In this document: positions 1-64,000 of the stretch, piece by piece
Numbering within the stretch: position 1 is the stretch's first letter
How the letters are laid out: every line of letters starts with the position of its first letter
Assembly: GCF_001677475.2 (NCBI RefSeq)
Contig: NZ_CP015229.1
Reading direction: 5' to 3' (one strand)
DNA: 64,000 nucleotides
DNA from: Escherichia coli
GTDB taxonomy: Bacteria; Pseudomonadota; Gammaproteobacteria; Enterobacterales; Enterobacteriaceae
Notes under the pieces: model-generated
Seen by the model: only the letters and a program-made list of their open reading frames with translations
Databases searched by the model: none
What the model was told of the DNA's origin: nothing
Made by a program: the position numbers and the translations under genes

Positions 1-265
1 TAACTGGCAGGAGAGCCGCCCCTCCGCGCTTACGACTTTGCTGGGCGCAGAGGCAGAAAACATCGATCTCTTCGACCGTATGCAACTGGAATACGTTATC
101 GCTATCTGCCGCCAGGCAAAGTCGCTTTCCGCAGCCGGACGCCAGCTTTTTGACGTTTCGCGCCAGGGCAAAGCCAGCGTCAATGACGCGGATCGGCTAC
201 GCAAATACCTGGCGCGTTTTGGTCTGACGTGGGAAGCCGTGCAGGATCAGCACAGCTCCAGTTGA
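1..265 (+). CDS. rtcR: C-terminal fragment of sigma-54-dependent regulator RtcR (5' end lies outside window)
   Basis: Open frame from window edge to stop at 263-265; translated tail matches the RtcR C-terminus as I recall it; convergent with glpR as in K-12. Confidence 0.7.
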   Translation, partial: NWQESRPSALTTLLGAEAENIDLFDRMQLEYVIAICRQAKSLSAAGRQLFDVSRQGKASVNDADRLRKYLARFGLTWEAVQDQHSSS

Positions 266-1005
266 ATATGGTGGTCCGTCAGCACCTGCATCACGCTTAC
301 TGGCGGCGGGGCGTCGGTGTAGACGGCATCTACCATGCTGATGCTACCCATATTGACCATCGCGTTACGGCTAAATTTCGAGTGATCGACAACCAGCATA
401 ACGTGGCGCGAGTTCTCAATAATGGCGCGTTTGGTGCGAACTTCGTGGTAATCGAACTCCAGCAGCGAGCCGTCGCTATCGATGCCGCTGATCCCCAGAA
501 TACCGAAATCAAGGCGGAACTGGGAGATAAAATCGAGCGTCGCTTCGCCTATGATCCCACCATCGCGGCTACGTAATTCGCCACCGGCGAGAATAATACG
601 AAAATCTTCTTTTACCATCAACGTGTTAGCGACGTTGAGATTGTTGGTGACAATGCGCAAATTGCTGTGATTAAGCAGCGCGTGCGCCACCGCTTCCGGG
701 GTGGTGCCGATATCGATAAACAGCGTCGAGCCGTTGGGGATTTGCTCCGCCACTTTGCGGGCAATACGCTCTTTTTCTTCGGTCTGGGTGGCTTTGCGAT
801 CGTGCCACGGCGTGTTAACCGAACTGGAAGGTAGCGCCGCGCCGCCATGATGGCGCAGGATCAGGTTTTGCTCCGCCAGCTCGTTGAGGTCGCGACGAAT
901 AGTCTGCGGGCTGACGGAGAAGTGCTCCACCAGTTCCTCGGTACTGACATAACCCTGCTGTTTAACCAGTTCGATAATACCGTTGTGACGTTGTGTTTGT
1001 TTCAT
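247..1005 (-). CDS. glpR: DeoR-family glycerol-3-phosphate regulon repressor GlpR
   Basis: 252-aa ORF, N-terminal HTH (VSTEELVEHFSVSPQTIRRDL), sugar-phosphate binding domain; start codon reverse complement 'cat' verified at 1003-1005. Confidence 0.95.
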   Translation of the reverse strand: MKQTQRHNGIIELVKQQGYVSTEELVEHFSVSPQTIRRDLNELAEQNLILRHHGGAALPSSSVNTPWHDRKATQTEEKERIARKVAEQIPNGSTLFIDIGTTPEAVAHALLNHSNLRIVTNNLNVANTLMVKEDFRIILAGGELRSRDGGIIGEATLDFISQFRLDFGILGISGIDSDGSLLEFDYHEVRTKRAIIENSRHVMLVVDHSKFSRNAMVNMGSISMVDAVYTDAPPPVSVMQVLTDHHIQLELC

Positions 1006-1021
1006 TTATAAATCCCTGGAA

Positions 1022-1864
<843 letters not shown>

Positions 1865-1896
1865 TTATTCCACACAAAAGGGGACAGTATAAAGCG

Positions 1897-2301
<405 letters not shown>

Positions 2302-2360
2302 TTATACATATCACTCTAAAATGTTTTTTCAATGTTACCCAAAGCGCGATTCTTTGCTAA

Positions 2361-2380
2361 TATGTTCGATAACGAACATT
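2361..2380. promoter_or_regulatory. GlpR operator palindrome in the glpE/glpD divergent control region
   Basis: Near-perfect inverted repeat tatgttcgat-aacgaacatt about 35 nt upstream of the glpD start; matches the known GlpR operator half-site TGTTCGATAACGAACA. Confidence 0.6.
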
Positions 2381-2412
2381 TATGAGCTTTAACGAAAGTG
2401 AATGAGGGCAGC

Positions 2413-3918
2413 ATGGAAACCAAAGATCTGATTGTGATAGGTGGCGGCATCAATGGTGCTGGTATCGCGGCAGACGCCGCTGGACGCGGTTTATCCGTGC
2501 TGATGCTGGAGGCGCAGGATCTCGCTTGTGCGACCTCTTCCGCCAGTTCAAAACTCATTCACGGTGGCCTGCGCTACCTTGAGCACTATGAATTCCGCCT
2601 GGTCAGCGAGGCGCTGGCTGAACGTGAAGTGCTACTGAAAATGGCCCCGCATATCGCCTTCCCGATGCGTTTTCGCCTGCCGCATCGTCCGCATCTGCGC
2701 CCGGCGTGGATGATTCGGATTGGTCTGTTTATGTACGATCATCTGGGTAAACGCACCAGCCTGCCGGGATCAACCGGTTTGCGTTTTGGCGCAAATTCAG
2801 TGTTAAAACCGGAAATTAAGCGCGGATTCGAATATTCCGACTGTTGGGTAGACGACGCCCGTCTGGTACTCGCCAACGCCCAGATGGTGGTGCGTAAAGG
2901 CGGTGAAGTGCTTACCCGGACTCGTGCCACTTCTGCTCGCCGCGAAAACGGCCTGTGGATTGTGGAAGCGGAAGATATCGATACCGGCAAAAAATTCACC
3001 TGGCAGGCGCGCGGCCTGGTTAATGCTACCGGCCCGTGGGTGAAACAGTTCTTCGACGACGGGATGCATCTGCCTTCGCCTTATGGCATTCGCCTGATCA
3101 AAGGCAGCCATATTGTGGTGCCGCGTGTGCATACCCAGAAGCAAGCCTACATTCTGCAAAACGAAGATAAACGTATTGTGTTCGTGATCCCGTGGATGGA
3201 CGAGTTTTCCATCATCGGCACCACCGATGTGGAATACAAAGGCGATCCAAAAGCAGTGAAGATTGAAGAGAGTGAAATCAATTACCTGCTGAAAGTGTAT
3301 AACGCGCACTTTAAAAAACAGTTAAGCCGGGACGATATCGTCTGGACCTACTCCGGCGTGCGCCCGCTGTGTGATGATGAGTCCGATTCGCCGCAGGCTA
3401 TCACTCGTGATTACACCCTTGATATCCATGATGAAAACGGCAAAGCCCCGCTGCTGTCGGTATTCGGCGGTAAGCTGACCACCTACCGCAAACTGGCGGA
3501 ACACGCGCTGGAAAAACTGACGCCATATTATCAGGGCATTGGTCCGGCGTGGACGAAAGAGAGCGTGCTGCCGGGCGGTGCCATTGAAGGCGACCGTGAC
3601 GATTACGCCGCGCGTCTGCGCCGCCGTTACCCATTCCTGACCGAATCGCTGGCACGTCATTACGCACGCACTTACGGCAGCAACAGCGAGCTGTTGCTCG
3701 GCAATGCAGGGGCGATAAGCGACCTCGGGGAGGATTTCGGTCATGAGTTCTACGAAGCGGAGCTGAAATACCTGGTGGATCACGAATGGGTCCGCCGCGC
3801 CGACGATGCCCTGTGGCGTCGCACAAAACAAGGAATGTGGCTGAATGCGGAACAACAATCTCATGTGAGTCAGTGGCTGGTGGAGTATACGCAGCAGAAG
3901 TTGTCGCTGGCGTCGTAA
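2413..3918 (+). CDS. glpD: Aerobic glycerol-3-phosphate dehydrogenase GlpD (FAD-dependent)
   Basis: Track ORF 506 aa; conserved start METKDLIVIGGGINGAG (FAD-binding GxGxxG); 501 aa. Confidence 0.95.
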   Translation: METKDLIVIGGGINGAGIAADAAGRGLSVLMLEAQDLACATSSASSKLIHGGLRYLEHYEFRLVSEALAEREVLLKMAPHIAFPMRFRLPHRPHLRPAWMIRIGLFMYDHLGKRTSLPGSTGLRFGANSVLKPEIKRGFEYSDCWVDDARLVLANAQMVVRKGGEVLTRTRATSARRENGLWIVEAEDIDTGKKFTWQARGLVNATGPWVKQFFDDGMHLPSPYGIRLIKGSHIVVPRVHTQKQAYILQNEDKRIVFVIPWMDEFSIIGTTDVEYKGDPKAVKIEESEINYLLKVYNAHFKKQLSRDDIVWTYSGVRPLCDDESDSPQAITRDYTLDIHDENGKAPLLSVFGGKLTTYRKLAEHALEKLTPYYQGIGPAWTKESVLPGGAIEGDRDDYAARLRRRYPFLTESLARHYARTYGSNSELLLGNAGAISDLGEDFGHEFYEAELKYLVDHEWVRRADDALWRRTKQGMWLNAEQQSHVSQWLVEYTQQKLSLAS

Positions 3919-3926
3919 GGATGATG

Positions 3927-3958
3927 CCCGGTTGAAGTGCAACCGGGCTATTTGGATT
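3927..3958 (+). terminator. Rho-independent terminator of glpD
   Basis: Perfect 8-bp stem cccggttg/caaccggg with 5-nt loop, followed by T-rich ctatttggatt, just after the glpD stop. Confidence 0.5.
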
Positions 3959-3969
3959 CCTTAGACTAT

Positions 3970-4575
3970 TTATTGTAAATAATTGAATAACGGCCCCTGA
4001 GCTAAAATCGCCAAACTTAAGCACGTTACCCACTCACCCCATTTCTGCCTCTGGCTTCTATTTTTGCTACACCAATGGCAATAATATCCCAATGCAAAAC
4101 CAACCTGTGCACTAATCGGGCCGACAAAATCAGTCCACGACTGCGGCCAAAAAGGGGAAAAATTCAGGGGAAGCCAGACAAACGTCAGAAAGAAATTTCG
4201 GATATTTTCCAGCAACGCTGATTTCTCTGGAGAAATATAAAGAATGAAATTCGAGAGAATTAACCAGAAATAGACCGGAGAAAAGACCAGCCAGCAATGC
4301 AGTCTGTTTTTTAATTCAGGAGGCGTTCTGCGGGAGAATTGCCAACCGATGCCCCACATTACACTGAAAAAAAATGCATATTCAACCATTAACTCAAGTT
4401 GTAATTCCTGAAGAGAAATACGCACAACCAGGAGCGGAAAGGAGAATGTTATTTCTGCCAGAAAAGTTAACGTGAATATAAGTACGGCTAAGACAATAAC
4501 CGTCGGCCATACCAATACTGGCACGATAACAAAACCGAGAATTACAGGGGGAATATAAAGCCGGAATTTAATCAT
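3970..4575 (-). CDS. Hypothetical small multi-pass membrane protein (island ORF-D), last gene of a four-gene operon
   Basis: 201-aa ORF, several long hydrophobic segments, AT-rich codon usage unlike flanking genes; start 2 nt after the stop of the upstream ORF (translational coupling). Confidence 0.6.
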   Translation of the reverse strand: MIKFRLYIPPVILGFVIVPVLVWPTVIVLAVLIFTLTFLAEITFSFPLLVVRISLQELQLELMVEYAFFFSVMWGIGWQFSRRTPPELKNRLHCWLVFSPVYFWLILSNFILYISPEKSALLENIRNFFLTFVWLPLNFSPFWPQSWTDFVGPISAQVGFALGYYCHWCSKNRSQRQKWGEWVTCLSLAILAQGPLFNYLQ

Positions 4576-4577
4576 TT

Positions 4578-5372
4578 TTATTTTCCTGGTGATTCGGATG
4601 ATGCGTCATACATCGCGCATAAACACTCATCAATCATCCAGTCGTCTACCCAGACCTGATGCTGTGTACCCTGTTCTGGCTGCTTTGGTGGGTTCTCAAT
4701 CGCCTGCCGCGCGCGTTCTTTCAGGATGGATTGATTGTTGAAGGCCCAGGCATTGATTTGGGCGGTAATGGCATTATCGATATCGTCATGGTTATCTCTG
4801 ATATAACCTTCACGATACTGGTTCAATAAACAGGCAAGTGAAGCTGCCGACCAAAAGCCGGGAATTGAATTAACGGCATCAAGCAACGGCGCAATGGCGA
4901 TATCGGCACGGAAAAACATTTCCAGCATATACTGTAATTCGACAGCTTCATCGCCGGATACCCAATCAGCCATATACTGGCAGGCAAATCGCTGCAATAT
5001 TGCCCGTTCATCCGCACGCCAGTTTTCTTTGTTGGCAAGGTTGATACGGCGCAGAGAAAAAACTTCGTGAATATTGTCAAAATACCCCTGTGCAACAAAT
5101 TCCAGTAAACGCGGAAGAAAATAGCGGACCTCATCGCTATTTTGCGGATCGGGTCCTGGGCTACTATTCCAGGCATTGATTAAGGAATACGAGATCGCTC
5201 GTAACGATGTACTCCGTAATACCTTTTGTTCCTGCTGACTCAGGCAATATTCACAACAAACCACAAATTTCTGCGGCACCGGATAGCGACGAAAAATATG
5301 ATAAATCTGCTCAATTAATGCCTGCATGGCGGGGCTGGGTTGCATAATTACCCCCTCGCCCGCTGGTCGCAT
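4578..5372 (-). CDS. Hypothetical protein, no recognisable family (island ORF-C); probably cytoplasmic
   Basis: 264-aa ORF with no TM segments; alternative start at internal Met (about 5345) lies 2 nt downstream of the ORF-B stop; tightly coupled to flanking ORFs. Confidence 0.6.
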   Translation of the reverse strand: MRPAGEGVIMQPSPAMQALIEQIYHIFRRYPVPQKFVVCCEYCLSQQEQKVLRSTSLRAISYSLINAWNSSPGPDPQNSDEVRYFLPRLLEFVAQGYFDNIHEVFSLRRINLANKENWRADERAILQRFACQYMADWVSGDEAVELQYMLEMFFRADIAIAPLLDAVNSIPGFWSAASLACLLNQYREGYIRDNHDDIDNAITAQINAWAFNNQSILKERARQAIENPPKQPEQGTQHQVWVDDWMIDECLCAMYDASSESPGK

Positions 5373-6055
5373 GTAAATGGTTGATAAACCAAACGAGCAT
5401 TCGCCGCATTCAGGCGAATAATGGCACTACGAGAGAGGGAAAAGCTGGGGCGAATGCAATAATTACAGTCCCGACAGCTATCCTCTGTGCAATTTTCCAC
5501 TGAGTAATGACGCGCGTAGAGTTTCAGTTCAGCCTGCTTATCGCGAAATCCGCGTAAACTGTTATCGCTATGAAATTTCCAGGCTTCTTTAAACACCTGA
5601 AAGATATAGACATCCTCAATCCAGGAGTCACATTTTTTAAGCGGGCGCTTTGCTATGATCACCCGCTCCGGGTTTAGCATCGCCGTAAAATGAACGGTGA
5701 AGTCATTTGTCGTATTCAGGTCACATTGAACATCTGGTACATCACTGATATAGGGGTCAAATCCAAAATCAGCACCACAGGCACAAAGACGACCGATCGT
5801 GGTGGTATCGAGGGAAAATCCCGGCCATACATTGCTGGACGTTAAGCCAATATTTAATGTGACATTATATCGAAGCAATCCCTCAAGACCGTCAGCACCG
5901 ACGAACTTTTCCCCTTCATCCAGGACCTGATTAATGAGTTGTTGAACAATACCTTCATCCCAGTATGCCGATTTGCAGTTGGCAATCGTAATATCCACGC
6001 CTGTGAAAGGATCAGTACCAGCGAGGCTTGCAAATAATGTATTAACTAATTCCAT
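5348..6055 (-). CDS. Hypothetical cysteine-cluster protein (island ORF-B), candidate metal or Fe-S binding
   Basis: 235-aa ORF with C-terminal C-x4-C-x2-C-x2-C cluster (NCTEDSCRDCNYC) and further Cys residues; not the CxxxCxxC radical-SAM spacing. Confidence 0.6.
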   Translation of the reverse strand: MELVNTLFASLAGTDPFTGVDITIANCKSAYWDEGIVQQLINQVLDEGEKFVGADGLEGLLRYNVTLNIGLTSSNVWPGFSLDTTTIGRLCACGADFGFDPYISDVPDVQCDLNTTNDFTVHFTAMLNPERVIIAKRPLKKCDSWIEDVYIFQVFKEAWKFHSDNSLRGFRDKQAELKLYARHYSVENCTEDSCRDCNYCIRPSFSLSRSAIIRLNAANARLVYQPFTCDQRARG

Positions 6056-6069
6056 TTTTATTACCCGCC

Positions 6070-7587
6070 TTAATGCAACGTTTTATACATCGGCACATAA
6101 CCCACGTCTTCTACCAAACTCTGCCCCTGCGGCGTTAAAAACCATTCAACCAGTTTTTGTGTTTCTGACGTCATATTTTCCCGCGTTACCATAAAGGCAT
6201 CGACGATATAGGGATATTTGCCATTGCGAATGTTTTCCGCAGTCGGTGCAATACCGTTAATCGCTAACAATTTGATATTCTTATCGGCATTCATTTGTGT
6301 TGCGTAATAGCGGAAGGTATAACCTATTGCGTTGTTTGTATTACGGTATTCGGCAACGACTTTAATCATTCCCTCCATCACACTTGCCACTTCGGTTTCC
6401 TGCGGCGAGATCATACGGACATTTTTCATGACCTGTAATTGCATCACCGTCTGACTGCCAGAGTCTTCCGGGCGTTGCCAGGTCTGGATCTCCTGATCGT
6501 TACCGCCAACAGTACGCCAGTTGGTAATTGCGCCACTAAAAATGTCTCGCACTTGTTGTTCAGTCAGGGAATTGACTGGATTATCAGCATTGACGATAAA
6601 AACAAATGCTTCACGGGCAAAGGGGGTGTACAGCAAAGTGACACCAGATTCCTTTGCACGTTTTTTCTGCCCACCGGAAGGTTGCGCCACGAAAATAATA
6701 TCAGCATCACCCTTAACGATTTTGTTATATGCTTCTGGCGTACGAGAGTTATCCAGATAATCCCAAACGTGAAAATCCTCTGGTATTATGCTTAACGCAT
6801 AAAAGGCAGAAGCATAAATTGGGTACGCCGCCGTGGCACCATCGATTCGCGGCCAGTTTTGCGTAAACTGAATTTGCGGTTTGCCACGCAGCGGCGTCAG
6901 TCGATTATTGAGTTTATCGGGTCGCCAGGCCCAGATATCAATATTTTCGCGTACACCAACACCAGGGTTTTGCTGCTTATATAAATGGGCCTGATACCCA
7001 GCGACAATACCAAGTAAGAGAAGTAGAAACAGGAGTAAGTTACGGCAACGTAGCCCGGACGTGCCGGTTAAAGGATGCCTTGTCGGCCAGCCGTATCCCA
7101 GCGAAAAACTGATATGCGTTCCAACGGGAATAATGACTATCCACCAGTACTCACCACCGACTAATGAGACTAACAAAACACCCAGCCAGGGAAGCATAAG
7201 ATCTGCCAACCAACCTGAAACCATCTGGCGAAATTGATAATCTGCCAGATGTAGCGTGATTATCCAGCCAACCAGGATTAATAAAGCAGGAACTAAAAAA
7301 AGACATTGTCGCCAGGCGGCTATTTCTCTGTTTTCTGGTGCGCTATCGCCCGCCCACACTCGCCCAGAGAAAAATAGCAGTAATGCGCCCAGCGTCAGCA
7401 TAAAGACGTTAAGTAGAAGATAAATTGTTGGCGTAAAGAGTAAATTGCAAAACTCAAGAATAGCGGCAAGCCCGGCCCCCAGCATGGCAATAACCGCCGC
7501 CAAAAACTGCGCCAGAATGGGGATGCCGAAAAAAGTCATTACCAGCGAGGTCAAAATCCATTTTCTGTTTTGCATTATTCTTTCCAT
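6070..7587 (-). CDS. Polytopic membrane protein fused to a PstS-like (type-2 periplasmic binding protein) phosphate/oxyanion-binding domain (island ORF-A)
   Basis: 505-aa ORF; N-terminal ~200 aa with about 6 hydrophobic helices; C-terminal ~280 aa with PstS-like motifs (AAYPIYASAF, DADIIFVAQPSGG, RPEDSGSQ, NAIGYTFRYYA); possible alternative start 4 codons downstream. Confidence 0.65.
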   Translation of the reverse strand: MERIMQNRKWILTSLVMTFFGIPILAQFLAAVIAMLGAGLAAILEFCNLLFTPTIYLLLNVFMLTLGALLLFFSGRVWAGDSAPENREIAAWRQCLFLVPALLILVGWIITLHLADYQFRQMVSGWLADLMLPWLGVLLVSLVGGEYWWIVIIPVGTHISFSLGYGWPTRHPLTGTSGLRCRNLLLFLLLLLGIVAGYQAHLYKQQNPGVGVRENIDIWAWRPDKLNNRLTPLRGKPQIQFTQNWPRIDGATAAYPIYASAFYALSIIPEDFHVWDYLDNSRTPEAYNKIVKGDADIIFVAQPSGGQKKRAKESGVTLLYTPFAREAFVFIVNADNPVNSLTEQQVRDIFSGAITNWRTVGGNDQEIQTWQRPEDSGSQTVMQLQVMKNVRMISPQETEVASVMEGMIKVVAEYRNTNNAIGYTFRYYATQMNADKNIKLLAINGIAPTAENIRNGKYPYIVDAFMVTRENMTSETQKLVEWFLTPQGQSLVEDVGYVPMYKTLH

Positions 7588-7599
7588 TCTTTCTGAATG

Positions 7600-7645
7600 G
7601 CGAAATTATACTCCCCGAGTCCCCTTGCCCCTTCTGGACACTTTT
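7600..7645 (-). promoter_or_regulatory. Candidate promoter of the island operon
   Basis: Minus-strand TATAAT (plus 'attata' about 7605-7610) roughly 20-35 nt upstream of the ORF-A start, directly downstream of the glgP terminator. Confidence 0.3.
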
Positions 7646-7659
7646 CCGAAATGATGGCG

Positions 7660-7685
7660 AAAAAAACGGGACCCTTTGGCCCCGC
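7660..7685 (-). terminator. Rho-independent terminator of glgP
   Basis: Minus-strand hairpin cggggcc-aaag-ggtcccg followed by a run of 7 U, about 20 nt after the glgP stop. Confidence 0.45.
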
Positions 7686-7702
7686 TCTATTTATTAGTGA
7701 AA

Positions 7703-10168
<2,466 letters not shown>

Positions 10169-11602
10169 CTATTTCAAGCGATAGTAAAGCTCACGGTACG
10201 ACTTCGCCGCGACCTGCCAGCTAAAATCCATTGCCATAGCCTGACGTTGCACAAACCGCCACAGTGAAGGACGGGACCACAGTACAAAAGCACGTCGAAT
10301 AGCCCGTAACAGCGACCAGGCATTACTATCTTCAAAGACAAACCCACTGGCGACGCCATCTGCAAGGTTCTCAAGAGAACAGTCAGAAACCGTATCAGCA
10401 AGCCCACCGGTGCGCCGCACTAACGGCAGCGTACCGTACTTCAATCCATAAAGTTGCGTTAAGCCGCACGGTTCAAAACGGCTGGGCACCAGAATGACGT
10501 CCGCGCCGCCCATAATGCGATGCGAAAATGCTTCGTGATAGCCAATCTGAACGCCCACCTGGCCGGGGTATTCCGCTGCCGCCGCAAGGAAACCTTCCTG
10601 CAGCACCGGATCGCCCGCGCCGAGTAGCGCCAACTGCCCGCCCTGCTCCAGAAGACCCGGTAAGGCTTCCAGCACCAGGTCGAGACCTTTCTGGCTGGTC
10701 AGACGGCTCACCACTGCAAAAAGCGGCACTTTATCGTCAACCTTAAGCCCCATTGCGATTTGTAACTGGCGCTTATTTTCCGCTTTATCTTCCAACGTAT
10801 CGCGGGTGTAGCGCGAGGCCAACAGTAAGTCCGTCTCTGGACTCCAGATTTTCTCGTCCACGCCGTTCAGTACGCCTGAAAGACGCCCTTCACGGTGACG
10901 CTGTTGCAACAGACCTTCCATACCGTAGGCAAACTGCGGTTCGGTGATCTCGCGAGCGTAGGTTGGACTGACCGCCGTAATGTGATCGGCATAGTACAGA
11001 CCGGCCTTCAGGAAAGAGATTTGTCCGTTGAATTCCAGCCCATGAATATTAAAGAATGACCATGGCAATTGGATGTCATTCATATGATGTGCATAAAACA
11101 TGCCTTGATAGGCCAGGTTGTGCACAGTAAACACCGACTTCGCCGGACGCCCGCGCGCCGCCAGATACGCAGGCGCAAGGCCTGCATGCCAGTCGTGCGC
11201 ATGCACCACATCAGGACGCCAGAATGGGTCAAGACCGCTGGCCATTTCTGCCCCAACCCACCCCAGCAGCGCAAAACGCAATACGTTGTCGGTATAGGCA
11301 AATAAGTTGGTATCGTGATACGGGCTTCCCGGACGATCATAGAGATGCGGCGCGTCAATCAGGTAAATGCCAACCCCGTTGTAATGACCGAACAACAGCG
11401 TGATATGTCCGGCGAAGGTATCACGACGGGATACTACCTGCGCATCGGTCACGCCACGGCGAATATCGGGAAATGCAGGCAACAGTACGCGAGCGTCAAC
11501 GCCGTCTGCGATTTGTGCTGCGGGTAATGCCCCAATAACATCAGCCAGACCGCCGGTTTTAAGCAGCGGGAACATCTCTGAACATACATGTAAAACCTGC
11601 AT
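10169..11602 (-). CDS. glgA: Glycogen synthase GlgA (ADP-glucose transglucosylase)
   Basis: 477-aa ORF; N-terminal KTGGLADV motif. Confidence 0.95.
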
Positions 11603-12897
11603 TATCGCTCCTGTTTATGCCCTAACTTCCGTAGCATTTCGCGCGTTACCAGCACGATGCCTTCTTCTGAACGATAGAAACGACGTGCATCTTCCTCTGC
11701 GTTTTCACCAATCACCATGCCTTCCGGAATAACACAAGCACGATCGATGACGCAGCGGCGCAGACGGCACGAGCGACCTACCCATACTTCCGGTAACAAT
11801 ACGGCGGAATCAATGTTGCAGAATGAATTCACGCGAACGCGCGAGAACAGAACGGACTGCACCACCACCGAGCCGGAGATTACACAACCGCCGGAAACCA
11901 GTGAGTTAAGGGTCATCCCGTGGCTACCGGAGCGATCCTGCACGAATTTCGCTGGCGGTAATGATTCATTGTAGGTGCGAATTGGCCAATTGCGATCGTA
12001 CATATCCAGTTCCGGCACCACAGAGGCCAGATCGAGGTTCGCTTTCCAGTAAGCTTCCAGCGTACCCACATCGCGCCAGTACGGCTCGGCATCCGGGTCG
12101 GATTGTACGCAAGAGAGCGGGAACGGGTGCGCATAGGCCAGACCGGCTTCGGTGATCTTGGGAATCAAATCTTTGCCAAAGTCGTGGCTGGAGTTCTCAT
12201 CGCGATCGTCTTCTTCCAGCAGTTCATACAGATAGTCGGCGTCAAAGACGTAGATACCCATACTCGCCAGAGATTTGCTCGGATCGTTCGGCATTGACGG
12301 TGGGTTAGCAGGTTTTTCAACGAATTCGATAATTTTATCGTTCTCATCAACCGCCATAACACCAAATGCGGAGGCTTCTTCAATCGGTACTGGCATACAA
12401 GCAACGGTGCAACGTGCGCCTTTTTCGACGTGATCGATAAGCATACGCGAGTAGTCTTGCTTGTAGATATGGTCGCCCGCCAGGATTACCACGTATTCCG
12501 CTTTATAACGGCGGATAATATCGAGGTTTTGGGTGACCGCATCTGCGGTGCCGCGATACCAGTTTTCCCCTTTCATTCTCTGCTGTGCTGGCAGCAGATC
12601 GACAAACTCGTTCATTTCTTCATTGAAGAATGACCAGCCGCGCTGAATGTGCTGCACCAGAGTGTGGGACTGGTACTGGGTGATCACGCCCATACGACGG
12701 ATCCCGGAGTTGATGCAGTTAGACAGCGCAAAGTCAATAATGCGGAACTTACCGCCGAAGTGTACGGCCGGTTTTGCTCGCTTATTGGTTAAATCCTTCA
12801 GGCGGGTACCACGTCCTCCCGCCAGTATCAGGGCAACAGATTTCAATGGCAGCTGGCGCGCCAACATTAAGTGATCGTTCTTCTCTAAACTAACCAT
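11602..12897 (-). CDS. glgC: Glucose-1-phosphate adenylyltransferase GlgC
   Basis: Track ORF 443 aa; conserved start [17 protein letters not shown] gives 431 aa; GGRGTRL nucleotide-binding motif; overlaps the glgA start by 1 nt. Confidence 0.95.
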
Positions 12898-12914
12898 GAC
12901 TAACTCCTTTTTTA

Positions 12915-14888
12915 TCATCTCTGGAACACACACAATCCGTGTGCAGGTCCCTGCCAGACAGCCGTAATCACTGGGTTATCCTCTCCAGCGAATGGGGGAA
13001 TGGCGTGCCACTCCCCAGCAGGTAAAACAATCTCTGTTACCTCAAGCGTGGCGTTAATTGCGATCAAAAAGCGATCCGAGAGCAGAATTTGCAGCTGTTT
13101 CGGCCCGTTTTGCCACTCATCCGTGCTTAAAGGTTGAGCATATCGATTTAGCCAACGGACATTGCCGTCGCCTTCTTCCCACCAGCGATTCTCCACCAAA
13201 GCGGGAATGCGCTTGCGCAGATGGATTAACGCGGCGGTAAATGCGGTTAAACCACTGCTTGCCTGCGACCAGTCCAACCAGGTTAATTGGTTATCCTGAC
13301 AGTAGGCATTGTTATTGCCATGCTGGCTGTGACCATGTTCGTCACCGGCCAGTAACATCGGCGTACCCTGGGAGAGCAACAACGTTGTTAACAGGGCGTG
13401 AATGCTGTCGCGCCGCCGTTCAACCAGGTCAAGAGTACCGCCTAACCCTTCTTTACCATGATTGTTACTGTAATTGTTGTTGGTCCCGTCGCGATTTTCT
13501 TCTCCGTTTGCTTCATTGTGTTTATGGTTGAAACAAACGCAGTCGCGAAGCGTAAAACCGTCATGCGCGGTGACGAGATTAATCGCGGCACTCGGCAGAC
13601 GACCATTACGTTTAAAAACATCGCTGGAGGCAGCAAAACGCCCGGCAAACGCCCCCAGAGGCAAATCATAATGTAGCCAGAAACGACGGGCAGCATCGCG
13701 GAAATGATCGTTCCACTCGGCAAACAGCGGCGGGAAATTTCCCACCTGATAACCACCAGGAGCGATATCCCACGGTTCAGCAATTAACTTCACCTGCGAG
13801 AGCACCGGGCAGTTCTGGATAGCGGTAAACAACGGCGCATCCTGACGGAACTCTGGCGTACGGCCCATGACTGCCGCCAGATCAAAGCGGAAACCATCGA
13901 CGTGGCAGGTTTCTACCCAATAACGCAGGCAGGCGCTGGCATAATCCACCACCGCCGGATGACTCAAATTGAGCGTGTTGCCACAACCGGTCCAGTTGTG
14001 ATAATCGCCGTCTTCTCTTATCCAATAATAGCTACGGTTGTCGATCCCACGCAGCGAGAATAACGGGCCGTCGAGGTCCAGTTCCGCACTATGGTTGAGC
14101 ACGATATCAAGAATGACTTCGATACCCGCTTTATGCAGTGCTTTGATTGCATCGCGAAACTCATCCAGCGCCGTTTCTGGCGAGCAGGCATACGCCGGAT
14201 GCAGCGCAAACATCGCCACCGGGTTATAACCCCAGTAGTTACTTAGACCCATACGTTGCAGGCGTGGTTCGCTGGCAAACTGCGCCACCGGCAGCAGTTC
14301 CAGCGCGGTAATGCCCAACTGTTTCAAATAGTTGATCATCACCGGATGCCCCAGGGCTTTATAAGTGCCACGGATCTCGACTGGGATCTCCGGGTGCAGG
14401 TACGTTAATCCTTTGACATGGGCTTCATAAATGATGGTGCTGCCCCACGGCGTGCGCGGCGGGGCATCATCTTCCCAGTCATAGTGATCAACCACCACTA
14501 CGCATTTCGGCGCAATGGCGGCGTTGTCGCGATAGTCAGGTTCATTATGACCGGCGTGCAGCAGCGGGTTATCTTTAAACTCCCCGTCAATTTGCCGCGC
14601 GCAAGGATCAATCAACAACTTCGCCGGGTTAAAGCGATGCCCCTCGGCGGGTTGCCAGGGGCCATGAACGCGATAACCATAACGCAAACCCGGGCGCGCA
14701 TCCGGCAGATAACCGTGCCAAATGTCGCCACTGTGCCCTGGCAAGTCATAGCGATGTTCCTGGCCATTGGCGTCAAAGACACACAGTTCTACCCGCTCGG
14801 CATGAGCGGAGAAAAGTGTGAAGTTGACGCCCTGACCGTCGTAATGCGCGCCGAGGGGAGCGGGTTTGCCAATGGCGAGTTGTGTCAT
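12915..14888 (-). CDS. glgX: Glycogen debranching enzyme GlgX
   Basis: 657-aa ORF; GH13 isoamylase-type domain; overlaps the glgB stop by 4 nt. Confidence 0.95.
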
Positions 14889-17071
14889 TCTGCCTCCCGA
14901 ACCAGCCAGATAGTGGCCAGCGGTGGTAGCGTCAGGCTTAGTGAATGCTGACGACCGTGGCTGGCAATCTCATCGCTGTGTACCGTGCCGCCATTGCCTG
15001 CATTACTGCCGTGATAGTGCATGGAATCGGTATTGAGGATCTCACGCCATTTGCCCGGCTGATTGATGCCGAAGCGATAATCATGACGCGGCACCGGCGT
15101 AAAGTTACTGGCAACGATGATTTCGTTACCCTCTTTATCGCGACGCACAAAGATCAGCACCGAGCGTTCTTTGTCATCCACCACCAGCCATTCAAAGCCG
15201 TACGGGTCAAAATCCAGTTCATGCATTGCTTTATGGTGGCGGTAGGTGAGGTTCAGATCGCGCACCAGACGCTGGACACCGTGGTGCCAGTTATCGCCGC
15301 CTTCCAACAGATGCCAGTCGAGGCTGGCGTCATGGTTCCACTCGCGGCCCTGGGCAAATTCGTTCCCCATGAACAGCAGTTTCTTGCCCGGGAATGCCCA
15401 CATCCAGCCGTAGTAGGCGCGCAGGTTAGCGAATTTCTGCCATGCGTCGCCCGGCATCCGGTCGAGAATCGATTTTTTACCGTGGACCACTTCATCATGC
15501 GACAACGGCAGGACGAAGTTTTCAGTGTAGTTGTAGAGCATCCCGAAGGTCAGTTTATCGTGATGATACTGACGATAAACCGGGTCGAGCTTCATGTAGT
15601 CCAGGGTGTCATGCATCCAGCCTAGGTTCCACTTGTACCAGAAGCCCAGACCGCCCATATCCTGCGGACGAGAAACGCCTGGGAAATCGGTAGACTCCTC
15701 AGCCATTGTCACCGCACCGGAAACCTGCTCACCAAGAATACGGTTGGTATTACGCAAGAATTCAATCGCTTCAAGATTCTCGCGCCCGCCAAATTCGTTC
15801 GGGATCCACTCCCCCTCTTTACGGCTGTAGTCGCGATAAATCATTGACGCCACCGCATCGACGCGCAGCGCATCAATACCAAAACGTTCAATCCAGTAAA
15901 GCGCGTTACCGACAAGGAAGTTACTGACTTCACGGCGACCATAGTTGTAGATCAGCGTGTTCCAGTCCTGATGATAGCCTTCGCGCGGATCGCTGTGTTC
16001 ATACAAGTTCGTGCCATCAAATTCGGCAAGCGCAAAGTCATCGGTCGGGAAGTGGCCTGGCACCCAGTCGAGAATCACGTTCAGACCAGCTGCGTGTGCA
16101 GCATCAATGAAATAACGGAAGTCGTCGCGAGTACCAAAACGGCGGGTCGGTGCATACAGGCCGGTTGGCTGATAACCCCAACTGCCATCGAAGGGATGCT
16201 CGTTAATGGGCAGTAGCTCGAGATGGGTAAAGCCCATCCATTTAGCATAAGGCACCAGTTGATCGGCCAGCTCGCGGTAGCTCAACCAGAAATTGTTGTC
16301 GGTGTGACGACGCCAGGAGCCCAGGTGAACTTCATAAATAGAGATTGGCGCATCAAACTGATTCGCTTTTTTGCGCTCTTCAGTCTGTACAACCTTTTCC
16401 GGCAGCCCACAAATAAGAGACGCGGTTTCCGGGCGCATTTGCGCTTCGAAGGCATAAGGGTCGGACTTCAGACGCAAGTTGCCATTGGCATCAATCATCT
16501 CGTATTTATAGAGCTGACCGTTATGCGCCCCAGGGATAAACAGTTCCCAGATGCCGCTCTCTTTACGCAGACGCATCGGGTGACGGCGACCGTCCCAGTA
16601 GTTGAATTGCCCAACCACCGAGACCCGACGGGCGTTTGGAGCCCAGACAGAGAAACGCGTACCTGTGACGCCATCCATAGTATCTGCATGCGCGCCTAAG
16701 GTTTCATACGGGCGCAGGTGAGTACCTTCAGATAATAGCCAGGCATCCATTTCCTGGATTAGCGGACCAAAACGGTAAGGATCATCAATCAGGTTTTGCT
16801 GACCATGCCAGACAACAGCCAACTGATAGCGGAAAAAATTCTTACGTCGCGGAATGACACCGCTAAAGAATCCCCGTGAGTCGAGACACTCCAGTTTTGC
16901 GAGTTTGCGCCCGGTTTTCGGTTCAATCACCCACACATCGGTAGCGTCGGGTAAAAGGGCACGGACTTCCAGTCCCGCGGTGGTTTTATGCATCCCCAGT
17001 ACGGAAAAAGGATCCGCAAAATGGCCTGCAATTAGCGCGTTAATCACGTCTCTATCGATACGATCGGACAT
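14885..17071 (-). CDS. glgB: 1,4-alpha-glucan branching enzyme GlgB
   Basis: 728-aa ORF; GH13 branching-enzyme architecture; first gene of glgBX. Confidence 0.95.
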
Positions 17072-17343
17072 GCTTGTCTTCCTGTTTTATTGTGTCACCC
17101 CATCCAACTGGATTTTTGACTTCTGGTTGTGACATTTTTTTGACCTGAACGGCGCAGCACTCTGTGCATCCTCTCTGCGTCGTCCTCACTTCAGGTAAGG
17201 CTGTGAATACTCATGTATTCAGCCACCCTTAAAGAATAGCCAATGCTCTATTTAACTCCCGGTAAATCATGAAACATCTGCGCTTACTCCTGTATTACGC
17301 ACTAACAGGGGCGGCATCGCGCCCCAGATTTAATGAATAAAGA

Positions 17344-18447
17344 TTACGCCAGTTGACGAAGCATCCGACGCAGCGGCTCCGCGGCCCCCCACAGCAGCTG
17401 GTCGCCCACGGTAAAGGCTGACAGGAACTCTGGTCCCATATTCAGCTTACGCAGGCGGCCTACCGGCGTGGTCAGCGTGCCGGTAACGGCAGCTGGGGTT
17501 AGCTCACGCATAGTGATTTCCCGATCGTTCGGAACGACTTTCGCCCACGGATTGTGCGCAGCCAGCAGTTCTTCCACGGTCGGAATAGACACATCTTTTT
17601 TCAATTTAATAGTGAATGCCTGGCTGTGGCAGCGCAATGCCCCGACACGCACACATAAACCATCTACCGGAATTACGGAAGATGTGTTGAGGATCTTGTT
17701 GGTTTCCGCCTGCCCTTTCCACTCTTCGCGGCTCTGACCGTTATCAAGCTGTTTGTCGATCCACGGAATCAGGCTACCCGCCAGCGGCACGCCAAAGTTA
17801 TCCACCGGCAGCTCACCGCTACGGGTTAAGGTTGTGACTTTGCGTTCGATATCGAGAATAGCAGAGGACGGGGTCGCGAGTTCATCTGCCACATGGCTAT
17901 ACAGATGGCCCATCTGGGTTAATAACTCACGCATATGTCGCGCACCACCGCCGGAAGCGGCCTGGTAGGTTGCAACGGACACCCAATCAACAAGATCATT
18001 GGCGAATAAACCACCCAACGACATCAACATCAGGCTTACGGTACAGTTACCGCCAACAAAAGTCCTGATGCCATTATTTAATCCGTCGGTAATGACGTCC
18101 TGATTGACGGGGTCAAGAATGATGATGGCGTCATCTTTCATGCGCAGAGATGATGCTGCGTCAATCCAGTAACCTTGCCATCCGCTTTCACGAAGCTTTG
18201 GATAGATTTCGTTGGTATAATCGCCGCCCTGACAGGTCACAATGATATCGAGGGCCTTTAGCGCCTCCAGATCAAAGGCATCCTGAAGTGTGCCAGTGGT
18301 TCCGCCAAAAGACGGCGCAGCCTGACCAAGCTGAGAAGTAGAAAAGAAGACAGGGCGAATGGCGTCGAAGTCGCGCTCTTCAACCATGCGTTGCATGAGA
18401 ACGGAGCCGACCATACCGCGCCAGCCGATAAAACCAACATTTTTCAT
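17344..18447 (-). CDS. asd: Aspartate-semialdehyde dehydrogenase Asd
   Basis: Track ORF 387 aa; conserved start [17 protein letters not shown] gives 367 aa; catalytic Cys region GGNCTVSLM. Confidence 0.95.
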
Positions 18448-18638
18448 AAGCGTTTTTTCCTGCAAAGATGTGTGCTGTATAAATGTGCCGGTCTCCTCTT
18501 GGCACATCTTTCACCATACAAAAAGCAGCCAAAGTCGCAAGTGAAATTAATCAATGATAGCGAAGCCATCAGTAATGCGACTTATCCTGCTTTGTTAGCA
18601 CGCAGAAAGTCCGCGGCAATTATCAGGGAATTTGAGTT

Positions 18639-19232
18639 ATGAATGAAATCATTTCTGCAGCAGTTTTATTGATCCTGATTATGGATCCGCTCGGAAACCT
18701 ACCTATTTTCATGTCCGTACTGAAACATACTGAACCGAAAAGACGGCGGGCAATCATGGTGCGAGAGTTGCTTATTGCTCTCCTGGTGATGCTGGTGTTC
18801 CTGTTTGCGGGTGAGAAAATTCTGGCATTTCTCAGCCTGCGAGCAGAAACCGTTTCCATTTCTGGCGGCATCATTCTGTTTCTGATCGCCATTAAGATGA
18901 TTTTCCCCAGCGCTTCAGGAAATAGCAGCGGGCTTCCGGCAGGTGAAGAGCCGTTTATCGTGCCGTTGGCAATTCCGTTAGTCGCCGGGCCGACTATTCT
19001 CGCCACGCTGATGTTGTTGTCTCATCAGTACCCGAATCAGATGGGACATCTGGTGATTGCTCTGCTGCTGGCCTGGGGCGGCACCTTTGTTATCCTTCTA
19101 CAGTCTTCGCTATTTTTACGTCTGCTGGGCGAGAAAGGGGTGAATGCACTTGAACGCCTGATGGGATTGATTCTGGTGATGATGGCAACCCAGATGTTCC
19201 TCGACGGCATTCGAATGTGGATGAAGGGGTAA
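18639..19232 (+). CDS. yhgN: MarC-family inner membrane protein YhgN
   Basis: 197-aa hydrophobic ORF; position between asd and gntU. Confidence 0.85.
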   Translation: MNEIISAAVLLILIMDPLGNLPIFMSVLKHTEPKRRRAIMVRELLIALLVMLVFLFAGEKILAFLSLRAETVSISGGIILFLIAIKMIFPSASGNSSGLPAGEEPFIVPLAIPLVAGPTILATLMLLSHQYPNQMGHLVIALLLAWGGTFVILLQSSLFLRLLGEKGVNALERLMGLILVMMATQMFLDGIRMWMKG

Positions 19233-19288
19233 CGAGGAGCGTTTTTCGAAAAGAGCCCGGTAGCGTCACAACTACCGGGCGAACAAAC

Positions 19289-20629
19289 TTAACTCAACAG
19301 CTGGAAAGCAATCATCCCAACGATGGCACCGACAGTGCCGAGGATGGTTTCCATCATGGTCCAGGTTTTCAGTGTTTCGGCTTCAGTCGCGCCGGTAAAT
19401 TTACCGAACAACCAGAAACCGGCGTCGTTAACGTGGCTGACAACAATCGAACCACCGGCGATACAAATCGACAGCGCCGCCATTTGCGCACCGGAGTAGT
19501 TCAGTTGTTCAATAACCGGCATCACCAGTCCCACCGCCGTTAAACAGGCAACGGTGGCAGAACCCTGAATGATGCGCACTGCAGCTGCCAGCACGAAGCA
19601 GGTGATGGCAATCGGCAGGCCCATGCCGGTTAACGCTTCGCCCAGTGCCGGACCTACGCCAGAGTCAACCAGCACCTGTTTGAACACGCCGCCTGCACCA
19701 ATCACCAGCAGAATGATCCCCGCCGGTTGCAGCGCGTGACCACAAATTTCCATCACTTTGTCTTTTGGCATGCCCTGACGCATTGCCAGGCCATAAATTG
19801 CTACCAGACAAGCAACCAGAATCGCAGTAAACGGATGACCGATAAACTCAAACCATTCGTAAGCAGTTGATCCTTCTGGTACAAAACGCGCGGCAATGGT
19901 TTTAAGCCCTACCAGTACCAGCGGCAGCAGGATCAGCGACAGGCTAAATCCGAAAGATGGCATTTTGCCTTCACCGAGATGCGGTTCGCTGATGTCGTCA
20001 GGAATATGCAGCTCAACGTAACGGCTGATGAAGTTACCCCACAGCGGCCCGGCAATAATCATTCCCGGAATTGCCGCACACAGGCCAATCAGGATCATCC
20101 AGCCAAAATCGGCGTTCATCTGCGATGCCAGCAGCATTGGCGCAGGTCCAGGCACCAGGAATGCCGCCGCTGCCGCCACGCCTGCGAATAATGGGATTAC
20201 AAGCTTCACCAGGTTCGTACCGGTGTGGCGCGCCATTGAGAAAGCAACGCTAATCAGCAGAACAATCGCCACTTCAAAGAACAGCGGTAGTGCACAGACC
20301 AGCCCCGCAAGGCCGATGGCATAATGCGCGCGGCTGTGACCGAAGGATTTGAGCATTTTGACGGCAATCTGATCGACTGCGCCGGTTTCATGTAAGATCT
20401 TGCCAAACATAGCTCCCAGGGCGACAACCACCGCCAGGAAGCCGAGGGTGCCTCCCATCCCTTTTTCCATCGTCGCTGCGATTTTATCGAGCGGCATACC
20501 GGAAAAAAGGCCAGCCCCCATGGACACCACCATTAAAGCCAGGAAAGCGTGCATACGCGCCTTCATGACTAAAAACAGCAGCAGTAAAACAGACCCTACT
20601 GCTGTTAAAACAAGCGTTAATGTAGTCAC
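19289..20629 (-). CDS. gntU: Low-affinity gluconate:H+ symporter GntU
   Basis: 446-aa polytopic GntP-family ORF; start codon reads as GTG on the minus strand. Confidence 0.9.
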   Translation of the reverse strand: MTTLTLVLTAVGSVLLLLFLVMKARMHAFLALMVVSMGAGLFSGMPLDKIAATMEKGMGGTLGFLAVVVALGAMFGKILHETGAVDQIAVKMLKSFGHSRAHYAIGLAGLVCALPLFFEVAIVLLISVAFSMARHTGTNLVKLVIPLFAGVAAAAAFLVPGPAPMLLASQMNADFGWMILIGLCAAIPGMIIAGPLWGNFISRYVELHIPDDISEPHLGEGKMPSFGFSLSLILLPLVLVGLKTIAARFVPEGSTAYEWFEFIGHPFTAILVACLVAIYGLAMRQGMPKDKVMEICGHALQPAGIILLVIGAGGVFKQVLVDSGVGPALGEALTGMGLPIAITCFVLAAAVRIIQGSATVACLTAVGLVMPVIEQLNYSGAQMAALSICIAGGSIVVSHVNDAGFWLFGKFTGATEAETLKTWTMMETILGTVGAIVGMIAFQLLS

Positions 20630-20632
20630 TAC

Positions 20633-21160
20633 TTATTTGCCTTTTTTAATAACCTCGATGGTGCTTGCCACAACACCTTCCAGCGGTTGATCGATATCCA
20701 CCACCAGTACATCGGTTTCGTCCGCACCCGGCTCCTGCAGCGTTTCAAACTGCGTCACCAACATTTGGGTTTTAAAGAAATGGCCTTTGCGCGCTTTCAG
20801 GCGGCTTTCAATCACATCAAAATCGCCTTTCAGGTAGATGAACGAGAGATTCGGATTACCTTCACGCAGCAAGTCGCGATAGTGTTTTTTCAGTGCAGAA
20901 CAGACGATCAGCGACACTTTATTGGTGCGCTGCATAGCAAACGCGGCGTCGTTCAGCGCCTGCAACCACGGTTTGCGATCGTCGTCATTCAGCGGTTCAC
21001 CAGACGCCATTTTTTCGATATTGCGCCGTGGATGGAGGAAATCGCCATCAAGAAACGCGGCATGAAGTTGATGCGCCACTTCACTGGCGACCGCAGATTT
21101 GCCGCTGCCCGATACGCCCATCAGAACGTAAATGTGGTGATCATGGTTAGTCGTGCTCAA
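20633..21160 (-). CDS. gntK: Thermoresistant gluconokinase GntK
   Basis: Walker A GVSGSGKS; conserved N-terminus (M)STTNHDHH begins at a TTG codon 7 codons inside the track ORF; 175 aa. Confidence 0.85.
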   Translation of the reverse strand: MSTTNHDHHIYVLMGVSGSGKSAVASEVAHQLHAAFLDGDFLHPRRNIEKMASGEPLNDDDRKPWLQALNDAAFAMQRTNKVSLIVCSALKKHYRDLLREGNPNLSFIYLKGDFDVIESRLKARKGHFFKTQMLVTQFETLQEPGADETDVLVVDIDQPLEGVVASTIEVIKKGK

Positions 21161-21192
21161 AGTGGTGCCCCCACAATACAAGAATTAAAAAT

Positions 21193-21222
21193 GTTACGGG
21201 TAACTGTTATCGGTAACATTGT
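21193..21222. promoter_or_regulatory. GntR operator(s) in the gntKU promoter
   Basis: Two adjacent palindromic motifs atgttacgggtaac / gttatcggtaacat just upstream of gntK. Confidence 0.5.
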
Positions 21223-21298
21223 CCAGCCGGACAATATCAGAAGCAATATCCATCCGTGCCTTAAGTGTATAAGTGTGAGCTACTTCAAATTTGTAGGC

Positions 21299-22294
21299 TT
21301 AAATAGATCCGCCCGGTGACAAGGTGAAACCTAAATCTAACATTTTCGGTGTCACAGATTCGCCACGAATACGCGCCAGCAGGCGTTCAGCGCCAATACT
21401 GCCCATCCGCTCACGCGGCGTCAGTACGCTCGCCAACCGTGGTTCCATCACCTGACCAATGTCATGACCATGGAAACCGGCAATCGCCATATCGTCAGGA
21501 ACTTTCAACCCCAGACGCTGGCATTCAAACGCCGCGCCGACTGCCAGGTCATCATTAGTACAGAACACGCCATCCAGCTGCGGATATTCCCGCCTCGCCT
21601 GGCGAATCAGTTCAATACCGGAAGAGTAAGAAGAAGATTGCTCAACCATCACGCTATATGGCACCAGGCCTGCATCCAGCATCGCCTGTTCGTATCCCTT
21701 CTGTTTGATGATAGTACGTTCGTCGAGACGTGCGCCGAGATAGGCAATGTGGCGATGCCCGCGAGCAATAATGGCGGTGGTCATCTGCCGTGCCGCTTCA
21801 AAGTTATCAAAACCGACGGCGATATCGAGGCACGGCGACTGGCTGTCCATCAACTCCACCACCGGGATCCCCGCCACTTCAATCATCTTTAAGGTGCGCG
21901 GCGTGTGGGTACGTTCGGTGAGGATCAGTCCGTCGATATTCCATGAGAGCATTGATTCGAGGCGTTCTTGCTCCATTTCCGGTTTATAACCGTAGTGGGC
22001 CAGCATGGTCTGATAACCGTGCGCGTCGGTGACGCTTTCGATTCCGCGTAATACTTCCGCGAAAACCTGGTTGGTGAGAGAAGGTAACAGGACGCCAATC
22101 GCCCGGCTGGTGGCGTTAGAGAGGATATCGGGCGCACGATTGGGAATATAGCCCAGTTCATCAAGAGCGGCGGCAATCTTGCCGCGTAGAGCGACGGAAA
22201 CCTGCTCCGGGTTGCGTAAAAAACGGCTGACCGTCATTTTGGTCACGCCTACACGGTCAGCCACATCCTGAAGTACGGGTCTTTTCTTTTTCAT
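21299..22294 (-). CDS. gntR: LacI-family gluconate repressor GntR
   Basis: 331-aa ORF; N-terminal HTH (VTKMTVSRFLRNP) plus periplasmic-binding-like effector domain. Confidence 0.95.
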   Translation of the reverse strand: MKKKRPVLQDVADRVGVTKMTVSRFLRNPEQVSVALRGKIAAALDELGYIPNRAPDILSNATSRAIGVLLPSLTNQVFAEVLRGIESVTDAHGYQTMLAHYGYKPEMEQERLESMLSWNIDGLILTERTHTPRTLKMIEVAGIPVVELMDSQSPCLDIAVGFDNFEAARQMTTAIIARGHRHIAYLGARLDERTIIKQKGYEQAMLDAGLVPYSVMVEQSSSYSSGIELIRQARREYPQLDGVFCTNDDLAVGAAFECQRLGLKVPDDMAIAGFHGHDIGQVMEPRLASVLTPRERMGSIGAERLLARIRGESVTPKMLDLGFTLSPGGSI

Positions 22295-22517
22295 CGTCCT
22301 GAAGGTACAAAAGAGATAGATTCTCTTAGTTTAACACGGACGCCTCAGAACCTTCCCGGGGAAAACAGTGCTTGTTTACAATTATTAGATATACACTAAA
22401 TCAATTGCATCGCATTGTGCTAACGACGCGGCAAAACCCCGGAAGCGTACATCAGCACGCGACCGGAGCGAGCGAGGAAGCCTGCAAAAAGGCAGGCTTC
22501 AAAGATGCCGTTGAGTT

Positions 22518-23213
22518 TTAAACCGGCGGCAGATCGAACAGTAACACTTCGCTGTCGCTATCCGCATGGATGGAGATTGCCTGCTCATCCCAGATTGCCA
22601 GACCATCGCTGGTCGAGGCTTTCACGCCGTTAATGGTGACATTGCCTTTCACCACCTGGATCCAGACGCGGCGTTCAGCGGCAATCTGATGCACCGACTG
22701 CTCATCTTTCAGCAATGCCCAACGATACAGTTCCATATCCTGATGCACTTTCAGCGAACCATCTCGCGCATCCGGCGAGAGCACCAGCTGTTTGCCCTGT
22801 ACGGCATCGAAGCGACGCTGTTCATAACGCGGCGTAATGCCGTTTTCTTCAGGCATGATCCAGATCTGATACAGATGCAGACGCTCGGTGCTGCTTGGGT
22901 TGTACTCAGAGTGACGGATACCCGTACCCGCACTCATAATCTGGAACTCACCCGCCGGAACCTGCTCTTTATTGCCCATGCTGTCCTGATGTTCAACAGT
23001 ACCTTCCAGCACGTAGGTCAAAATTTCCATATCTTTATGCGGGTGAGTGCCGAAGCCCTGCCCTGCTTCAATCACGTCGTCATTAATCACGCGCAGCGCG
23101 GAGAAACCCATAAAGTTCGGATCGTAATAGTTGGCAAAAGAGAAAGTATGCCAGGAGTCCAGCCAGCCATGATTTGCATGACCACGTTCATTTGCTTTGC
23201 GTAAGTAGATCAT
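22518..23213 (-). CDS. yhhW: Pirin-like cupin (quercetin 2,3-dioxygenase) YhhW
   Basis: 231-aa ORF; cupin metal-binding His motif (GFGTHPHKDMEI). Confidence 0.9.
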   Translation of the reverse strand: MIYLRKANERGHANHGWLDSWHTFSFANYYDPNFMGFSALRVINDDVIEAGQGFGTHPHKDMEILTYVLEGTVEHQDSMGNKEQVPAGEFQIMSAGTGIRHSEYNPSSTERLHLYQIWIMPEENGITPRYEQRRFDAVQGKQLVLSPDARDGSLKVHQDMELYRWALLKDEQSVHQIAAERRVWIQVVKGNVTINGVKASTSDGLAIWDEQAISIHADSDSEVLLFDLPPV

Positions 23214-23335
23214 TTGTATTCGCCCCCTGAATGTTTTCGATGGGCTTAGTGTGGACCCGATCTGCCTGGGATGATAGAGGGTGAAAATTGACCCCTCTGT
23301 TCAAAAAAATTGAACTATTCGAGGGGCCATCAAAC

Positions 23336-24373
23336 TTACTTCGCGAGAGTCACTGTGGAGGGAGAAGCTTGCTCAAAACCGCGTTCAAGGATTTCCAGAT
23401 TGGTAAGAACTTCAGATTCCTTGACGTAATTTGGCGCACCGTTGGTGATGGTTTGGTACAACGCATCATAAACGCGCCCATAATCGCCCATTTCTGGCTT
23501 CATCTCTTCTCTGACCGTCACGCCCTCTTCATTGACATACTCCAGCACACCGACCGAATCATCCGCCGCGAATCCCGGTTCGCCCGGCATAATATTAGCC
23601 TTCAGGCTGGTTTCCTGCTGGTCGATACCGTATTTAATAAACGAACCTTTCTTACCGTGAACGATAAATTTCGGATAATCGATTTTCACCAGATGGCTGG
23701 TTTTGACGATGGCTTTCAGGTCGCCATAAAACAGCTGCGCTTCAAAGGTGTCGTCAGGATTGGCTTTATTACGCAGGCTGCGGATGTCATAAGCGACGTG
23801 ATCCGGGCGACCGAACAGAGAAATAATCTGGTCCATCGTATGCACACCAAGGCCATAGAACGCGCCATCCTGCGGCAACCCAGGTTTGGTTTCTGCCACC
23901 GGGCGGTAATAGTCAAAATGGCTTTCCACTTCGACAATCTCTCCCAGCTTGCCGCTTTCAATCGCTTTTTTCGCTGTCAGGAAGCAGGAATCAAAACGAC
24001 GATTCTGATACGGCGTGACGGTCAACCCTTTGCTTTTCGCCAGTGCAAAAAGCTCTTTCGCCTGCGCAAGCGTCGGGGTGAACGGTTTTTCGACCAGCAC
24101 ATTTTTCCCGGCTTCCAGCGCGCGTTTCGCGTACTCGAAGTGGCTGTCCGCGTGGGTGCAGACAACAACCAGCTTAACATCGGGATCGTTTAGCACTTCG
24201 TCGAGATCGCTGGTGAAATGGATATGGGAATAAATGGGAGCCTGTTCTTCCGGCTTCGCATGGCGACGAAAAATATGCGCGACATGCCAGCTATCCTTGC
24301 GGTTAAGTACATACGGCAGATGGTAACGGGTGGTGCTTTTGCCGAAGCCAATAAAGGCGCAGTTGATGACCAT
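23336..24373 (-). CDS. yhhX: Gfo/Idh/MocA-family NAD(P)-dependent oxidoreductase YhhX
   Basis: 345-aa ORF; N-terminal Rossmann fold (INCAFIGFGKSTTRYHLP). Confidence 0.9.
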   Translation of the reverse strand: MVINCAFIGFGKSTTRYHLPYVLNRKDSWHVAHIFRRHAKPEEQAPIYSHIHFTSDLDEVLNDPDVKLVVVCTHADSHFEYAKRALEAGKNVLVEKPFTPTLAQAKELFALAKSKGLTVTPYQNRRFDSCFLTAKKAIESGKLGEIVEVESHFDYYRPVAETKPGLPQDGAFYGLGVHTMDQIISLFGRPDHVAYDIRSLRNKANPDDTFEAQLFYGDLKAIVKTSHLVKIDYPKFIVHGKKGSFIKYGIDQQETSLKANIMPGEPGFAADDSVGVLEYVNEEGVTVREEMKPEMGDYGRVYDALYQTITNGAPNYVKESEVLTNLEILERGFEQASPSTVTLAK

Positions 24374-24494
24374 GATTTCGTCCTTTTTAAGGTGATTATT
24401 TACACCTTAGCGCAAAGCGGACGTGGTTCCTACTGGAGTGCGCATAACGAACACAAGCACTTCCCGTGGATAAATTGAAAACGAAAGATCAAAA

Positions 24495-24584
24495 AAAAGC
24501 CAGCACCCGGCTGGCTAAGTAATACTGGAAGCAATGTGAGCAATGTCGTGCTTTCAGGTTCTCCGCGAGGGTCTTCCTGATCGC
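24495..24584 (-). ncRNA. ryhB: Iron-responsive small RNA RyhB
   Basis: Minus-strand sequence GCGATCAGGAAGACCCTCGCGGAGAACCTGAAAGCACGACATTGCTCACATTGCTTCCAGTATTACTTAGCCAGCCGGGTGCTGGCTTTT matches RyhB as I recall it, including the terminator hairpin and U-tail; ends are approximate. Confidence 0.9.
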
Positions 24585-24587
24585 GAG

Positions 24588-24625
24588 ACAATAATAATCA
24601 TTCTCATTCGCACTTGTCCAACACT
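24588..24625 (-). promoter_or_regulatory. ryhB promoter with Fur box
   Basis: AT-rich Fur-box-like sequence (minus strand aatgagaatgattattattg) immediately upstream of the RyhB 5' end. Confidence 0.65.
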
Positions 24626-24705
24626 TTTTGCAAAAAAATGCATTTGACTCGCATTTGAAAGTCAATGATGTTGAAAGGGACATTTACCCCAAAGAGGACA
24701 AAGGA

Positions 24706-25194
24706 ATGAGTGAGATAGTGATACGCCACGCAGAAACACGGGATTACGAGGCCATCAGGCAGATTCACGCCCAGCCGGAGGTGTATTGCAACACACTACA
24801 ACTACCTCATCCTTCGGAAGGCTGGTGGCCAGAAAGATTGAAAGATCGCCAGGGGTTTAAACAACTGGTTGCCAGCATTGATGGCATCGTGGTGGGTCAT
24901 CTTTTCATTGAGGCTTATCAAGGCCCACGCCGTAGTCATGTTGCAACTTTTGGTATCTGTGTTGACTCCCGCTGGCACAACCGCGGCGTCGCCAGCGCCC
25001 TGATCCGCGAATTGATTGAAATGTGCGACAACTGGTTACGGATAGATCGTATTGAGTTGACGGTGTTTGCGGATAACGCCCCGGCAATCGCCGTCTATAA
25101 AAAATTCGGCTTTCACATAGAAGGCACCGGCAAAAATTACGCTTTTCGTAATGGTGAATATGTCGATGCATATTATATGGCGCGGGTGAAATAA
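24706..25194 (+). CDS. yhhY: GNAT-family N-acetyltransferase YhhY
   Basis: Track ORF 188 aa; conserved start MSEIVIRHAETRDYEA gives 162 aa; acetyl-CoA motif RGVASALI. Confidence 0.9.
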   Translation: MSEIVIRHAETRDYEAIRQIHAQPEVYCNTLQLPHPSEGWWPERLKDRQGFKQLVASIDGIVVGHLFIEAYQGPRRSHVATFGICVDSRWHNRGVASALIRELIEMCDNWLRIDRIELTVFADNAPAIAVYKKFGFHIEGTGKNYAFRNGEYVDAYYMARVK

Positions 25195-25221
25195 AGAATT
25201 TGCAATATAAGTTTGTCATTT

Positions 25222-25248
25222 AAGCCCTCACCTACCGGGAGAGGGCTT
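25222..25248. terminator. Bidirectional terminator hairpin shared by convergent yhhY and ggt
   Basis: 8-bp stem aagccctc/gagggctt with 11-nt loop in the 60-bp gap between the two stops. Confidence 0.45.
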
Positions 25249-25254
25249 AAGATA

Positions 25255-26988
25255 TTAATAACCCGCCGTTAAATCATCCACCGAGCGCGGGTCAGATGCG
25301 CCGTACAACTCGCCGTCCGGCCCAACCATAATGCTTTGTGTGCTGCCCATCGCCTCTTTCAGCGCTACTTTCTGACCTTTTGCTTCCAGCAGCTTGAGCG
25401 TATCCGGGCTAAATCCTTTCTCGACACGCAGCTCGTCCGGCAACCACTGATGGTGGAAACGCGGTGCATTGGTCGCTTCGGCGACATTCATACCATAATC
25501 GATGCTATTCACCACCATTTGCAGCACGGTAGTGATGATCCGGCTACCGCCAGGGCTACCGGTGACCAGCCAGGTTTTACCGTCTTTCACCACAATGGTT
25601 GGTGACATCGACGACAGCGGACGTTTATTCGGCCCGACGGCGTTGGCATCACCGCCCACCAGCCCGTAAACGTTCGGTACGCCAGGTTTGGCGGAGAAAT
25701 CATCCATTTGGTTATTAAGCAGAATACCGCTATCACCCGCGACAATGCCCGTACCGAAGGTGGTGTTCAGCGTATAGGTCACCGCTACCGCGTTGCCGTC
25801 TTTATCCACCACTGAGTAATGGGTAGTTTGATTACTCTCATAAGGCGCAAGCTTGCCGGGGCGAATTTCGCTGGATGGCTTCGCTTTATTGATATCGATT
25901 TGATCGGCAATGGATTTGGCATAGGCTTTATTGGTCAGCGCCTGCCACGGCACTTTGACAAAATCCGGGTCGCCAAGATATTCCGAGCGGTCGGCGTAGG
26001 CGTATTTCTCAGCTTCAGCCATGATTTGCATCGCGTCGGCACTGCCAAAGCCGTATTTCTTCATATCGAAGTTTTCCAGAATATTGAGGATTTGTACGAT
26101 ATGGATCCCGCCGGAGGATGGCGGTGGCATGGAGTAAACCTGATACCCGCGATAATCGCCGCTTATTGGTGTGCGTTCGACCGCTTTATACGCCGCTAAA
26201 TCTTCTTTGGTGATCAAGCCACCGTTTTTCTGCATCTCCTGGGCAATCTGTTCCGCTATCGTGCCTTTGTAGAATTCGTCCGGGCCGTTTTCGGCAATCA
26301 TCTCCAGGCTCTTTGCCAGGTTCGCCTGCACCAGCTTGTCGCCCTTTTTCAGCGGCTCGCCCTCTTTCCAGAAGATAGCCTTGCTGTTTTCGTGGTTCGG
26401 CAGCACTTCACTGCCGTAGGTTTTGAGATCGTCTGCCAAAGCATCGTTAACGATAAAACCATCGCGTGCCAGTTTAAACGCCGGCTGCACGACTTTATTC
26501 AGCGGCATAGTGCCGTACTTATCCAACGCCAGCGAGAAACCTGCGACCGTACCGGGCGTGCCGGAAGCCAGATGCGAAGTGAGTGATTTTTTGCTGTCCG
26601 GGTTGCCCTGGTCATCAAGGAACATATCGCGGGTCGCTTTGGCGGGTGCCATTTCGCGGAAATCAATCGCCGTGGTGTTGCCATCTTTAGTGCGGATCAG
26701 CATAAAACCACCGCCGCCCAGATTCCCCGCCTGCGGATGCGTTACCGCCAGCGCATACCCCACCGCCACGGCGGCATCAACGGCATTACCACCTTCTTTA
26801 AGGATATTCACCCCCACCTGAGTGGCAGTAGCATCCACAGACGCCACCATCCCCTGTTTCGCGCGTACCGGATGAAAGACATCTTCCTCCACGCCATAAG
26901 AAACAGGAGGCGCGGCGGCGGCGCTAAAACAACTTCCTGAGAGCAGAGCAGCAATGGCCACCCGGCGTAAAAACGTCGGTTTTATCAT
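25255..26988 (-). CDS. ggt: Gamma-glutamyltranspeptidase Ggt (periplasmic)
   Basis: Track ORF 586 aa; conserved start MIKPTFLRRVAIAALL (signal peptide) gives about 580 aa; catalytic Thr in TTHYSVVD. Confidence 0.95.
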   Translation of the reverse strand: MIKPTFLRRVAIAALLSGSCFSAAAAPPVSYGVEEDVFHPVRAKQGMVASVDATATQVGVNILKEGGNAVDAAVAVGYALAVTHPQAGNLGGGGFMLIRTKDGNTTAIDFREMAPAKATRDMFLDDQGNPDSKKSLTSHLASGTPGTVAGFSLALDKYGTMPLNKVVQPAFKLARDGFIVNDALADDLKTYGSEVLPNHENSKAIFWKEGEPLKKGDKLVQANLAKSLEMIAENGPDEFYKGTIAEQIAQEMQKNGGLITKEDLAAYKAVERTPISGDYRGYQVYSMPPPSSGGIHIVQILNILENFDMKKYGFGSADAMQIMAEAEKYAYADRSEYLGDPDFVKVPWQALTNKAYAKSIADQIDINKAKPSSEIRPGKLAPYESNQTTHYSVVDKDGNAVAVTYTLNTTFGTGIVAGDSGILLNNQMDDFSAKPGVPNVYGLVGGDANAVGPNKRPLSSMSPTIVVKDGKTWLVTGSPGGSRIITTVLQMVVNSIDYGMNVAEATNAPRFHHQWLPDELRVEKGFSPDTLKLLEAKGQKVALKEAMGSTQSIMVGPDGELYGASDPRSVDDLTAGY

Positions 26989-27107
26989 CGTTATTCTCCA
27001 GAGATTAAGGGGCAACCCCAGCTAAGCCTGGTATATAACTCTGAATTAATCCTGATGATTGCAGGAAAGGAGTAAACTTAAAGAATATCTTCAGAGGAGG
27101 ATACGCG

Positions 27108-27500
27108 ATGAAACGACTTCTGATTCTTACGGCACTCCTGCCGTTTGTCGGCTTTGCACAGCCCATTAATACTCTGAACAACCCTAACCAGCCGGGGTAT
27201 CAGATCCCCAGTCAGCAGCGGATGCAAACCCAAATGCAAACGCAGCAAATCCAGCAAAAAGGGATGCTGAATCAGCAACTGAAAACGCAAACTCAGTTGC
27301 AACAACAGCATTTAGAAAACCAGATAAACAATAATTCTCAGCGGGTGTTGCAGTCACAGCCGGGGGAGCGAAATCCCGCCCGGCAGCAAATGCTGCCCAA
27401 CACCAACGGCGGGATGTTAAACAGCAACCGTAATCCGGATAGTTCGTTGAATCAGCAGCATATGCTGCCGGAGAGGAGAAACGGCGACATGCTGAATTAG
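27108..27500 (+). CDS. yhhA: Secreted Gln/Asn-rich low-complexity protein YhhA
   Basis: 130-aa ORF; N-terminal signal peptide ([17 protein letters not shown]), then Q/N-rich repetitive sequence. Confidence 0.8.
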
Positions 27501-27534
27501 CCCAGCACGCCGCAGCCTGATATTCCGTTGAAAA

Positions 27535-28278
27535 CTATTGGGCCGTAAAGTTCGGACCAATCACGTCAATCGCATCGGTACAGATGCAATCCACGCCCCA
27601 GCGCAGCAACTCTGTCGCGCGCTGGGGTTTATTGACGGTATAAACCAGAATCCGTAATCCGGCGTCTTTCAACTGCATCACTCGCGCTTTATCGAGTAAC
27701 TTATGATTGAGATGAATAGAGACGCAGCCCAGCCGCGCGGTCAGTTCTCGCCAGTCGTCGCGCCACTCATCAAGCAATAAACCGCGCGGCAGTTCTGGTA
27801 CTGCTTGTTGCGCGGCTTCTAAAGCATCAATCTCAAACGATGACAGCAGCGGCGGCGTCATATCGGCCCACAGTTCGCGTGCCGCCAGCGCCACCATTTT
27901 GCCCGTTAATGGTCCAGTGCCAGTGGTGGGTTTGATTTCGATATTCGCCATCATCCCGTGTTCACGACAGCGTTCCGCCACCTGCGAAAGCAACGGTAGC
28001 GGCTCACCTTTAAACATTTTGCTGTACCAACTGCCCGCATCCACGCGCAGTAAATCCTGCCAGTTCAGTTCACCCGCGACGCCCCAGCCGTTGCTGGTAC
28101 GTTCGAGATTGTCGTCATGAAGCAGGAAGATCTCGCCATCTTTCGATAACTTCGCGTCAAATTCGATCATCTTATGACCGTATTTTGCCCCGACGTCGAT
28201 TGCCGCCAGGGTGTTTTCGGGGGCCAGCTTACCGCCGCCACGATGAGCGACGATGCGGGGATAAGGCCAGTTACTCAT
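27535..28278 (-). CDS. ugpQ: Cytoplasmic glycerophosphodiester phosphodiesterase UgpQ
   Basis: 247-aa ORF; GDPD-family catalytic His (IVAHRGGG). Confidence 0.95.
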
Positions 28279-29345
28279 ACTCGTTGTCCTGTTTCACCAT
28301 CAAAAAGATGCAGCTGATTTTCCGCCAAATGCAGCCACAGCGTGCTGCCTGCCGTCGGGCGCTCCTGATGCGCCAGTCGCACCACCAGCTTCTGCTCGCC
28401 CCAGCGTCCGTGCGCCAGGTTATCTGCGCCGAGGATCTCCAGCGTATCCATCACCAGCGGTACGCCACCTTCTGCTTGCGAGCTTAGCGCAATATGTTCC
28501 GGGCGAATGCCGAGGGTCATTTTACGCCCGGCATACTGACGGTAGCCACCGTTTAGCGGCAGCTCAATACCGCCGTCCAGTTCGAAATGCGTGCCTTCGT
28601 TATTCACGCGGCCTGTCAGCAGGTTCATCGCCGGGCTGCCGATAAAACTCGCCACAAACAGGCTGGCGGGCTTTTCATACACTTCAACCGGAGTGCCAAT
28701 CTGTTCGGCAACGCCGCCGTTCATCACCATCACCCGCTGAGCGAGCGTCATCGCCTCAACCTGATCGTGAGTAACGTAGAGTGAAGTCGTTTTCAGGCGA
28801 CGGTGCAATTGCTGCAACTCAAGGCGCATCTGCACGCGCAGCTTGGCATCAAGGTTCGAGAGCGGCTCATCAAACAAAAATACCGCCGGATCGCGCACAA
28901 TCGCGCGCCCCATTGCCACGCGCTGGCGCTGCCCGCCGGAAAGCTCACGCGGGCGACGTTTGAGCAGACCGTCCAGCTCCAGAATGCGCGCCGCTTCTTT
29001 AACGCGCTCGGCTATTTGCTGCTTGCCCATGCCGCGAATTTTCAGCCCCCACGCCATGTTTTCTTCGACGCTCATATGCGGATAAAGCGCGTAGTTCTGG
29101 AACACCATCGCAATCCCGCGATCTTTCGGCTCCATTTCGGTCACACGCTCATTGTTGATCCAGATATCGCCTTCCGTTACCCGCTCCAGCCCGGCAACCA
29201 TGCGCAGCAGCGTGGATTTCCCGCAGCCAGACGGCCCGACCATCACGATAAATTCGCCATCCGCCACATCAAGGGTCAGCGGTTTAATCACCTGGGTTTT
29301 GCCATCCCAGCTTTTGGTTACTGCCTGTAATTTCAGTCCTGCCAT
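28275..29345 (-). CDS. ugpC: sn-glycerol-3-phosphate ABC transporter ATP-binding protein UgpC
   Basis: Track ORF 369 aa; conserved start [13 protein letters not shown] gives 356 aa; Walker [10 protein letters not shown] and signature LSGGQRQR. Confidence 0.95.
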
Positions 29346-29346
29346 C

Positions 29347-30192
29347 TTATTTCTCACTATCGACCAGGCCGCGCACGAAGGCACGCTGCATCACTAAAAC
29401 AATCACTACTGGTGGGATCAGGGTTAACAACATCGCCGCCATCACCGAGTTCCATTCCGTGGTGCCTTCGCCAGTGGCGATCATCCCTTTAATCCCTGCC
29501 ACGGTGGTGCCGAGATCAACGTCGGTAATAATCAACAACGGCCACAAATACTGGTTCCAGCCGTAAATAAAGGTGATCACAAACAGCGCCGCCAGATTAG
29601 TTTTGGAGAGCGGAAAAACGATGTCGCAAAAGAAGCGCATTGGTGACGCACCGTCGATCCGCGCCGCTTCCACCAGCTCATCCGGCAGCGTCATAAAGAA
29701 CTGGCGGAAAAGAAACGTGGCGGTCGCCGAGGCCATCAGCGGCAGCGTTAAACCGGCGTAGCTGTCGAGCATCTTCAGATTGGCGATGACTTCCACCGTC
29801 GGGAAAATACGCACTTCAACCGGCAGCATCAGGGTGATAAAAATCATCCAGAAGAATAGGTTACGTAGCGGAAAACGAAACCAGACAATGGCAAATGCCG
29901 AGAGCATCGAGACGGTAATTTTGCCGAGCGTAATGCTGAACGCCATCACAAAGCTGTTAAGCAACATCCGCCAGAACGGCGCGCTATTCGTGCCTACCCC
30001 GTTCACCCAGATGTTGTGGATGTTTTCCAGCAGATGCGTGCCGGGGATGAGCGTCATCGGCGCGGCGTAGACGGCCTGTTTATCCAGCGTCGCCGCGACA
30101 AACGCCACGTACAGCGGGAAGAGGATCACCGCGATCCCGAGGATCAGCATGGTATGGCTGAATATCGTCAGCCACGGACGGTTCTCAATCAT
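29347..30192 (-). CDS. ugpE: sn-glycerol-3-phosphate ABC transporter permease UgpE
   Basis: 281-aa polytopic ORF; operon position. Confidence 0.95.
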
Positions 30193-31076
30193 TGGTAACG
30201 CACCTTGCTTTCAACATAGCGGAACTGCACCACCGTCAGCACGATGACGAGGAACATCAACACCACCGACTGCGCGGCAGACGAAGCCAGATCCAGTCCG
30301 GTAAAGCCTTCGCGGTAAATCTTATAAATCAGCGTCGTGGTGGCCTGAACCGGCCCGCCGGACGTGGCGGCGTCGATCACCGGGAAGGTGTCGAAGAAGG
30401 CGTACACCAGGTTCACCACCAGCAGGAAGAAACTCACCGGGGCGATAAGCGGCAGAGCAATCTTAAAGAAGCGGCGAATCGGCCCTGCACCGTCGATGGC
30501 TGCGGCTTCGATCAACGAACGGGGAATGGATTGCAGCGCGGCATAGAAGAACAGAAAGTTGTAGCTGATTTGCTTCCACACCGAGGCAAACACCACCAGA
30601 AACATTGCCTGACCGCTGTTTTGCGCGTGGTTCCAGTCGTAGCCGAACTCAGCGAGAAAATGGGTGATCAGCCCACGGCCGGGGTTAAACAGGAAGATCC
30701 ACAATACTGCGGCAACGGCGGGAGCCACGGCATACGGCAGCAGCATCAAGGTTTGATAGAAACGACTGCCGCGCACGATGTACTCCACCAGCGCCGCGAA
30801 GAACAGCGACACCAGCAAACCGCTAACGGTGACAAAGGTGCTGAATTTTATCGTCGTCCAGAAGGAATCGAGATAGTAGCTGTCATGGAACAGCGTGACG
30901 AAGTTATCCAGGCCGACAAACTGGCTGGAGAAACCAAACGGATCGACGCTTTGTAGCGAGTACCACAACGCTTCGCCCGCAGGCCAGATAAAAAAGATAA
31001 CGGTGATGATGAGCTGCGGCGCGACCAGCAGATAAGGCAGCCAGCGCGAGCGGAACACCGGACGGGATGATGACAT
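30189..31076 (-). CDS. ugpA: sn-glycerol-3-phosphate ABC transporter permease UgpA
   Basis: 295-aa polytopic ORF; operon position. Confidence 0.95.
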
Positions 31077-31094
31077 TACGGTTAATTCCTGAAC

Positions 31095-31165
31095 TGTGCC
31101 GGATGCGCTTCGCTTATCCGGCCTACACGCGATGCCAGGTCAGATAAGCGAAACGCATCCGACAT
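31095..31165. repeat. REP/BIME element in the ugpB–ugpA intergenic region
   Basis: REP-type palindromes tgccggatgcgcttcgcttatccggcctac and gtcagataagcgaaacgcatccgac. Confidence 0.7.
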
Positions 31166-31173
31166 TACACTGA

Positions 31174-32490
31174 TTAAGACTTCGTCGATTTCTCAAAGCG
31201 GCGCAGTAACTGATTCCCACGCTCAACGGCGGTATCCAGCGCCTGCTGTGGCGTCTTCTTACCGGTCCACACGCTCTCCAGCTCTTCATCCACAATCACG
31301 CGGATTTGCGGCATGTTGCCCAGACGCAGCCCTTTGGTGAACGGCAACGGCGGCTTGTTCAGCATCTGACGCGTCGCGGTATCCGCCCCTGGGTTTTTCT
31401 CATAAAAGCCCTGCTCACGGGTCAGGTCATACGCTGCTTTGGTGATTGGCAGATAACCGGTTTTCTGATGCCACTCGGCAGCGTTTTCTGGCTTCGCGAG
31501 GAAGTCGAGGAACTTCGCCACGCCGGTATACGTTTCTTTATCTTTGCCCTGCATCACCCACAGGCTGGCTCCGCCGATAATGGCATTTTGTGGCGCATCT
31601 TTCGCGTCAGCGTCGTAAGGCATCATGCCTACGCCATAGTTGAATTTGGCGTACTCGCGAATGTTGGCAAGCGAACCGGAAGAGGCGGTGGTCATCGCGC
31701 AATCACCGTTATAGAACTTCTCGGTGGATTCATCCTTACGACCGACGTAGCTGAAGTCGCCCTTCTTGTTCATCTCCTCGAGCATGGCAATGTGTTTCAC
31801 CTGCTCCGGCTTGTTGAACTCCAGCACCGCGTCCGTGCCGTCAAAACCGTTGTTTTTGCTGGCAAACGGCAGACCGTTCCAGGCGCTAAAGTTTTCCAGT
31901 TGGATCCAGCCCTGCCAGCCGCTGGCGTAGCCGCACTTCATACCGGAGGCTTTCAATTTTGCGGCATAGTCCGCCAGATCCTGCCAGGTTTTCGGCGGCT
32001 GTTCCGGGTCTAATCCTGCTTTCTTGAAGGCGTCTTTGTTGTAATAGAGTACGGGGGTCGAGCTGTTGAACGGCTGGGAGAGTAAGTGGCCCGTTTTGCT
32101 GTCGGAGTAGTAACCGGAAACCGTCGGCACAAACTGCGATTCATCGAATTGAATCCCCGCCTCTTTAAACACGTCATATACCGGTTTAATGGCTTTCGAC
32201 GCCATCATGGTGGCGGTGCCAACTTCATAAACCTGCAAAATAGCCGGAGCGTTGCCGGTACGAAATGCGGCAATCCCCGCGCTTAAATTCTGTTCGTAGT
32301 TGCCTTTATAGGTCGGTACAATTTTGTAATCCGGGTTTTCGGCGTTAAAACGTTGGGCCAGAGAATCCACCTCTTTACCCAGTTCCCCTTCCATAGAATG
32401 CCAGAACGGAATGGTCGTCACTGCCTGTGCATTCCCCATTAACGCCAGTCCGAGCGCCAGTGCTGAAGCTGTATAATGTAACGGTTTCAT
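31174..32490 (-). CDS. ugpB: Periplasmic sn-glycerol-3-phosphate-binding protein UgpB
   Basis: 438-aa ORF with signal peptide; solute-binding protein heading the ugp operon. Confidence 0.95.
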
Positions 32491-32589
32491 CGTTTATCTC
32501 TCTTGTTGTACCGAATGCGCGAATTCACGCGTTTTATGCTCGCGGGGTAACATGACATGCTCGAATTACAGAAAAATAACTTTTTTGTT

Positions 32590-32640
32590 ACATTTGTAAG
32601 ATAGTAAGGTGTCAGAAAGATGACAAGGCAGTGACGGCGC
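32590..32640 (-). promoter_or_regulatory. Candidate PhoB boxes of the ugpB promoter
   Basis: Minus-strand sequence ttgtcatctttctgacac resembles the pho box consensus CTGTCAT-N4-CTGTCAT; the ugp operon is known to be Pho-regulated. Confidence 0.35.
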
Positions 32641-32727
32641 GGGTGAGGGAAAATGGGAGATGGGACACGGATAAGCGGGAAAATATAGAAGGTCTGAATC
32701 AAACTCTACAGATTGCTCATCGTTTCA

Positions 32728-32826
32728 TGCCGGATGCAGCGTAAACGCCTTATCTGGCCTACAAGATCGTACAAATTCAACATATTGCCACTCACCCAGT
32801 AGGCCTGATAAGCGCAGCGCATCAGG
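32728..32826. repeat. BIME: two inverted REP elements between ugpB and livF
   Basis: gccggatgcagcgtaaacgccttatctggcctac and inverted copy gtaggcctgataagcgcagcgcatcaggc. Confidence 0.8.
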
Positions 32827-32888
32827 CATTTTTACATTTGTCAGCTGTCTCAAAGGAGTCTTTTGACTCCTTATCAATCAACGTGTTA

Positions 32889-33602
32889 TTACCCGCCTAA
32901 ATACGCGCTTCTCACCGCTTCGTTCGCCAGCAGTGCGTCGCCGGTATCGGAGAGCACCACATGGCCGTTTTCCAGCACGTAGCCGCGATCCGCCAGCTTT
33001 AGCGCCTGGTTAGCGTTCTGCTCGACGAGGAAGATAGTCATCCCCTGCTCGCGCAGCTGCTCGATGGTGTCGAAAATTTGCTGAATGATAATCGGCGCAA
33101 GGCCGAGCGATGGCTCATCAAGCAACAACAAACGCGGGTTGCTCATCAGCGCACGACCAATCGCCAGCATCTGCTGCTCACCGCCGGACATGGTGCCCGC
33201 CCGCTGAACACGGCGTTCATGGAGACGCGGAAACAGTTCATACACCCACTTTATGCGTTCCTGGAACTGGTCGCGTTCGGCAAAAAAGCCGCCCATCGCC
33301 AGGTTCTCTTCCACCGTCATCCGCGAGAAGACGCGACGCCCTTCCGGGACAATCGCTACCGCTTCGCGCATGATTTTCGCCGTCTGCCAGTCGGTAATGT
33401 CTTTATCATCAAACACAATTCGCCCGCTGGTGGCGCGCGGATCGCCGCATAACGTGCCGAGCAAGGTGGTTTTCCCCGCCCCGTTCGCGCCAATCAGCGT
33501 GACAATCTCGCCCTGATTGATATGCAGGCTCACCTCATGCAGCGCCTGGATTTTGCCGTAGTGGGCGCTGACTTTGTCAAAGGACAACATGACTTTTTCC
33601 AT
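32889..33602 (-). CDS. livF: Branched-chain amino acid ABC transporter ATP-binding protein LivF
   Basis: Track ORF 241 aa; conserved start MEKVMLSFDKV gives 237 aa; Walker A GANGAGKTT. Confidence 0.95.
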   Translation of the reverse strand: MEKVMLSFDKVSAHYGKIQALHEVSLHINQGEIVTLIGANGAGKTTLLGTLCGDPRATSGRIVFDDKDITDWQTAKIMREAVAIVPEGRRVFSRMTVEENLAMGGFFAERDQFQERIKWVYELFPRLHERRVQRAGTMSGGEQQMLAIGRALMSNPRLLLLDEPSLGLAPIIIQQIFDTIEQLREQGMTIFLVEQNANQALKLADRGYVLENGHVVLSDTGDALLANEAVRSAYLGG

Positions 33603-33603
33603 C

Positions 33604-34371
33604 TTATGCCTCACCTAAATAGGCACGGATCACGTCCGGGTTATTACGGATCTGCTCCGGCGTACCGTTTGCCAGCGGCGTCCCCTGATTGACCACGTAA
33701 ATTCGGTCCGAAATTCCCATCACCAGCTTCATATCGTGTTCAATCAACAAGATAGTGGTGTTGTGATGGTTACGCAGTTCGGCAATCAGCTCATCCAGCT
33801 CTTTGGTCTCTTTCGGATTAAGACCTGCTGCCGGTTCGTCGAGCATTAAAATCTCCGGCTGCGTCACCATGCAGCGGGCAATTTCAAGACGGCGTTGGTC
33901 ACCGTAGGCCAGGTTACTCGCCTGGCGGTTAGCATGTTCCAGCAAACCAATGCGCTCAAGCCAGGTCGCGGCCCGGTCTAGCGCTTCACTCTGGGCGCGA
34001 CGGAAAGAGGGCGTTTTCAGCAGGCCAGAGAACAGCCCGGTTTTCAGTTGTTGATGCTGCGCCACCAGCAGGTTTTCAATTACCGTCATTTCACGGAACA
34101 GACGCACATGCTGGAAGGTGCGCACCACGCCCATGCGGGCAATTTGCTGCCCCGGTAAACCTTCCAGGTGCTGATCGCGCAGTAAAATGGTGCCGCCGGT
34201 GGGTTTGTAGAATCCGGTCAGGCAGTTGAAGACCGTGGTTTTTCCGGCACCGTTAGGGCCGATTAACGAGACGATCTCCTGCGGGTACAGTTCGAGATTG
34301 ACGTTGTTCACCGCCAGCAGGCCGCCGAAGCGCATCATCAGGCCGTTAACGGATAATAATGGCTGACTCAT
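33604..34371 (-). CDS. livG: Branched-chain amino acid ABC transporter ATP-binding protein LivG
   Basis: 255-aa ORF; Walker [10 protein letters not shown]. Confidence 0.95.
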
Positions 34372-35645
34372 GCCTGCTCTCCTTTCGCTGCGCCGTTTTT
34401 CAGCTTCAGTTGCGGGCGCGTCATGGGCAGCAAGCCCTGCGGACGCCAGATCATCATCAGCACCATCAAACCACCGAGCATTAACATGCTGTATTCGTTG
34501 AAATCACGCATCAATTCGCGCGACACCACCAGCAAAATTGCCGCCAGAATTACCGCAAATTGCGAGCCCATACCGCCGAGCACCACTATCGCCAGCACAA
34601 ACGCCGATTCGGCAAAGGTGAAGGATTCCGGGCTGACAAAGCCCTGACGCGCAGCAAACAGCGTTCCGGCAAAACCGGCAAACGCGGCACTGATGGTAAA
34701 GGCAGTCAGCTTGATACGACGCGGGCTTAAGCCCAGCGAACGGCAGGCGATCTCGTCTTCACGCAACGCTTCCCAAGCACGACCCAGCGGCATCCGCAGC
34801 AGGCGGTTAATGACAAACAGGCTTAATACCACCAGCAGCAACGCCACCAGGTACAGGAAGATAACGCGATCGGAGGGATCGTATTTCAGGCCAAAGAAAT
34901 TACTGAACGTGTCCCAGCCGCCTTCACGGGCGGTACGGCTGAACTCAAGGCCGAAGAAGGTCGGTTTCGGGATCTGACTGATGCCGTTCGGGCCGCCGGT
35001 GATTTCAGTGTTATTGAGCAGCAATATGCGCACAATTTCACCGAAACCGAGGGTAACGATCGCCAGATAGTCACCGCGCAGACGCAGCACCGGAAAACCG
35101 AGCAGAAAGCCCGCCGCCGCTGCCATTAATCCGGCAATCGGCAGGCAAGTCCAGAAGCCAAGGCCGTAATAGTGATTGAGCAGCGCAAAGGTGTAAGCGC
35201 CGATGGCGTAAAAGCCGCCGTAACCGAGCACCAGCAAACCAGAAAGCCCTACCACCACGTTCAGCCCGAGGCCGAGGATAATGTAGATCATGGTCAGAGT
35301 GGCAATATCCACCGTCCCGCGTGAAACCATAAACGGCCACGCCACCGCAAGCACCAACAGCGCCACGAGGAACAGTTTCTGCTTCACCGTGGAGCCATCA
35401 ATCGCGGGCAGAATAAACTTCGGCCCGGAAACGCTTTTTAGCCCTTTCTGGAAAGCCGGTCGCAAAAGCTGGAAGAAAAAGACCACCGCCGTGCCGATAA
35501 ACACCCACTGCCAACGGATCTCTGAAGCCGTGTCGACCACCAGTTTGGTGCCATCCAGCTCCAGTTGCACGCCCATAAAGACGCCCGCCAGGACAAAGAA
35601 CATAGCGGCAGAGAGCAGCGCCATTGCAATATGCATCGGTTTCAT
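34368..35645 (-). CDS. livM: Branched-chain amino acid ABC transporter permease LivM
   Basis: 425-aa polytopic ORF; operon position. Confidence 0.95.
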
Positions 35646-36568
35646 ACTTTCTCTACCTCCGGGCGACCCAGAATACCGGTCGGCATCACCAGCAACACCA
35701 GAATCAGCAGGGCGAATGAGACCACATCTTTATATTCCGTACTCAGATAGGCAGAAGAGAGCGCTTCCGCAATCCCCAGAATCAGGCCGCCAATCATCGC
35801 TCCCGGAATGCTGCCAATCCCACCGAGCACCGCAGCGGTAAAGGCTTTCATCCCGGCCATAAAGCCGATGTAGGGGTTAATTACGCCGTAGAACTGACCG
35901 AGCAGCACACCCGCCACCGCCGCCATCGCCGCGCCAATCACAAAGGTCAGCGCAATCACCCGATCGGTGTTGATGCCAAGCAGGCTCGCCATTTTCAGAT
36001 CTTCCGCGCAGGCACGACACGCGCGCCCCATACGGGAATAGCGAATGAAAATCGTCAGCGCCAGCATGGCGAGGAAGGTAACAATCCAAATCACCGCCTG
36101 CATGGTGGTAATAGAGGCAGAGAAGTTTTCGCTATGGCCCACCACCCACTGACCGTTAAATAGGCTCGGCAGCGCCACGTCGCGCGAACCTTCGGTCAGG
36201 CTGACGTAGTTTTGCAGGAAGATGGACATACCGATTGCCGAGATGAGTGCAATCAGGCGCTTAGAGTTACGCACCGGGCGATAGGCCACCCGTTCGATAC
36301 TCCAGCCGTAGGCGCTGGCGATGACTATCGCGCCGACGAATCCCGCCGCCACCAGCAGCCAGCCGGTATCAATGCCCATCATCATCAGCGCGGCGATGAT
36401 CATAAATGAGACGTAGCTGCCGATCATGTAAACCTCGCCGTGGGCGAAGTTGATCATGCCGATAATGCCGTAAACCATGGTGTAGCCGATGGCTATCAGC
36501 GCGTAGGTACTGCCAAGCGTGACGCCGTTAAACATCTGCTGCAAGAAATACAAAAACTGCTCAGACAT
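35642..36568 (-). CDS. livH: Branched-chain amino acid ABC transporter permease LivH
   Basis: 308-aa polytopic ORF; operon position. Confidence 0.95.
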
Positions 36569-36615
36569 AAGGTAACCTTTCTAAACCCGCCCGCATTTCA
36601 CGGGCGGTGGGATGA

Positions 36616-37725
36616 TCACTTGGCTGCCGTGGATGAACCGTCGGCGTGCCACTGGAAGACACCAAAATCAAATCCCTTAAGATCGCCTTTTTCATCCCAG
36701 TTCAGCGGCCCAATCACGGTGTTTGCACCGTTAGCTTTTAAATCTTTCACCAGCGCCAGCGGCTCATCGCTGCCGGTACGTTCAAGGGCAGTTGCCAGAG
36801 ATTGCACCGCCGCGTAGGTGATCCAGACATAAGGCCCGGACGGATCTTTCTTGTCTGCTTTCAGCGCATCAACGATGCCCTGGTTTGCCGGATCCTGGTC
36901 ATAGCGTTTTGGCATAGTGACCAACATGCCTTCGGCAGCATCGCCAGCAATATTCGACAGCGACGCATTACCCACACCTTCCGGCCCCATAAACTGGGTT
37001 TTCAGGCCAACGGAACGCGCCTGGCGCAGCATCTGCCCCATTTCCGGGTAGTAACCGCCGTAGTAAACAAAGTCGATGTTTTCTTTTTTCAGGCGGGCGA
37101 TCAGCGCGGAAAAATCTTTCTCGCCAGCGGTAATGCCGTCGAAGAAGACGACGTTGGCGTTAGCCACTTTCAGCCCGTCCTGCACCGAACGTGCCAGCCC
37201 TTCGCCATACTGTTGTTTGTCGTGAATGATGGCGATGCGCTGGGGCTTCACCGTCTCAAGAATGTATTTTGCCGCCGTTGGCCCCTGGGAGGAGTCCAGC
37301 CCGGCAGTGCGCATGATGTATTGATAGCCGCGTTGGGTCAGCTCCGGGTTGGTCGCGCCCGGTGAGATCATCAGGATACCTTCATCTTCATAGATATCTG
37401 ACGCAGGCTGGGTAGAAGAAGAACACAGATGACCGATAACGTATTTAATGCCGTCGTTAACGATTTTGTTGGCGACCGCAACGGCTTGTTTCGGGTCGCA
37501 GGCGTCGTCATATTCCACGCCAATCAGCTTGTCGCCCTTAATTCCCCCTTTGGCATTAATGTCTTTAATCGCCTGACGCGCGCCGTTAAATTCCATATCG
37601 CCCCACTGGGCAATCGGGCCGGACATCGCGCCGACAACGGCAACTTTAATATCGTCGGCTAAAGCGGTGTGTGATATTGCCAGTGCAATCATCCCTGCGA
37701 TGATAGTTTTCGCATTCCGTTTCAT
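36616..37725 (-). CDS. livK: Leucine-specific periplasmic binding protein LivK
   Basis: Track ORF 387 aa; conserved start [16 protein letters not shown] (signal peptide) gives 369 aa; close paralogue of livJ. Confidence 0.95.
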
Positions 37726-38148
37726 AGTCAAAAATCCCCATTCGTGATGTTGTGTTGCTTTGTTTTTATGTGTTAACAAATCAGACTGTTCTTTTTTTAT
37801 ACTGCACTGTTTTTGCCTGTTTGATTAAGGGTTTAGCGCAGTATTTTGTGATAATAGCGATTAAAATCCCTATTTTTCAGTCGATTAAGAACAGATAATA
37901 TTCTGAATTTATTGATAGATAAACAGAAAAAAGCGCCGTTGTCAGCATAAAATAACGGCACAAAGGGCGGAATAATTCACTACCATTCAGGGGATTATGC
38001 TGGGTATTTTTCATTCTCTAATGTTTTAACTTTGTAATTATTGCTGAAAAAAAATTAATCACCTGCCAAAAGAAATAAAAAAGAGAAAGCCTCCGATTAA
38101 ATTATTTCGCTACACTGGTTCCACTTTTGTGATTTACACGGGTTACCC

Positions 38149-38532
38149 ATGAAGCTGACCATCATTCGATTAGAAAAATTTAGCGACCAGGACCGGATTG
38201 ACCTGCAAAAGATCTGGCCGGAGTATTCCCCTTCCTCGTTACAGGTTGACGATAACCACCGTATCTACGCCGCGCGTTTTAACGAGCGCCTGCTCGCTGC
38301 CGTACGGGTAACCTTAAGCGGCACCGAGGGAGCACTGGATTCCCTGCGCGTGCGGGAAGTCACTCGACGTCGCGGTGTGGGGCAATATCTGCTGGAAGAG
38401 GTTTTGCGTAACAATCCTGGCGTTTCATGCTGGTGGATGGCGGATGCAGGCGTGGAAGATCGCGGTGTGATGACGGCGTTTATGCAGGCACTGGGATTTA
38501 CGGCACAGCAGGGCGGCTGGGAGAAGCGTTAA
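38149..38532 (+). CDS. panM: PanD maturation factor PanM/PanZ (GNAT fold)
   Basis: 127-aa ORF; divergent from livK. Confidence 0.85.
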   Translation: MKLTIIRLEKFSDQDRIDLQKIWPEYSPSSLQVDDNHRIYAARFNERLLAAVRVTLSGTEGALDSLRVREVTRRRGVGQYLLEEVLRNNPGVSCWWMADAGVEDRGVMTAFMQALGFTAQQGGWEKR

Positions 38533-38711
38533 TCGCTCTGTGTAAAAAGCAGTTCAATGGATTTGGTTGGGAAAAATAACGCATTTTCGTTTTCCCCGAC
38601 TAAAGGGATAAAGCCCAGCGATTTATAAAACGTATGGGCTTTTTCATTCAGCGCCTCGACAAAAAGACCGTGAATACCTACCGCTAAAGAGGCTGACCAG
38701 ACGACTTTCAT
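38529..38711 (-). pseudogene. C-terminal remnant of a GNAT-family (TacT/AtaT-like) tRNA-acetylating toxin; N-terminal ~100 codons absent
   Basis: 60-aa ORF whose sequence aligns by eye to the C-terminal third of GNAT toxins (e.g. TacT); lies in frame directly after the antitoxin stop. Confidence 0.5.
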
Positions 38712-38732
38712 GGCATGAGCAACAACTAGCGT

Positions 38733-39041
38733 TCAATCACCAGTTATCCCGGAAAACACCTCAAGTTGTTTTGCTGAGCGTTGTAATTTTTCGCCAGGTG
38801 AAGGCGATTTACCCAGTGCATCCATCACTCGCGCCCATGAAGTCTCATTAAGTATTATGCGCTGATGTTGTTCAATAATTTCTAACGCCTGCAGGTGAGC
38901 GCTACTCAATATAAACTGGCTTAAGGACTGTTGGGATATCGCAGCTGCCGTTTCAAACAAACATTTATCATCATCAGTTAAAGACAGCGCAATATGCTGA
39001 TTTTCAACAACAGACATAGTGATTTCCCTTCCACTCATCAA
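38733..39041 (-). CDS. DUF1778-family (TacA/AtaR-like) antitoxin, apparently intact; start may be an internal Met
   Basis: 102-aa ORF with the DUF1778 pattern (ALSLTDDDKCLFETAAAISQQSLSQFILSSA...); canonical position upstream of a GNAT toxin. Confidence 0.55.
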   Translation of the reverse strand: MMSGREITMSVVENQHIALSLTDDDKCLFETAAAISQQSLSQFILSSAHLQALEIIEQHQRIILNETSWARVMDALGKSPSPGEKLQRSAKQLEVFSGITGD

Positions 39042-39204
39042 ATGTACGAAATACTATCGAGTCTCCAGCATAACTCAATTGATCAATCTTTCTACAACCA
39101 TTTCGACAAACATAAAAAACCCGATGGCAGTGCAGCGCATCGGGCATTTTCATTTACGAGATTGCTGGCAAACTAGCTCACTTATTAATACGGGTACGGT
39201 TTTA

Positions 39205-39245
39205 CCCCTCACCCTAACCCTCTCCCCGAAGGGGCGAGGGGACTG
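39205..39245. repeat. GC-rich ~42-bp interspersed palindromic repeat, copy 1 (downstream of livJ)
   Basis: cccctcaccctaaccctctccccgaaggggcgaggggactg; near-identical inverted copy at 49421-49462; possibly a boxC-type element, family not confirmed. Confidence 0.5.
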
Positions 39246-39290
39246 TCCGAGCGCTTTTGAACTTTGTCATCAATCTGATTTATCTGACAA

Positions 39291-40394
39291 TTACTTCGCA
39301 TCGGTCGCCGTGCCGTTGGCGTGCCAGTCAAATACGCCGAACTCAAAGCCTTTCAGATCGCCTTTCTCATCCCACGTCAGCGGCCCCATCACCGTATCAA
39401 CCGAGTTCGCTTTCAGGTATTTGGCGATCTCCGCCGGATCGTCAGACTGATTCAGCCCCGCCTGCAAAGATTGCAGCGCCGCGTAGGTGGTCCAGACGAA
39501 TGCGCCGCTTGGATCCTGTTTTTTCGCTTTGATCGCGTCAACAATCGGTTTGTTCGCCGGAACCTGATCGTAGTTCTTCGGCTTGGTCACCAGCAGTCCT
39601 TCCGCTGACTCGCCCGCGATATTAGACAGCGAGACGTTAGCCACACCTTCCGGCCCCATAAACTGAGTTTTCAGCCCCGCCGCGCGCGCCTGACGCAGGA
39701 TCTGCCCCATTTCCGGGTGATAACCGCCGTAGTAAACGAAGTCGATATTCTCTTTCTTCAGGCGTGCCACCAGCGTCGAGAAATCTTTTTCCCCGGCGGT
39801 GATGCCATCAAAGAACACTACGTTAGCATTGCCTTTCTTCAGGCCGTCCTGCACCGCACGCGCCAGACCTTCGCCGTACTGTTGTTTGTCGTGAACGATA
39901 GCAATACGCTGCGGTTTCACTTTCTCAAGAATATATTTTGCCGCCGTCGGCCCCTGGTCGGAATCCAGGCCGGTGGTGCGCAGGATCAGCTGATAGCCAC
40001 GGGCAGTCAGCTCTGGCGCGGTTGCCGCTGGGGTGATCATTAAAATGCCTTCGTCTTCATAAATGTCAGACGCTGGCTGTGTTGATGAAGAACAGAGGTG
40101 ACCAATGACATATTTAATGCCGTCGTTAACCACTTTGTTCGCCACCGCGACGGCCTGTTTCGGGTCACAGGCATCGTCATATTTTACGATTTGCAGTTTA
40201 TTGCCTTTAATGCCGCCTTTAGCGTTGATATCCGCAACCGCCTGCTCTGCGCCGGTAAACTCCTGATCGCCGTACTGCGCAACCGGACCGGACATTGCGC
40301 CCACGACGGCGACTTTAATATCTTCTGCCAGAGCCATATTGCTGAATGCCAGCGCGATACATCCTGCCAGTAACGCTTTACCCTTTATGTTCAT
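39291..40394 (-). CDS. livJ: Leu/Ile/Val-binding periplasmic protein LivJ
   Basis: Track ORF 386 aa; conserved start [17 protein letters not shown] (signal peptide) gives 367 aa. Confidence 0.95.
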
Positions 40395-40665
40395 CCTGAG
40401 AATCCCCATTCTTCTGGTTATTACGTGTGTTGTGATGTTGTTGTTCAGCACTTTATTTCGTTTTATGCATGACTACCCGTGCTTTAGCAGCATACTCTGC
40501 TAAAACATACCCGATTTTTATGATATTGGAATAGCTATTTTGACAGTTTATTAACAATCTGCGTGGGGATTGGCGTTTTGCCGGAGGGGGAAACTGATTA
40601 TTGCAGAGGCCCAAAAAACAAAAACCCCGGATTCTCATCCAGGGTTCTCTGCTTAGTAGCGGAAA

Positions 40666-41520
40666 TTACGCTTCAATGGCAGCGCGAAGTTTTTTCATCG
40701 CGTTCTTTTCCAGCTGGCGCACACGCTCAGCGGAAACACCGTAACGGTCAGCCAGTTCCTGCAACGTGGACTTGTTGTCTTCGTCCAGCCAGCGCGCGCG
40801 GATGATATCCTGGCTACGCTCGTCCAGACCTTGCATCGCGTCGGTCAGACGGTTTGCCGCCTGCTCTTCCCAGTTATCATCTTCGATGCCGTCGGCAAAG
40901 TTAGATGATTTATCCTGCAGATAGAGCACCGGTGCCATCGGCTGGCTGTCGGAATCGTCGTCGGAAGACAGGTCAAAGGTCATGTCCTGTGCCGCCATAC
41001 GTGATTCCATCTCACGTACGTCTTTGCTGGTTACGCCCAGTTCACGGGCCACCATTTCGACTTCATCCTGGTTAAACCAGCCCAGACGCTGCTTGGTTTT
41101 ACGCAGGTTGAAGAACAGTTTGCGCTGCGCTTTGGTGGTCGCAACTTTGACGATACGCCAGTTACGCAGAACGTATTCGTGGATCTCTGCTTTGATCCAG
41201 TGAACGGCGAAGGAGACCAGGCGCACACCCACTTCCGGGTTGAAACGGCGCACTGCTTTCATCAGGCCGATGTTACCTTCCTGAATCAAATCCGCCTGTG
41301 GCAGGCCATAGCCCGCATAATTACGAGCAATATGAACAACAAACCGCAGGTGAGACAGGATCAGCGTTTTAGCTGCTTCCAGATCGCCATGGTAATGCAG
41401 CTTTTCAGCCAGCGCCCGCTCCTCGTCAGCCGACAACATCGGCCACGCGTTAGCTGCCCGGATGTAGGAATCCAGGTTGCCAACTGGGGCTAAAGCTAAA
41501 CTTTGCATTTTGTCAGTCAT
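40666..41520 (-). CDS. rpoH: Heat-shock sigma factor RpoH (sigma-32)
   Basis: 284-aa ORF; sigma-70-family regions 2 and 4. Confidence 0.95.
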
Positions 41521-41626
41521 TCAAATCCTCTCAATCGATATCTTCTGGCGCTTCAGTGGTAGCAACAACTGTGCCAGAGCTTAAGAGCAACGAGGTTATC
41601 ATTCACTGTTTTATCAGACCGTGATT

Positions 41627-41635
41627 TTATCCACA
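41627..41635. promoter_or_regulatory. DnaA box in the rpoH multi-promoter region
   Basis: Exact consensus 9-mer TTATCCACA about 110 nt upstream of rpoH. Confidence 0.5.
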
Positions 41636-41764
41636 AGTTCAATGCAAGCTTGTGAATAAATTACGCACAAAATGTGACATAGAGATGAAATACCGGGAAG
41701 AGACAACGGGGTCTCTTTCCCTGCTACGGAACCCATTGCAGGGAAAGAGTATAACACGCTTTTA

Positions 41765-42823
41765 TTATTCAGGCGTAAAGTGGCGTAAATGTTGTACCGT
41801 GGCAAGCCACGCTGCCACCCAGCCAATCATCGAGCATACCAGCAGCAATAGCAGGCATTCATCGAACGATAAACCATTGATATCAAACTTCGTTCCGAAA
41901 ACCTGTGCCACTTCCGCAACCGCCGATGACAATCGCAGTACCAGAATTTCTGACAAAATTAGTGACAACAATGCGCCAGAAAACCCCAGCAATGCGCCAC
42001 CATACAGGAACGGGCGCAGGATGAAACCATCCGTTGCACCAATCAGTTTCTGCACGTTAATGGAGTCACGACGAGCAAAGATACTCAGGCGTACACTGTT
42101 ACCGATGACGAGGAACACTGCCGCCACCATCAACACGCCGATCATCGCCGAAACGCGCCCGACCAGCCCGGTCAACGCCGCCAGACGGGCAAACCAGCTG
42201 TCATCCATCCGCACTTCGTCAATGCCGTTAATCTGCGTGATACGATCACGCAGCGTATTGAGTGATTCCGTCCCCTGAAAATCGAGTTTCGGGATCACCA
42301 CCGCCACTGCCGGAAGCGGGTTTTCTTCCAGCATATCCAGCGCACCACCAAAACCAGACCAGTTACGGAACTCGCCCAGTGCGTCTTCACGAGAAAGATA
42401 GTTCACTTTCTCCACGCCTTGCTCGGCCTGCAACTGTGCCACCACGCCCGCAGCGGCGTCATCGTCCAGCGTTTTTTGCAGATAAACAGTGATTTGCGGT
42501 GACGGATAATACTGCGTCGCCGCCTGATTAACGTTTTTGTACACCATATAACAGACGCTGGGCAGCGTCAGGGAGATGGCGATAACCATCACCGTTAAAA
42601 ATGTGGCGAACGGTTTGCTTTTCAGATCCTGCAATGCGCCGTGGAAGGCATAGCGCACCTGTTCGTTGAAAACGTTGGTTTTGCGATTAACCGGTTTTGG
42701 CGAGGATTTCGCGCGTTTCGGCGCGTTACGACCGCCGTCGCCAGAGCCGCCGACCGATTTACGGAAGCGATCAAGACGCCCGCCAAACTGCCGAATATGA
42801 TTGATTGCATCGCGCTTATTCAT
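41765..42823 (-). CDS. ftsX: Cell-division ABC-transporter-like permease FtsX
   Basis: Track ORF 361 aa; conserved start [15 protein letters not shown] gives 352 aa; overlaps the ftsE stop. Confidence 0.95.
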
Positions 42824-43484
42824 GGCCCACGCCTCCATGCAAGTGACCATCGCTCAGGGTGAGCATGCGATAGGAACGCCGCGAAATCAGGTTGATGTCG
42901 TGCGTTGCCATCAATACGGTTACCCCAACGCGGTTAAACTCTTCAAACAGACGTAAAATGCCTTCCGACAGCGCGTCGTCCAGGTTACCGGTCGGTTCGT
43001 CCGCCAGAAGTACCGCAGGCTTGTTCACCACCGCGCGGGCAATGCCAACACGCTGTTGTTCACCGCCGGAAAGCTGAATAGGAAAGTTCTTCGCTTTGTC
43101 CAGTAGCCCGACTTTATCCAGTGCCGCCGATACACGACGACGAATATCGTCACCGCTGGCACCGGCGATAATCAGCGGGATCGCCACGTTATCGTAGACA
43201 GTACGGTCCATCAGTAGATGGTGATCCTGGAAAATCATGCCAATCTGGCGGCGCAGAAACGGAACTTCACGGTTTTTCAGACGCGTGATGTCATGGCCGC
43301 TAAACCAGATTTTCCCGGCGCTGGGCCGCTCAATCCCACAGATCAGCTTCAGGAGGGTACTTTTCCCTGCGCCGGAATGACCGGTCAGAAACGCCATCTC
43401 ACCCGGCTGCATATGGAACGTAACGCCCTGCAGCGCCTGTCTCCCACCGAGATAAGCCTTGCTGACATGTTCAAAGCGAATCAT
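42816..43484 (-). CDS. ftsE: Cell-division ATP-binding protein FtsE
   Basis: 222-aa ORF; Walker [10 protein letters not shown] and signature LSGGEQQRV. Confidence 0.95.
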
Positions 43485-43486
43485 TG

Positions 43487-44983
43487 TTAATCCTCTCGGG
43501 CAAAAAGTGCCTCTATAAAGTCGTCCGCCTTAAACGGACGCAAATCCTCAATACGTTCGCCGACACCAATGTAGCGGATAGGGATACCAAACTGGTCAGC
43601 CACCGAGAAAATTACCCCGCCTTTCGCCGTGCCGTCCAGTTTCGTTAGCGTGATGCCGGTTAAGCCAACAGCTTCGTGGAACAGTTTGGCCTGGCTTACC
43701 GCGTTCTGCCCGGTGCTGGCATCAATAGTCAGCATAACTTCATGCGGCGCTTCAACGTCGAGTTTCTTCATCACGCGGACGATTTTCTTCAACTCTTCCA
43801 TCAGATGCGATTTGTTCTGCAGACGTCCGGCGGTATCGGCAATCAGGACGTCGATATTACGCGCTTTAGCGGCCTGAATGGCGTCGAAGATAACAGAGGC
43901 GGAATCCGCACCGGTATGCTGGGCAATCACCGGAATATTGTTGCGCTGACCCCAGACCTGAAGCTGTTCAACCGCTGCCGCACGGAAAGTATCGCCCGCC
44001 GCCAGCATCACCGATTTACCCTGCTGCTCAAACTGACGCGCCAGCTTACCAATCGTCGTGGTTTTACCCACACCGTTGACGCCCACCATCAGGATCACGA
44101 ACGGCGTTTTACCTTCAACATTCAGCGGCTCATCGACTTTCGCCAGAATCTCGCCCATCTCTTCTTTCAGCAGGCCATAGAGCGCCTCGGCATCACGAAG
44201 CTGCTTGCGGGATGCGCCTTCTGTCAGATTGGTGATAATTTTACGTGTGGTTTCCACGCCCACATCGGCGATCAACAGCTGTTCTTCCAGCTCTTCAAAC
44301 AGATCATCGTCGATTTTTTTACCGCGGAACAGGCTGATAAATCCGGAACCGAGATTTTCTTTAGTTTTTAACAGGCTGCGTTTCAGGCGCGCGAAGAAAC
44401 CTTCTTTGGTCGGTTTTTCCTGCTCCTGAGCGATTTCTTCTACCGGCTGCTCTTCTTCTGCCGGAGGAACCACCATCACCGCCTCTTCTGCCGCTTCAGC
44501 AGCCAGCGCCTGTGCTTCCAGCTCTTCGTCGGTGATTTCTTCTTTAGCCGCTTCTTCTTCCGCCGCTTCGACAATCTCTACGGTTTCCGCTTCGGCCTGC
44601 CACTCTTCTGGCGAAACCTCTTCGGCTTTGACGTCTTCCGGCAACGGCAGCTCTTCACGCTCGATAGCCACTGGCTCCGGCGTTTCTTCTACGACCAGTT
44701 CCGGCTGTGCAACGACTTCCGCTTCAGGCTGCGCTTTTTCACTTTCAGCAACCTGTTCAGTGACTTCCACAACGTCGGCAGCAAAAGTTTCCGCCTCAGC
44801 TTCAGTATGCGCCTGCGGCTGCTCTTCAACGGCGTGTTCAGAAGCCTTCACAGGCTCTTGCGCCTGAACGATTTCTTCTACAACCGGTTGTTCATTCTGA
44901 ACTTCTGTCTCTTTTTCCGGGGTCTGCTCTTTTTGACCAAAGCCCAGCCAGGAAAAAAAGCCACGTTTTTTTTCTTTCGCCAT
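43487..44983 (-). CDS. ftsY: Signal recognition particle receptor FtsY
   Basis: 498-aa ORF; acidic N-terminal domain and C-terminal SRP GTPase domain (GVNGVGKTTT). Confidence 0.95.
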   Translation of the reverse strand: MAKEKKRGFFSWLGFGQKEQTPEKETEVQNEQPVVEEIVQAQEPVKASEHAVEEQPQAHTEAEAETFAADVVEVTEQVAESEKAQPEAEVVAQPELVVEETPEPVAIEREELPLPEDVKAEEVSPEEWQAEAETVEIVEAAEEEAAKEEITDEELEAQALAAEAAEEAVMVVPPAEEEQPVEEIAQEQEKPTKEGFFARLKRSLLKTKENLGSGFISLFRGKKIDDDLFEELEEQLLIADVGVETTRKIITNLTEGASRKQLRDAEALYGLLKEEMGEILAKVDEPLNVEGKTPFVILMVGVNGVGKTTTIGKLARQFEQQGKSVMLAAGDTFRAAAVEQLQVWGQRNNIPVIAQHTGADSASVIFDAIQAAKARNIDVLIADTAGRLQNKSHLMEELKKIVRVMKKLDVEAPHEVMLTIDASTGQNAVSQAKLFHEAVGLTGITLTKLDGTAKGGVIFSVADQFGIPIRYIGVGERIEDLRPFKADDFIEALFARED

Positions 44984-45132
44984 TTGCGACTACACTCCTC
45001 GCTGTTGCTTCATGGCACAGCGTTAACGCTATGTACATAGCAGCTAAAAAAATGATGAAATAGTCTATCACTTAACTTAATTCACATCACCGCCTGCAAG
45101 TATGTGTTATCTGGCGGATTGAGCAATTTATC

Positions 45133-45729
45133 ATGAAAAAACCGAATCATTCCGGCAGCGGCCAAATCCGCATTATTGGCGGGCAGTGGCGAGGCCGTAA
45201 ACTCCCGGTTCCTGATAGCCCAGGTCTGCGCCCCACCACAGACCGCGTACGCGAAACGTTGTTTAACTGGCTGGCTCCGGTCATTGTTGATGCCCAATGT
45301 CTGGATTGCTTCGCCGGGAGCGGCGCGCTGGGGCTGGAAGCGTTATCGCGCTACGCTGCGGGGGCCACGTTGATTGAGATGGATCGCGTGGTTTCTCAGC
45401 AGTTAATTAAGAATCTGGCGACACTAAAAGCAGGCAATGCACGCGTGGTGAACAGCAACGCAATGTCATTCCTGGCGCAAAAAGGCACACCGCATAATAT
45501 CGTGTTTGTCGATCCACCGTTCCGCCGTGGCTTGTTAGAAGAGACGATAAATTTACTGGAAGATAACGGCTGGCTGGCTGACGAAGCCCTGATTTATGTC
45601 GAAAGCGAAGTCGAAAACGGTCTGCCCACTGTTCCGGCAAACTGGTCATTACATCGGGAAAAAGTGGCGGGTCAGGTGGCTTATCGGCTGTATCAACGCG
45701 AAGCACAAGGAGAAAGTGATGCTGATTAA
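45133..45729 (+). CDS. rsmD: 16S rRNA (guanine966-N2)-methyltransferase RsmD
   Basis: 198-aa ORF; SAM-binding motif (DCFAGSGALGLEALSR) and DPPF catalytic motif. Confidence 0.9.
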   Translation: MKKPNHSGSGQIRIIGGQWRGRKLPVPDSPGLRPTTDRVRETLFNWLAPVIVDAQCLDCFAGSGALGLEALSRYAAGATLIEMDRVVSQQLIKNLATLKAGNARVVNSNAMSFLAQKGTPHNIVFVDPPFRRGLLEETINLLEDNGWLADEALIYVESEVENGLPTVPANWSLHREKVAGQVAYRLYQREAQGESDAD

Positions 45730-45988
45730 TATTGGTCGTTTGTTAATGCTCTGCGTTTGGGGATTTTTAATCCTCAACCTGGTGCATCCCTTCCCACGCC
45801 CGCTGAATATTTTCGTTAACGTGGCGCTGATTTTTACCGTGCTGATGCATGGTATGCAGTTGGCGCTATTGAAATCCACCTTACCGAAAGATGGCCCGCA
45901 GATGACCACCGCCGAAAAGGTGCGGATTTTCCTTTTCGGCGTGTTTGAACTGCTGGTCTGGCAGAAGAAATTTAAAGTTAAAAAATAA
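45719..45988 (+). CDS. yhhL: Small inner-membrane protein YhhL (DUF1145)
   Basis: Conserved 89-aa product starts at internal Met (MLINIGRLLMLCVWG...) and overlaps the rsmD 3' end by about 11 nt. Confidence 0.8.
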   Translation: MLINIGRLLMLCVWGFLILNLVHPFPRPLNIFVNVALIFTVLMHGMQLALLKSTLPKDGPQMTTAEKVRIFLFGVFELLVWQKKFKVKK

Positions 45989-45990
45989 CC

Positions 45991-46350
45991 TTATTGTTCG
46001 CCTATAAAGCTGACAAAGCGCGTTCCTTTATAGCTCAGCGTACCTATATCGCCCACTGTCAGGGCGTGGTACTGCTGGGCGTCGAGGCGAAACGTCTGCT
46101 CCATTCCTCCGCTTTGCGGTTTGAAGCTTGCCTCATAGCGCATACTGGTGCCTGCCGGAGTCACTTCCTGCTGGCGCGAACGGCGATCGTTAATCGGTTT
46201 TTCCCGCTTGTTGCTCACCATCACCAGCTTTTGCTGGAGCGGCGCCATATCATTATCAGCTTTTTCCCGTCGTTGTTGCATAAAACGAAACGATGCGGCG
46301 ACGATGATTAAGCCAATGATAACAATAAAGAAAAGAGGTGGTTTACTCAT
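45991..46350 (-). CDS. yhhM: DUF2500 membrane-anchored protein YhhM
   Basis: 119-aa ORF with one N-terminal TM helix. Confidence 0.8.
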   Translation of the reverse strand: MSKPPLFFIVIIGLIIVAASFRFMQQRREKADNDMAPLQQKLVMVSNKREKPINDRRSRQQEVTPAGTSMRYEASFKPQSGGMEQTFRLDAQQYHALTVGDIGTLSYKGTRFVSFIGEQ

Positions 46351-46490
46351 CTTTATCCCTCATCGGAAAATGCGGAAATAAGCATACCCTGCCAGTTATG
46401 GTGTTGTCATCCGTCCACCCTCGCCACTAAACTGGAAGCAAGACCGTAGGCATTCCGCTTACGAAAAAATAACGAATTCAAGGAACTAAG

Positions 46491-47117
46491 ATGCTTTGGT
46501 CGTTTATCGCTGTCTGTCTTTCCGCATGGCTATCTGTGGATGCATCGTATCGTGGGCCAACCTGGCAACGCTGGGTGTTTAAACCGTTAACCCTTCTTCT
46601 CCTGCTGTTACTGGCCTGGCAAGCGCCGATGTTCGACGCCATTAGCTATCTGGTGCTGGCAGGGCTGTGCGCCTCACTGCTGGGCGATGCGCTAACCCTG
46701 TTGCCACGTCAACGTCTGATGTACGCCATCGGCGCGTTTTTCCTCTCGCACCTGCTGTACACCATCTATTTCGCCAGTCAGATGACGCTCTCTTTCTTCT
46801 GGCCTCTGCCACTGGTGTTGCTGGTTCTGGGTGCGCTGTTACTGGCGATTATCTGGACGCGGCTGGAAGAGTACCGTTGGCCTATCTGCACGTTTATCGG
46901 CATGACGCTGGTGATGGTGTGGCTGGCAGGTGAACTTTGGTTCTTCCGTCCGACCGCTCCGGCGCTCTCTGCGTTTGTTGGCGCTTCATTGCTGTTTATC
47001 AGTAACTTTGTCTGGCTGGGTAGCCACTATCGCCGCCGCTTCCGGGCAGATAACGCGATTGCTGCGGCCTGCTACTTTGCCGGTCATTTCCTCATCGTCC
47101 GCTCGCTGTATCTCTGA
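46491..47117 (+). CDS. yhhN: YhhN-family inner-membrane protein
   Basis: 208-aa polytopic ORF upstream of zntA. Confidence 0.85.
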
Positions 47118-47124
47118 TAAAACT

Positions 47125-47156
47125 TGACTCTGGAGTCGACTCCAGAGTGTATCCTT
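47125..47156 (+). promoter_or_regulatory. zntA promoter with ZntR (MerR-family) operator
   Basis: -35 ttgact and -10-like tatcct separated by about 20 bp, spanning a perfect 22-bp palindrome actctggagtcgactccagagt. Confidence 0.65.
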
Positions 47157-47190
47157 CGGTTAATGAGAAAAAACTTAACCGGAGGATGCC

Positions 47191-49389
47191 ATGTCGACTC
47201 CTGACAATCACGGCAAGAAAGCCCCTCAATTTGCTGCGTTCAAACCGCTAACCACGGTACAGAACGCCAACGACTGTTGCTGCGACGGCGCATGTTCCAG
47301 CACGCCAACTCTCTCTGAAAACGTCTCCGGCACCCGCTATAGCTGGAAAGTCAGCGGCATGGACTGCGCCGCCTGTGCGCGCAAGGTAGAAAATGCCGTG
47401 CGCCAGCTTGCAGGCGTGAATCAGGTGCAGGTACTGTTCGCCACCGAAAAACTGGTGGTTGATGCCGACAATGACATCCGTGCACAAGTTGAATCTGCGG
47501 TGCAAAGAGCAGGCTATTCCCTGCGCGATGAACAGGCTACCGACGAACCACAAGCATCACGCCTGAAAGAGAATCTGCCGCTGATTACGCTAATCGTGAT
47601 GATGGCAATCAGCTGGGGTCTGGAGCAGTTCAATCATCCGTTCGGTCAACTGGCGTTTATCGCGACCACGCTGGTTGGGCTGTACCCAATTGCTCGTCAG
47701 GCATTACGGCTGATCAAATCCGGCAGTTACTTCGCCATTGAAACCTTAATGAGCATAGCCGCTATTGGTGCGCTGTTTATTGGCGCAACGGCTGAAGCTG
47801 CGATGGTGTTGCTGCTGTTTTTGATTGGTGAACGACTGGAAGGCTGGGCCGCCAGCCGTGCGCGTCAGGGCGTTAGCGCGTTAATGGCGCTGAAACCGGA
47901 AACCGCCACGCGCCTGCGTAACGGTGAGCGTGAAGAGGTGGCGATTAACAGCCTGCGCCCTGGCGATGTGATTGAAGTCGCCGCAGGTGGACGTTTGCCT
48001 GCCGACGGTAAACTGCTCTCACCGTTTGCCAGTTTTGATGAAAGCGCCCTGACCGGCGAATCCATTCCGGTGGAGCGCGCGACGGGCGATAAAGTTCCTG
48101 CAGGAGCCACCAGCGTAGACCGTCTGGTAACGCTGGAAGTGCTGTCAGAACCGGGTGCCAGCGCCATTGACCGGATTCTGAAACTGATCGAAGAAGCCGA
48201 AGAGCGTCGCGCCCCCATTGAGCGGTTTATCGACCGTTTCAGCCGTATCTACACGCCCGCGATTATGGCCGTCGCCCTGCTGGTAACGCTGGTGCCGCCG
48301 CTGCTGTTTGCCGCCAGCTGGCAAGAGTGGATTTATAAAGGGCTGACGCTGCTGCTGATTGGTTGCCCGTGTGCGTTAGTTATCTCAACGCCTGCGGCGA
48401 TAACCTCCGGGCTGGCAGCAGCAGCGCGTCGTGGGGCGTTGATTAAAGGCGGTGCGGCGCTGGAACAACTAGGTCGTGTTACCCAAGTGGCGTTTGATAA
48501 AACCGGTACGCTGACCGTCGGTAAACCGCGCGTTACCGCGATTCATCCGGCAACGGGTATTAGTGAATCTGAACTGCTGACACTGGCGGCGGCGGTCGAG
48601 CAAGGCGCGACGCATCCACTGGCGCAAGCCATCGTACGCGAAGCACAGGTTGCTGAACTCGCCATTCCCACCGCCGAATCACAGCGGGCGCTGGTCGGGT
48701 CTGGCATTGAAGCGCAGGTTAACGGTGAGCGCGTGTTGATATGCGCTGCCGGGAAACATCCCGCTGATGCATTTGCTGGTTTGATTAATGAACTGGAAAG
48801 CGCCGGGCAAACAGTAGTGCTGGTAGTACGTAACGATGACGTGCTGGGTATCATTGCATTGCAGGATACTCTGCGCGCCGATGCTGCAACTGCCATCAGT
48901 GAACTGAACGCGCTGGGCGTCAAAGGGGTGATCCTCACCGGCGATAATCCACGCGCAGCGGCGGCAATTGCCGGGGAGTTGGGGCTGGAGTTTAAAGCGG
49001 GCCTGTTGCCGGAAGATAAAGTCAAAGCGGTGACCGAGCTGAATCAACATGCGCCGCTGGCGATGGTCGGTGACGGTATTAACGACGCGCCAGCGATGAA
49101 AGCCGCCGCTATTGGGATTGCAATGGGCAGTGGCACAGACGTGGCCCTGGAAACCGCCGACGCAGCATTAACCCATAACCACCTGCGCGGCCTGGTGCAA
49201 ATGATTGAACTGGCACGCGCCACTCACGCCAATATCCGCCAGAACATCACCATTGCGCTGGGGCTGAAAGGCGTTTTCCTCGTCACCACACTTTTAGGGA
49301 TGACCGGCCTGTGGCTGGCGGTGCTGGCAGATACGGGTGCGACGGTGCTGGTAACAGCGAATGCGTTAAGATTGTTGCGCAGGAGATAA
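47191..49389 (+). CDS. zntA: Zn(II)/Cd(II)/Pb(II)-translocating P-type ATPase ZntA
   Basis: 732-aa ORF; N-terminal metal-binding GMDCAAC, CPC motif, DKTGTLT phosphorylation site, GDGINDAP. Confidence 0.95.
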   Translation: MSTPDNHGKKAPQFAAFKPLTTVQNANDCCCDGACSSTPTLSENVSGTRYSWKVSGMDCAACARKVENAVRQLAGVNQVQVLFATEKLVVDADNDIRAQVESAVQRAGYSLRDEQATDEPQASRLKENLPLITLIVMMAISWGLEQFNHPFGQLAFIATTLVGLYPIARQALRLIKSGSYFAIETLMSIAAIGALFIGATAEAAMVLLLFLIGERLEGWAASRARQGVSALMALKPETATRLRNGEREEVAINSLRPGDVIEVAAGGRLPADGKLLSPFASFDESALTGESIPVERATGDKVPAGATSVDRLVTLEVLSEPGASAIDRILKLIEEAEERRAPIERFIDRFSRIYTPAIMAVALLVTLVPPLLFAASWQEWIYKGLTLLLIGCPCALVISTPAAITSGLAAAARRGALIKGGAALEQLGRVTQVAFDKTGTLTVGKPRVTAIHPATGISESELLTLAAAVEQGATHPLAQAIVREAQVAELAIPTAESQRALVGSGIEAQVNGERVLICAAGKHPADAFAGLINELESAGQTVVLVVRNDDVLGIIALQDTLRADAATAISELNALGVKGVILTGDNPRAAAAIAGELGLEFKAGLLPEDKVKAVTELNQHAPLAMVGDGINDAPAMKAAAIGIAMGSGTDVALETADAALTHNHLRGLVQMIELARATHANIRQNITIALGLKGVFLVTTLLGMTGLWLAVLADTGATVLVTANALRLLRRR

Positions 49390-49395
49390 GGCAAA

Positions 49396-49423
49396 CCGAT
49401 CGCAACATTGAGCGCGATCGGTC
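49396..49423 (+). terminator. Hairpin immediately downstream of zntA
   Basis: Perfect 9-bp stem accgatcgc/gcgatcggt with about 10-nt loop; no strong U-tract, so terminator function is uncertain. Confidence 0.35.
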
Positions 49424-49462
49424 CCCTCGCTCCTCTGGGGAGAGGGTTAGGGTGAGGGGAAA
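49421..49462. repeat. GC-rich ~42-bp interspersed palindromic repeat, copy 2 (inverted; between zntA and tusA)
   Basis: gtcccctcgctcctctggggagagggttagggtgagggga; reverse complement nearly identical to the copy at 39205-39245. Confidence 0.5.
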
Positions 49463-49490
49463 AGGCGGCATCGAAGCCAATCAGCCCCCA

Positions 49491-49736
49491 TCAACCGCCT
49501 TTGCGAATCAAATAACGATAAGGCAGTCCATCCGTCTCTTTAGCAACCAGTTCGTGTTCCATAAAGGTACAAAACCCAGGAATATCGCGGGTAGTGGCCG
49601 GATCGTCGGCGATAATCAGCAACGTTTCGCCAGGCTGCATATTGCGCACGGTTTTGCGCACCATCATCACCGGTTCCGGGCAGCGCAGGCCAAGCGCGTC
49701 GAGTGTGTGGTCAGGGCTGGAAAAGAGATCGGTCAT
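49491..49736 (-). CDS. tusA: Sulfur-carrier protein TusA
   Basis: 81-aa ORF with the CPxP active-site motif ([12 protein letters not shown]). Confidence 0.95.
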
Positions 49737-49957
49737 TTTCTTCTCATCACTTAAAAAAACGGCGCTAGTTTACGCCCTGTGAGTCCGTAAGCAAACCAGG
49801 TTAACGATTGCGTGAAAATTAACCATTGCATTGTCAACGTAAAGCAGTATCATGCGGCGGCTCGAAAAAAGGGTAAGAACGTTATTTAATCAAGGTAAAA
49901 TAGCGTGTCGTACGTATTGGGTTCCCTCACCCCAATGGTTAATCAAAAAGGTACAAT

Positions 49958-50623
49958 ATGAACGTTTTCTCGCAAACTCAACGCTATAAGGCGTTGTTCT
50001 GGTTATCGTTATTTCATCTTCTGGTGATCACCTCCAGTAACTATCTGGTTCAGCTTCCGGTCTCCATTTTTGGTTTTCATACCACCTGGGGCGCGTTTAG
50101 CTTTCCGTTTATCTTTCTCGCTACTGACCTGACCGTGCGTATTTTTGGCGCGCCGCTGGCTCGTCGTATCATTTTTGCGGTAATGATCCCCGCATTGCTG
50201 ATCTCCTACGTCATCTCATCGCTGTTTTATATGGGGTCATGGCAGGGATTCGGCGCACTCGCCCACTTCAACCTGTTTGTCGCCCGTATCGCCACCGCCA
50301 GTTTCATGGCCTACGCGCTGGGGCAAATCCTCGACGTGCACGTTTTTAACCGCCTGCGTCAGAGTCGTCGCTGGTGGCTGGCACCGACGGCTTCCACCCT
50401 GTTTGGTAACGTCAGCGACACGCTGGCCTTCTTCTTCATAGCCTTCTGGCGTAGCCCGGATGCCTTTATGGCTGAACACTGGATGGAAATCGCGCTGGTC
50501 GATTACTGTTTCAAAGTGTTAATCAGTATCGTTTTCTTCCTGCCAATGTATGGCGTATTACTCAATATGCTGTTGAAAAGACTGGCAGATAAATCCGAAA
50601 TCAACGCTTTGCAGGCGAGTTAA
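49958..50623 (+). CDS. yhhQ: Queuosine-precursor transporter YhhQ
   Basis: 221-aa polytopic ORF. Confidence 0.85.
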   Translation: MNVFSQTQRYKALFWLSLFHLLVITSSNYLVQLPVSIFGFHTTWGAFSFPFIFLATDLTVRIFGAPLARRIIFAVMIPALLISYVISSLFYMGSWQGFGALAHFNLFVARIATASFMAYALGQILDVHVFNRLRQSRRWWLAPTASTLFGNVSDTLAFFFIAFWRSPDAFMAEHWMEIALVDYCFKVLISIVFFLPMYGVLLNMLLKRLADKSEINALQAS

Positions 50624-50695
50624 AGGTTCGTTATCAGAGTTGTGATAAGATGGATGAATGAGCCGTTATGGCCGTTTATCGAAAGGAAGAAGTCA

Positions 50696-51253
50696 ATGCG
50701 CAATCTGGTTAAATATGTCGGAATTGGCCTGCTGGTTATGGGGCTTGCGGCCTGTGATGATAAAGACACTAACGCTACGGCGCAGGGTTCGGTCGCGGAA
50801 AGTAACGCTACCGGGAATCCCGTCAACCTGCTTGATGGCAAGTTAAGTTTCTCGCTGCCAGCGGATATGACCGACCAGAGCGGTAAGCTGGGAACGCAGG
50901 CCAATAACATGCATGTCTGGTCCGACGCCACCGGGCAGAAAGCAGTCATCGTCATCATGGGCGATGATCCGAAAGAAGATCTGGCGGTGCTGGCGAAGCG
51001 TCTGGAAGATCAGCAACGTAGCCGCGATCCGCAGCTGCAAGTGGTAACCAATAAAGCCATTGAGCTGAAAGGTCACAAAATGCAGCAGTTAGACAGCATT
51101 ATCTCCGCGAAAGGCCAGACGGCGTACTCTTCCGTTATTCTGGGTAACGTGGGTAATCAACTGCTGACCATGCAAATTACGCTGCCCGCTGACGATCAGC
51201 AAAAAGCGCAGACCACCGCAGAAAACATCATTAATACGCTGGTTATTCAGTAA
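50696..51253 (+). CDS. dcrB: Periplasmic lipoprotein DcrB
   Basis: Conserved product starts at internal Met ([20 protein letters not shown], lipobox LAAC); 185 aa. Confidence 0.85.
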
Positions 51254-51256
51254 GTT

Positions 51257-52474
51257 TTAAGATGATGAGGCGGCCTCAGGGACGTGTTCCGGAGGCCGTT
51301 TTTTTAATCGCCACGTCAGTAATAACGCGATTGCGACCAGTCCCGCCGCCGCCAGATAAATCACCGGTACGCCCGCCCAGCTCATCACCAGCCCAGCCAG
51401 TGGTCCGGTCACGCCAAGCGATAAATCCATAAATACGGTGTAGGTTGCCAGCGCCGCCCCCTGATTTTGCTGTGGAACCGCTTTTACCGCCACTACGCCC
51501 AATGCCGGGAACACCAGCGAAAACCCTGCCCCCGCCAGTAAGACGCCGATTTTCGCCATCCACGGCATAGTCGCCACGCCAACCAGTAGCAGGCCGATTA
51601 TCTCAACGCTAAAGCAAATCATCGCCACGTTTAAGCCGCCGATACGGTTAATGCCGTTAGGGAATAACAAACGCGTACCGACAAACGCACAGCTAAACAG
51701 CGTCAGCGCGAAAGCCGCACCGTCCCAACCTTTAGCGTCATAAAACAGCGTGATAAAAGTGGCGATAACGCCAAATCCGGCGGAAGCCAGTGCCAGCGCC
51801 ATACCGTACAGCCAGACGCGCCCAAGCACCGCGCGAAACGGCAGCGGTTTGCCTTTACTGGCTTTTACCGTCGGACGCGGGATCGCCAACAAAATGGCCA
51901 CCAGCGCCACGCCCATAATGATTAACGCTAACGCCTGCAAGCCGCCCCAGTGATAAAACACGACACCTAACGGCGCACCCATCGCCATCGCCCCGTAAGT
52001 GACAATGCCGTTCCACGAAATCACCCGCCCGATATGCAGCGAGCCAACCACGCCAACGCCCCACAGGGTCGATCCCGTTCCGGCAAAACTTTGCCCAATC
52101 CCAAGGATGACGCGTCCCAGGCAAAGTAATAACAGGCTGATGACGGGCAGACTGGCGGTTAATCCTGCCGTCAGATATCCCAGACCGCTCAAAAAGCAGC
52201 CGCATAAACCGAAGACGACAATCTTTTTGGGTCCCAGCAAATCGGCGTAACGTCCGGCATGAGGGCGGCTCAGCAAGGTGGCGAAATATTGCAGGCTGAT
52301 AACCAATCCTGCCCAAAAAGCGCTAAAGCCCATCACATCATGGACATAGCCCGGTAATACAGCGAGCGGCAACCCGATGGTGAGGTAGCTGGCGAAGTTA
52401 AACATGACAATGGAGACAATGCGCAAATTCAGGCGCAATCCGTTTAGCGCGGGTTCGGCTACGGGTTCGGGCAT
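51257..52474 (-). CDS. yhhS: MFS transporter YhhS
   Basis: Track ORF 419 aa; conserved start MPEPVAEPALNGLRL gives 405 aa; 12-TM MFS-like hydropathy. Confidence 0.85.
   Translation of the reverse strand: MPEPVAEPALNGLRLNLRIVSIVMFNFASYLTIGLPLAVLPGYVHDVMGFSAFWAGLVISLQYFATLLSRPHAGRYADLLGPKKIVVFGLCGCFLSGLGYLTAGLTASLPVISLLLLCLGRVILGIGQSFAGTGSTLWGVGVVGSLHIGRVISWNGIVTYGAMAMGAPLGVVFYHWGGLQALALIIMGVALVAILLAIPRPTVKASKGKPLPFRAVLGRVWLYGMALALASAGFGVIATFITLFYDAKGWDGAAFALTLFSCAFVGTRLLFPNGINRIGGLNVAMICFSVEIIGLLLVGVATMPWMAKIGVLLAGAGFSLVFPALGVVAVKAVPQQNQGAALATYTVFMDLSLGVTGPLAGLVMSWAGVPVIYLAAAGLVAIALLLTWRLKKRPPEHVPEAASSS
51271..51305 (+). terminator. Rho-independent terminator of dcrB, lying inside the 3' end of convergent yhhS
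   Basis: Stem cggcctc/gaggccg with 14-nt loop followed by a run of 7 T. Confidence 0.45.
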
Positions 52475-52605
52475 GAGGATCACCACATTTTTACAACAGT
52501 GTTTCATTTTTACCATGTGCTGACGTGAAAATCAGCAGTAAGAATCAGAATATTGCTGGCGTGACTCCCGCTACACTTAATACAAAAAGTCACAAGGAAG
52601 CCCCA

Positions 52606-53655
52606 ATGGAAACCCTTCAACCGGATAAAACAGGAATGCATATTCTGCTCAAGCTGGCCTCGCTGGTAGTGATTCTCGCCGGCATTCACGCAGCGGCAGA
52701 TATAATTGTGCAACTGTTACTGGCGCTCTTTTTCGCCATTGTCCTCAATCCGCTGGTCACCTGGTTTATTCGTCGTGGAGTACAACGCCCCGTTGCCATT
52801 ACCATTGTGGTGGTGGTGATGCTGATAGCACTTACTGCGCTGGTCGGCGTACTGGCGGCATCGTTTAACGAATTTATCTCTATGCTGCCGAAGTTTAATA
52901 AGGAGCTGACGCGCAAACTTTTTAAATTGCAGGAGATGTTGCCTTTTCTTAATTTGCATATGTCGCCGGAGCGAATGCTGCAGCGGATGGACTCGGAAAA
53001 AGTGGTTACCTTCACCACGGCGCTAATGACCGGGCTTTCCGGGGCAATGGCGAGCGTGCTTTTGCTGGTGATGACCGTAGTTTTTATGCTGTTTGAAGTG
53101 CGCCACGTCCCTTACAAAATGCGTTTTGCGCTGAATAACCCACAGATTCACATCGCAGGATTACACCGCGCACTTAAAGGCGTTTCGCATTATCTGGCGT
53201 TAAAGACGCTACTCAGTTTATGGACAGGTGTCATCGTCTGGCTGGGGCTGGAGCTGATGGGGGTGCAGTTTGCGCTGATGTGGGCAGTACTGGCGTTTTT
53301 GCTCAACTACGTGCCCAATATCGGCGCGGTAATTTCCGCCGTACCGCCAATGGTTCAGGTGCTGCTTTTTAATGGCGTTTACGAATGTATTCTGGTCGGC
53401 GCATTGTTTTTAGTGGTCCATATGGTCATCGGCAATATTTTAGAACCACGGATGATGGGCCATCGCCTGGGGATGTCCACCATGGTGGTATTTCTTTCAT
53501 TGTTAATTTGGGGATGGCTGCTCGGCCCGGTAGGGATGCTACTTTCGGTGCCATTAACCAGCGTGTGTAAAATCTGGATGGAAACCACCAAAGGCGGTAG
53601 CAAACTGGCGATTTTACTGGGACCAGGCAGACCGAAAAGTCGGTTACCGGGATGA
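52606..53655 (+). CDS. yhhT: AI-2E (PerM/YhhT) family transporter
   Basis: Conserved product starts at internal Met (METLQPDKTGMHILL...); 349 aa; polytopic. Confidence 0.85.
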   Translation: METLQPDKTGMHILLKLASLVVILAGIHAAADIIVQLLLALFFAIVLNPLVTWFIRRGVQRPVAITIVVVVMLIALTALVGVLAASFNEFISMLPKFNKELTRKLFKLQEMLPFLNLHMSPERMLQRMDSEKVVTFTTALMTGLSGAMASVLLLVMTVVFMLFEVRHVPYKMRFALNNPQIHIAGLHRALKGVSHYLALKTLLSLWTGVIVWLGLELMGVQFALMWAVLAFLLNYVPNIGAVISAVPPMVQVLLFNGVYECILVGALFLVVHMVIGNILEPRMMGHRLGMSTMVVFLSLLIWGWLLGPVGMLLSVPLTSVCKIWMETTKGGSKLAILLGPGRPKSRLPG

Positions 53656-53709
53656 GGCGACAAGTGATACGATACGCACTTTCATTTTCCATTATACGTT
53701 GGCCCTGAT

Positions 53710-54297
53710 ATGTATCGGATAGTTCTGGGGAAAGTTTCGACCTTAAGCGCAGCTCCACTGCCACCAGGTTTACGCGAGCAAGCCCCGCAAGGTCCACGAC
53801 GCGAACGCTGGCTGGCGGGGCGTGCATTACTTTCGCACACGCTTTCCCCGCTACCGGAGATCATCTATGGCGAACAAGGCAAACCGGCATTCGCGCCGGA
53901 AACGCCGCTATGGTTCAACTTAAGCCATAGCGGTGACGATATCGCCCTGCTGTTGAGCGATGAAGGCGAAGTCGGCTGCGATATCGAAGTGATTCGCCCG
54001 CGCGCCAACTGGCGCTGGCTGGCGAACGCCGTGTTCAGCCTCGGGGAACACGCTGAGATGGACGCCGTGCATCCCGATCAGCAACTAGAAATGTTCTGGC
54101 GCATCTGGACGCGCAAAGAAGCCATCGTTAAACAACGTGGCGGCAGCGCCTGGCAAATCGTCAGCGTAGACAGCACCTATCACTCATCACTGTCGGTCAG
54201 CCATTGCCAGCTTGATAATTTAAGCCTGGCGATCTGCACTCCCACCCCCTTTACGCTCTCCGCCGACAGTGTGCAATGGATCGATTCAGTTAACTGA
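53710..54297 (+). CDS. acpT: 4'-phosphopantetheinyl transferase AcpT
   Basis: 195-aa ORF; Sfp-type PPTase motifs (FNLSHSGDD, WTRKEAIVK). Confidence 0.85.
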   Translation: MYRIVLGKVSTLSAAPLPPGLREQAPQGPRRERWLAGRALLSHTLSPLPEIIYGEQGKPAFAPETPLWFNLSHSGDDIALLLSDEGEVGCDIEVIRPRANWRWLANAVFSLGEHAEMDAVHPDQQLEMFWRIWTRKEAIVKQRGGSAWQIVSVDSTYHSSLSVSHCQLDNLSLAICTPTPFTLSADSVQWIDSVN

Positions 54298-54342
54298 TCC
54301 GCCCACCCGACTGCCCATCTATTGATCCAGAACAGGTAATCA

Positions 54343-54370
54343 GTATGACGAATACTTAAAATCGTCATAC
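54343..54370 (+). promoter_or_regulatory. NikR operator in the nikA promoter
   Basis: Perfect GTATGA-N16-TCATAC dyad about 40 nt upstream of the nikA start. Confidence 0.75.
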
Positions 54371-54407
54371 TTATTTCCGCCATCTATTTTAATCCATTGG
54401 GGTTACC

Positions 54408-55982
54408 ATGCTCTCCACACTCCGCCGCACTCTATTTGCGCTGCTGGCTTGTGCGTCTTTTATCGTCCATGCCGCTGCACCAGATGAAATCACCACCGCC
54501 TGGCCGGTGAATGTCGGGCCACTAAACCCGCACCTTTACACGCCTAACCAGATGTTCGCCCAGAGCATGGTTTATGAACCGCTGGTGAAATATCAGGCAG
54601 ACGGTTCGGTGATCCCGTGGCTGGCAAAAAGCTGGACTCATTCAGAAGATGGTAAAACCTGGACCTTCACCCTGCGTGATGACGTGAAATTCTCCAACGG
54701 CGAACCGTTTGATGCAGAGGCGGCGGCAGAAAACTTCCGTGCAGTGCTTGATAACCGTCAACGTCACGCCTGGCTGGAGCTGGCAAACCAGATTGTTGAT
54801 GTCAAAGCACTCAGCAAAAACGAGCTGCAAATCACCCTGAAAAGCGCCTACTATCCTTTCCTGCAAGAACTGGCCCTGCCCCGTCCTTTCCGTTTTATCG
54901 CACCCTCGCAGTTTAAAAACCACGAAACCATGAACGGAATTAAAGCGCCAATTGGCACCGGGCCGTGGGTTTTGCAGGAATCGAAACTGAATCAGTACGA
55001 TGTCTTTGTCCGTAACGAAAACTACTGGGGCGAGAAGCCGGCGATTAAGAAGATCACTTTTAACGTCATCCCGGACCCGACTACCCGCGCGGTGGCGTTT
55101 GAAACTGGCGATATCGACCTGCTGTACGGAAACGAAGGGTTATTACCGCTCGATACCTTCGCCCGCTTTAGCCAGAACCCGGCTTACCACACCCAACTGT
55201 CACAGCCGATCGAAACCGTGATGCTGGCGCTCAATACCGCCAAAGCCCCCACCAACGAGCTGGCCGTACGTGAAGCTCTTAATTACGCGGTAAACAAAAA
55301 ATCGCTGATTGATAACGCGTTGTATGGCACCCAGCAGGTCGCCGACACCCTGTTTGCCCCTTCTGTGCCCTACGCCAACCTCGGCCTGAAACCGCGCCAG
55401 TACGATCCGCAAAAAGCGAAAGCGTTGCTGGAAAAAGCCGGTTGGACGCTGCCTGCGGGCAAAGACATCCGCGAGAAAAATGGTCAGCCGCTGCGCATTG
55501 AACTTTCGTTCATCGGCACCGATGCGTTAAGCAAATCGATGGCGGAAATCATTCAGGCTGATATGCGCCAGATTGGCGCAGATGTCTCACTGATTGGCGA
55601 AGAAGAGAGCAGTATCTATGCTCGTCAGCGCGACGGTCGTTTTGGCATGATTTTTCATCGCACCTGGGGCGCGCCATACGATCCACACGCCTTCCTGAGT
55701 TCAATGCGCGTACCGTCGCACGCTGATTTCCAGGCACAGCAAGGATTAGCCGACAAGCCGCTGATTGATAAAGAGATCGGCGAAGTGCTGGCGACCCATG
55801 ACGAAACGCAACGTCAGGCGCTGTATCGCGACATTCTGACCCGTCTGCATGACGAGGCGGTTTATCTGCCTATCAGTTACATCTCAATGATGGTGGTATC
55901 AAAACCGGAGCTGGGTAACATCCCCTACGCGCCGATCGCCACCGAAATTCCGTTCGAACAGATTAAACCGGTGAAACCTTAA
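54408..55982 (+). CDS. nikA: Periplasmic nickel-binding protein NikA
   Basis: 524-aa ORF with signal peptide; family-5 solute-binding protein heading nikABCDE. Confidence 0.95.
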
Positions 55983-56922
55983 TGTTGCGTTACGTATTAC
56001 GCCGCTTTCTGCTGCTGATCCCGATGGTGCTCGCCGCCTCGGTGATCATTTTTCTGATGCTGCGCCTCGGCACCGGCGACCCGGCGCTCGATTATTTGCG
56101 TCTGTCTAACCTGCCGCCGACGCCGGAGATGCTGGCCTCTACCCGCACCATGCTGGGACTGGATCAGCCGCTGTACGTCCAGTACGGCACCTGGTTGTGG
56201 AAGGCGCTGCATCTTGACTTTGGTATCTCATTCGCCAGCCAACGCCCGGTGCTCGACGATATGCTGAACTTCCTGCCCGCTACGCTGGAACTTGCAGGTG
56301 CCGCGCTGGTGTTAATTCTGCTCACTTCCGTGCCGCTCGGCATCTGGGCGGCGCGCCATCGCGATCGTCTGCCGGATTTCGCCGTACGTTTCATCGCGTT
56401 TCTCGGCGTGTCGATGCCCAACTTCTGGCTGGCGTTTTTGCTGGTGATGGCGTTTTCGGTATATCTGCAATGGCTACCCGCGATGGGCTACGGCGGCTGG
56501 CAGCACATCATTCTGCCTGCGGTTTCCATTGCCTTTATGTCGCTGGCGATTAACGCGCGACTGCTGCGCGCCAGTATGCTGGACGTCGCAGGTCAGCGTC
56601 ACGTCACCTGGGCGCGGCTACGCGGCCTGAACGACAAACAGACCGAACGCCGCCATATTCTGCGTAATGCCTCGCTGCCGATGATCACCGCCGTGGGGAT
56701 GCACATCGGCGAACTGATTGGCGGGACGATGATTATCGAAAACATCTTTGCCTGGCCGGGCGTCGGGCGCTATGCGGTGTCGGCGATTTTTAACCGTGAC
56801 TATCCGGTGATCCAGTGCTTTACGCTGATGATGGTGGTGGTTTTTGTGGTCTGTAATTTGATTGTCGATTTGCTAAACGCCGCGCTGGACCCGCGCATTC
56901 GTCGTCATGAAGGAGCGCACGC

Positions 56923-56926
<4 letters not shown>
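55982..56926 (+). CDS. nikB: Nickel ABC transporter permease NikB
   Basis: 314-aa polytopic ORF; DppB-like. Confidence 0.95.
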
Positions 56927-59730
<2,804 letters not shown>

Positions 59731-59738
59731 CCCCGTAA

Positions 59739-60863
59739 TCACGCCATTGTCCCAATCGTCTTCCTGAATCGCAGCAGTGCGATGGTGAAAAATGCGCCGC
59801 CAATTGCCATCAGCGTCAGGAACTGCGGCCAGACGATTTCGAATCCGGCACCACGGTAGAGAATGGCCTGCGCGAGGCTAACAAAGTGTGTCGTCGGCAT
59901 GGTCAGCATAATGTCCTGCACCATCTGCGGCATACTTTCGCGCGGCGTGGATCCACCGGAAAGCATTTGCAGCGGCAGCAGCACCAGAATCACCAGCAGC
60001 CCCAGTTGCGGCATTGAACGCGCGATCGTCCCCATAAAAATGCCGATTGACGTGGTGGCAAACAGACTGAGCGCCACGCCCAGCATAAACAGCGGGATCG
60101 AGCCTTCAATCGGTACACCCAGTACGCCTTTCACCATCAGCACCAGCGATAATCCCGACACCACCAGCACCACCAGCCCCATCGACCAGACCTTCGCCAT
60201 CATGATCTCAAACGGCGTTATCGGCATCACCAGTAAGTGTTCCACCGTGCCGTGTTCACGCTCGCGGATCAGCGCCGATCCGGTCAATACAATCGCCAGC
60301 ATGGTAATGTTGTTGATGATCGCCATCACCCCGCCAAACCACGCGGGATCAAGGTTCGGGTTAAAGCGCATCCGGGTTTCCAGCGATACCAACGGTTCGC
60401 TGTTATCACGGTAGCGCGCGACAAAGCTGTTCACTTCACCGTTGATAATATTCTGGATATACCCATTGCCGGTAAATGCCTGGCTCATGCGCGTGGCATC
60501 GACGTTCACCTGAATATCTGGCTGGCGTCCGGCGAGGACATCACGCTGAAAATTAGGCGGAATATTTATCGCAAAGGTATAGCGTCCGGCGTCCAGTCCG
60601 GCATCCATCTCATCGGCGGTGATCATCTCCGGTGGCAAAAACCACGGGCGATAGAAGCTGTTAACAATCCGGTTCGATAACTGCGATTGATCCATATCGG
60701 CAATGGCGATCGGCGCGAGGTTCAACGATCCTGGCGTAACGGTCGCTGACGAATACACCGACACCGTAAACGAGAAGACAATCAGCGTCAGCATCGCTTT
60801 ATCACCGAGCAAACTGCGCAACTCTTTGATACCCAGATTAAAAATATTGCGTAAATGGCGCAT
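59739..60863 (-). CDS. yhhJ: ABC-2-family permease YhhJ
   Basis: Conserved product starts at internal Met ([19 protein letters not shown]); polytopic; start overlaps the rbbA stop. Confidence 0.85.
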   Translation of the reverse strand: MRHLRNIFNLGIKELRSLLGDKAMLTLIVFSFTVSVYSSATVTPGSLNLAPIAIADMDQSQLSNRIVNSFYRPWFLPPEMITADEMDAGLDAGRYTFAINIPPNFQRDVLAGRQPDIQVNVDATRMSQAFTGNGYIQNIINGEVNSFVARYRDNSEPLVSLETRMRFNPNLDPAWFGGVMAIINNITMLAIVLTGSALIREREHGTVEHLLVMPITPFEIMMAKVWSMGLVVLVVSGLSLVLMVKGVLGVPIEGSIPLFMLGVALSLFATTSIGIFMGTIARSMPQLGLLVILVLLPLQMLSGGSTPRESMPQMVQDIMLTMPTTHFVSLAQAILYRGAGFEIVWPQFLTLMAIGGAFFTIALLRFRKTIGTMA

Positions 60864-63598
60864 CATCCCTCCTGTTTTTTCAGCAGCAGGATGCTTAAGC
60901 CCATCACCAGCGGGATGGCTATCAGCAACGGGATAAAAAGTTGCCACAAATCAGTCAGATCCAGCGCTTTCGAGAACGTCCCGCGGGCGATAGTCAGAAA
61001 ATGACTGGTCGGGTAAACCTCGCCGATCCAACGTCCTGGACCTTCCAGCGAAGCTACCGGATCGATCATCCCGGAAAACTGCGTCGCCGGGATCAACGTG
61101 ATAATCGCCGTTCCGAAAATGGCGGCAATCTGGCTTTTCATAAAGGTGGAGATCAGCAGCCCCATTCCGGTGGCGATGATGATATACAGCAGCGCCGCCA
61201 GGGTGAGCGTCAGGAAACTGCCTTTATGCGGTACGCCAAACACAAACACCGACAGGCCGCAGAGCAGGAAAAAGTTCAGCATCCCCAGCGCGATGTACGG
61301 TAGCTGTTTGCCAAGCAAAAATTCGCTACGGGTGGTGGGAGTCACGTAAAGGTTGATAATCGACCCCAACTCTTTTTCCCGCACCACGCTAAGGGCGCTT
61401 AGCATTGACGGGATCATCATCAGCAGAAGCGGGATCACCGCCGGAACAATCGCTGGCAGGCTTTTTACGTCCGGGTTATAGCGATAGCGCGTCTCAATGT
61501 TCATCAGCCCGCTTTGGCTGGAGGGTGTGGATTGTCGGCTCGCCACATCCTGTAGCCAGCTCTGGTGCATAGCCTGCACGTAACCTTTTACCGTTTCGGC
61601 ACGGCTCGGCATCGCACCGTCAATCCAGACACCGAGTTCCACAGGCGTACCACGCGCGATATCGCGCCCGAAATTGGGTGGAATCTCAATCGCCACCGTG
61701 ATATCGCCCGCACGCATCCGACGATCAAGTTCGTCATAACTGGTGAGCGGCGGCTGTTCGATAAAATAACGGGAACCGGAGAGATTGAGCGTCCACGCCT
61801 GGCTACTGACGGTCTGGTCGCGATCAAGCACCGCAAAGCGCAGATTTTCCACATCCATACTGATGCCGTAACCCATTATCAGCATCAGGATCACCGTTCC
61901 CATCAGCGCCAGCGTCGAACGTACCGGATCGCGGCGCAGTTCCAGTGCTTCGCGACGGCTGTAGCTAAACAGACGGCGCAGGCTAAATCCCTGACGCGGC
62001 GCGTGGGTGGTGTCGTGTATCACGGGCGGCGCTTCGGCTTCGTTGCTCTGCCCTGCCGCTTCCTGCAAATAGGCGATAAATGCCTCTTCCAGACTGGCGG
62101 CTTCGCGTTTCTCAACCAGTTCCTGCGGTGTACCGCTGGCGAGCACTTTTCCGGCGTGCATCAGTGAGATACGGTCGCAACGTTCCGCTTCGTTCATAAA
62201 GTGGGTGGAGATGAAGATAGTCACTTTGTCCTGGCGCGAGAGATCGACCATCAACTGCCAGAACATATCCCTCGCCACCGGATCGACGCCAGAAGTAGGC
62301 TCATCGAGGATTAACATCTCCGGGCGATGAATCACCGCCACCGCCAGCGAAAGCCGCTGGCGAATGCCGAGCGGCAATGACTCCGGCAGAACATCTTCAA
62401 CGTCGTTGAGCTTAAAACGCTCGCTCATTTCAGCCACTCTTGCGGGAATTTCCGCTTCCGGGATGTGAAATAAACGGGCATGTAACTCAAGGTTTTGCCG
62501 CACGGTGAGTTCGTTATAGAGCGAAAACGCCTGCGACATATAGCCTACCCGACGGCGAGTATCGATATCTTTTGGATCAACCGGTTGCCCGAACAGCCAC
62601 GCCTCACCTTCGCTGGCGGGCAGCAGCCCAGTAAGCATTTTCATGGTGGTGGATTTACCGCAGCCGTTCGAACCAAGAAAACCAAAAATCTCCCCGCGTG
62701 GAATGCGGAAATTGACGTGATCAACGGCAACGAAGGAACCAAAACGCATGGTCAGATCGCGCGCTTCGATGGCAATCTCTGCGTTTTCAGGTTGATATGG
62801 TGGGATCACTACCGCCTGATGCGCCTGGCGTTGCGCTTGCGGTAACAGATTTATAAATGCTTCTTCCAGCGTGGCGCTTTGCGTTTGCTGCCGCAGCTCT
62901 TCGGCGCTGCCGGTTGCCAGCACTTCTCCGGCATTCATCGCTACCAGCCAGTCGAAGCGTTCGGCCTCTTCCATGTAGGCGGTGGCGACCAGCACGCTCA
63001 TATTGCTCTGCCGCTGGCGAATACTGTCGATCAGATCCCAGAACTGGGCACGAGAGAGCGGGTCAACCCCCGTTGTTGGTTCATCAAGAATCAACAGTTC
63101 CGGGTCGTGGATTAACGCACAGCACAGCCCAAGTTTTTGCTTCATCCCGCCGGAGAGTTTCCCTGCCGGACGATCGCGAAACGGTGCTAACCCGGTGCTG
63201 GTCAGCAGCTCATTAATTCGGACTTCCCGCTCCGCTTTGTCGTGGCCAAACAGGCGGGCGAAAAAATCGACGTTTTCATACACCGACAAGGTGTGGTAGA
63301 GATTTTTTCCCAGCCCCTGCGGCATCCAGGCGATGCGCGGGCAGACGTCGCGGCGATGCTTCGGGTCGCGCATATCGCCGCCCAGCACGATCACGTTGCC
63401 CTGCTCAATGACGCGGGCACCGGAAATCAGCGATAACAAACTCGACTTCCCGACGCCGTCCGGGCCAATCAGCCCGACCATGCAGCGTGCCGGAATATCG
63501 AGAGTGATATTGTTCAGCGCAACGGTTTTTCCATAATGCTGGCTCACGCCCGCCAGTTGCGCGACAGGCGGAACGGGAACCAGTTCCAGATGCGTCAT
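60863..63598 (-). CDS. rbbA: Ribosome-associated ATPase RbbA (two ABC ATPase domains fused to an ABC-2 permease)
   Basis: 911-aa ORF; two Walker A motifs ([18 protein letters not shown]) and C-terminal TM domain. Confidence 0.9.
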
Positions 63599-64000
63599 TG
63601 CGGCAACCTCACCACCAGGTCTTCAGGCCACGGACGTTCTTCGTTCACCCGCACCCACGCTACGCCCGGCAAACCGGTTTTGACATATTCCAGATGTTGC
63701 TGGAGTAATTCCGGTGGGATACGCGCTTTGACGCGGAACATCAGTTTCAGCCGTTCATCGCTGGTTTCGACAGTTTTTGGCGTGAACTGGGCGACGCTGG
63801 CGACAAAACTGATGGTCGCAGGAATACGCAGATCTGGCGCGGCATCGAGGATCAGCCGTGCTTCGCCGCCTAGTTTCAGCGTACCCGCCTGTTCGGTTGG
63901 CAGGAAGAAGGTCATATAAACGTCGCTCAGATCGACCATATTCAGCACCCGACCGCCTGCCGCCAGCACTTCGCCTGGCTCGGCAACCCGATACTGCACG
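63595..64000 (-). CDS. yhiI: HlyD-family membrane-fusion protein YhiI, C-terminal part (5' end outside window)
   Basis: Open minus-strand frame to window edge ending at a stop overlapping the rbbA start; sequence typical of the MFP beta-barrel and C-terminal region. Confidence 0.7.

Follow-up and report, generated by a model that had tools for sequence, protein, structure and literature searches.

A candidate envelope module in the variable glpD-glgP island of Escherichia coli: a paralogue of the YzgL membrane domain beside a member of an unnamed helical family

Layout of the glpD-glgP insert

The window analyzed here, which is the whole 64,000-nucleotide stretch taken from the E. coli contig NZ_CP015229.1, begins with three minus-strand genes (glpR, glpG, glpE) and the plus-strand gene glpD; an insert of 3.7 kb separates these from the minus-strand genes glgP, glgA and glgC. 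The insert consists of four minus-strand genes in the order A-B-C-D, with C and D at its 3' end. Its GC content is 0.42 to 0.47, compared with 0.52 to 0.57 in the flanks, and its presence varies among strains, in agreement with an earlier note on this sequence that had spoken of an island. The genes and signals of the region are the following.

2413-3918, plus strand: glpD, convergent with gene D
3926-3948, between gene D and the convergent glpD: GC-rich hairpin from the terminator scan, 9-bp stem with 7 GC pairs
3970-4575, minus strand: gene D, 201 aa, inner-membrane protein with about five transmembrane helices and without a periplasmic binding domain
4578-5345, minus strand: gene C, 255 aa, cytoplasmic all-alpha protein with an N-terminal three-cysteine cluster and an FLPRxLE motif
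5348-6055, minus strand: gene B, 235 aa, soluble, cysteine-rich, without a Pfam family
6070-7587, minus strand: gene A, full-length YzgL; the longest open reading frame has 505 aa, and the likely start is the ATG at 7575
7605-7610, minus strand: perfect -10 hexamer TATAAT, read from the sequence, without a recognizable -35 element; candidate operon promoter

Genes A and B are separated by 14 nt. At the B-C junction, the TAA stop of B (5350-5348) is followed by two nucleotides (tt) and the ATG of C at 5345; at the C-D junction, the TAA stop of C (4580-4578) is followed by two nucleotides (aa) and the ATG of D at 4575. The Shine-Dalgarno sequences GAGGGGG (5357-5351) and AGGAAA (4587-4582) lie 5 to 6 nt ahead of the start codons of C and D, respectively, which fits the layout of translationally coupled genes. 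The 2-nt junctions and the Shine-Dalgarno sequences are kept in other E. coli alleles.

The earlier note had placed two minus-strand open reading frames here, D with 201 aa at 3970-4575 and C with 264 aa at 4578-5372, and had spaced them by 2 nt. Both frames are present, 264 aa being the longest one for C, and so are both 2-nt gaps. The length of C had to be revised because a 2-nt gap behind B requires the ATG at 5345, which makes the 264-aa product and the 2-nt spacing mutually exclusive. The start at 5372 overlaps B by 25 nt and lacks a Shine-Dalgarno sequence, and PGAP uses the start of the 255-aa version in all E. coli alleles examined.

The hairpin at 3926-3948 was the only strong terminator-like hairpin that the terminator scan returned in the region, and it is likely a bidirectional terminator that ends the operon. 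At the other end, the TATAAT hexamer sits about 20 to 30 nt upstream of the start codons of A. It was not picked up by a two-hexamer promoter scan; such a -10 element without a -35 partner would fit an activator-dependent promoter. No Pho box was evident upstream of A when the sequence was read by eye, and the region contained no Rfam RNAs or notable repeats.

Distribution and integrity of the island genes

The full island was found at a coverage of at least 80% in 2431 of 5426 complete E. coli genomes, mostly with 90 to 95% DNA identity. The C-D stretch, at the same coverage, was present in 2954 of them, and the DNA divergence among its alleles reaches about 9%. About 1080 further E. coli genomes, including those of the O55/O157 type, carry a diverged D-like allele (about 78% nucleotide identity). 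The island is dispensable, since K-12-like strains keep only a remnant; this piece, annotated as yzgL, is the stretch of about 350 bp closest to glgP (equivalent to 7350-7700 of the window). The variable region between glpD and glgP corresponds to O-island 133 of O157. In ExPEC, the auf fimbrial operon occupies this site, which has been published as GR24 (PMC12928451). One gene of O-island 133 was weakly expressed, with a twofold higher level in an rpoS mutant (PMC2907692); the literature on yzgL and the O157 locus tags otherwise amounts to incidental mentions.

Several types of alleles occupy this site in E. coli: A-B-C-D, A-C-D, the auf operon with B-C-D, auf with A-C-D, and, in the O157-type allele L008, gene A with a 330-aa PstS-like lipoprotein and a 200-aa D-like protein. 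Gene B is missing from the alleles L006, L024 and L025. In ExPEC-type alleles the auf chaperone-usher operon fills the glgP side, where it either replaces A and leaves B-C-D or adjoins A-C-D (6335-10222 in L007, 6061-8974 in L023 and 6875-8983 in L025, the window equivalent being approximately 6056-7700). Two metagenomic enterobacterial contigs extend this variety at the glgP-glpD site: L003 has three A-type or PstS-like genes together with C and a D-like gene, and L005 has two A-type genes, B, a gene for a YbbD-like lipoprotein and C, without D. Genes C and D were adjacent in every examined E. coli allele that contained C, as well as in L003, where they overlap by 13 nt. A further locus, L009, encodes two C paralogues without A or D. 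A, B, C and D recombine as separate modules.

Contig L003 also encodes a 98-aa product (L003_98, 3760-4056) in which the first 72 or so residues of an A-type membrane domain are followed by the final 20 or so of the PstS-like domain. It looks like an internal-deletion remnant, and the yzgL remnant of K-12 may have arisen in a similar way.

A search for decay in orthologues, which had been named earlier as a check on these genes, found them intact in all nine alleles sampled. The dN/dS values summed over the nine alleles were 0.04 for glpD, 0.15 for A, 0.17 for B, 0.20 for C and 0.27 for D; in comparisons of close alleles, the value for D was 0.43 to 0.66. C and D are genuine genes under purifying but relaxed selection.

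Could C and D nonetheless be functionless, decaying leftovers of yzgL-type duplications and inserted cassettes, kept by drift? Many strains lack the island or keep it in reduced form, as illustrated by the K-12 remnant and L003_98; IS1 insertions and truncated or fused products occur; the dN/dS of D between close alleles is elevated, and the expression reported for the O157-island gene is weak. We nevertheless regard this explanation as improbable, given nine intact alleles with overall dN/dS well below 1, the conserved 2-nt junctions and Shine-Dalgarno sequences, the presence of C and D in 2954 genomes whose alleles have diverged as far as described above, and the conservation of C homologues across phyla.

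Individual strains do carry damaged copies. IS1 insertions lie within the C-D stretch in some of them, with truncated or fused products (H21, H36, H42, P0037, P0135, P0140), and in one ExPEC genome a 342-aa product, apparently a C-D fusion, aligns with a portion of C and with almost the whole of D. This shows sporadic inactivation of C-D in some strains. A separate observation concerns the neighboring core gene: the synonymous divergence that separates glpD of the window from that of eight other E. coli alleles was 0.12 to 0.21, which seems high for a core gene and may reflect recombination or hitch-hiking beside a variable site.

Gene D and the PstS-like protein encoded by gene A

The product of gene A combines an N-terminal multi-pass membrane domain with a PstS-like periplasmic binding domain. 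Residues 247-485 match Pfam PBP_like_2 (E 8e-30); the protein also matches TIGR02136 (E 5e-35) and solved PstS structures with an E value of 5e-19, the R-x-x-x-S-G-(S/T) anion-binding motif being aligned. YzgL-type proteins are annotated as 'PstS family phosphate ABC transporter substrate-binding protein'. Some canonical motifs are gone from the domain in A, with SRT-type residues in place of GSG as judged by eye. By these matches, the C-terminal domain of A is nonetheless a genuine homologue of PstS, the periplasmic phosphate-binding protein of the Pst ABC transporter. The island differs from the Pst system in having no permease or ATPase genes of the PstC/A/B type, and while PstS is free or lipid-anchored, the binding domain of A is tethered by a multi-pass membrane domain. 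C and D show no PstS homology; PBP_like_2 (PF12849 / TIGR02136) was matched by gene A only.

The earlier description of C as soluble and of D as a multi-pass membrane protein was borne out: C has no hydrophobic segment, and the AlphaFold2 model of D contains five long helices (pLDDT 69.8, which denotes moderate confidence; pTM 0.65). The predicted cytoplasmic loops of D, around residues 81-94 and 169-182, are strongly basic. From the helices and these two loops, D would have its N terminus inside and its C terminus outside, a topology that would turn the C-terminal domain of A toward the periplasm.

D had previously been considered to belong to no assignable family. It matched no family in Pfam, NCBIfam or PHROGs, and its one PADLOC match was weak (E 0.043 over 30 residues), so that the absence of a named family still stands. 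A relative was found all the same, in gene A of the same operon. Direct BLASTP of D against A remained below significance (E 0.21), and the homology becomes visible only through intermediates and profiles. The D-like protein L003_183 matches the D of the window at E 4e-27 and, in turn, A-type proteins in their N-terminal membrane domains, with E values of 2e-11 (L005_507), 3e-9 and 1e-3 (all by BLASTP). When a profile built from eight D proteins was aligned by HHalign with one built from five A-type N-terminal domains, the probability was 97.9% and the E value 4.6e-13 over 164 collinear columns.

Structural comparison pointed to the same type of protein. In a Foldseek search of AFDB50, the best matches to the D model outside its own family were to 'PstS family' proteins of 507 and 499 aa from Salmonella and its relatives, in each case to the N-terminal part (query TM 0.70 for the 507-aa Salmonella protein and 0.58 for the 499-aa one), and no other membrane family matched. 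D and YzgL-type proteins share VP(L/I)L in the first transmembrane helix, G-W/R after the second and GF-LGYY ahead of the last helix. They belong to the same operon and locus, and they are collinear over a multi-pass domain of approximately 170 residues, which in the YzgL-type proteins has no Pfam family either. The PBP_like_2 domain is wholly absent from D, and identity to the fused versions is only 17 to 24%. By these profile and model comparisons, D is a paralogue of the membrane domain found at the N terminus of YzgL-type proteins, without the binding domain.

In L008, the gene for the 330-aa PstS-like protein encodes a lipobox and overlaps the start of the 200-aa D-like gene by 1 nt. The lipoprotein and the D-like protein of such O157-type alleles amount to a split version of the fused A. 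Mainly on the strength of this split-versus-fused pattern, we propose that D cooperates with a PstS-like binding domain, which would be part of the same polypeptide in A and a separate lipoprotein in O157-type alleles.

The earlier note had likened the four genes to membrane-effector defense or signaling modules. A low-GC accessory island that encodes two membrane and two soluble proteins, tightly spaced and uncharacterized, does resemble a four-component antiphage system of that kind. Nothing beyond this layout speaks for such a system. PADLOC-DB v2 gave no match for A, B or C, that for D being the weak one noted above, and scans of all four proteins detected no nuclease, NTPase, TIR, SIR2 or other effector domain. 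The four genes vary independently of one another from strain to strain, and their neighbors are genes of glycogen and glycerol metabolism or the auf operon. C is absent from phage records, and in plasmid records it was found only in a 4.8-Mb E. coli entry and in three large Deinococcus plasmids (0.3 to 0.5 Mb). We consider a defense system of A, B, C and D very unlikely.

Gene C, its relatives and a proposed role

C is predicted to be a confidently folded helical protein. It had no match in Pfam, NCBIfam, PADLOC or PHROGs, and, apart from a few metagenomic relatives with about 50% identity, its close homologues all come from Escherichia and Shigella. A profile search over 1.84 billion cluster representatives (clusters at 50% identity) returned at least 960 proteins from several phyla at E values up to 1e-3, of which 242 had E values up to 1e-10. 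Most are stand-alone proteins of 240 to 270 aa. None of 20 diverse members belonged to a Pfam family and none of 10 to an NCBIfam family, and a sequence-profile search of the PDB gave no matches even at an E value of 10. By sequence, C is a member of a large, phylum-spanning, unnamed family without a described function.

The hallmarks of the family are an N-terminal helix, a three-cysteine cluster and the FLPRxLE motif. Of 161 members with an FLPRxLE-like motif, 157 have some form of the cysteine cluster. It reads CxxCC in 91 members and CxCxxC in 38, while the Escherichia proteins have CCxxC. We had considered a zinc site made of the N-terminal CCxxC and a C-terminal CxC. The CxC pair of Escherichia is not conserved outside Enterobacteriaceae, which leaves the N-terminal cluster alone as a feature of the family. 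DUF1266 (YbeR/YbeU), a Foldseek lead at rank 35, was likewise discarded after hhalign gave it a probability of 0.15%. HEAT/MIF4G-like alpha-helical repeat proteins are among the nearest known comparisons.

To place these relatives in their genomic context, we scanned one genome per GTDB species with a degenerate DNA pattern designed by hand to fit the FLPRxLE region. The pattern occurred in 73 places, 68 of which encode true members of the family. Most loci are single-copy. Apart from local synteny within genera, all-against-all BLAST of 265 neighbors revealed no partner that recurs, and members outside Enterobacteriaceae stand alone, with no A- or D-like neighbor, so the core function of C cannot depend on D. 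When the 149 neighbors at positions ±1 and ±2 of the 68 loci were searched with Pfam, the families listed were assorted housekeeping ones. No toxin, immunity or defense domain recurred, in the sense that no toxin domain occurred in two or more neighbors among the families listed, a criterion that singletons could escape.

Gene B lacks a Pfam family as well; its homologue in L005 (L005_234) is 55% identical. The PGAP name 'YbbD family protein', given to some window-type alleles of B, rests on an N-terminal partial match to NF007301 of 25 bits against a cutoff of 373, and we did not retain it. Neither C nor D matched the YbbD family (NF007301 / Pfam YbbD_head).

The main rival to an envelope role is that C, and perhaps B, is a stand-alone immunity protein against Rhs, CDI or type VI secretion toxins, in an orphan-immunity cassette that would have built up at a strain-variable site and be co-transcribed in the manner of a small polyimmunity locus. 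As in immunity proteins and polyimmunity loci of polymorphic toxin systems, the genes are small and lack catalytic motifs, some genomes have divergent paralogues in tandem, and cassettes vary with the strain; all-alpha immunity proteins of the HEAT type provide a precedent (Zhang et al. 2012, PMC3482391). Tandem divergent C paralogues occur in L009, L012 (three copies) and L049, and in L014 a member of the family stands in an array with SMI1_KNR4/SUKH and SUKH-4 genes. Contig L005 has a 139-aa lipoprotein gene (L005_139, 4683-5102) between its B-like and C-like genes that is homologous (E 1e-12) to K-12 ybbD, and in K-12 the ybbD pseudogene (L099, 6641-7131) directly follows ylbH, an orphan Rhs C-terminal fragment. 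The cassette content of the island varies between strains, and the dN/dS of its genes exceeds that of core genes.

Other features set C apart from the immunity proteins of polymorphic toxin systems. No toxin gene is present in the island of the window, and none recurred beside C-family genes at the 68 loci, where no neighbor family recurs and most genomes have a single copy; several other loci lie in plain housekeeping surroundings. C and 20 diverse relatives matched no Imm or SUKH family of Pfam. A three-cysteine cluster of the near-universal kind found in this family would be unusual for an immunity protein. The survey of loci lends no statistical support to C as an orphan immunity protein, and we judge this role rather unlikely.

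We favor a different reading, in which the island encodes an accessory envelope module; A and D would bind or sense a phosphate-type anion in the periplasm, and C would be their cytoplasmic partner. We assign this reading a probability of about 40%. A and D would together form the membrane module, and C, with B where it is present, would be made in step with D and could serve as a metal- or redox-dependent adaptor. What we have shown is homology and conservation, from which we infer both the interactions and the ligand. In this reading C and D are the last two genes of the yzgL operon, in an accessory module under relaxed purifying selection that is not a defense system. A bolder version, for which we see little likelihood, makes C the founding described member of a helical family with a conserved three-cysteine metal or redox site and has C recruited in Enterobacteriaceae, along with D, to relay the ligand state of YzgL as a membrane-tethered PstS-like receptor. 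Such a relay would constitute an envelope anion-sensing pathway of a kind not recognized before.

None of our results overturns current understanding. They concern a gene pair that is present in over half of the complete E. coli genomes, including ExPEC, and that is annotated just as 'hypothetical protein'. D as the detached membrane half of YzgL, together with the O157-type split YzgL, gives the locus its first structural logic. The C family, with its cysteine triad and at least 960 clusters that have no Pfam, NCBIfam or PDB entry, is a target for curation and structural work.

Two minor observations concern the surroundings of C homologues. In L009, from another enterobacterial lineage, the two paralogues (262 and 261 aa, 42% identical; 7001-8586) are flanked by genes for an aldo-keto reductase and a beta-lactamase-family protein, and nothing resembling A, B or D is encoded near the pair. 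In Bacteroidota, runs of small, similar-sized genes encoding about 181 to 199 aa, as well as a PIN-like/antitoxin-like pair, were seen near C-family genes (L050, 5107-10042; L072, 4155-4813), which suggests that some members of the family sit in variable accessory gene clusters.

Follow-up and report, generated by a model that had tools for sequence, protein, structure and literature searches.

The window analysed here, a stretch of 64,000 nucleotides of Escherichia coli DNA, contains a complete ORF of the yzgL type (Table 1), flanked by glgP on one side and by three unknown ORFs and glpD on the other. The start codon could be either M1 (7587) or M5 (7575); the latter is possible because homologues in E. 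coli have 501-502 amino acids. The encoded 505-aa protein is 87-93% identical to Escherichia proteins of 501-509 aa. In K-12-type genomes, only the 5' 235-348 nt of the gene are matched, and this stretch is annotated as yzgL (b3427; a 93-aa product or pseudogene remnant). The K-12 gene occupies the same slot beside glgP, but all that its product retains of the membrane module described below is the first helices, whereas the gene in the window is complete. Judged from its sequence, the 505-aa gene is the full-length form of K-12 yzgL, which explains the origin of the remnant.

Table 1. Features of the yzgL-type locus, with coordinates given for the window.
Feature	Coordinates	Strand	Basis or remark
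Stand-alone paralogue of the membrane module, 201 aa	3970..4575	(-)	Far end of the same low-GC insert; hhalign
yzgL-type ORF, complete	6070..7587	(-)	505 aa + stop; intact orthologue of the E. coli K-12 remnant yzgL
N-terminal membrane module, residues 1-206	6970..7587	(-)	Six predicted helices, family-specific fold; AF2
Linker / N-terminal strap, residues 207-245	6853..6969	(-)	Joins helix 6 to the binding domain
PstS-like type-II periplasmic binding domain, residues 246-505	6073..6852	(-)	Pfam PF12849, PDB and fold matches
N-lobe loop motif G250-A-T-A253	6829..6840	(-)	Canonical PstS has GSTT or GAGATF here
Codon of Ala301	6685..6687	(-)	At the PstS Asp56 position; local and global hhalign
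C-lobe anion-binding motif R372-P-E-D-S-G-S-Q379	6451..6474	(-)	Aligned to PstS R135...S139-G140-T141
TATAAT hexamer, possible own promoter	7605..7610	(-)	18 nt upstream of the ATG; read from sequence

Upstream of the ORF, the TATAAT hexamer lies downstream of both the glgP stop codon and a hairpin that has a T-run (about 7661-7686). The hexamer may be the gene's own promoter and is listed as a candidate; a scan for consensus promoters did not call it. A search of the window that allowed up to 3 mismatches found no Pho box upstream of the gene, and hence no hint that phosphate regulates it. There are also no ABC permease or ATPase genes within 20 kb, the closest ORF with Walker A and LSGGQ motifs being 28278-29390. 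The literature search returned no paper on the function of yzgL or on proteins combining such a membrane module with a PstS-like domain. The only mentions were a -2.0-fold change of yzgL in a CpxR data set (PMC2731931) and a description of the glpD-glgP region as a recombination hotspot (PMC13185298).

The C-terminal part of the protein belongs to the PstS fold. Pfam PBP_like_2 (PF12849) covers residues 247-485 (E 8e-30), the top PDB sequence matches are PstS proteins (4q8r, E 4e-19), and a Foldseek search with the AF2 model places PstS first (4gd5, 4q8r and 9l8j, with target-normalised TM of 0.76-0.81). These profile matches confirm the periplasmic binding fold that the first-pass annotation had assigned to this region and, with the six helices in the AF2 model, its central observation that a PstS-like domain and a polytopic membrane domain form one polypeptide. 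Fold and Pfam family are thus common to this protein and the PstS component of PstSCAB systems (E. coli PstS and the TIGR02136-type structures 4gd5, 4q8r and 1twy). However, identity to PstS is only about 20-24%, and the NCBIfam TIGR02136 score of 121.2 bits is below the curated cutoff of 206.6. Moreover, PstS is soluble or lipid-anchored, whereas the 505-aa protein is fused to a six-helix module and is encoded outside a pst operon.

To compare the pockets, we considered the contact set of E. coli PstS (T10, F11, S38, D56, R135, S139, G140 and T141) in hhalign alignments. The proteins share the C-lobe R...SG(S/T) pattern and a hydroxyl residue at the S38 position. Specifically, PstS S38, R135, S139, G140 and T141 correspond to T283, R372, S376, G377 and S378, each of which is invariant or nearly so among 73 family sequences from many phyla; R372, S376, G377, S378 and Q379 are present in 73/73. 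The N-lobe motif is also highly conserved across phyla (G250 in 71/73, A251 in 70/73, T252 in 69/73 and A253 in 72/73), and the equivalent of PstS Thr10 within it is ambiguous, since two alignments place it differently. In PstS, Asp56 is the residue that selects protonated phosphate. Its position is occupied here by Ala301, and by alanine in 62 of the 73 family members. The conservation of anion-binding residues, a point raised by the first-pass annotation, therefore holds for five of the contacts and fails at Asp56. The invariance of pocket positions across phyla points to one conserved small ligand. We infer that this is a small tetrahedral oxyanion or a phosphoryl-bearing compound and, because the Asp56 position is alanine, that it is probably bound unlike phosphate in PstS.

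The N-terminal region is not a signal peptide: over 200 residues it forms six helices that are conserved and predicted with confidence, and it is kept in all 72 full-length homologues, as the first-pass annotation had anticipated in treating it as more than a cleavable signal. In the AF2 model (pLDDT 88.7 at full length; 92.1 with pTM 0.88 for the module alone), the helices span residues 2-46, 53-81, 87-114, 126-144, 149-169 and 177-206. The pLDDT minimum is at residues 201-220, and the linker contains a motif, (I/V)D..(Y/W).P, that is partly conserved from Bacillales to Escherichia in a MAFFT alignment. The module has no match in Pfam or NCBIfam and no structural relative outside its own family in the PDB or AFDB. 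Searched against 1.84 billion representatives, a profile of the N-domain retrieved only 179 matches; of the 60 long ones, 59 have the same PstS-like binding domain. Helices 4-6 are homologous to a three-helix region of Bacillales proteins. The protein is a conserved inner-membrane protein with a previously undescribed six-helix module.

The module also occurs as a separate gene. The product of 3970-4575 matches the N-domain profile by hhalign with a probability of 93% (E 2.6e-7, 149 columns) and is 64% identical to P0223, a protein that this profile matches with E 1.1e-7 over the whole library. Some separate module genes adjoin binding-domain genes (3970-4575 in the window and those at loci L012, L014 and L059), and others are solitary. 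That the module accompanies its binding-domain subfamily across phyla, and that it can also be encoded on its own, indicates that it is functional and more than a passive anchor.

The orientation of the module is less straightforward. With six crossings and a C-terminal domain on the outside, the N-terminus must be outside as well. However, the N-tail and loop 2 are rich in K/R and resemble cytoplasmic segments, so this topology model is internally inconsistent. An analysis of charge bias and hydrophobicity is compatible with either five or six true crossings, and with the N-terminus on either side. The first-pass annotation's estimate of about six transmembrane helices is thus accurate as a count of helices, while the number of membrane crossings is five or six. 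The location of the binding domain can be addressed through relatives. Short enterobacterial paralogues of the same binding-domain subfamily have lipoprotein signal sequences, the three-helix relatives in Bacillales have a K/R-rich loop ahead of the last helix, and in one relative a long enzyme-like N-terminal region is followed by one TM helix and then the binding domain. These observations suggest that the binding domain is periplasmic.

The signature motifs of the binding-domain subfamily were found at more than 578 loci in many phyla, and the 505-aa protein has all of them (GATA.YP.Y, PFAREAFVF and QRPxDSGSQ). Because nearly all of the 76 loci that we inspected have three to six N-terminal helices, the fusion appears to be the rule for this subfamily. 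The first-pass annotation called it unusual; this is apt relative to canonical PstS, but the arrangement is standard within its own subfamily, and the gene already has a PGAP annotation in thousands of E. coli genomes. Among the 76 loci there are no recurrent immediate ABC neighbours, pst genes never adjoin the family gene, and clustering of 825 neighbour ORFs yielded no conserved operon partner. Adjacent ABC genes are likewise lacking in Escherichia, Klebsiella, Salmonella, Rahnella and Budviciaceae, so that the statement of the first-pass annotation that no ABC ATPase or permease genes accompany the gene is upheld in the window and in five other genera and, as regards recurrent neighbours, at the 76 loci. 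Its reading of the protein as a ligand-gated sensor or transporter and not an ABC importer component is supported in part. For 11 Bacillales homologues, the upstream regions contain no riboswitch or leader that would point to the ligand; guanidine-I riboswitches were found at these loci, but downstream, where they belong to the next genes. Adjacency to a kinase is limited to Paenibacillus, plus phoPQ in Rahnella. In Paenibacillus, six loci show a 1-4-nt overlap of the gene with the stop codon of an upstream gene for a polytopic, KinB-like histidine kinase that has no extracellular domain. Since this linkage is confined to one genus, it counts as a single evolutionary observation.

The explanation that we tentatively favour, and that may well prove wrong, is that the protein is an orphan, membrane-tethered receptor for an oxyanion, acting through its own membrane module and not as a subunit of an ABC importer. 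The PstS-type domain would face the periplasm and close on a small oxyanion or phosphoryl ligand. The N-terminal helical bundle would have co-evolved with the binding-domain subfamily, with six helices in the present protein and a three-helix core in Bacillales. Working alone at its own locus, the protein would deliver no substrate to an adjacent ABC importer; instead, the membrane module would signal capture of the ligand at the membrane surface to an intramembrane partner, which could be a sensor kinase that has no periplasmic sensor domain. A partner of this kind, and hence the coupling of receptor to partner, is suggested by the overlap with the KinB-like kinase gene in Paenibacillus. The constraint on the gene (dN/dS 0.13-0.16) also speaks for this explanation. 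Against it, no partner is encoded nearby in Enterobacteria, the protein has no cytoplasmic output domain, the kinase linkage is a single observation, and the topology model is inconsistent. The scarcity of conserved polar and charged residues in the module, the missing Pho box and the dispensability of the gene count against it as well.

Binding proteins are established as co-sensors of kinases and chemoreceptors, e.g., LuxP-LuxQ, TorT-TorS and PstS-CtpL, as well as KapB with KinB (reviewed in PMC8050422). The proposed receptor would resemble these in using a binding protein for sensing and not for uptake, and in Paenibacillus, translation of the homologue is coupled to that of a KinB-like kinase lacking an external sensor domain. 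However, these known co-sensors are soluble or lipid-anchored, the 505-aa protein has no linked partner in Enterobacteria, and its coupling to a kinase is putative. It also differs from transmembrane sensors with a binding-protein-type domain (kinases, chemoreceptors and GGDEF/EAL proteins), which have a cytoplasmic output domain. Such a domain is absent here: the protein ends with the binding domain, and the loops of the module are no longer than about 18 residues.

A different and rather unlikely explanation is that the protein is a membrane-tethered substrate-binding protein that serves an ABC importer from another locus, PstCAB being the simplest case, so that it would be a second PstS-like receptor of altered selectivity, with the helices as an elaborate anchor. 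Sequence and fold both place it in the PstS family, most of the phosphate contacts are retained, and the lipoprotein paralogues of the subfamily resemble ordinary anchored substrate-binding proteins. Orphan genes for substrate-binding proteins that use distant transporters are also known, which provides a precedent. However, a lipobox or a single helix would suffice as an anchor, whereas a module of three to six helices travels with the domain across phyla and also occurs separately. Further arguments against such a role are that 0 of 76 loci lie beside pst genes, that the score falls under the PstS cutoff, that Asp56 has been lost and that there is no Pho box.

It is very unlikely, in our estimation, that the protein is a self-contained secondary transporter dependent on its binding domain, or a ligand-gated channel, in which the helical bundle, possibly as an oligomer, would be the pathway and the fused domain would deliver the ligand or gate its passage. 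The binding and membrane domains are indeed covalently joined with no ATPase, there are three-helix and six-helix versions, and a weak internal repeat signal relates H2-loop-H3 to H5-loop-H6 (hhalign probability 49%, P 1.8e-4). In this, the module is reminiscent of small transporters that are assembled from three-helix units. Helices 4 and 5 are marginally hydrophobic, each with a conserved Pro/Gly motif. Yet the module has no structural likeness to any transporter or channel, and the three-helix core is very small. Nor is the membrane core lined by conserved charged or polar residues: the only such positions conserved in the module are the invariant Q199 and, where helix 3 begins, the near-invariant R93, and no buried charged residues are conserved. 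This pattern gives no pointer to a specific mechanism of signalling or transport. Known fusions of binding and membrane domains also differ. In OpuA and GlnPQ of Gram-positives, substrate-binding domains are fused to ABC permeases; the covalent link to a polytopic membrane domain is comparable, but that of the 505-aa protein is dissimilar to ABC transmembrane domains and has no adjacent ATPase gene. In GluR0, a K+-channel pore is inserted within the binding domain. GluR0 and the iGluRs similarly join a type-II binding fold to a membrane domain as a ligand-gated device, the kind of device that the first-pass annotation suggested. Unlike in GluR0, the membrane module here is wholly N-terminal and has no channel-like fold.

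Equally doubtful is the idea that the gene encodes a conflict-related envelope protein, e.g., an orphan factor giving immunity to, or protection from, an interbacterial toxin or a phage, in which the PstS fold would have been recruited for non-nutrient binding. In Enterobacteria, the gene is the first in a low-GC cassette slot of variable content, paralogues form tandem arrays, and presence varies among strains: of 5426 complete E. coli genomes, 3347 have at least 80% of the gene, and the other 38% or so carry a partial copy or none. Where present in E. coli, it mostly has 80-92% nucleotide identity, as compared with 95-99% for the adjacent glgP. The Rhs orphan region that holds the Salmonella paralogues also contains PxxxxDPxGL toxin-tip fragments, an Ntox34 fragment and a YibA-like HEAT protein, and neighbours of family genes include YbbD-family, YbbD_head and DUF1266 genes. 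However, there is no toxin gene beside the 505-aa gene, and no intact toxin gene is paired with it. The Rhs tip upstream of a Salmonella lipoprotein paralogue precedes a different, 92-aa gene in Citrobacter that encodes no binding domain, so a cognate-immunity relationship is not supported. PADLOC gave 0 matches for all four island genes, leading us to reject a defence system, and the sole PHROG match of the 505-aa protein is a generic phage PstS family. Selection on the gene likewise argues against conflict, dN/dS being well below 1 (0.13-0.16 overall and 0.07-0.08 in the binding domain). There is no gene-level signal of positive selection (pairwise dN/dS 0.13-0.27), and the variable sites are evenly spread with no concentration in loops. 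Finally, the pocket is invariant from Firmicutes to Proteobacteria, and Bacillales homologues occur in housekeeping contexts. Given these observations, a conserved physiological ligand fits better.

The truncation in K-12 and the absence or partial state of the gene in many E. coli genomes do imply that it is dispensable. However, that it is a decaying accessory gene with no current function in this genome is highly improbable, despite those losses and one frameshifted copy in E. albertii, as the ORF is intact, dN/dS values of 0.07-0.27 reflect purifying selection, and the glgP|x|glpD synteny extends over at least six enterobacterial genera (Escherichia, Klebsiella, Salmonella, Pseudocitrobacter, Superficieibacter and Phytobacter). 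Such comparisons of coding sequences indicate that the 505-aa gene is real and under purifying selection.

Returning to the tethered receptor, a broader and decidedly speculative proposal, which we consider improbable, is that YzgL-type proteins are an undescribed, phylum-spanning class of two-module membrane receptors. Their helical module and PstS-like domain would sense a conserved extracytoplasmic phosphoryl or oxyanion signal. Free phosphate is one candidate for this signal, and another is a phosphate compound bound in the membrane, whose head group would be held at the bilayer surface. Helix-helix contacts would relay the signal to kinases that have no external sensor, a relay hinted at by the kinase-coupled operon in Paenibacillus.

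In PGAP annotations of thousands of E. coli genomes, the gene product is labelled as belonging to the 'PstS family'. The label 'phosphate ABC transporter substrate-binding protein', likewise carried in thousands of genomes, is probably wrong in what it implies about function, given that the protein has its own membrane module (not in Pfam and with no structural relatives), its own pocket with no selectivity aspartate, and no transporter partner. Two small structural puzzles are that the module is also encoded by stand-alone genes and that its helix count disagrees with its charge pattern. If the module is merely an anchor for a spare PstS, the result would be an ordinary one. Should the protein instead prove to be a tethered receptor for oxyanions, bacteria would have one more way of reading phosphate-type signals at the membrane, and the E. 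coli pathotypes that keep the gene, such as O157:H7 and ST131, would provide a simple, testable model.

The 505-aa protein, the full-length orthologue of the Escherichia coli K-12 remnant yzgL (here called YzgL), was described in the first-pass annotation as about six transmembrane helices fused to a PstS-like domain, with no ABC genes accompanying it. All three elements were borne out. Residues 247-485 match the Pfam family PBP_like_2 (E 8e-30), and the closest PDB sequences are phosphate-binding proteins: 4q8r (4e-19), then 4gd5, 4n13 and 1twy. The AlphaFold2 model, with 72 homologues as input (pLDDT 88.7, pTM 0.78), has PstS structures as its top matches, at target-normalised TM-scores of 0.76-0.81. 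PGAP labels the gene 'PstS family phosphate ABC transporter substrate-binding protein'; against TIGR02136, with its family cutoff of 206.6 bits, YzgL reaches 121 bits. The full-length and separate-domain models agree on six helices (residues 2-46, 53-81, 87-114, 126-144, 149-169 and 177-206), the membrane module alone being modelled at pLDDT 92.1 and pTM 0.88. The N-terminal region is alignable in all 72 full-length relatives, among which P23 and Q199 are invariant and G75, R93, W108, P133 and F161 almost so; together with the six modelled helices, this alignment rules out a signal peptide for the N-terminal 206 residues. No ABC gene lies beside yzgL; an ORF combining a Walker A with an LSGGQ motif is first reached at a distance of more than 20 kb. 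The earlier negative inference is a reasonable one, in that YzgL probably does not act as a standard subunit of an ABC importer. As for the annotation's positive suggestion, a possible ligand-gated sensor or transporter, YzgL shows neither an output domain nor a transporter-like fold.

The binding domain forms a distinct, ancient subfamily. Searching a species-representative genome set with the family patterns [WFY]QRPx[DNG]SGSQ and P[FIV][AS][RK]EAFVF gave a confirmed set of more than 578 loci, drawn from Enterobacterales, Betaproteobacteria, Pasteurella, many Bacillales, Clostridia, Actinomycetota, Treponema, Planctomycetes and others. Among 76 loci with an intact gene, hydrophobic helices precede the binding domain in nearly all proteins, and therefore the fusion is the norm for this subfamily, not a one-off. 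Most members outside the Bacillales have roughly five or six helices (~480-520 aa). Bacillales members have three (~380-400 aa), corresponding to helices 4-6 of YzgL by tblastn matches and alignment, and a minority of enterobacterial paralogues (~320-340 aa) carry a lipoprotein signal sequence (e.g., LLAGC) instead of helices.

We mapped the pocket by profile alignment to E. coli PstS, in which T283, A301, R372 and S376-G377-S378 correspond to PstS S38, D56, R135 and S139-G140-T141, respectively. The N-lobe loop reads G250-A-T-A, as compared with GAGATF in PstS and GSTT in TIGR02136-type proteins; whether T252 is the equivalent of PstS Thr10 depends on the alignment. Twelve positions (D296, F299, S304, Q371, R372, P373, S376, G377, S378, Q379, G422 and F425) are invariant in 73 of 73 sequences from many phyla, and G250, A251, T252, A253, T283, P303 and E326 are conserved in 69-72 of them. 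Such conservation would imply one small ligand common to the family, bearing a tetrahedral oxyanion or phosphoryl group. Asp56 of PstS recognises protonated phosphate and keeps out sulfate. Its absence from YzgL, where position 301 is Ala (as in 62 of the 73 sequences), suggests that selectivity may be altered. It is unlikely that YzgL is a spare tethered PstS serving a distant ABC system: the fold is that of PstS, but the pocket departs from it at this position, and there is no Pho box anywhere in the window.

Judging from sequence, the binding domain would lie outside the cytoplasmic membrane, where three lines place it: the lipoprotein paralogues; the Bacillales proteins, whose sole K/R-rich segment is the loop ahead of the last helix; and one relative in which a ~400-residue enzyme-like N-terminus is followed by one helix and then the binding domain. 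With six helices, the N-terminus would be outside as well. Family means of K/R counts are high in the N-tail (2.0), loop 2 (3.4) and loop 5 (4.4) and low in loop 1 (0.7), loop 3 (0.8) and the H4-H5 turn (0.1), with the same pattern in six-helix members of other phyla. This pattern (+,0,+,0,0,++) is incompatible with six ordinary crossings. A crude Hessa-type sum puts helices 4 and 5, at about +4 to +6 kcal/mol, as the least hydrophobic of the six. The number of crossings may be five or six. When residues 1-120 (helices 1-3) are compared with 112-212 (helices 4-6), H2-loop2-H3 aligns weakly with H5-loop5-H6 (probability 49%, P 1.8e-4), both having a G..W motif and then a K/R loop, a hint that a three-helix unit was duplicated.

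The membrane module is a new one: neither Pfam nor NCBIfam contains a match to it, and a Foldseek search of AFDB50 returned same-family members only, all other hits having E >0.1 and TM ~0.2. Its profile matched just 179 of 1.84 billion representative proteins, and 59 of the 60 matches of at least 440 aa carry the same binding domain as YzgL. Versions of the module are also encoded on their own. The 201-aa polytopic ORF at the far end of the insert that holds yzgL, whose ATG and the stop of the 264-aa ORF are 2 nt apart, is a remote homologue that matches the module profile by hhalign (probability 93%, E 2.6e-7) and is 64% identical to P0223, a protein that the module profile found library-wide at E 1.1e-7. 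In Escherichia sp. E1V33 a stand-alone module gene follows a lipoprotein paralogue with overlapping stop and start, in Superficieibacter one ends the cassette array, and in an Opitutaceae genome one follows a binding-domain gene; complete stand-alone copies in metagenomes also occur without a binding-domain neighbour. Taken together, the profile searches and the separate genes argue that the helices would be a functional unit, not a mere tether. That this unit makes YzgL a small self-contained transporter is very unlikely: its fold is not transporter-like, and the module contains no conserved buried charged residues or catalytic-looking set and therefore resembles neither an enzyme nor a pathway of the usual kind for ions or solutes.

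In the window, glpR-glpG-glpE and glpD are followed by minus-strand glgP, glgA, glgC, glgX and glgB. A 3.7-kb insert (GC 45-46% vs 52-55% in the flanks) between glpD and glgP holds four closely packed minus-strand ORFs. A hairpin and T-run lie downstream of the glgP stop codon. In the mechanical glpD ORF, a GTG start places six extra residues (MNEGSM) ahead of the conserved METKD; this longest-ORF start is probably not the true one.

Coordinates of features in the window and in loci from other genomes (L-numbers)
Feature	Sequence	Position	Strand	Remark
glpD	window	2398-3918	+	
stem-loop	window	3926-3948		between last insert ORF and glpD
201-aa ORF	window	3970-4575	-	insert
264-aa ORF	window	4578-5372	-	insert
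235-aa ORF	window	5348-6055	-	insert
yzgL	window	6070-7587	-	505 aa; exactly as in first-pass annotation
TATAAT hexamer	window	7605-7610		ahead of yzgL ATG
glgP	window	7703-10150	-	
Walker A/LSGGQ ORF	window	28278-29390		
kinase loci, Paenibacillus	L030, L034, L044, L048, L051, L078	about 4500-7100		three-helix homologue
stand-alone module-like gene	L012	8536-9138		
stand-alone module-like gene	L014	12480-13019		
stand-alone module-like gene	L059	1351-2070		
split orthologue	L010	5983-7849		Escherichia albertii NBRC 107761
paralogue array	L092/L093	3988-10064		E. coli TA054, glgP-glpD slot
Rhs orphan array	L090	about 2440-9910		Salmonella enterica
guanidine-I riboswitch	L037	7178-7274		Lysinibacillus
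guanidine-I riboswitch	L052	6959-7057		Lysinibacillus

Clustering of 825 neighbouring ORFs from the 76 loci revealed no recurrent neighbour of the family gene. At six Paenibacillus loci, of which five are intact and L048 is truncated (116 aa), the start of the homologue shares 1-4 nt with the end of a gene for a polytopic KinB-like histidine kinase (~430 aa) without an extracellular domain, and htpG follows downstream. The arrangement may represent an operon of kinase and co-sensor, in one lineage only. In Lysinibacillus, guanidine-I riboswitches (91-94 bits) immediately downstream of the homologue precede small ORFs of 75-122 aa, possibly guanidinium exporters. These riboswitches have no relation to the family but are a recurrent neighbour in that genus.

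In enterobacteria, yzgL heads a cassette slot of variable contents: a YbbD-family and 264-aa pair in the window, Pseudocitrobacter and Superficieibacter, 234-aa and YbbD_head genes in Klebsiella and Salmonella, and additional binding-domain paralogues in E. coli TA054 and Escherichia sp. E1V33. Neither of the overlapping 235-aa and 264-aa ORFs has a signal peptide or falls into a Pfam, PADLOC or PHROG family; the former weakly matches YbbD (NF007301) at its N-terminus, and the latter has a CxxC motif. The pair recurs after the yzgL orthologue in Pseudocitrobacter, Superficieibacter (twice, L014) and E. coli TA054, and so behaves as a mobile two-gene cassette. The TA054 slot contains a 516-aa membrane-anchored copy, then paralogues of 248/307 aa and 326 aa, flanked by two secreted 141-142-aa proteins of repeated 'GN.KG..TD..G.TTYRD' units.

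It is quite improbable that YzgL is a conflict-related envelope protein. The Salmonella Rhs orphan array does include two lipoprotein paralogues of its binding domain, along with two degenerate Rhs C-terminal tips (PxxxxDPxGL motif, nt 2442 and 3562), an Ntox34 fragment and a YibA-like HEAT-repeat protein (NF007244, 389 bits); PADLOC gave no matches. A role for the Salmonella paralogue as immunity partner of the upstream tip is not supported, as the same tip precedes a 92-aa gene in Citrobacter.

The YzgL family is already annotated yet uncharacterised, and our literature search found no publication on its function. The glpD-glgP slot has been called 'hotspot A' (PMC13185298). Some match to yzgL is present in 4721 of 5426 complete E. 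coli genomes, and at least 80% of the gene in 3347, among them O157:H7, O145, O111 and O25b:H4 strains; K-12-type genomes retain only the 5' 235-348 nt, annotated yzgL. Full-length orthologues (~50-55% identity) occupy the slot in Klebsiella oxytoca, Salmonella, Pseudocitrobacter, Superficieibacter and Phytobacter. A homologue lies alone between purB and phoPQ in Rahnella, and within a mobile-looking region in a Budviciaceae genome. Nucleotide identity of E. coli genomes to the window is mostly 80-92% in yzgL vs 95-99% in the adjoining glgP segment, and thus the alleles are deeply diverged. This comparison (3900-7700 vs 7703-9220, with insert GC ~7% below the flanks) suggests that alleles have diverged deeply, or recombined, at the slot. 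Despite the K-12 remnant, it is barely credible that yzgL is a decaying accessory gene. In pairwise comparisons with two other Escherichia lineages, dN/dS comes to 0.13-0.16 (membrane module 0.22-0.27, binding domain 0.07-0.08, glgP 0.01-0.04); the gene is therefore functional, yet under weaker constraint than its housekeeping neighbour glgP. In the E. albertii strain, a frameshift splits the orthologue into a membrane-module ORF and a binding-domain ORF, another independent decay event comparable to K-12 yzgL.

We tentatively favour a reading of YzgL as a membrane-tethered receptor for a phosphate-type oxyanion. Its dedicated membrane module would mediate whatever comes next, most plausibly contact with a partner in the membrane.

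Follow-up and report, generated by a model that had tools for sequence, protein, structure and literature searches.

The gap between glgP and the PstS-like gene that follows it is probably an ordinary operon boundary, consisting of an intrinsic terminator for glgP and, behind it, the own promoter of the yzgL-family gene, which would be assisted by a contact at a palindromic block. The palindrome and a -10 hexamer lie at a nearly constant distance from each other in Escherichia, Klebsiella, Salmonella and Phytobacter, and both stay with the PstS-like gene where its upstream neighbour is not glgP.

The glgP terminator and its setting

Across the 64-kb window (the whole stretch of DNA that was analysed) the chromosome is E. 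coli-like, and the list of open reading frames (ORFs) gives the gene order glpR, glpG, glpD, four ORFs, glgP, glgA, glgC, glgX, glgB and asd. glgP, the elements of the gap and the four ORFs downstream of it are all found on the minus strand. According to the ORF list and the RefSeq annotation of matching E. coli records, glgP (7703..10150) encodes glycogen phosphorylase (815 aa). It is the last gene of the glgBXCAP cluster and ends with a TAA stop codon at 7705-7703. The gene that follows it (6070..7578, using the start position of RefSeq) encodes a membrane-anchored PstS-like protein of 502-505 aa, in which an N-terminal multi-pass membrane region is fused to a PBP_like_2 domain (Pfam PF12849, E = 6e-30); its longest ORF, 7587..6070, corresponds to 505 aa. 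This gene is the full-length form of the K-12 pseudogene yzgL. Behind it, three tightly spaced ORFs of 235, 264 and 201 aa (3970..6055) run convergent to glpD, whose end is at position 3918.

The four ORFs of this cluster are separated by gaps of 14 nt and 2 nt and joined by one overlap of 25 nt, and the three downstream ORFs are probably co-transcribed with the PstS-like gene. The overlap concerns the second and third ORFs (5348-5372) and the 2-nt gap the third and fourth, an arrangement that is consistent with translational coupling within one operon. Pfam searches found no family for the three downstream ORFs and no DNA-binding domain encoded in the cluster, and no regulator gene is evident there; the second ORF of the cluster weakly resembles a YbbD-type N-terminus (NF007301, E = 1e-5). 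At the other end of the cluster, the glpD stop codon (3918) is followed by a hairpin, GCCCGGTTG-AAGTG-CAACCGGGC, and then by TATTTGG (window 3919-3969). This hairpin is the glpD terminator and lies inside the 51-nt convergent gap between glpD and the last ORF of the cluster; read on the minus strand, it is without a T tract after the stem.

The original prediction of a hairpin and a U7 terminator for glgP is borne out by the sequence, the fold energy and the pairing in orthologues. The intrinsic (Rho-independent) terminator spans 7660..7688 on the minus strand. Its stem, in which CGGGGCC (7684-7678) pairs with GGTCCCG (7673-7667), has 7 bp, of which six are G-C pairs and one is a G-U pair, and encloses a loop of 4 nt, AAAG (7677-7674). 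Seven T (7666-7660) lie directly 3' of the stem, and an A-rich stretch lies between the glgP stop codon and the hairpin. Optionally, the stem is extended by A:U pairs between AGAG (7688-7685) and the first four U. The hairpin folds with -17.1 kcal/mol (z = -3.9), and none of 200 shuffled sequences was as stable, while the single-sequence fold of the whole gap (z = -1.46) is unremarkable except for the terminator. In eight orthologues from four genera all seven stem pairs form (56 of 56 cells paired), and pairing falls to 55-63% when the 3' partner is slid by one column in the same eight sequences. Covariation consists of one both-sided change from GC to AU in Phytobacter and of another pair that alternates between GU and GC; 58 of 500 shuffles reached the observed score, so that this one compensatory event gives modest statistical support. 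The loop is variable among the orthologues; all of them retain 5-9 consecutive T. What is found is a stable GC-rich stem-loop, a U tract that abuts the stem and a stem kept in evolution.

With its 7-bp GC-rich stem, 4-nt loop, uninterrupted U7 and upstream A-rich stretch, the element resembles the canonical Rho-independent terminators of enterobacteria and has the canonical features of the efficient kind. Its position, 17 nt past the stop codon of glgP as the final gene of the operon, is typical, and there is nothing unusual about it. From these features we infer that termination takes place here in vivo and that the downstream gene would be insulated from glgP read-through, as the original prediction held. 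A scan for promoter and terminator consensus sequences listed neither the glgP terminator nor the TATAAT promoter. The terminator was presumably missed because greedy extension of the stem (AGAG:UUUU) consumes the T run, and the minimum-energy fold also includes this extension and leaves too few T. The promoter escaped the scan for lack of a -35 hexamer. Adams et al. 2021 give curated Term-seq lists for three conditions, in which 3' ends are listed for glpD and none after glgP.

Different arrangements are found behind glgP in other genomes. The hairpin falls in a segment that is swapped out in E. coli strains with a fimbrial operon at this site, and in one such strain, E. coli AR_0017 (L002:6199-6700), a long hairpin (-24.1 kcal/mol, z = -5.0) with a poor U tract replaces the glgP terminator. 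Since the canonical terminator is replaced in the fimbrial-operon strain, glgP termination may differ between E. coli lineages. In one Salmonella (L020:1703-1795) a different terminator, GGGCAG...CTGCCC plus TTTTTATT, stands behind glgP. Beyond it, a degenerate echo of the palindrome block, TATTTCAGGGAAAGG, lies directly 5' of a 174-aa ORF that has no annotated family.

Conserved elements upstream of the PstS-like gene

Within Escherichia, where we compared E. coli, E. albertii, E. whittamii and the cryptic clades, the terminator stem, the T run, the block ATTTCGGAAAAGTGTCCAG and GGAGTATAATTTC are invariant or nearly so, and substitutions concentrate in two places, the terminator loop and the G-rich sequence that separates the block from TATAAT. 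A comparison between Escherichia, Klebsiella, Salmonella and Phytobacter gives the same elements as a footprint. Mean inter-genus identity is 81% in the hairpin and T run and 39% in the 8 nt past the T run, 93% in the palindrome TTTC-N-GAAA and 40% in the 32 nt from the palindrome to the -10 hexamer, and finally 89% in the -10 hexamer and 39% in the 12 nt past it.

Two loci separate the parts of this footprint. In S. enterica (L012) the PstS-like gene lies behind a gene for an Fe-ADH; the glgP-type hairpin is absent, and the block, the 36-nt spacing and the hexamer, as TATACT, are kept. In the Salmonella locus L020 the 174-aa ORF and other sequence separate glgP from the PstS-like gene, which keeps TTTCGGATA, followed by 35 nt and then by TATCAT. 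Since the palindrome and the -10 hexamer stay with the gene at both loci, they would be its own 5' signals, that is its own promoter, and the hairpin with the T run would be the 3' signal of glgP. This comparison argues for a self-contained promoter rather than for dependence on read-through from glgP. The motif is missing from distant homologues at unrelated loci, in Budviciaceae (L016), in Leclercia (L017) and at ruvC-ruvA in Salmonella (L019). Therefore, the footprint is specific to the glgP-glpD lineage of the gene.

The -10 hexamer TATAAT is located at 7605..7610 on the minus strand, as seen in the sequence and in the orthologue alignment. It begins 49 nt past the last T of the T run behind glgP, in agreement with the original prediction of a TATAAT within about 50 nt on the same strand, and is a conserved -10 element positioned for the next gene. 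The hexamer reads TATAAT in Escherichia and Phytobacter (6/6), TATACT in Klebsiella and Salmonella, and TATCAT in one Salmonella (5/6). TATAAT is depleted in the window, with 7 copies on both strands versus 18.4 +/- 3.8 expected from dinucleotide-preserving shuffles, and the count expected on the same strand of the 115-nt spacer is about 0.01-0.02. Escherichia, Klebsiella and S. enterica share an A at 7 nt beyond the hexamer, and the position of the hexamer and the alignment therefore predict the transcription start at the A in position 7598 (minus strand), which puts the centre of the palindrome at about -49. By calculation with glpD at 3,562,013-3,563,518, the predicted start would correspond to about 3,564,028 on the minus strand of MG1655 (U00096.3), and 3' ends in the U tract (7664-7660) to about 3,564,091-3,564,095; the glpD 3' end of the Term-seq lists, 3,563,562, agrees with this conversion.

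The candidate promoter of the original prediction stands with respect to its -10 element and falls short of a complete sigma-70 consensus. At any spacing of 15-19, the best match to a -35 hexamer is at most 3/6 in all seven orthologues tested, and the TG of an extended -10 element at -15/-14 is found in none of the orthologues tested, which have GA, GC, GT or CT instead. Lacking both elements in every orthologue, the promoter probably needs an upstream contact, and it may be weak or silent unless activated. The place of the -35 hexamer is occupied by a G-rich spacer (7611..7638, minus strand), whose length is conserved and whose sequence is not; the entire 32 nt from the palindrome to the -10 hexamer (7642-7611) consist of 41% G. 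Since length and G bias are kept and the sequence is not, the spacer itself is unlikely to be a binding site.

Several other promoter types were considered and rejected. The one minus-strand hit of the consensus scan, TCGCCA-18-AATAAT (7603-7574), is not conserved, and its start would fall inside the ORF. For a sigma-54 promoter (TGGCAC-N5-TTGCW; GG-N10-GC) the sole GG..GC match (8/11, 7586-7571) lies across the start codon and is not kept in Klebsiella. A PhoB-dependent promoter was considered because of the PstS-like product; allowing up to 3 mismatches, no Pho box (CTGTCATAWAWCTGTCAY) was found in the whole window, and the spacer in which a Pho box would sit is not conserved. Boxes for ECF/sigma-E, sigma-32, CRP, CpxR, GlpR and MalT were compared by eye, and either their matching bases lie in the non-conserved spacer or the match is poor. 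In its general layout, a good -10 element with an upstream site at a fixed distance, the promoter resembles activator-dependent sigma-70 promoters without a -35 hexamer, such as those that depend on MalT, on PhoB or on CRP in the class II manner. It differs from these in that there is no Pho box and that the G-rich spacer has no conserved MalT-box-like sequence. Moreover, the site has its centre at about -49 and does not overlap the -35 region.

The upstream site is a conserved block, ATTTCGGAAAAGTG (7639..7652, minus strand), which is defined by its inter-genus identity and its fixed spacing. It contains the palindrome TTTC-G-GAAA (7651-7643), whose centre is at 7647. In the orthologue alignment the arms TTTC and GAAA are invariant and the central base is G or A. 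Because the arms are invariant while the central base varies, the palindrome suggests a site for a dimeric DNA-binding protein. From its centre to the first T of the -10 hexamer the distance is 36 nt in nine of eleven sequences and 35 nt in the other two; in a further Salmonella locus, the twelfth orthologue, it is also 35 nt. The composite of palindrome and -10 hexamer has one copy in the window and none in shuffles. Judged by its conservation, the block probably binds a protein, which could be a regulator or the alpha subunit of RNA polymerase. A centre at -49 corresponds to no textbook class I or class II activator position. The sole look-alike that a literature search with the motif string returned is the CodY box of Firmicutes (AATTTTCWGAAAATT), which has a palindromic core, TTTC-W-GAAA, in common with the block. 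Of the 15 positions of the CodY box consensus, 12 agree with the sequence of Klebsiella. To our knowledge CodY is a Gram-positive regulator without an enterobacterial orthologue, and the likeness is therefore a resemblance only and does not indicate membership. Tentatively, and with somewhat less than even confidence, we propose that the palindrome is the operator of a putative new regulator that would control the membrane-anchored PstS-like family at the hypervariable glgP-glpD locus. The family under this proposed operator is often tandemly duplicated.

The -10 hexamer is followed by AGAATGGAAAGAATAATG, which holds candidate start codons at 7587, 7578 and 7575. The start annotated in RefSeq lies 125 nt beyond the stop codon of glgP and corresponds to window position 7578. 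Here this codon reads ATA, and other Escherichia have ATG; the ATG at 7575 comes next. In Klebsiella, the frame that begins at the equivalent of the first ATG runs into a stop codon, and the conserved N-terminus begins at a later ATG. The true start codon is probably the one at 7578 or 7575, and not the first ATG at 7587. A ribosome-binding site, which was also part of the original prediction, is present as a Shine-Dalgarno-like GGA (7583..7585, minus strand), 7 nt before the ATG at 7575, and is weak.

Distribution and age of the locus

A 501-nt query that runs from the 3' part of glgP across the gap into the 5' part of the next gene matches 5425 of 5426 complete E. coli genomes and is covered to at least 80% in 4585 of them. 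About 840 complete genomes match only to 5 nt past the glgP stop codon (window 7698); AR_0017, the sole example examined among these, carries a chaperone-usher fimbrial operon at the 3' side of glgP. In K-12 derivatives the intergenic region is essentially identical to the gap analysed here and is followed by the truncated pseudogene yzgL (b3427), of which only the first ~74 codons are left. Unlike in K-12, the PstS-like gene in our window is full length and has three more ORFs behind it. At least 80% of the whole four-gene cluster is present in 2431 of the 5426 E. coli genomes; others have the first gene only, the last three genes only, or the yzgL stub. In sequence, the cluster (3970-7587) is ~92% identical to that of most E. 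coli and at least 99% identical in just 38 genomes. The adjacent end of glgP is ~95% identical, and the cluster locus is thus more diverged than its surroundings.

Homologues of the PstS-like protein with 50-55% identity are encoded at the same site between glgP and glpD in Klebsiella oxytoca, in Salmonella enterica subsp. salamae and in Phytobacter. At this site, therefore, both the first gene and the region upstream of it are ancestral. The original prediction had regarded the downstream unit as an island. We rejected a horizontally acquired island with its own promoter, as the first gene is widespread in E. coli and syntenic in three other genera, and its promoter shares this ancestry. Only the genes behind the first gene vary, and they make up its variable cargo. 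A 2026 paper describes the glpD-glgP interval as a structurally variable "hotspot A", where the stretch yzgL-glgP-glgA is preserved intact.

In Salmonella, Intestinirhabdus and Klebsiella (L013:4492-7524; L014:383-3500; L018:1-4003; L020:2501-5542) two or three diverged PstS-like paralogues stand in tandem, and DUF4279 and YbbD_head ORFs often come after them. They look like a diversifying gene family at the glgP-glpD site. A 477-nt contig (L009) of a Terrisporobacter mayombei assembly encodes the first 29 residues of the E. coli yzgL-family protein with 97% identity. The coverage of this contig is very low, and it almost certainly represents contaminating E. coli DNA in the assembly.

Readings of the gap and their meaning for the yzgL family

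For STM3528, which we take to be the Salmonella LT2 orthologue of the PstS-like gene, a literature search found no papers. Concerning the gap itself, no mapped transcription start or 3' end was retrieved from published data sets. In the supplements of Ettwiller 2016, Yan 2018, Kim 2012 and Cho 2014 yzgL and glgP were not found; these tables are possibly keyed differently or truncated, and we do not count this as negative evidence. In a microarray study yzgL is listed as changed (-2.0) in the table of the CpxR regulon, and the paper mentions no glg gene. In another paper yzgL is listed as a target of the sRNA OmrA. These two listings are weak hints that a yzgL RNA exists in K-12, where yzgL has also been used as a "neutral" insertion site.

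According to the reading that we prefer, the transcripts of the glg operon would end at the intrinsic terminator, 17-43 nt past the glgP stop codon (hairpin 7684-7667, U7 7666-7660). The PstS-like gene, yzgL in K-12, would be driven by its own sigma-70-type promoter with a consensus -10 hexamer, no -35 hexamer and the palindrome at about -49. The palindromic block would most likely supply the contact that the missing -35 hexamer cannot provide, through either a bound activator or the alpha subunit of the polymerase. Transcription would begin at A7598, so that a leader of about 20-23 nt would precede the start codon at 7578 or 7575.

It is also conceivable that the promoter is real and that the palindrome is no activator site. 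It might instead be a UP-like contact for the alpha subunit in a weak constitutive promoter, which is the main alternative to an activator site, or a site for a repressor or a nucleoid protein. The block is the only A/T-rich stretch, with T3 and A4 tracts, amid G+C-rich surroundings, it loosely resembles the core of the UP-element consensus (TTTT-NNN-AAAA), and the lack of an evident regulator gene in the cluster would fit as well. However, invariant arms around a variable centre are typical of a dimeric DNA-binding protein and not of a generic A/T tract, and the T and A tracts are shifted 3-4 bp upstream with respect to the UP-element register. We therefore regard a promoter whose palindrome is no activator site as unlikely, although it is the most plausible of the rivals discussed here.

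Less probable still is the absence of any functional promoter, in which case the downstream genes would be read through from glgP or would be essentially silent, and the TATAAT would be fortuitous. With the genes on one strand and a short gap between them, read-through would be possible, neither a -35 hexamer nor an extended -10 element is present, and the published supplements yielded no start site. This is difficult to reconcile with the occurrence of TATAAT, TATACT or TATCAT at a fixed distance from the palindrome in four genera, in surroundings of ~40% identity, with the persistence of palindrome and hexamer behind neighbours other than glgP, and with a glgP terminator that is canonical for efficient termination. 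Finally, an RNA fold might in principle explain why the two conserved elements keep a fixed spacing, the block and the hexamer being parts of a structured leader or attenuator that is read from an upstream start. This reading is largely refuted, and we give it hardly any weight. From the T run to the ATG, RNAalifold on seven orthologues gave a consensus structure of 3 pairs only, with -0.62 kcal/mol, and Rfam at E <= 1 has no match in the gap, its only hits being two chance snoRNA-like ones inside glgP. The conservation is therefore at the DNA level. Moreover, the fold of the gap is unremarkable outside the terminator, and both elements lie downstream of that strong terminator.

With an ordinary operon boundary as the preferred reading, the conserved palindrome is the only mildly new element of an otherwise routine arrangement, and the significance of the finding lies mainly in annotation. 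It would fix the 3' boundary of the glgBXCAP transcription unit, correct the likely start codon of the PstS-like gene and provide a testable promoter for the yzgL-family gene, with a predicted start at 7598, which is still intact in K-12. The supposed island is an old, decaying and diversifying locus and not a recent insertion, and the palindrome may be a small lead on the regulation of the yzgL protein family.

Follow-up and report, generated by a model that had tools for sequence, protein, structure and literature searches.

The window (the whole stretch of Escherichia coli DNA analyzed here, 64,000 nt) carries an E. coli-type gntRKU locus in which, with a probability that we put at roughly 90%, the TTG of gntK and the GTG of gntU are genuine annotated starts that are selectively kept and that probably limit and link the amounts of kinase and transporter. 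All three genes lie on the minus strand within positions 19289..22294 (Table 1), with yhgN and asd on one side and yhhW and yhhX on the other. The same genes flank the gntRKU locus (GntI system) of K-12 (NC_000913.3), which also shares the gene order, both proteins, the TTG and GTG starts and the 3-nt gap between gntK and gntU. The window differs from K-12 in strain-level nucleotide divergence only (about 97–98% identity), and in nothing at the start codons. RefSeq starts gntK at TTG and gntU at GTG, 3 nt past the gntK stop, in both K-12 MG1655 and strain 7/2. The two starts are thus already known from the standard K-12 annotation and are an ordinary feature of it.

Table 1. Positions of the gntRKU genes, start codons and associated signals in the window
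Feature	Coordinates	Strand	Remarks
gntR CDS	21299..22294	-	ATG start
Tandem palindrome-like ATGTTACCGATAACA / AGTTACCCGTAACAT	21191..21219	-	Upstream of gntK; putative GntR operator, read from the sequence
Upstream in-frame TTG	21179..21181	-	Opens the longest ORF; rejected as gntK start
gntK Shine-Dalgarno GGGGG	21168..21172	-	7-nt spacer to TTG 21160
gntK initiation codon TTG	21158..21160	-	RefSeq start, orthologue conservation, Shine-Dalgarno
First in-frame ATG of gntK (Met14)	21119..21121	-	Choice of an ATG-only caller; rejected
gntK CDS	20633..21160	-	Gluconokinase, 175 aa plus TAA stop; 100% identical to K-12 b3437
AAGGC, weak Shine-Dalgarno of gntU	20639..20643	-	Within the last gntK codons; near-invariant in orthologues
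gntK stop TAA	20633..20635	-	3 nt upstream of the gntU start, same frame
gntU initiation codon GTG	20627..20629	-	RefSeq start; no earlier start possible downstream of the in-frame stop
Terminator-like hairpin AACAGCAGUAG / CUGCUGCUGUU plus T5 run	20571..20606	-	gntU codons 8–20; terminator scan
First in-frame ATG of gntU (Met22)	20564..20566	-	No Shine-Dalgarno; rejected
gntU CDS	19289..20629	-	Low-affinity gluconate transporter, 446 aa; 100% identical to K-12 b4476
Intrinsic terminator, operon end after gntU	19255..19280	-	10-bp stem with 7 GC pairs, then TCTTTT

The identity of both proteins is supported by family profiles. GntK matches the NCBIfam equivalog NF008583 over residues 1–174 (373.6 bits, cutoff 265) and the GntK/IdnK subfamily profile TIGR01313 over residues 11–173 (241.7 bits, cutoff 113.75), and it has a P-loop, GVSGSGKS, at residues 15–22 (pattern GxxGxGK[ST]). 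GntU, by its profile matches a gluconate:H+ symporter of the GntP family, aligns with the GntU equivalog NF007781 over 1–446 of 446 residues (915.8 bits, cutoff 625) and with the Pfam family PF02447 (GntP_permease) over residues 5–441, where profile position 2 falls at residue 5; position 1 of TIGR00791 falls at residue 4. Chain A of PDB entry 1KNQ is GntK, with 100% identity over residues 1–175, and its sequence opens with MSTTNHDHH. This agrees with the TTG start but is no proof of the native start, because the entry is a recombinant construct. A 1-kb query covering the gntR-gntK-gntU junctions matched 5,424 of 5,426 complete E. coli genomes at 95–99.2% identity, and the matching genes were always annotated as gntR, gntK and gntU.

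Read on the minus strand, the start of gntK is ...GTGGGGGCACCACT TTG AGC ACG ACT AAC CAT GAT..., which gives (M)STTNHDHH. The nearest in-frame stop lies 27 nt upstream of TTG 21160, and the candidate starts are TTG 21181, TTG 21160 and ATG 21121 (Met14). TTG 21160 has the sole good Shine-Dalgarno (SD) sequence near any candidate start, with a duplex energy of −8.4 kcal/mol with the 3′ tail of the 16S rRNA; the other two gntK candidates are without an SD (+0.5 kcal/mol for TTG 21181 and +0.6 kcal/mol for ATG 21121). As in other genuine near-cognate starts, conservation of the protein begins at this codon, the SD is appropriately spaced, and start codons interchange at this position in orthologues. 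For gntU, the minus strand at the junction reads ...AAA GGC AAA TAA GTA GTG ACT ACA TTA..., corresponding to (M)TTLTL. GTG 20629 is the first possible gntU start because the gntK TAA is in frame two codons upstream. The AAGG in front of it has a duplex energy of −3.2 kcal/mol and a spacer of about 10 nt. Here too the pattern is that of a near-cognate start, with GntP profiles that begin at residues 4–5, a weak conserved SD and interchange of GTG and TTG. Both starts were placed by sequence comparison, profiles, SD energies and annotation.

Comparison with related species gave the same two starts. We aligned 80 Enterobacteriaceae loci from species-representative genomes, with 90–99% GntK protein identity and 76–98% gntK DNA identity, from genera that include Escherichia, Salmonella, Citrobacter, Klebsiella, Raoultella, Enterobacter, Kosakonia, Kluyvera, Leclercia and Lelliottia. 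In this set, in which related species are not independent samples, the codon homologous to gntK 21160 is TTG in 77 of 80 loci and ATG in three (Yokenella, Trabulsiella and Buttiauxella), and the codon homologous to the gntU start is GTG in 61, TTG in 19 and ATG in none. No sense (non-start) codon occurs at either position in the 80 species. Downstream of the gntK start the residues STTNHDHH[IV]YVLM are kept, whereas the DNA upstream diverges with indels. A purine block (GGGGG, GGGAG, GGAGG or GAGGG) is found at a fixed distance from the gntK start in the 80 loci, and one of its G residues is invariant (80/80). The sequence-only reading had placed the GntK start at TTG and the GntU start at GTG on the minus strand and had named orthologue alignment as a check. 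Both starts are confirmed by this alignment, and they are borne out as well by identity with K-12 and by the RefSeq starts.

The gntU count takes in two loci, from Citrobacter amalonaticus AUH_CA_2023_1 and Enterobacter sp. EA-1, by their conserved start and despite downstream frameshifts. In both, the gntU frame is broken within the first ~60 codons and the conserved start and N-terminal codons are kept; these may be pseudogenes or assembly errors.

We also checked the start codons within E. coli using 41-nt queries centered on the first base of each start, a design in which a central mismatch leaves no 28-nt megablast seed. Of 5,426 complete E. coli genomes, 5,416 had an exact match to the gntK query with TTG, and no genome matched the versions with ATG or GTG. 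The gntU query matched exactly in 5,375 of these genomes when it carried GTG, in one when it carried TTG and in none of the 5,426 when it carried ATG.

The alternative that survives best accepts both starts but takes their non-ATG codons to be selectively neutral accidents, with the promoter, GntR, CRP and the SD alone determining expression. We regard this as possible, though unlikely. In its favor, GTG and TTG start about 18% of annotated bacterial genes (ATG 81.8%, GTG 13.8%, TTG 4.35%; 10.1101/063800), and the codon can change, between GTG and TTG among genera in gntU and to ATG in three species in gntK. The "rare" start codons of the sequence-only reading are therefore not so in the case of GTG, which accounts for about 14% of bacterial starts. 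In the 50 kb of K-12 around the locus, ATG starts 44 of 47 CDS, the exceptions being gntK, gntU and insA6; the TTG/GTG pair is locally unusual, yet it is expected many times per genome because non-ATG starts are common. There is also no pathway-wide logic to the choice. The same reading had treated non-ATG starts as a property of gluconate catabolic genes, but a general feature of this kind is ruled out by ten other gluconate, idonate and Entner-Doudoroff genes of K-12 (gntR, gntT, gntP, idnK, idnD, idnO, idnT, idnR, edd and eda), all of which start with ATG.

Other observations argue against neutrality. Across the 48 four-fold sites of gntK whose amino acid is invariant, the major allele has a median frequency of 0.66, and just one site is as conserved as the T of the gntK TTG (77/80), so the first base of this start is more conserved than 47 of the 48, although the C two bases before the TTG (position −2) is also invariant and the conservation of the T could reflect another constraint. 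ATG is never found at gntU in the 80 species, nor at either gene in the 5,426 E. coli genomes, though ATGA and TAATG overlaps would be equally feasible. Moreover, selection can act on start codons of this kind, as experiments on lacI have shown (PMC11445065). From the conservation of the T in gntK and the total lack of ATG at gntU, we argue that the weak start codons are maintained.

Could the true starts instead be the first in-frame ATGs (GntK Met14 at 21121 and GntU Met22 at 20566), with the TTG and GTG as ordinary upstream codons? ATG is the commonest start and both are in frame, but we consider this reading extremely improbable. Neither ATG has an SD. The residues that precede them are conserved as protein, STTNHDHH[IV]YVLM in GntK and [ST]TLTLVLTAVGSVLLLLFLV in GntU, and the family profiles extend into them (TIGR01313 begins at residue 11, TIGR00791 at residue 4). 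Because position 1 of TIGR01313 corresponds to residue 11, a start at Met14 would remove the first part of the conserved core, immediately ahead of the P-loop; a start at Met22 would remove residues 1–21 of GntU, whose N-terminal residues are invariant in orthologues as (M)[ST]TLTLVLTAVGSV. In addition, three species have an ATG at the exact position of the gntK TTG, and when the paralogues IdnK and GntT are aligned with the N-terminal segments of GntK and GntU, the match begins at the ATG of each paralogue. The family profiles, the protein conservation and the absent SDs rule out the internal ATGs.

Just as hard to credit is the longest-ORF rule, under which gntK would start at TTG 21181..21179 and encode a 182-aa protein. 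This TTG is the first start codon of the ORF, and some of the species have an in-frame TTG at −21 or −18 nt, but it has no SD and is not conserved, which rules it out. The position of the upstream TTG is unfixed (−15, −18, −21 or −27 nt), and it is absent in many species; in 36 of the 80 loci the stretch from the nearest upstream stop to the conserved gntK TTG contains no in-frame start codon (ATG, GTG or TTG). The sequence upstream of TTG 21160 evolves with indels like non-coding DNA, the longer protein would overlap the region that supplies the gntK SD and spacer, and RefSeq and the PDB entry have a 175-aa GntK. The span given for the feature in the sequence-only reading (20633-21183) has an upper bound that matches the longest ORF, whereas gntK actually begins at 21160, 21 nt inside the start of that ORF. 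At the other end, the span stops with the final base of the gntK stop codon (20633), and the gntU GTG at 20629 falls just outside it.

The tandem palindrome-like sequences that precede gntK may be GntR operators of the gnt regulon, and most of the 80 species loci have GTTACCCGTAAC in front of gntK. A scan for the sigma-70 consensus gave no promoter on the minus strand upstream of this gene.

The two genes lie in close stop–start contact. In 74 of 80 species the distance between the gntK stop and the gntU start is −4 to +3 nt. In detail, 22 species have a 4-nt overlap (GTGA), 27 have a 1-nt overlap (TAGTG) and 25 have a 3-nt gap, and the distance is 12–18 nt in the other six. Because the junction types vary, the relative frame of gntK and gntU shifts among species, and the start codon stays fixed. 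The AAGGC sequence, 9–10 nt before the gntU start, is read in differing gntK frames across species (K-G-K, K-R-Q and K-G-S). Among 75 distinct sequences its A, G, G and C columns are nonetheless invariant and its first A is at least 90% conserved. Near-invariance despite the different frames points to selection on AAGGC as nucleotides, probably as the ribosome-binding site of gntU.

Conserved stop–start proximity of this kind is characteristic of translationally coupled pairs, and the geometry suggests that translation of gntU is probably coupled to that of gntK. As in coupled pairs of the ATGA/TAATG type, the gntK stop overlaps or abuts the gntU start and only a weak SD is present. The difference is that the restart codon of gntU is always GTG or TTG, whereas the usual one is ATG. 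Since its own SD is weak and the GUG lies 3 nt past the gntK UAA, most gntU initiation is probably coupled.

For the TTG and GTG starts, whose positions, SD contexts, conservation and stop–start geometry are established above, we propose the following mechanism, of which the reduced efficiency, the coupling and the selective reason are what we infer. The GGGGG SD would recruit the ribosome to the gntK UUG at 21160..21158, where fMet-tRNA on a near-cognate UUG would be expected to give several-fold less initiation than on AUG. The gntU GUG at 20629..20627 would then be served mostly by ribosomes finishing gntK, either by termination–reinitiation or through local unfolding of the mRNA. Under selection, these weak starts would probably lower and link the output of GntK and GntU from the gluconate-induced gntKU mRNA. 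Translational tuning, which the sequence-only reading had suggested for rare start codons in gluconate genes, is plausible for the gntK–gntU pair specifically.

A terminator scan flagged a hairpin inside gntU, with an 11-bp stem that is present in both the MFE and centroid folds. It combines a stable stem with a U-run, as intrinsic terminators do. The T5 run, which is formed by a Phe codon (TTT) and a Leu codon (TTR) and involves synonymous positions, is kept in 77 of 81 sequences, with a median hairpin energy of −16.4 kcal/mol; it is absent in Salmonella and two other lineages. When pairs were counted in two registers, 93.5% of cells were paired with 0 double-sided changes, and shuffles matched the observed values. 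Registers slid by 3 columns still pair in about 84% of cells, and the whole-segment fold has a z-score of −1.7. Covariation is thus uninformative on this hairpin, because there are no compensatory changes and CTG repeats let slid registers pair. Izu et al., in 1997, reportedly described partial termination at the beginning of gntU, and the hairpin may be the attenuator of the older gntRKU literature. The stop–start arrangement of gntU and this hairpin are more informative anatomy than the start codons considered by the sequence-only reading, in which both were absent.

A bolder reading, which we consider doubtful, joins the weak starts, the coupling and the hairpin (25–55 nt inside gntU) into one device that sets the GntK:GntU ratio. 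In such a device, re-initiation at the gntU GUG and translation of codons 8–20 would control the formation of the hairpin and U-run behind RNA polymerase. How efficiently the weak start works would thereby determine the proportion of transcripts with gntK only to those with gntKU, and hence the ratio of kinase to transporter. Selection against ATG would follow, in keeping with its count at gntU (0/80 species) and at either gene (0/5,426 E. coli genomes).

The closest precedent for maintained weak starts is lacI. GTG and TTG give roughly 8- to 12-fold less expression than ATG (PMC11445065), and a context-dependent role in gut fitness has been demonstrated for the GTG start of lacI (Cherrak et al., 2024, Nat Microbiol, PMC11445065). 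Enterobacterial sugar regulators are enriched for non-ATG starts in that study, which makes no mention of gluconate genes (PMC11445065). The gntKU starts resemble that of lacI in that a near-cognate codon starts an enterobacterial carbohydrate gene, is conserved across genera and is proposed to hold the protein at a sub-maximal level. They differ in that lacI encodes a regulator and its effect was shown in vitro and in the mouse gut, whereas gntK and gntU encode an enzyme and a transporter and are known from sequence; the regulator of the gnt locus, gntR, itself starts with ATG.

Our comparison adds that TTG at gntK and GTG or TTG at gntU are held across Enterobacteriaceae and fixed in E. coli. 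It also brings an enzyme–transporter pair into the argument that near-cognate starts of sugar-utilization genes are selected and are no accident. Because gluconate is an important E. coli nutrient in the gut, gntKU would be a convenient test case. A text search of the literature on gntK with TTG, start codon or attenuation returned nothing on E. coli start sites. Entries for gntK and gntU are absent from the supplement text of TetRP (PMC4909307), TRAINSPOTTER (PMC13245402) and a 3′-end mapping study (PMC7815308), possibly because the operon is uninduced without gluconate.

The practical importance of the two starts is small. The warning that ATG-only gene callers will mis-start these genes holds in principle, as such a caller would choose Met14 for GntK and Met22 for GntU. 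In practice mis-starting is no problem, because the RefSeq/PGAP annotations inspected already use TTG and GTG. No re-annotation is called for, since the reference annotation has the correct starts.

Elsewhere in the window we noted three differences from K-12. At 25195-25254, the K-12 segment yhhZ-yrhA::IS1-yrhD-yrhB (about 3.4 kb) is missing, and about 60 nt lie between the flanking homologous blocks. Between glpD and glgP, about 3.4 kb (3919-7352) is without a K-12 counterpart, K-12 having only the small yzgL there. This segment has four ORFs, all on the minus strand (3970..4575, 4578..5372, 5348..6055 and 6070..7587); of the four, only the one of 505 aa has a Pfam match, a PBP_like_2 periplasmic-binding domain (E 6e-30). 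Between panZ and livJ, at 38529-39041 on the minus strand, there is an insertion that K-12 lacks, of about 750 nt. A 102-aa ORF in this insertion matches the TacA1-like antitoxin family (E 1e-17), and after it comes a 60-aa ORF without a Pfam match that is possibly a remnant of the partner acetyltransferase toxin.

Follow-up and report, generated by a model that had tools for sequence, protein, structure and literature searches.

We analyzed a window of 64,000 nucleotides (the whole stretch of DNA) and located in it the small RNA gene ryhB, which occupies positions 24491..24584 on the minus strand, with +1 at the G of position 24584. This placement is based on the Rfam family RF00057 together with identity to the gene of E. 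coli K-12. The downstream neighbor, yhhX, lies at 23336..24373 on the minus strand and encodes a GFO/IDH/MocA oxidoreductase (Pfam PF01408 and PF02894), and the divergent upstream neighbor, yhhY, lies at 24706..25194 on the plus strand and encodes a GNAT N-acetyltransferase (Pfam PF00583). Both genes were named from their Pfam domains and from K-12 synteny, and the order yhhX-ryhB-yhhY is the same as that in K-12; a divergent yhhY start codon upstream of ryhB was also seen in other Enterobacteriaceae. No tRNAs and no notable tandem repeats were found in the window. On direct reading, the minus strand of 24495..24625 runs through ...TTGGACAAGTGCGAATGAGAATGATTATTATTGTCTC and continues at once with GCGATCAGGAAGACCCTCGCGGAGAACCTGAAAGCACGACATTGCTCACATTGCTTCCAGTATTACTTAGCCAGCCGGGTGCTGGCTTTT; taken from 5' to 3', it presents TGGACA (24620..24615), the AT-rich run GCGAATGAGAATGATTATTATTGTCTC and then GCGATCAGGAAGACCCTCGCGGAGAACCTGAAAGCACGACATTGCTCACATTGCTTCCAGTATTACTTAGCCAGCCGGGTGCTGGCTTTTTTTT. 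The 90-nt form of RyhB extends to 24495 and the full U-tail to 24491 on this strand. The stretch singled out by the earlier note (24495..24625) therefore corresponds to the 90-nt RyhB (24495..24584) plus the promoter up to the -35 element.

The whole window was scanned against Rfam 15 at gathering thresholds, and RyhB (RF00057) was the sole family that reached threshold in the 64 kb. The match obtained with cmscan covered 24491..24555 on the minus strand, scored 83.1 bits where the gathering score is 55 (E = 3.6e-14), and spanned model positions 1-67 of 67, so that it was not truncated. The Rfam model leaves out the first third of the RNA (24556..24584), and this 5' part was therefore checked against K-12 MG1655 (NC_000913.3), whose annotation gives ryhB (b4451) as a 95-nt ncRNA flanked by yhhX and yhhY. 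The alignment took in the whole yhhX-yhhY intergenic region (337 nt). The RNA carried no substitutions relative to b4451, and the sole difference inside the gene was the length of the T-run, which is 8 in the window and 9 in K-12. The 121-nt spacer upstream of ryhB was also free of substitutions relative to K-12; the spacer between the terminator and yhhX differed by two substitutions and one further indel. The earlier note had claimed a RyhB match on the minus strand, and the claim is upheld on both counts by which it could be checked: the covariance-model score is far from poor, standing 28 bits above the cut-off, and the K-12 alignment shows no mismatch in the seed or elsewhere in the RNA body. 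Of 5,426 complete E. coli genomes searched with megablast, 5,424 contain the 401-nt ryhB region; every hit is chromosomal, and the median number of places per genome is one. The 64-kb window contains a single copy.

Nucleotides 34-61 of RyhB (24524..24551, minus strand) make up an invariant 28-nt core, GCACGACAUUGCUCACAUUGCUUCCAGU. When one genome per species was scanned for exact matches, this core turned up in at least 120 stretches, which belong to Enterobacterales, Vibrionaceae and Aeromonas; the matches listed include Escherichia, Citrobacter, Enterobacter, Klebsiella, Yersinia, Serratia, Pantoea, Photorhabdus, Aeromonas, Photobacterium and Aliivibrio. The seed, GACAUUGCU (24539..24547, minus strand; RyhB nt 38-46), was defined by complementarity to sodB. 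We searched for the longest exact Watson-Crick match in the region from -60 to +40 of K-12 sodB, a gene located outside the window, and found the seed to be exactly complementary to AGCAAUGUC, which extends across the sodB AUG from -4 to +5; we estimate that about 0.03 exact complementarities of 9 nt would be expected by chance. The sodB pairing reportedly described by Geissmann and Touati in 2004 agrees with this seed match. Within the core, a direct repeat of the form ACAUUGCU-C-ACAUUGCU lies at 24530..24546 (RyhB nt 39-55), and its first copy is the one that pairs with sodB. A full-length RNAduplex comparison of RyhB with the sodB leader was set aside, since its energy of -35 kcal/mol was equalled or bettered in 57 of 500 shuffles and intramolecular structure is ignored in this calculation.

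The secondary structure was evaluated as three helices, namely a 5' stem-loop, a core hairpin and a terminator. The 5' stem-loop (24554..24580, minus strand) pairs UCAGG (24576..24580) with CCUGA (24554..24558). The Rho-independent terminator (24491..24516, minus strand) consists of a 7-bp stem, AGCCAGC/GCUGGCU, closed by a 5-nt loop (24498..24516) and followed by a U-run of 8 (24491..24498), and the terminator scan counted 5 G-C pairs in its stem. Among 32 distinct full-length homologues, 95.6% of the cells of the three-helix structure were paired, compared with 27-51% in a slid control in which the 3' partners were moved by 1-3 columns; moreover, 6 pairs were changed on both sides, a number that was reached in none of 500 shuffles. 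In the 5' stem, 4 of 6 pairs showed compensatory changes and 93% of the cells were paired across the 32 homologues; the terminator has such changes in 2 of its 7 pairs, where A-U is replaced by C-G in 5 sequences. The core hairpin is neither supported nor contradicted by this analysis, because it never varies among the 32 homologues. The fold of the single sequence had a minimum free energy (MFE) of -24.1 kcal/mol, which is no better than that of shuffles (z = -0.59), so that covariation in helices 1 and 3 is the only support for the structure. The 5' hairpin of that fold, GCGA/UCGC, was rejected, as covariation backs UCAGG/CCUGA instead. RNAalifold, applied to the 32 homologues, yielded the core hairpin and the terminator and nothing else; it missed the 5' helix because MAFFT misaligns the variable 5' arm in the Pantoea and Erwinia-type sequences, and this helix was accordingly named by hand and then counted on the alignment. 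A second terminator-like hairpin at 24452..24468 (minus strand) was judged non-functional, as it has 3 G-C pairs, a poor T tail and a K-12 indel inside it. The RNA also has an A/U-rich stretch. The terminator and the U-tail would together form the Hfq-binding module of class I sRNAs, and Hfq binding is predicted on this ground.

Upstream of the RNA, a sigma-70 promoter was identified at 24591..24620 on the minus strand, with the -35 element TGGACA (24615..24620), an 18-nt spacer and the -10 element TATTAT (24591..24596), which stops 6 nt before +1 (24584). It fits 10 of 12 positions, is the sole promoter-like site on both strands of 24350..24800, and is the same in K-12. We scored Fur boxes against the 19-bp consensus GATAATGATAATCATTATC and found an operator at 24587..24611 composed of two overlapping boxes. 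The first (24587..24605) matches at 16 of 19 positions on one strand and at 15 of 19 on the other, and the second (24593..24611) at 14 of 19. The first box is the sole site with at least 15 of 19 matches in the 64 kb, where dinucleotide shuffles lead one to expect 0.13 such sites. Together, the boxes extend over positions -3 to -27 and so take in the -10 hexamer along with most of the spacer. Among the matches listed, ~115 homologues had enough flanking sequence, and nearly all of them carry a Fur box with at least 14 of 19 matches at a distance of 50-72 nt upstream of the core; its relative position was the same from Escherichia to Vibrionaceae and Aeromonas. Chen et al. (2007; PMC2189734) described a 25.2-bit Fur site, overlapped by weaker ones, directly before ryhB, and reported a Fur gel shift with a ryhB oligonucleotide whose sequence is the same as that of the site in the window. 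The AT-rich repeat had been noticed in advance as Fur-box-like, and this reading is supported by its 16/19 score, its conservation among homologues and the published gel shift (PMC2189734).

Directly upstream of the -35 element, at 24625..24636 (positions -41..-52), the sequence contains an A/T palindrome, TTTTTGCAAAAA, which is perfect and is kept in most of the Enterobacteriaceae genera examined (Escherichia, Citrobacter, Enterobacter, Kluyvera, Lelliottia, Leclercia and others). From its sequence and position, the palindrome looks like an UP element, and such a function may be ascribed to it. A conserved GTCAAC stands beside it and reads TTGAC on the other strand, which is a possible -35 element for yhhY. 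The ordinary reading of the conserved ryhB-yhhY spacer would be an UP element together with a divergent yhhY promoter. A more speculative proposal is that TTTTTGCAAAAA is the operator at which a second regulator other than Fur acts on ryhB and, separately, that the nonapeptide RyhP discussed below is real in Escherichia; we attach a very low probability to this proposal and retain the ordinary reading. Between ryhB and yhhY, the direct repeat GCATTTGA is found twice, at 24640..24647 and 24651..24658, spaced by 11 bp. It was considered as a regulator site and rejected, and it is probably due to chance, because the second copy is conserved neither in other genera nor even in E. albertii.

The ryhB gene is overlapped on the same strand by a 64-aa ORF (24489..24683) taken from a mechanical listing of open reading frames. 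If this ORF were a real small protein gene, ryhB would have a sense overlap with a coding sequence. The frame is indeed open from an ATG with a GGGG run 4-7 nt upstream, and identical or near-identical 'hypothetical proteins' have been deposited from E. coli and Shigella. The comparative evidence, however, points in the opposite direction. Among the RyhB homologue matches listed, the frame is open from its ATG solely in E. coli; in E. albertii the ATG is missing and a stop lies 99 nt upstream of the core, and in Citrobacter, Enterobacter, Klebsiella and the other genera listed the frame stops 45-66 nt upstream of the core. The C-terminus is set by the length of the terminator T-run, which itself makes the stop codon: the product is 64 aa long in the window, in many strains it reaches 84 aa, and with the 9 T of K-12 the frame continues. 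Accordingly, the 90%-identity protein cluster that contains the exact 64-aa sequence has members of 58, 64, 73, 78, 81, 84 and 142 aa, and the named members, which come from E. coli or Shigella only, are all labeled 'hypothetical' or 'uncharacterized'. The ATG precedes the ryhB +1 by 99 nt, the start codon of the divergent yhhY is 23 nt away from it, and the scan of 24350..24800 gave no promoter-like site upstream of the ATG on the same strand. No Pfam family was found above cut-off for the predicted product. A RING-finger match (E = 0.054; 13.7 bits against a cut-off of 27) was dismissed as noise from a Cys-rich chance translation. Furthermore, the ORF is called neither by PGAP nor in the K-12 annotation. 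We therefore judge the ORF to be spurious and the idea of a 64-aa gene to be effectively refuted, with hardly any probability left to it. The statement of the earlier note that this ORF is almost certainly not coding agrees with the comparative evidence and can safely be applied to this frame only, because another ORF, for which translation has been claimed in the literature, is intact here.

That ORF was described by Neuhaus et al. (2017; PMC5331693), who claimed that ryhB of the EHEC strain EDL933 encodes a nonapeptide, RyhP (MAHIASSIT), with an ATT start. In the window, the RyhP ORF (ATTGCTCACATTGCTTCCAGTATTACTTAG; 24515..24544, minus strand) is intact and identical to the published sequence, reads IAHIASSIT* as written and (M)AHIASSIT with an initiator methionine, and lies in a frame that differs from that of the 64-aa ORF. 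It can accordingly be proposed that ryhB has a dual function, in which the riboregulator is also translated into RyhP from the ATT at 24544 and the peptide exerts an effect of its own under iron limitation. The same study reported ribosome footprints on ryhB in EHEC and found that plasmids expressing the peptide differed in competitive index from controls with a stop codon (PMC5331693), and the 30-nt ORF is preserved in the window, without any change, together with the upstream GGAGAA. Against this proposal, the 9-codon form was kept in only ~35 of 115 homologues among the matches listed, and the length of the ORF ranged from 7 to >48 codons among the 115 homologues listed. In most Enterobacteriaceae genera among these matches, the frame runs for 13 to >48 codons through the terminator, the stop having been lost because of a 1-nt indel in the U-rich spacer. 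The constancy of the first 7 codons is uninformative, because they lie inside the 28-nt core that was used as the search pattern. In addition, the ORF has an ATT start and a weak Shine-Dalgarno sequence, its site also pairs with targets and Hfq, and the published phenotype comes from overexpression only (PMC5331693). Conservation of the RyhP ORF does not go beyond what the RNA function would impose among these homologues. Overall, we consider a second, peptide-coding function of ryhB to be unlikely. That RyhB is 'purely non-coding' is nevertheless not proven, because footprints on RyhB and a RyhP phenotype have been reported (PMC5331693). If RyhP were true, it would supplement the role of RyhB as a regulatory RNA and not displace it.

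We further compared the surroundings of ryhB with other genomes. Identity to K-12 was 97.4% for yhhX and 82.8% for yhhY, and yhhW and yhhX both fall within 97-98%. The divergence of yhhY is unevenly distributed: nt 1-95 are nearly identical to K-12 and nt 96-441 are ~76% identical; there are 84 mismatches in all, 53 of which fall on the third position of a codon, and the proteins agree at 137 of 162 residues. This pattern suggests that yhhY is a mosaic allele, with a putative recombination breakpoint inside the gene near 24801, adjoining the conserved ryhB spacer. On the other side of yhhY, the K-12 island yhhZ-yrhA-IS1E-yrhB (~3.4 kb; yhhZ encodes an Hcp-family effector), which lies between yhhY and ggt in K-12, is absent from the window, where yhhY adjoins ggt across a 60-nt spacer (25195..25254). 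This direct yhhY-ggt junction is common to 1,213 of 5,426 complete E. coli genomes, with a best identity of 97.3%. Other strains carry different inserts at the yhhY-ggt site, for example IS1 or RecQ/DprA genes. None of the complete RefSeq E. coli genomes was at least 99% identical to the window over the 14 kb around ryhB (18000..32000; best 97.3%), and none was at least 99% identical over the 10 kb around rpoH-zntA (40000..50000; best 98.1%). E. albertii and a divergent 'E. coli' species representative were 90-94% identical to those stretches. From the lack of a match of at least 99%, the window seems to derive from a lineage of Escherichia or Shigella with no close representative among the RefSeq complete genomes. 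The view that this is E. coli-type DNA, which had been put forward from the letters of the sequence, was right, with the refinement that the stretches tested are less than 99% identical to any complete RefSeq E. coli genome.

Such divergence could raise the possibility that the copy is a decayed or silent remnant of RyhB in a divergent Escherichia lineage: the two tested stretches differ by 2-3% from all complete RefSeq E. coli genomes, and ryhB adjoins a mosaic yhhY next to the site of the missing island. However, the RNA, the promoter, the Fur box and the upstream spacer are 100% identical to K-12, in contrast to yhhW and yhhX (97-98%) and yhhY (83%), and decay is accordingly given almost no credence. 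Perfect conservation of the RNA, the promoter and the spacer amid diverged flanks would fit purifying selection on a functional ryhB.

Taken together, these results leave us with very little doubt that the locus is ryhB, encoding the RyhB sRNA that is directly repressed by Fur, and that the 64-aa ORF is an intergenic frame open by chance and not a gene. No sequence evidence contradicting the RyhB identity was found. As far as can be judged in silico, the RNA is RyhB proper and not a variant, since every family-defining feature that can be tested in this way is present. The finding is right and ordinary; it is already known and holds no new biology. From the identity with K-12 we infer that expression, repression by Fur and dependence on Hfq would also apply to the strain from which the window derives.

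On this basis, regulation may be pictured as follows. Under iron-sufficient conditions, Fe2+-Fur would occupy the operator over the -10 element and the spacer and shut out RNA polymerase, and under iron scarcity Fur would be released and the strong ryhB promoter would fire. RyhB would then bind Hfq through its U-tail and its A/U-rich region and be stabilized by it, and the core would pair with the ribosome-binding or initiation regions of sodB, sdhCDAB, acnB, fumA, ftnA, bfr and other mRNAs, the targets being mRNAs of non-essential iron-using proteins. Pairing would block translation and recruit RNase E for coupled decay and, because of this recruitment, RyhB and its target would both be degraded. 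The decay of the targets would spare iron for essential enzymes, the 'iron sparing' response. This mechanism is said to go back to Masse and Gottesman in 2002, Masse et al. in 2003 and 2005, and Geissmann and Touati in 2004.

The locus is also of some interest for annotation. The PGAP-annotated RefSeq genome NZ_CP183129.1 carries no ryhB feature despite the presence of the sequence; ryhB is annotated in NC_000913.3, and some GenBank records place a 'hypothetical protein' over ryhB. Because PGAP leaves ryhB unannotated and some GenBank records carry a protein instead, marking such ORFs as artefacts has some curation value. The locus furthermore serves as a positive control, in which a known sRNA and its operator were recognizable from raw sequence and the overlapping mechanical ORF was rightly distrusted.

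Fur-repressed sRNAs that lower the levels of iron-using proteins by a RyhB-like logic occur elsewhere in bacteria, namely PrrF1/2 in Pseudomonas, FsrA in Bacillus and IsrR in Staphylococcus; to our knowledge, none of these is homologous to RyhB in sequence. Closer relatives are the RyhB1/RyhB2 pair of Yersinia, RyhB/IsrE of Salmonella and other pairs in Enterobacterales, which resemble the copy in the window in having the 28-nt core, the terminator and a promoter covered by a Fur box. The 5' stem-loops of RyhB in other Enterobacterales differ in sequence and keep their pairing. Genera with paralogues have two loci per genome, whereas the window has a single copy. Among the matches listed, two core loci per genome were found in Yersinia, Photorhabdus, Serratia, Pantoea, Pectobacterium, Brenneria, Erwinia, Mixta and Acerihabitans, which we take to correspond to the known RyhB paralogues. 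In Salinivibrio, the RyhB core is present as two copies in tandem, which are separated by ~300 nt and have a Fur box each. The closest counterpart is RyhB of K-12 MG1655, which shares with the window the RNA sequence, the promoter, the Fur operator, the yhhX and yhhY neighbors and the complementarity to sodB.

Follow-up and report, generated by a model that had tools for sequence, protein, structure and literature searches.

In the window (by which we mean the whole stretch of Escherichia coli DNA analyzed here, 64,000 nucleotides in length), yhhY and ggt converge on one another, and the open reading frame list and the sequence itself both put the gap between them at exactly 60 bp (Table 1). 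The TAA stop codon of yhhY has its last base at 25194, and the stop codon of ggt (TAA on the minus strand) occupies 25255-25257. Ggt has 577 aa in the window versus 580 aa in K-12; PPA is missing after the signal peptide (26900-26915), a loss from the AAAAPPAPPVSYG motif that corresponds to a 9-bp in-frame difference. The same 1734-nt ggt length was also seen in several empty-site E. coli strains (loci L003 and L004). Upstream of yhhY, between this gene and yhhX, lies the RyhB sRNA gene (24491-24555, minus strand; Rfam RF00057, 83 bits), with a promoter region that extends to about 24620; RyhB is the only RNA family that we found in 23000-28000. Between about 24505 and 24705, the sequences of all of the Escherichia species compared are nearly identical, and conservation is higher there than in the flanking coding sequence.

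Table 1. Features at the yhhY-ggt junction, in window coordinates
Feature	Position	Strand	Evidence
yhhY, GNAT N-acetyltransferase, 162 aa (left flank)	24706-25194	+	ORF; Pfam Acetyltransf_1, 5.9e-17; yhhY annotation in matching E. coli records
Deeply divergent tract in yhhY, 345 bp	24802-25146	+	55 private bases; dS
Spacer, 60 bp; empty (ancestral) junction allele	25195-25254	.	Between convergent stop codons
Part of spacer that differs in island-bearing strains	25195-25222	.	K-12 junction sequences; strain 104 hybrid spacer
Hairpin common to both convergent genes	25220-25250	.	Inverted repeat and folding
ggt, gamma-glutamyltransferase, 577 aa from MIKPTF start (right flank)	25255-26988	-	ORF

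In K-12 (strain EMG2), the order of genes at this locus is yhhY, tssD (= yhhZ), a gene encoding a YrhA-family protein, IS1A, yrhD, yrhB, and ggt. A BLAST comparison of the window with the K-12 locus gave two blocks, 20649-25194 and 25255-33891, both of which are ~96.3% identical; K-12 has 3454 bp between the blocks, which end and start at the yhhY and ggt stop codons, and no island sequence was found in the window by the same comparison. Genes for an Hcp-domain toxin and for immunity are present between yhhY and ggt in K-12 and absent in the window. YhhZ has an N-terminal T6SS_HCP domain (Pfam, 2.8e-10) and a weak, subthreshold HNH match, YrhB belongs to the Imm35 family (Pfam, 4e-23), and YrhA and YrhD have no Pfam match. 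The GC content of the island is 0.30-0.35, versus 0.50-0.58 in the flanks. Since islands that lack IS1 (strains MB06233 and PS_131_S11) encode an intact YrhA of 164 aa, the IS1 copy in K-12 yrhA is a secondary insertion. The island itself is old at this locus, because it differs by 2 to 3% between distant E. coli lineages (identity classes of 97-100%) and because Citrobacter youngae has an orthologous module at this site too (YhhZ, 70% identical; YrhA, 66%). The original prediction had described about 60 bp with one shared hairpin between the convergent stops and had named yhhZ, yrhA, an IS1 copy, and yrhB as the accessory material of K-12; the spacer is exactly that short and holds one inverted repeat, and the named genes are all there in EMG2. 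The alignment with K-12 that it had proposed revealed no direct yhhY-ggt adjacency in that strain, so that the window is indeed an empty site relative to K-12, the empty form being, as discussed below, the ancestral one. The accessory nature of the K-12 segment is already on record: YhhZ has been called an "evolved Hcp," an orphan whose HNH domain is degenerate (PMC2907695), and has been placed in group 32 of the His-Me finger proteins (PMC5714182), and yhhZ-yrhAB was flagged as genomic island Gist34 by a method based on composition and promoter density (PMC3309015).

Four states of the junction together account for ~5415 of the 5426 complete RefSeq E. coli genomes, a collection in which O157 and clinical clones are overrepresented, so that the percentages given here describe the database and not the species. 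The yhhZ-yrhA segment was matched in 3830 genomes and at least 80% covered in 3766 (about 70%). A direct junction, detected as a contiguous match to a 140-nt probe (40 nt of yhhY, the spacer, and 40 nt of ggt), was present in 974 (18%), and the O157-type DUF4225 cassette was present in 343. Short inserts, such as the yrhB-only form of strain 639, make up the fourth state; yhhY and ggt lie within ~1.1 kb of each other (empty or with a short insert) in 1242 genomes, which leaves ~268 with short inserts, a figure obtained by subtraction and not by typing. As in the window, the junction is empty in E. coli LHM10-1, 873.10, LS4, 042, and MLI121 and in E. albertii, E. whittamii, and Escherichia sp. 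E1V33, and the empty junctions of these relatives have a homologous spacer of 59-70 bp with the same hairpin core (GCCCTC...GAGGGC). Two of the 60 spacer positions differ between the window and the empty-site E. coli spacers, and the other 58 are identical. Unlike the window, E. albertii has an inverted loop, and strain 104 has a hairpin of the K-12 type. The best matches of the window to complete RefSeq E. coli genomes were 98.1% over 40000-52000 and 97.2% over 20000-32000, as against 91-95% to the other Escherichia species representatives; we considered whether the window might belong to a cryptic Escherichia species and rejected this on the basis of that comparison. Its source lineage seems to be sparsely covered by complete genomes.

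Scanning one genome per species (GTDB representatives) with YhhY yielded 80 loci, with no Salmonella locus among them. Both genes are visible in 77 of these loci (Enterobacteriaceae and Erwiniaceae), ggt converges on yhhY in every one of the 77, and the spacer is 31-164 bp long in 64 of them. All five of the non-coli Escherichia representatives (L011-L015, comprising E. albertii, E. whittamii, Escherichia sp. E1V33, and two divergent species representatives labeled "E. coli") have a spacer of 59-70 bp that is homologous to the window's, and the window spacer is identical at 54-57 of 60 positions to those of L012 and L011, with no island remnant. Because the Escherichia outgroups and 64 of the 77 representatives have short spacers with a hairpin, the empty, one-hairpin junction is ancestral for both the genus and the family. 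The reading that we favor, and to which we would give a probability of roughly 0.85 as a whole explanation, is that the window has the ancestral junction allele, either never occupied or regained from a donor of ancestral type. The window lineage probably never held the island, although the age of the island tells against full confidence in the direction of change in this lineage.

The main competitor, which we regard as improbable, is a secondary loss, in which the window lineage would once have had the yhhZ island (or another cassette) and been freed of it either by deletion or by recombination that brought in an empty allele. In favor of a loss are the age of the island and its presence in ~70% of E. 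coli, the flanks, which have clearly been reshuffled by recombination, and the apparently imported tract in the window's own yhhY. Against it is the spacer, which retains its 54-57/60 match to other Escherichia spacers and has no trace of the island within its 60 bp; such a sequence would not be restored by simple deletion. Wholesale replacement by an empty allele would restore it, and even then, the allele now in place would still be ancestral.

The single inverted repeat of the spacer (TTAAGCCCTCACC/GGAGAGGGCTTAA, with arms at 25220-25232 and 25238-25250) can be written as TTAAGCCCTC-N11-GAGGGCTTAA, in which the 11-nt loop contains an inner 3-bp stem. Folding of the hairpin region (81 nt) gave -20.7 kcal/mol (z = -2.7) for the plus strand and -19.8 kcal/mol (z = -2.0) for the minus strand, and the stem-loop (stem of 10-13 bp, -17.5 to -20.7 kcal/mol) is GC rich, as that of an intrinsic terminator would be. 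A strong hairpin was found in all 64 of the short spacers of the species representatives (-15.9 to -101.8 kcal/mol), with sequences that vary widely. We relied on this presence instead of the MAFFT alignment, in which the 3' arm of the K-12-type hairpins was one column out of register. In addition, the E. whittamii hairpin has a compensatory pair (TTCAG...CTGAA versus TTAAG...CTTAA, read by eye). The retention of structure across ~60 species and this compensatory change suggest that the hairpin is functional; it is probably a two-way transcript-end structure, acting as a terminator or as a 3'-end stabilizer for both yhhY and ggt. Neither strand has a T/U run after the hairpin (tails, AAGATATT on the plus strand and AAATGACA on the minus strand), and a simple intrinsic-terminator scan did not call it (no T run; loop longer than 8 nt). 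For these reasons, we infer a terminator role from conservation alone, and assignment of the hairpin to the canonical intrinsic-terminator class is not established.

We also considered whether the hairpin might be a dispersed palindromic repeat (REP-, BIME-, or boxC-like) and discarded the idea, since it is single copy within the 64-kb window at up to 3 mismatches and E. coli genomes have a median of 1 match to the 140-nt junction probe. The hairpin of E. albertii has the stem seen in the window, but its loop is reverse-complemented relative to that of E. coli (TCCCGGTAGGC versus ACCTACCGGGA), so that the orientation of the hairpin is flipped between the two species. In Enterobacter, Lelliottia, Buttiauxella, and relatives (11 loci), long nested palindromes (CCCTCACCCCGGCCCTCTCCCC...GGGGAGAGGGTTAGGGTGAGGGG) fill the yhhY-ggt spacer in one to three copies; they fold at energies as low as -100 kcal/mol and have the appearance of a dispersed palindromic repeat family. 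Multicopy-looking CCCTCTCCC palindromes occur at the yhhY-ggt site in several other genera.

In occupied E. coli variants, divergence from the empty allele begins directly after the yhhY stop codon, and all such variants have the same last 36 bp before ggt, including a hairpin (GGCCCTCTTCCCACGAAGAGGGCC) with the GCCCTC/GAGGGC core of the window hairpin. In strain 104 (L090, 6401-6459), the junction is empty and its spacer is a hybrid, in which a left half of the window type, up to TTTAAGCCCTC, gives way to the K-12-type TTCCCACGAAGAGGGCCGCTAACC; the join, at AGCCCTC, leads into a hairpin that is otherwise found only next to islands. This hybrid spacer places the right edge of the island at the foot of the hairpin (AGCCCTC...) and shows that the window-type and K-12-type hairpins are alleles of one element. 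A 7-mer (TGTCATT) that lies near the left edge in both K-12 and the window was tried as the left junction and set aside, being too short to tell from chance.

The flanks of the junction are mosaic. LHM10-1 combines a window-type yhhY and an empty spacer with a Ggt protein identical to that of K-12, and 873.10 has a YhhY identical to that of K-12 next to an empty spacer. Across ggt-yhhA-ugpQ, most pairs of E. coli strains differ by 3 to 6% (ggt-region identity, 93.7-96.7%), which suggests that deep allele classes adjoin the junction on this side. As an observation in its own right, ggt-yhhA-ugpQ (25255-28278 in the window and the matching parts of L001-L006) is far more diverse than the yhhW-yhhX side (0 to 4%).

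The best-supported course of events would begin with the rare, illegitimate entry of a cassette at a convergent junction, where it does no harm; such a junction would be permissive because neither a gene nor an operon is broken by an insertion. In K-12 and ~70% of E. coli, the cassette in question is an orphan type VI secretion cassette, rich in AT (GC, 31-35%), that lies between the yhhY stop codon and the hairpin foot, with the Hcp-HNH toxin YhhZ followed by YrhA, YrhD, and the Imm35-family YrhB, and with IS1 arriving later in K-12 yrhA. Once in place, the cassette could spread, or yield to the empty allele, by homologous recombination in the flanking yhhY and ggt, and such exchange would leave these two genes unusually diverse and mosaic. 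It is the mosaicism that points to homologous recombination in the flanks as the probable means of transfer.

It might be argued instead that the hairpin is an attachment site for a recombinase or transposase that inserts various islands, given that at least six unrelated cargos occupy this intergenic site across genera and that every occupied E. coli variant has the same 36-bp, hairpin-bearing right end. We think this very improbable. In none of the junction states examined does the annotation of the locus include an integrase, tRNA, or tmRNA, there are no target-site duplications and no direct or inverted terminal repeats at the island ends or flanking the empty site, and the IS1 of K-12 sits within yrhA and is missing from islands that otherwise match. 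A classical integrase-mediated island site can be set aside on the same grounds, as none of its marks (a tRNA, tmRNA, or att site, an integrase, and direct repeats) was seen. Least probable of all, and in our view scarcely credible, is an assembly artifact in which the island was collapsed or dropped from the window. We found nothing in its favor, and 974 complete genomes, each assembled independently, show this junction too, as do five other Escherichia species.

The first 95 nt and the last 48 nt of the window's yhhY are ordinary, as is the spacer; the difference from other alleles is concentrated in the tract between them, and the encoded YhhY is 84% identical to that of K-12. Within the tract, 55 bases are absent from all 10 of the other Escherichia alleles compared, to which it is ~78% identical, and it is 98.7% identical to that of strain LHM10-1. 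The allele shows no disruption, and its product scores as a GNAT. The dS of the tract is 0.9-1.2 between the window and every Escherichia allele (dN/dS, 0.12-0.16), compared with 0.37 between K-12 and E. albertii and 2.0 between the window and C. youngae (the value against C. sedlakii being saturated); the divergence is thus ~2.5 to 3 times that between K-12 and E. albertii and yet smaller than that from Citrobacter. No donor was found among the 80 species representatives, where the best nucleotide match was 78-79%. Proteins at least 96% identical to the window's YhhY are all labeled E. coli, those of Citrobacter being 75-78% identical and those of Salmonella 72-75%, too low for Salmonella to be the donor. 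The tract is present at 90% identity or more in ~161 of the 5426 E. coli genomes (about 3%), and the thirty-odd carriers that we inspected all have an empty junction of the window type or a hybrid one. The simplest reading of these sequence comparisons, which we offer only tentatively, is that the tract may be an old import from an unsampled lineage that branches outside all Escherichia species described so far; alternatively, E. coli itself may have kept an ancient allele. The tract may have entered E. coli together with the empty-junction allele during a cassette swap. If the import were real, the yhhY-ggt locus would count as a hotspot of cross-genus recombination, with DNA of a "ghost" donor surviving in its flanks.

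The site has been filled in other genera as well. Inserts of 503-5348 bp occupy the same position in 13 of the 77 species representatives and fall into at least six unrelated kinds of cargo. These are a Citrobacter-specific open reading frame of 294 aa alone; the same open reading frame with Hcp-fusion toxins that differ in their C termini and an Imm35 protein (C. werkmanii, C. youngae, and Citrobacter sp. FP75); the same open reading frame with PfkB/DeoR, GATase1-like, YdcZ, and phosphotriesterase genes; MsrA and MsrB in Buttiauxella gaviniae; a chemoreceptor in Atlantibacter; and a Tse2-like ADP-ribosyltransferase in Pantoea. The 294-aa open reading frame is conserved, has no Pfam match, and lies ~45 bp downstream of yhhY in 10 Citrobacter loci, either alone or ahead of other cargo. 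Because unrelated cargos recur at one position, the term "hotspot" is supported in a descriptive sense. The original prediction had called the junction a variable integration hotspot; recurrence and variety are borne out, as E. coli shows four states and other genera at least six cargos, and nothing indicates site-specific integration. It had also taken the absence of the island to mark the segment as non-K-12, which is true, but the mark is a weak one, as 974 of the 5426 genomes are also empty and flanks that are only ~96.3% identical to K-12 already say as much.

A search of the literature on yhhY and ggt together found nothing on the junction, and one on the function of YhhY found little. 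The difference between empty and occupied junctions is an ordinary and already recognized presence/absence polymorphism, the K-12 island being documented, and only the divergent yhhY tract comes as a mild surprise. The finding types the window as an E. coli lineage without the YhhZ Hcp-HNH toxin module and the putative immunity genes for YrhA and YrhB, and an empty-site strain could therefore be sensitive to kin that deliver the YhhZ toxin. The junction opens no new question, and its value is mainly one of bookkeeping. It does provide a small but clean case of a permissive junction between convergent genes, one that several genera have filled independently, and the mosaic flanks and the deep yhhY allele could interest students of recombination and introgression in E. 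coli.

Besides the empty junctions of other Escherichia, a close known counterpart is the yhhZ-yrhA-(IS1)-yrhD-yrhB island locus of K-12, with which the window shares its chromosomal position, its flanking genes, and a homologous ggt-proximal hairpin. Unlike K-12, the window has none of the 3454 bp, and in K-12 yrhA has been further broken by IS1. Two-way hairpin terminators between convergent genes are a known kind of element in bacteria. Like these, the window has a single GC-rich stem-loop midway between converging stop codons, and a hairpin holds the yhhY-ggt position in ~60 species despite changes in sequence; unlike these, the window hairpin has no U run on either strand, has an 11-nt loop with an inner 3-bp stem, and failed a simple intrinsic-terminator pattern. 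Finally, accessory-gene hotspots driven by recombination between core genes are known from comparative genomics of E. coli. The yhhY-ggt site resembles them in having several alternative cargos, no mobility genes, and raised diversity in the flanking core genes, and it differs from them in being small (cargos of 0-5.3 kb) and in being common to genera from Escherichia to Pantoea.

Follow-up and report, generated by a model that had tools for sequence, protein, structure and literature searches.

On identity and architecture jointly, the open reading frame at positions 27108..27500 (+) of the window, the 64,000-nucleotide stretch of Escherichia coli DNA that was analysed, is almost certainly the chromosomal E. 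coli gene yhhA, present here as an allele truncated by a premature amber codon. Taken as a whole, yhhA is best read as encoding a non-enzymatic periplasmic stress protein, a reading to which we assign a probability of roughly 0.6. It is an annotated core gene that is uncharacterised, and its unusual composition and prion-like character are already on record. New here are the rare amber allele, the predicted helix-plus-tail architecture of the product, the modular history of its family, and in-frame length variants that appear to be driven by slippage.

Identity and genomic context of yhhA

The reading frame runs from ATG to stop over exactly 27108..27500 (+) and comprises 130 codons followed by TAG. 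Its product matches the Pfam family DUF2756 (PF10956) over the entire profile (positions 1-105 of 105; E 7.6e-61, 203.5 bits against a gathering threshold of 21) and the NCBIfam equivalog PRK10350, for which it scores 236.6 bits (cut-off 136) over positions 1-129 of the 145 in the profile. Besides DUF2756 no Pfam family reaches its cut-off, the matches to CemA and ThsA_Macro at E 0.09 being at chance level. RefSeq annotates the homologous locus as yhhA and, with both family matches, this bears out the name YhhA that the sequence-only reading had given. Residues 1-130 are 100% identical to those of the K-12 protein WP_000825996.1, and 5,424 of the 5,426 complete E. coli genomes, K-12 included, contain the DNA. 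The start codon is preceded, at a distance of 6 nt, by a Shine-Dalgarno sequence AGGAGG (27096..27101, +), of which GGAGG is conserved in orthologous loci.

As in K-12, the gene is divergent from ggt and convergent with ugpQ (27535..28278, -; reading frame and RefSeq annotation), which is a core chromosomal position. The order ggt-yhhA-ugpQ also occurs in O157, Salmonella, Enterobacter and one distant family member, while for the most distant member it is seen on the ugpQ side only. The glg region of the window shows 99.0% identity to ordinary E. coli strains; the ggt-ugp segment is locally more diverged, with at most 97.0% identity to any complete E. coli genome.

A naturally circulating amber allele

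In an alignment with K-12, strain 104 and O157, codon 131 differs by one C>T substitution, which turns CAG (Gln131 in reference alleles; alignment column 391) into TAG (27498..27500, +). The product here has 130 residues against the usual 146, the last 16 being lost. Reading past the amber codon stays in frame for 15 codons up to a second stop, and this former 3' end (15 codons plus TAA; 27501..27548, +) is untranslated and undecayed. The sequence-only reading had placed the end of the gene at 27500, which is indeed where the reading frame stops, but the codon there is a premature one and the normal end lies at 27548; the truncation had been missed. The normal E. coli product, 146 residues ending in PLKTIGP, is thus not what this copy encodes, a truncated allele that is still a family member.

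The 41-mer carrying TAG is found in none of the 5,426 complete E. coli genomes, compared with 4,602 genomes for the control 41-mer carrying CAG; the 41-nt megablast query was centred on the variant and seeds only on alleles that have the T. Two draft assemblies share the allele. One of them (GCA_031299685.2, here L005) matches the window at 100% identity through 6.4 kb, TAG included. The other (GCA_018428245.1, here L006) carries this TAG too, within a 3.7-kb haplotype that is shared and outside which its flanks differ in clustered, recombination-like patches. The amber allele is real and naturally circulating. The 130-residue product was found in 122 index blocks, a count that overstates the allele because one such record (L007) is only a product cut at a contig end, where the next base is C; equating the 122 blocks with 122 amber alleles was therefore rejected. 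Among the 24 longest contigs, 22 share the gene neighborhood of L005, L006 is confirmed as amber, and the remaining one is the contig-end cut.

Apart from the stop, the window copy differs from K-12 yhhA by seven synonymous and no missense changes (dS 0.079, dN 0), and in the undecayed 48-nt 3' remnant the sole difference from K-12 is synonymous, so that the mutation looks either recent or tolerated. With regard to amber suppression, the window holds no tRNA gene and hence no suppressor. The 130-residue form probably remains functional, since it keeps every module found across the family and resembles orthologues that naturally lack the tail: six orthologues of Citrobacter or Enterobacter type end in NGDMLNxx(x) or NGNMLNHSQ, 2-4 residues from the position of the amber codon. 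Loss of the PLKTI(G/S/T)P tail could nevertheless matter, since that tail is conserved in most genera, although its conservation may be partly due to the overlap with ugpQ and to a hairpin on the opposite strand, both described below.

It is unlikely, in our estimation, that the window copy is a dead gene, that is, an early-stage pseudogene whose function is abolished by the amber codon through the lost tail or a destabilised product. The stop does remove 16 of 146 residues, among them the tail conserved in most genera; the absence of the allele from all 5,426 complete genomes is as expected for a mildly deleterious variant; and other damaged alleles exist, strain A16 having a deletion and CP178317.1 a frameshift. 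Yet 89% of the protein and every conserved family-wide module are kept, natural orthologues stop within 2-4 residues of the same point, no further decay is seen on either side of the stop (no missense change upstream, a remnant in frame downstream), and two or more diverged backgrounds have kept the allele. We regard the truncating SNP as a minor strain-level variant, and the finding as real but ordinary.

Composition and sequence constraint

In the mature protein (residues 18-130) glutamine makes up 23.9% and asparagine 15.9% of residues, or 39.8% together, an extreme content that bears out the sequence-only reading. The 50 other reading frames of at least 200 codons in the window have a mean Q+N content of 7.8% (sd 2.4%), and no 113-residue stretch in any of them exceeds 19.5%; against this mean and this maximum the bias in YhhA is far beyond chance. 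Bacteria seldom carry proteins so rich in Gln and Asn. The mature part has no C, F or W and a single aromatic residue, with 8% proline, 5.3% glycine and regularly spaced charged residues. The motifs listed earlier are all present (QQ seven times, MLN three times, LNQQ twice), and further ones can be added to them, KGML/GGML/GDML and QQML/QQHML.

Part of the earlier description, that of low-complexity repeats, has to be qualified, as these motifs do not form a tandem DNA repeat. Tandem Repeats Finder returned nothing at a score of 30 or above in yhhA DNA, where there are only degenerate direct repeats of 9-30 nt and the longest glutamine run is three codons. A tandem-repeat locus of the contingency type was accordingly rejected, given the lack of a head-to-tail DNA array by this program. 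The C-terminal half contains two degenerate QQ(H)MLP...NG(G/D)MLN units about 24-25 residues apart, and the DNA direct repeats D1 and D6 in this half are spaced 72-75 nt. An alignment of 31 orthologues from across genera has 28 invariant columns, of which many are Q or N. Orthologues without the repeat composition, which the sequence-only reading had named as evidence against itself, did not appear: Q+N is 28-49% in every family member examined. Because of these invariant columns and this uniformly high content, the bias is conserved in register, and the sequence is position-specific as opposed to a drifting low-complexity tract.

Constraint on the protein can also be seen from substitution rates. 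For the pair E. coli and Salmonella, yhhA has a dN of 0.215, as compared with 0.095 for ugpQ and 0.071 for ggt; divergence between genera is given as dN only, because dS is saturated. By this measure YhhA is constrained but evolves 2-3 times faster than its enzyme neighbors ggt and ugpQ, and since its nonsynonymous divergence exceeds theirs by that factor, we consider the constraint real but loose.

Modular history of the DUF2756 family

A word-indexed search recovered 491 homologues, all of them from Enterobacteriaceae-type sources, and just 81 matches, many of which are fragments, came from a profile search that went exhaustively through 1.84 billion representatives. Distant members of the family (87-117 residues) keep only three parts, namely the signal peptide, the motif NPSQQRMQ and a Q-rich segment with QRVLxSQPG at its end. 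Intermediate members have one LPNxNGGML unit added, while Escherichia and Salmonella proteins have two units of this type and the PLKTI(G/S/T)P tail. The whole C-terminal half is missing from minimal family members. By these comparisons the Q-rich core is the ancestral module of the family, and the analysis separates ancestral modules of YhhA from lineage-specific additions.

Signal peptide and export

Codons 1-17 (27108..27158, +) encode a predicted Sec-type signal peptide with a basic n-region, a hydrophobic core, G at position -3 and A at -1, and without a lipobox cysteine. Cleavage between A17 and Q18 (GFA/QP) was read by rule, and A17-Q18-P19 is invariant in the 31 orthologues. This rule-based reading agrees with the earlier description of YhhA as an exported protein, and YhhA has been seen in extracts of periplasm type (PMC9731836). 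After cleavage the N-terminus may carry pyroglutamate.

The same signal bears on the claim in bioRxiv 10.1101/364117 that YhhA is a validated type III secreted effector of enteropathogenic E. coli (EPEC), a claim which we find scarcely credible. It is made there as a statement accompanied by an analysis of S/TQ motifs, but such motifs follow automatically from 24% Gln. The classical Sec signal peptide also speaks against it, as does the distribution of the gene, which 5,424 of the 5,426 E. coli genomes possess, K-12 among them, which also occurs in commensal or environmental Enterobacterales, and which occupies a core chromosomal position and not a pathogenicity island.

Predicted architecture of the mature protein

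The mature protein consists of a short conserved N-terminal motif (NPSQQR), a Q-rich predicted helix of about 49 residues and an N/Q/P-rich tail. The Q-rich core, codons 34-82 (27207..27353, +), was delimited by AlphaFold2, family alignments and the mapping of indels. With the E. coli alignment AlphaFold2 predicts a single helix over residues 34-82 at moderate pLDDT (about 64-81; pTM 0.22) and assigns no secondary structure to residues 18-33 and 83-146, where pLDDT is mostly 41-58. For a distant member of 103 residues the same 49-residue helix is predicted at pLDDT 86-91, with unstructured flanks and pTM 0.31. In the C-terminal half present here, codons 83-130 (27354..27497, +), which contains the DNA direct repeats described above, pLDDT is about 41-53, and it falls below 50 through most of the C-terminal tail. 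On the charge-hydropathy plot the mature protein lies on the disordered side (H 0.334 against a boundary of 0.426; GRAVY -1.49).

These results give a mixed answer to the suggestion of intrinsic disorder: it agrees with residues 18-33 and 83-130 and with the charge-hydropathy value, but not with residues 34-82, which are predicted to form a helix. A well-folded predicted structure, which had been named as the outcome that would speak against the sequence-only reading, was not obtained, with pTM values of 0.22 and 0.31 and no globular fold. A profile search of the PDB found no relative at E<=1. As modelled, YhhA has no predicted globular fold, and it has no catalytic-looking residues or cysteine.

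The predicted helix is not amphipathic, its hydrophobic moment being 0.112 as compared with 0.115 +/- 0.058 for shuffled sequences, and the best heptad register places I, L, M or V at only 5 of about 14 a/d positions. For these reasons no surface for self-association or client binding is evident. A classical coiled coil was considered and rejected, as there is neither a heptad register nor an amphipathic stripe and the sizes of the indels are not multiples of 7.

Length variants of the helix

The expectation that length would vary between strains was confirmed, E. coli YhhA proteins ranging from 108 to 165 residues. In all 12 variants that were examined the reading frame is preserved, the change being either a duplication (+9 to +17 residues) or a deletion (-3 to -38 residues) within residues 37-83, and the in-frame indels of E. 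coli all fall inside the predicted helix. Direct repeats of 4-7 nt flank 10 of the 12 indel alleles against an expected 9.6% (binomial P = 3.6e-9), in a test that was computed on the DNA of the window rather than on the own sequence of each variant and that takes all in-frame pairs as its expectation. Reciprocal events were also seen at two junctions: variant P0001 duplicates and P0026 deletes residues 44-60, and for residues 46-55 the duplication is in P0004 and the deletion in P0012. Such sequence patterns indicate that length variation results from replication slippage between short CAG/CAA-rich direct repeats in the region coding for the putative helix.

The 146-residue form is the one found in most genomes, and in the cluster table the length variants are rare singletons. 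A frameshifted form of 109 residues (P0093) was left out as evidence because assembly error or Shigella-like decay could explain it; ggt, yhhA, ugpQ and ugpC are all split on that chromosome. Together, the 130-residue amber form and the in-frame helix length variants of 108-165 residues make up a set of natural alleles that experiments can use.

Convergence with ugpQ and a hairpin on the opposite strand

At its normal length, yhhA shares its last 14 nt with the 3' end of ugpQ. In each of the five loci whose downstream side is visible, namely those of E. coli, Salmonella, Enterobacter and two distant members, the DUF2756 gene and ugpQ converge, with an overlap of 4-20 nt in close genera and a gap of 33-92 nt in the distant members. 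Directly 3' of the ugpQ stop, inside yhhA codons ~124-137, the opposite strand can form a stable hairpin (27479..27518, -; MFE -23.4 kcal/mol, z -3.5). Its stem is identical in K-12 and it was flagged as terminator-like; we infer that it serves as the ugp terminator. In Rfam this hairpin had just a chance miRNA-like match (E 0.63). The idea that the amber SNP alters the hairpin was discarded, since the SNP lies in the loop and leaves stem and energy unchanged.

This arrangement raises the alternative that the transcript matters more than the protein, with yhhA acting mainly as a convergent unit (an excludon) that overlaps ugpQ, hosts the ugp terminator and tunes the ugp operon. The pair yhhA-ugpQ is among the convergent overlapping pairs of ExcludonFinder (PMC12288877), the two genes remain convergent neighbors in the most distant family members as well, and the stable hairpin lies within the 3' coding region of yhhA. 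We consider this alternative very improbable, however, in view of the purifying selection on the protein, apparent from the seven synonymous and no missense changes, the invariant columns and the fact that all listed length variants are in frame. The ribosome-binding site is strong, YhhA is abundant in proteomes (PMC9927464, PMC4265081 and, going by a figure legend, PMC9731836), and in the distant members the gaps of 33-92 nt mean that the genes do not overlap at all. Synteny inside one bacterial order is, moreover, a weak sign of functional linkage.

Promoter and expression

Upstream of yhhA, TAAACTTAA (27074..27082, +) is a candidate sigma-S-type -10 element, belonging to a block conserved in Escherichia, Salmonella and Enterobacter. 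In the upstream alignment the block GAGTAAACTTAAAG is shared by genera from Escherichia to Enterobacter and looks similar to the sigma-S -10 consensus. The assignment of this conserved block to a sigma-S promoter is a putative one, based on sequence, and would place the transcription start near 27086. A scan for sigma-70 promoters in the window found no consensus site for yhhA.

Published data on expression point in the same direction. Genomic SELEX placed a site for the RpoS holoenzyme in the spacer between ggt and yhhA (PMC5493296), and in O157 yhhA rises 2.5-fold at the transition to stationary phase, together with rpoS and rmf (PMC2241611). An inhibitor of LolCDE increases yhhA expression 5.6-9.9-fold, alongside RpoS and Rcs genes (PMC5105897). 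A meta-analysis also found yhhA up-regulated in several classes of stress (PMC9501238), and its expression goes up in acid (PMC2270276, PMC7824302). At the protein level, YhhA increases 1.7-3.1-fold under sub-MIC beta-lactam (PMC9927464), and Salmonella YhhA has been detected by proteomics (PMC4265081). For 60 C extracts of stationary-phase Shiga toxin-producing E. coli (STEC), YhhA appears in the legend of the figure on the 15 most abundant proteins, next to the periplasmic proteins HdeB, ZraP, SodC, PsiF and Ivy (PMC9731836). The searchable literature yielded no knockout phenotype and no experimentally assigned function for yhhA.

Proposed mode of action

A periplasmic, non-enzymatic stress protein could work as follows. 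The gene would be transcribed from its own promoter, most likely in an RpoS-dependent manner, and cells would make the protein as they enter stationary phase and when exposed to envelope, acid and antibiotic stress. After export to the periplasm it would accumulate as an abundant, very hydrophilic, heat-soluble polypeptide. There it would act physically and not enzymatically, as a protective, holdase-like or hydrating/crowding factor, by means of its polar helix and flexible tail and possibly through Gln-mediated self-association or association with clients. That YhhA acts physically is probable; a protective or chaperone-like mechanism, in contrast, is argued solely by analogy and from composition, and this specific mode of action is tentative and may well prove wrong.

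A bolder possibility, which we offer as a long shot, is that DUF2756 proteins are the periplasmic counterpart of eukaryotic Q-rich assemblers, with a 49-residue polar Gln helix that self-associates reversibly as a polar zipper, hydrogel or condensate in the crowded periplasm of stationary phase. Such assemblies could buffer hydration or hold unfolded envelope proteins, and the length of the helix could be tuned from strain to strain by in-frame slippage indels. If true, no Q-rich protein forming a condensate or gel in the periplasm of a bacterium would have been described before.

The sequence-only reading had proposed an amyloid-prone sequence, and curli, a Q/N-rich repeat amyloid secreted by E. 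coli, provide a precedent for reading YhhA as a functional amyloid or prion-like aggregator that forms cross-beta fibrils or a self-propagating aggregate in the periplasm or on the surface. The census rule for Q/N-rich proteins calls for at least 30 Q and/or N in 80 consecutive residues (quoted in PMC8409284), and YhhA passes it with 36 in residues 21-100; three PF10956 proteins are PrionScan candidates in a bacterial survey (PMC4606120 supplement). We nonetheless hold an amyloid to be improbable, and at this point the earlier proposal finds no support. The Q-rich core is predicted by AlphaFold2 to be alpha-helical in two independent alignments, with no beta structure, and the mature protein combines 8% proline with regularly spaced charges. 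Its residues are conserved in register and not merely by composition. YhhA is listed with the abundant soluble proteins after extraction at 60 C and filtration (PMC9731836), and it is outside the four Q/N-rich proteins of the detergent-resistant aggregate (PSIA) screen in E. coli (PMC5790219). There are no genes for a nucleator or a secretion partner nearby.

Comparison with known systems

The closest counterpart is K-12 YhhA itself, the same gene at the same locus, from which the window copy differs by the stop at codon 131. Among characterised proteins, Spy, CpxP and ZraP (LTXXQ family) are likewise small, Sec-exported, helical, envelope-stress-induced and non-enzymatic, features that in YhhA are predicted or deduced. 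ZraP is also named in the same 60 C extracts as YhhA (PMC9731836). YhhA has no match to the Pfam LTXXQ family at E<=1, however, and whereas these chaperones form a helical-hairpin cradle that is charged and amphipathic, YhhA has one straight predicted helix based on Q and N.

The prion-like domains of Sup35N and Ure2 share with YhhA the 30-in-80 rule, low hydropathy and a position on the disordered side of the charge-hydropathy plot. Unlike them, YhhA would be periplasmic with a predicted helical core, has 8% proline and in-register conservation, and seems to be soluble in heat extracts. CsgA is Sec-exported, has Q/N-containing imperfect repeats and is expressed in stationary phase in an RpoS-dependent manner, and to this extent it resembles YhhA, for which export and RpoS dependence are predicted. 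In contrast to CsgA, YhhA has no Pfam match to the curlin repeat and no csgB/E/F/G-like neighbors, is predicted to be alpha-helical and not a beta-helix, and is encoded by a single gene.

YhhA belongs to a set of small stress-induced periplasmic proteins of E. coli without an assigned function, YbgS and YjdP being small RpoS-dependent periplasmic proteins of this kind. Its general properties also resemble those of LEA proteins and hydrophilins, which are very hydrophilic, heat-soluble and stress-induced, have no globular fold and may pass from disorder to helix. The chemistry differs, as LEA proteins and hydrophilins are based on glycine and charged residues whereas YhhA is based on Gln and Asn, and with 5.3% glycine it falls under the hydrophilin threshold of about 6%.

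Possible mosaic ancestry of the ggt-ugp segment

Among 5,426 complete E. coli genomes, the best identity to the ggt-ugp segment (window 22300-31200) is 97.0%, whereas the glg segment (window 8000-20000) reaches up to 99.0%. Mismatches between the window and L006, a draft assembly (GCA_018428245.1) carrying the same yhhA amber allele, cluster at 25294-25735 and 29422-29812. Taken together, the contrast in identity between the segments and the clustering of these mismatches suggest a mosaic of recombination patches.

Candidate regulatory elements flanking yhhA

The minus strand at window 27479-27518 is predicted to form a stable hairpin directly 3' of the ugpQ stop and inside the 3' coding region of the convergent yhhA, with a folding energy of -23.4 kcal/mol and a z-score of -3.5. 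It probably terminates the ugpBAECQ transcript or stabilises its 3' end, so that dual constraint would act on 27479-27518. The ggt/yhhA spacer contains a second conserved block at window 27020-27045 (GCCTGGTATATAACTCTG; GCCTGGTTCACAACTCT in Salmonella and Enterobacter), which may be a minus-strand ggt promoter or a shared regulator site.

Variation at yhhA-family loci in other genomes

In E. coli A16 (NZ_CP028758.1; L004 2609-3425), yhhA and ugpQ have each lost their 3' portion to a deletion and are annotated as pseudogenes, a separate case of natural loss where the two genes converge. On the 4.59 Mb chromosome CP178317.1 (L008), ggt, yhhA, ugpQ and ugpC are each in fragments with IS1 close by, reflecting either Shigella-like gene decay or assembly frameshift errors; the 109-residue YhhA form from this chromosome is the representative of a 204-sequence cluster. 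In a distant DUF2756-bearing genome (GCA_003846135.1; L011 2180-3250), ggt and the DUF2756 gene are separated by an inserted pair of genes for a type III effector and a chaperone (AvrPphF-ORF-2 and CesT domains).

In a Hadza gut metagenome (ERZ4560527), contig L007 ends one base past yhhA codon 130, coinciding exactly with the C/T polymorphism. One possible cause is that CAG and TAG alleles occur together in the sample and broke the assembly graph at this point.

Comparison of the yhhX-yhhY-ggt junction

At window 23336-25254, yhhX (23336-24373, minus strand) and yhhY (24628-25194, plus strand) directly adjoin ggt. The yhhZ-yrhA-IS1-yrhD-yrhB island, which sits between yhhY and ggt in K-12 and strain A16, is absent here, as it likewise is between these genes in Salmonella and Enterobacter.
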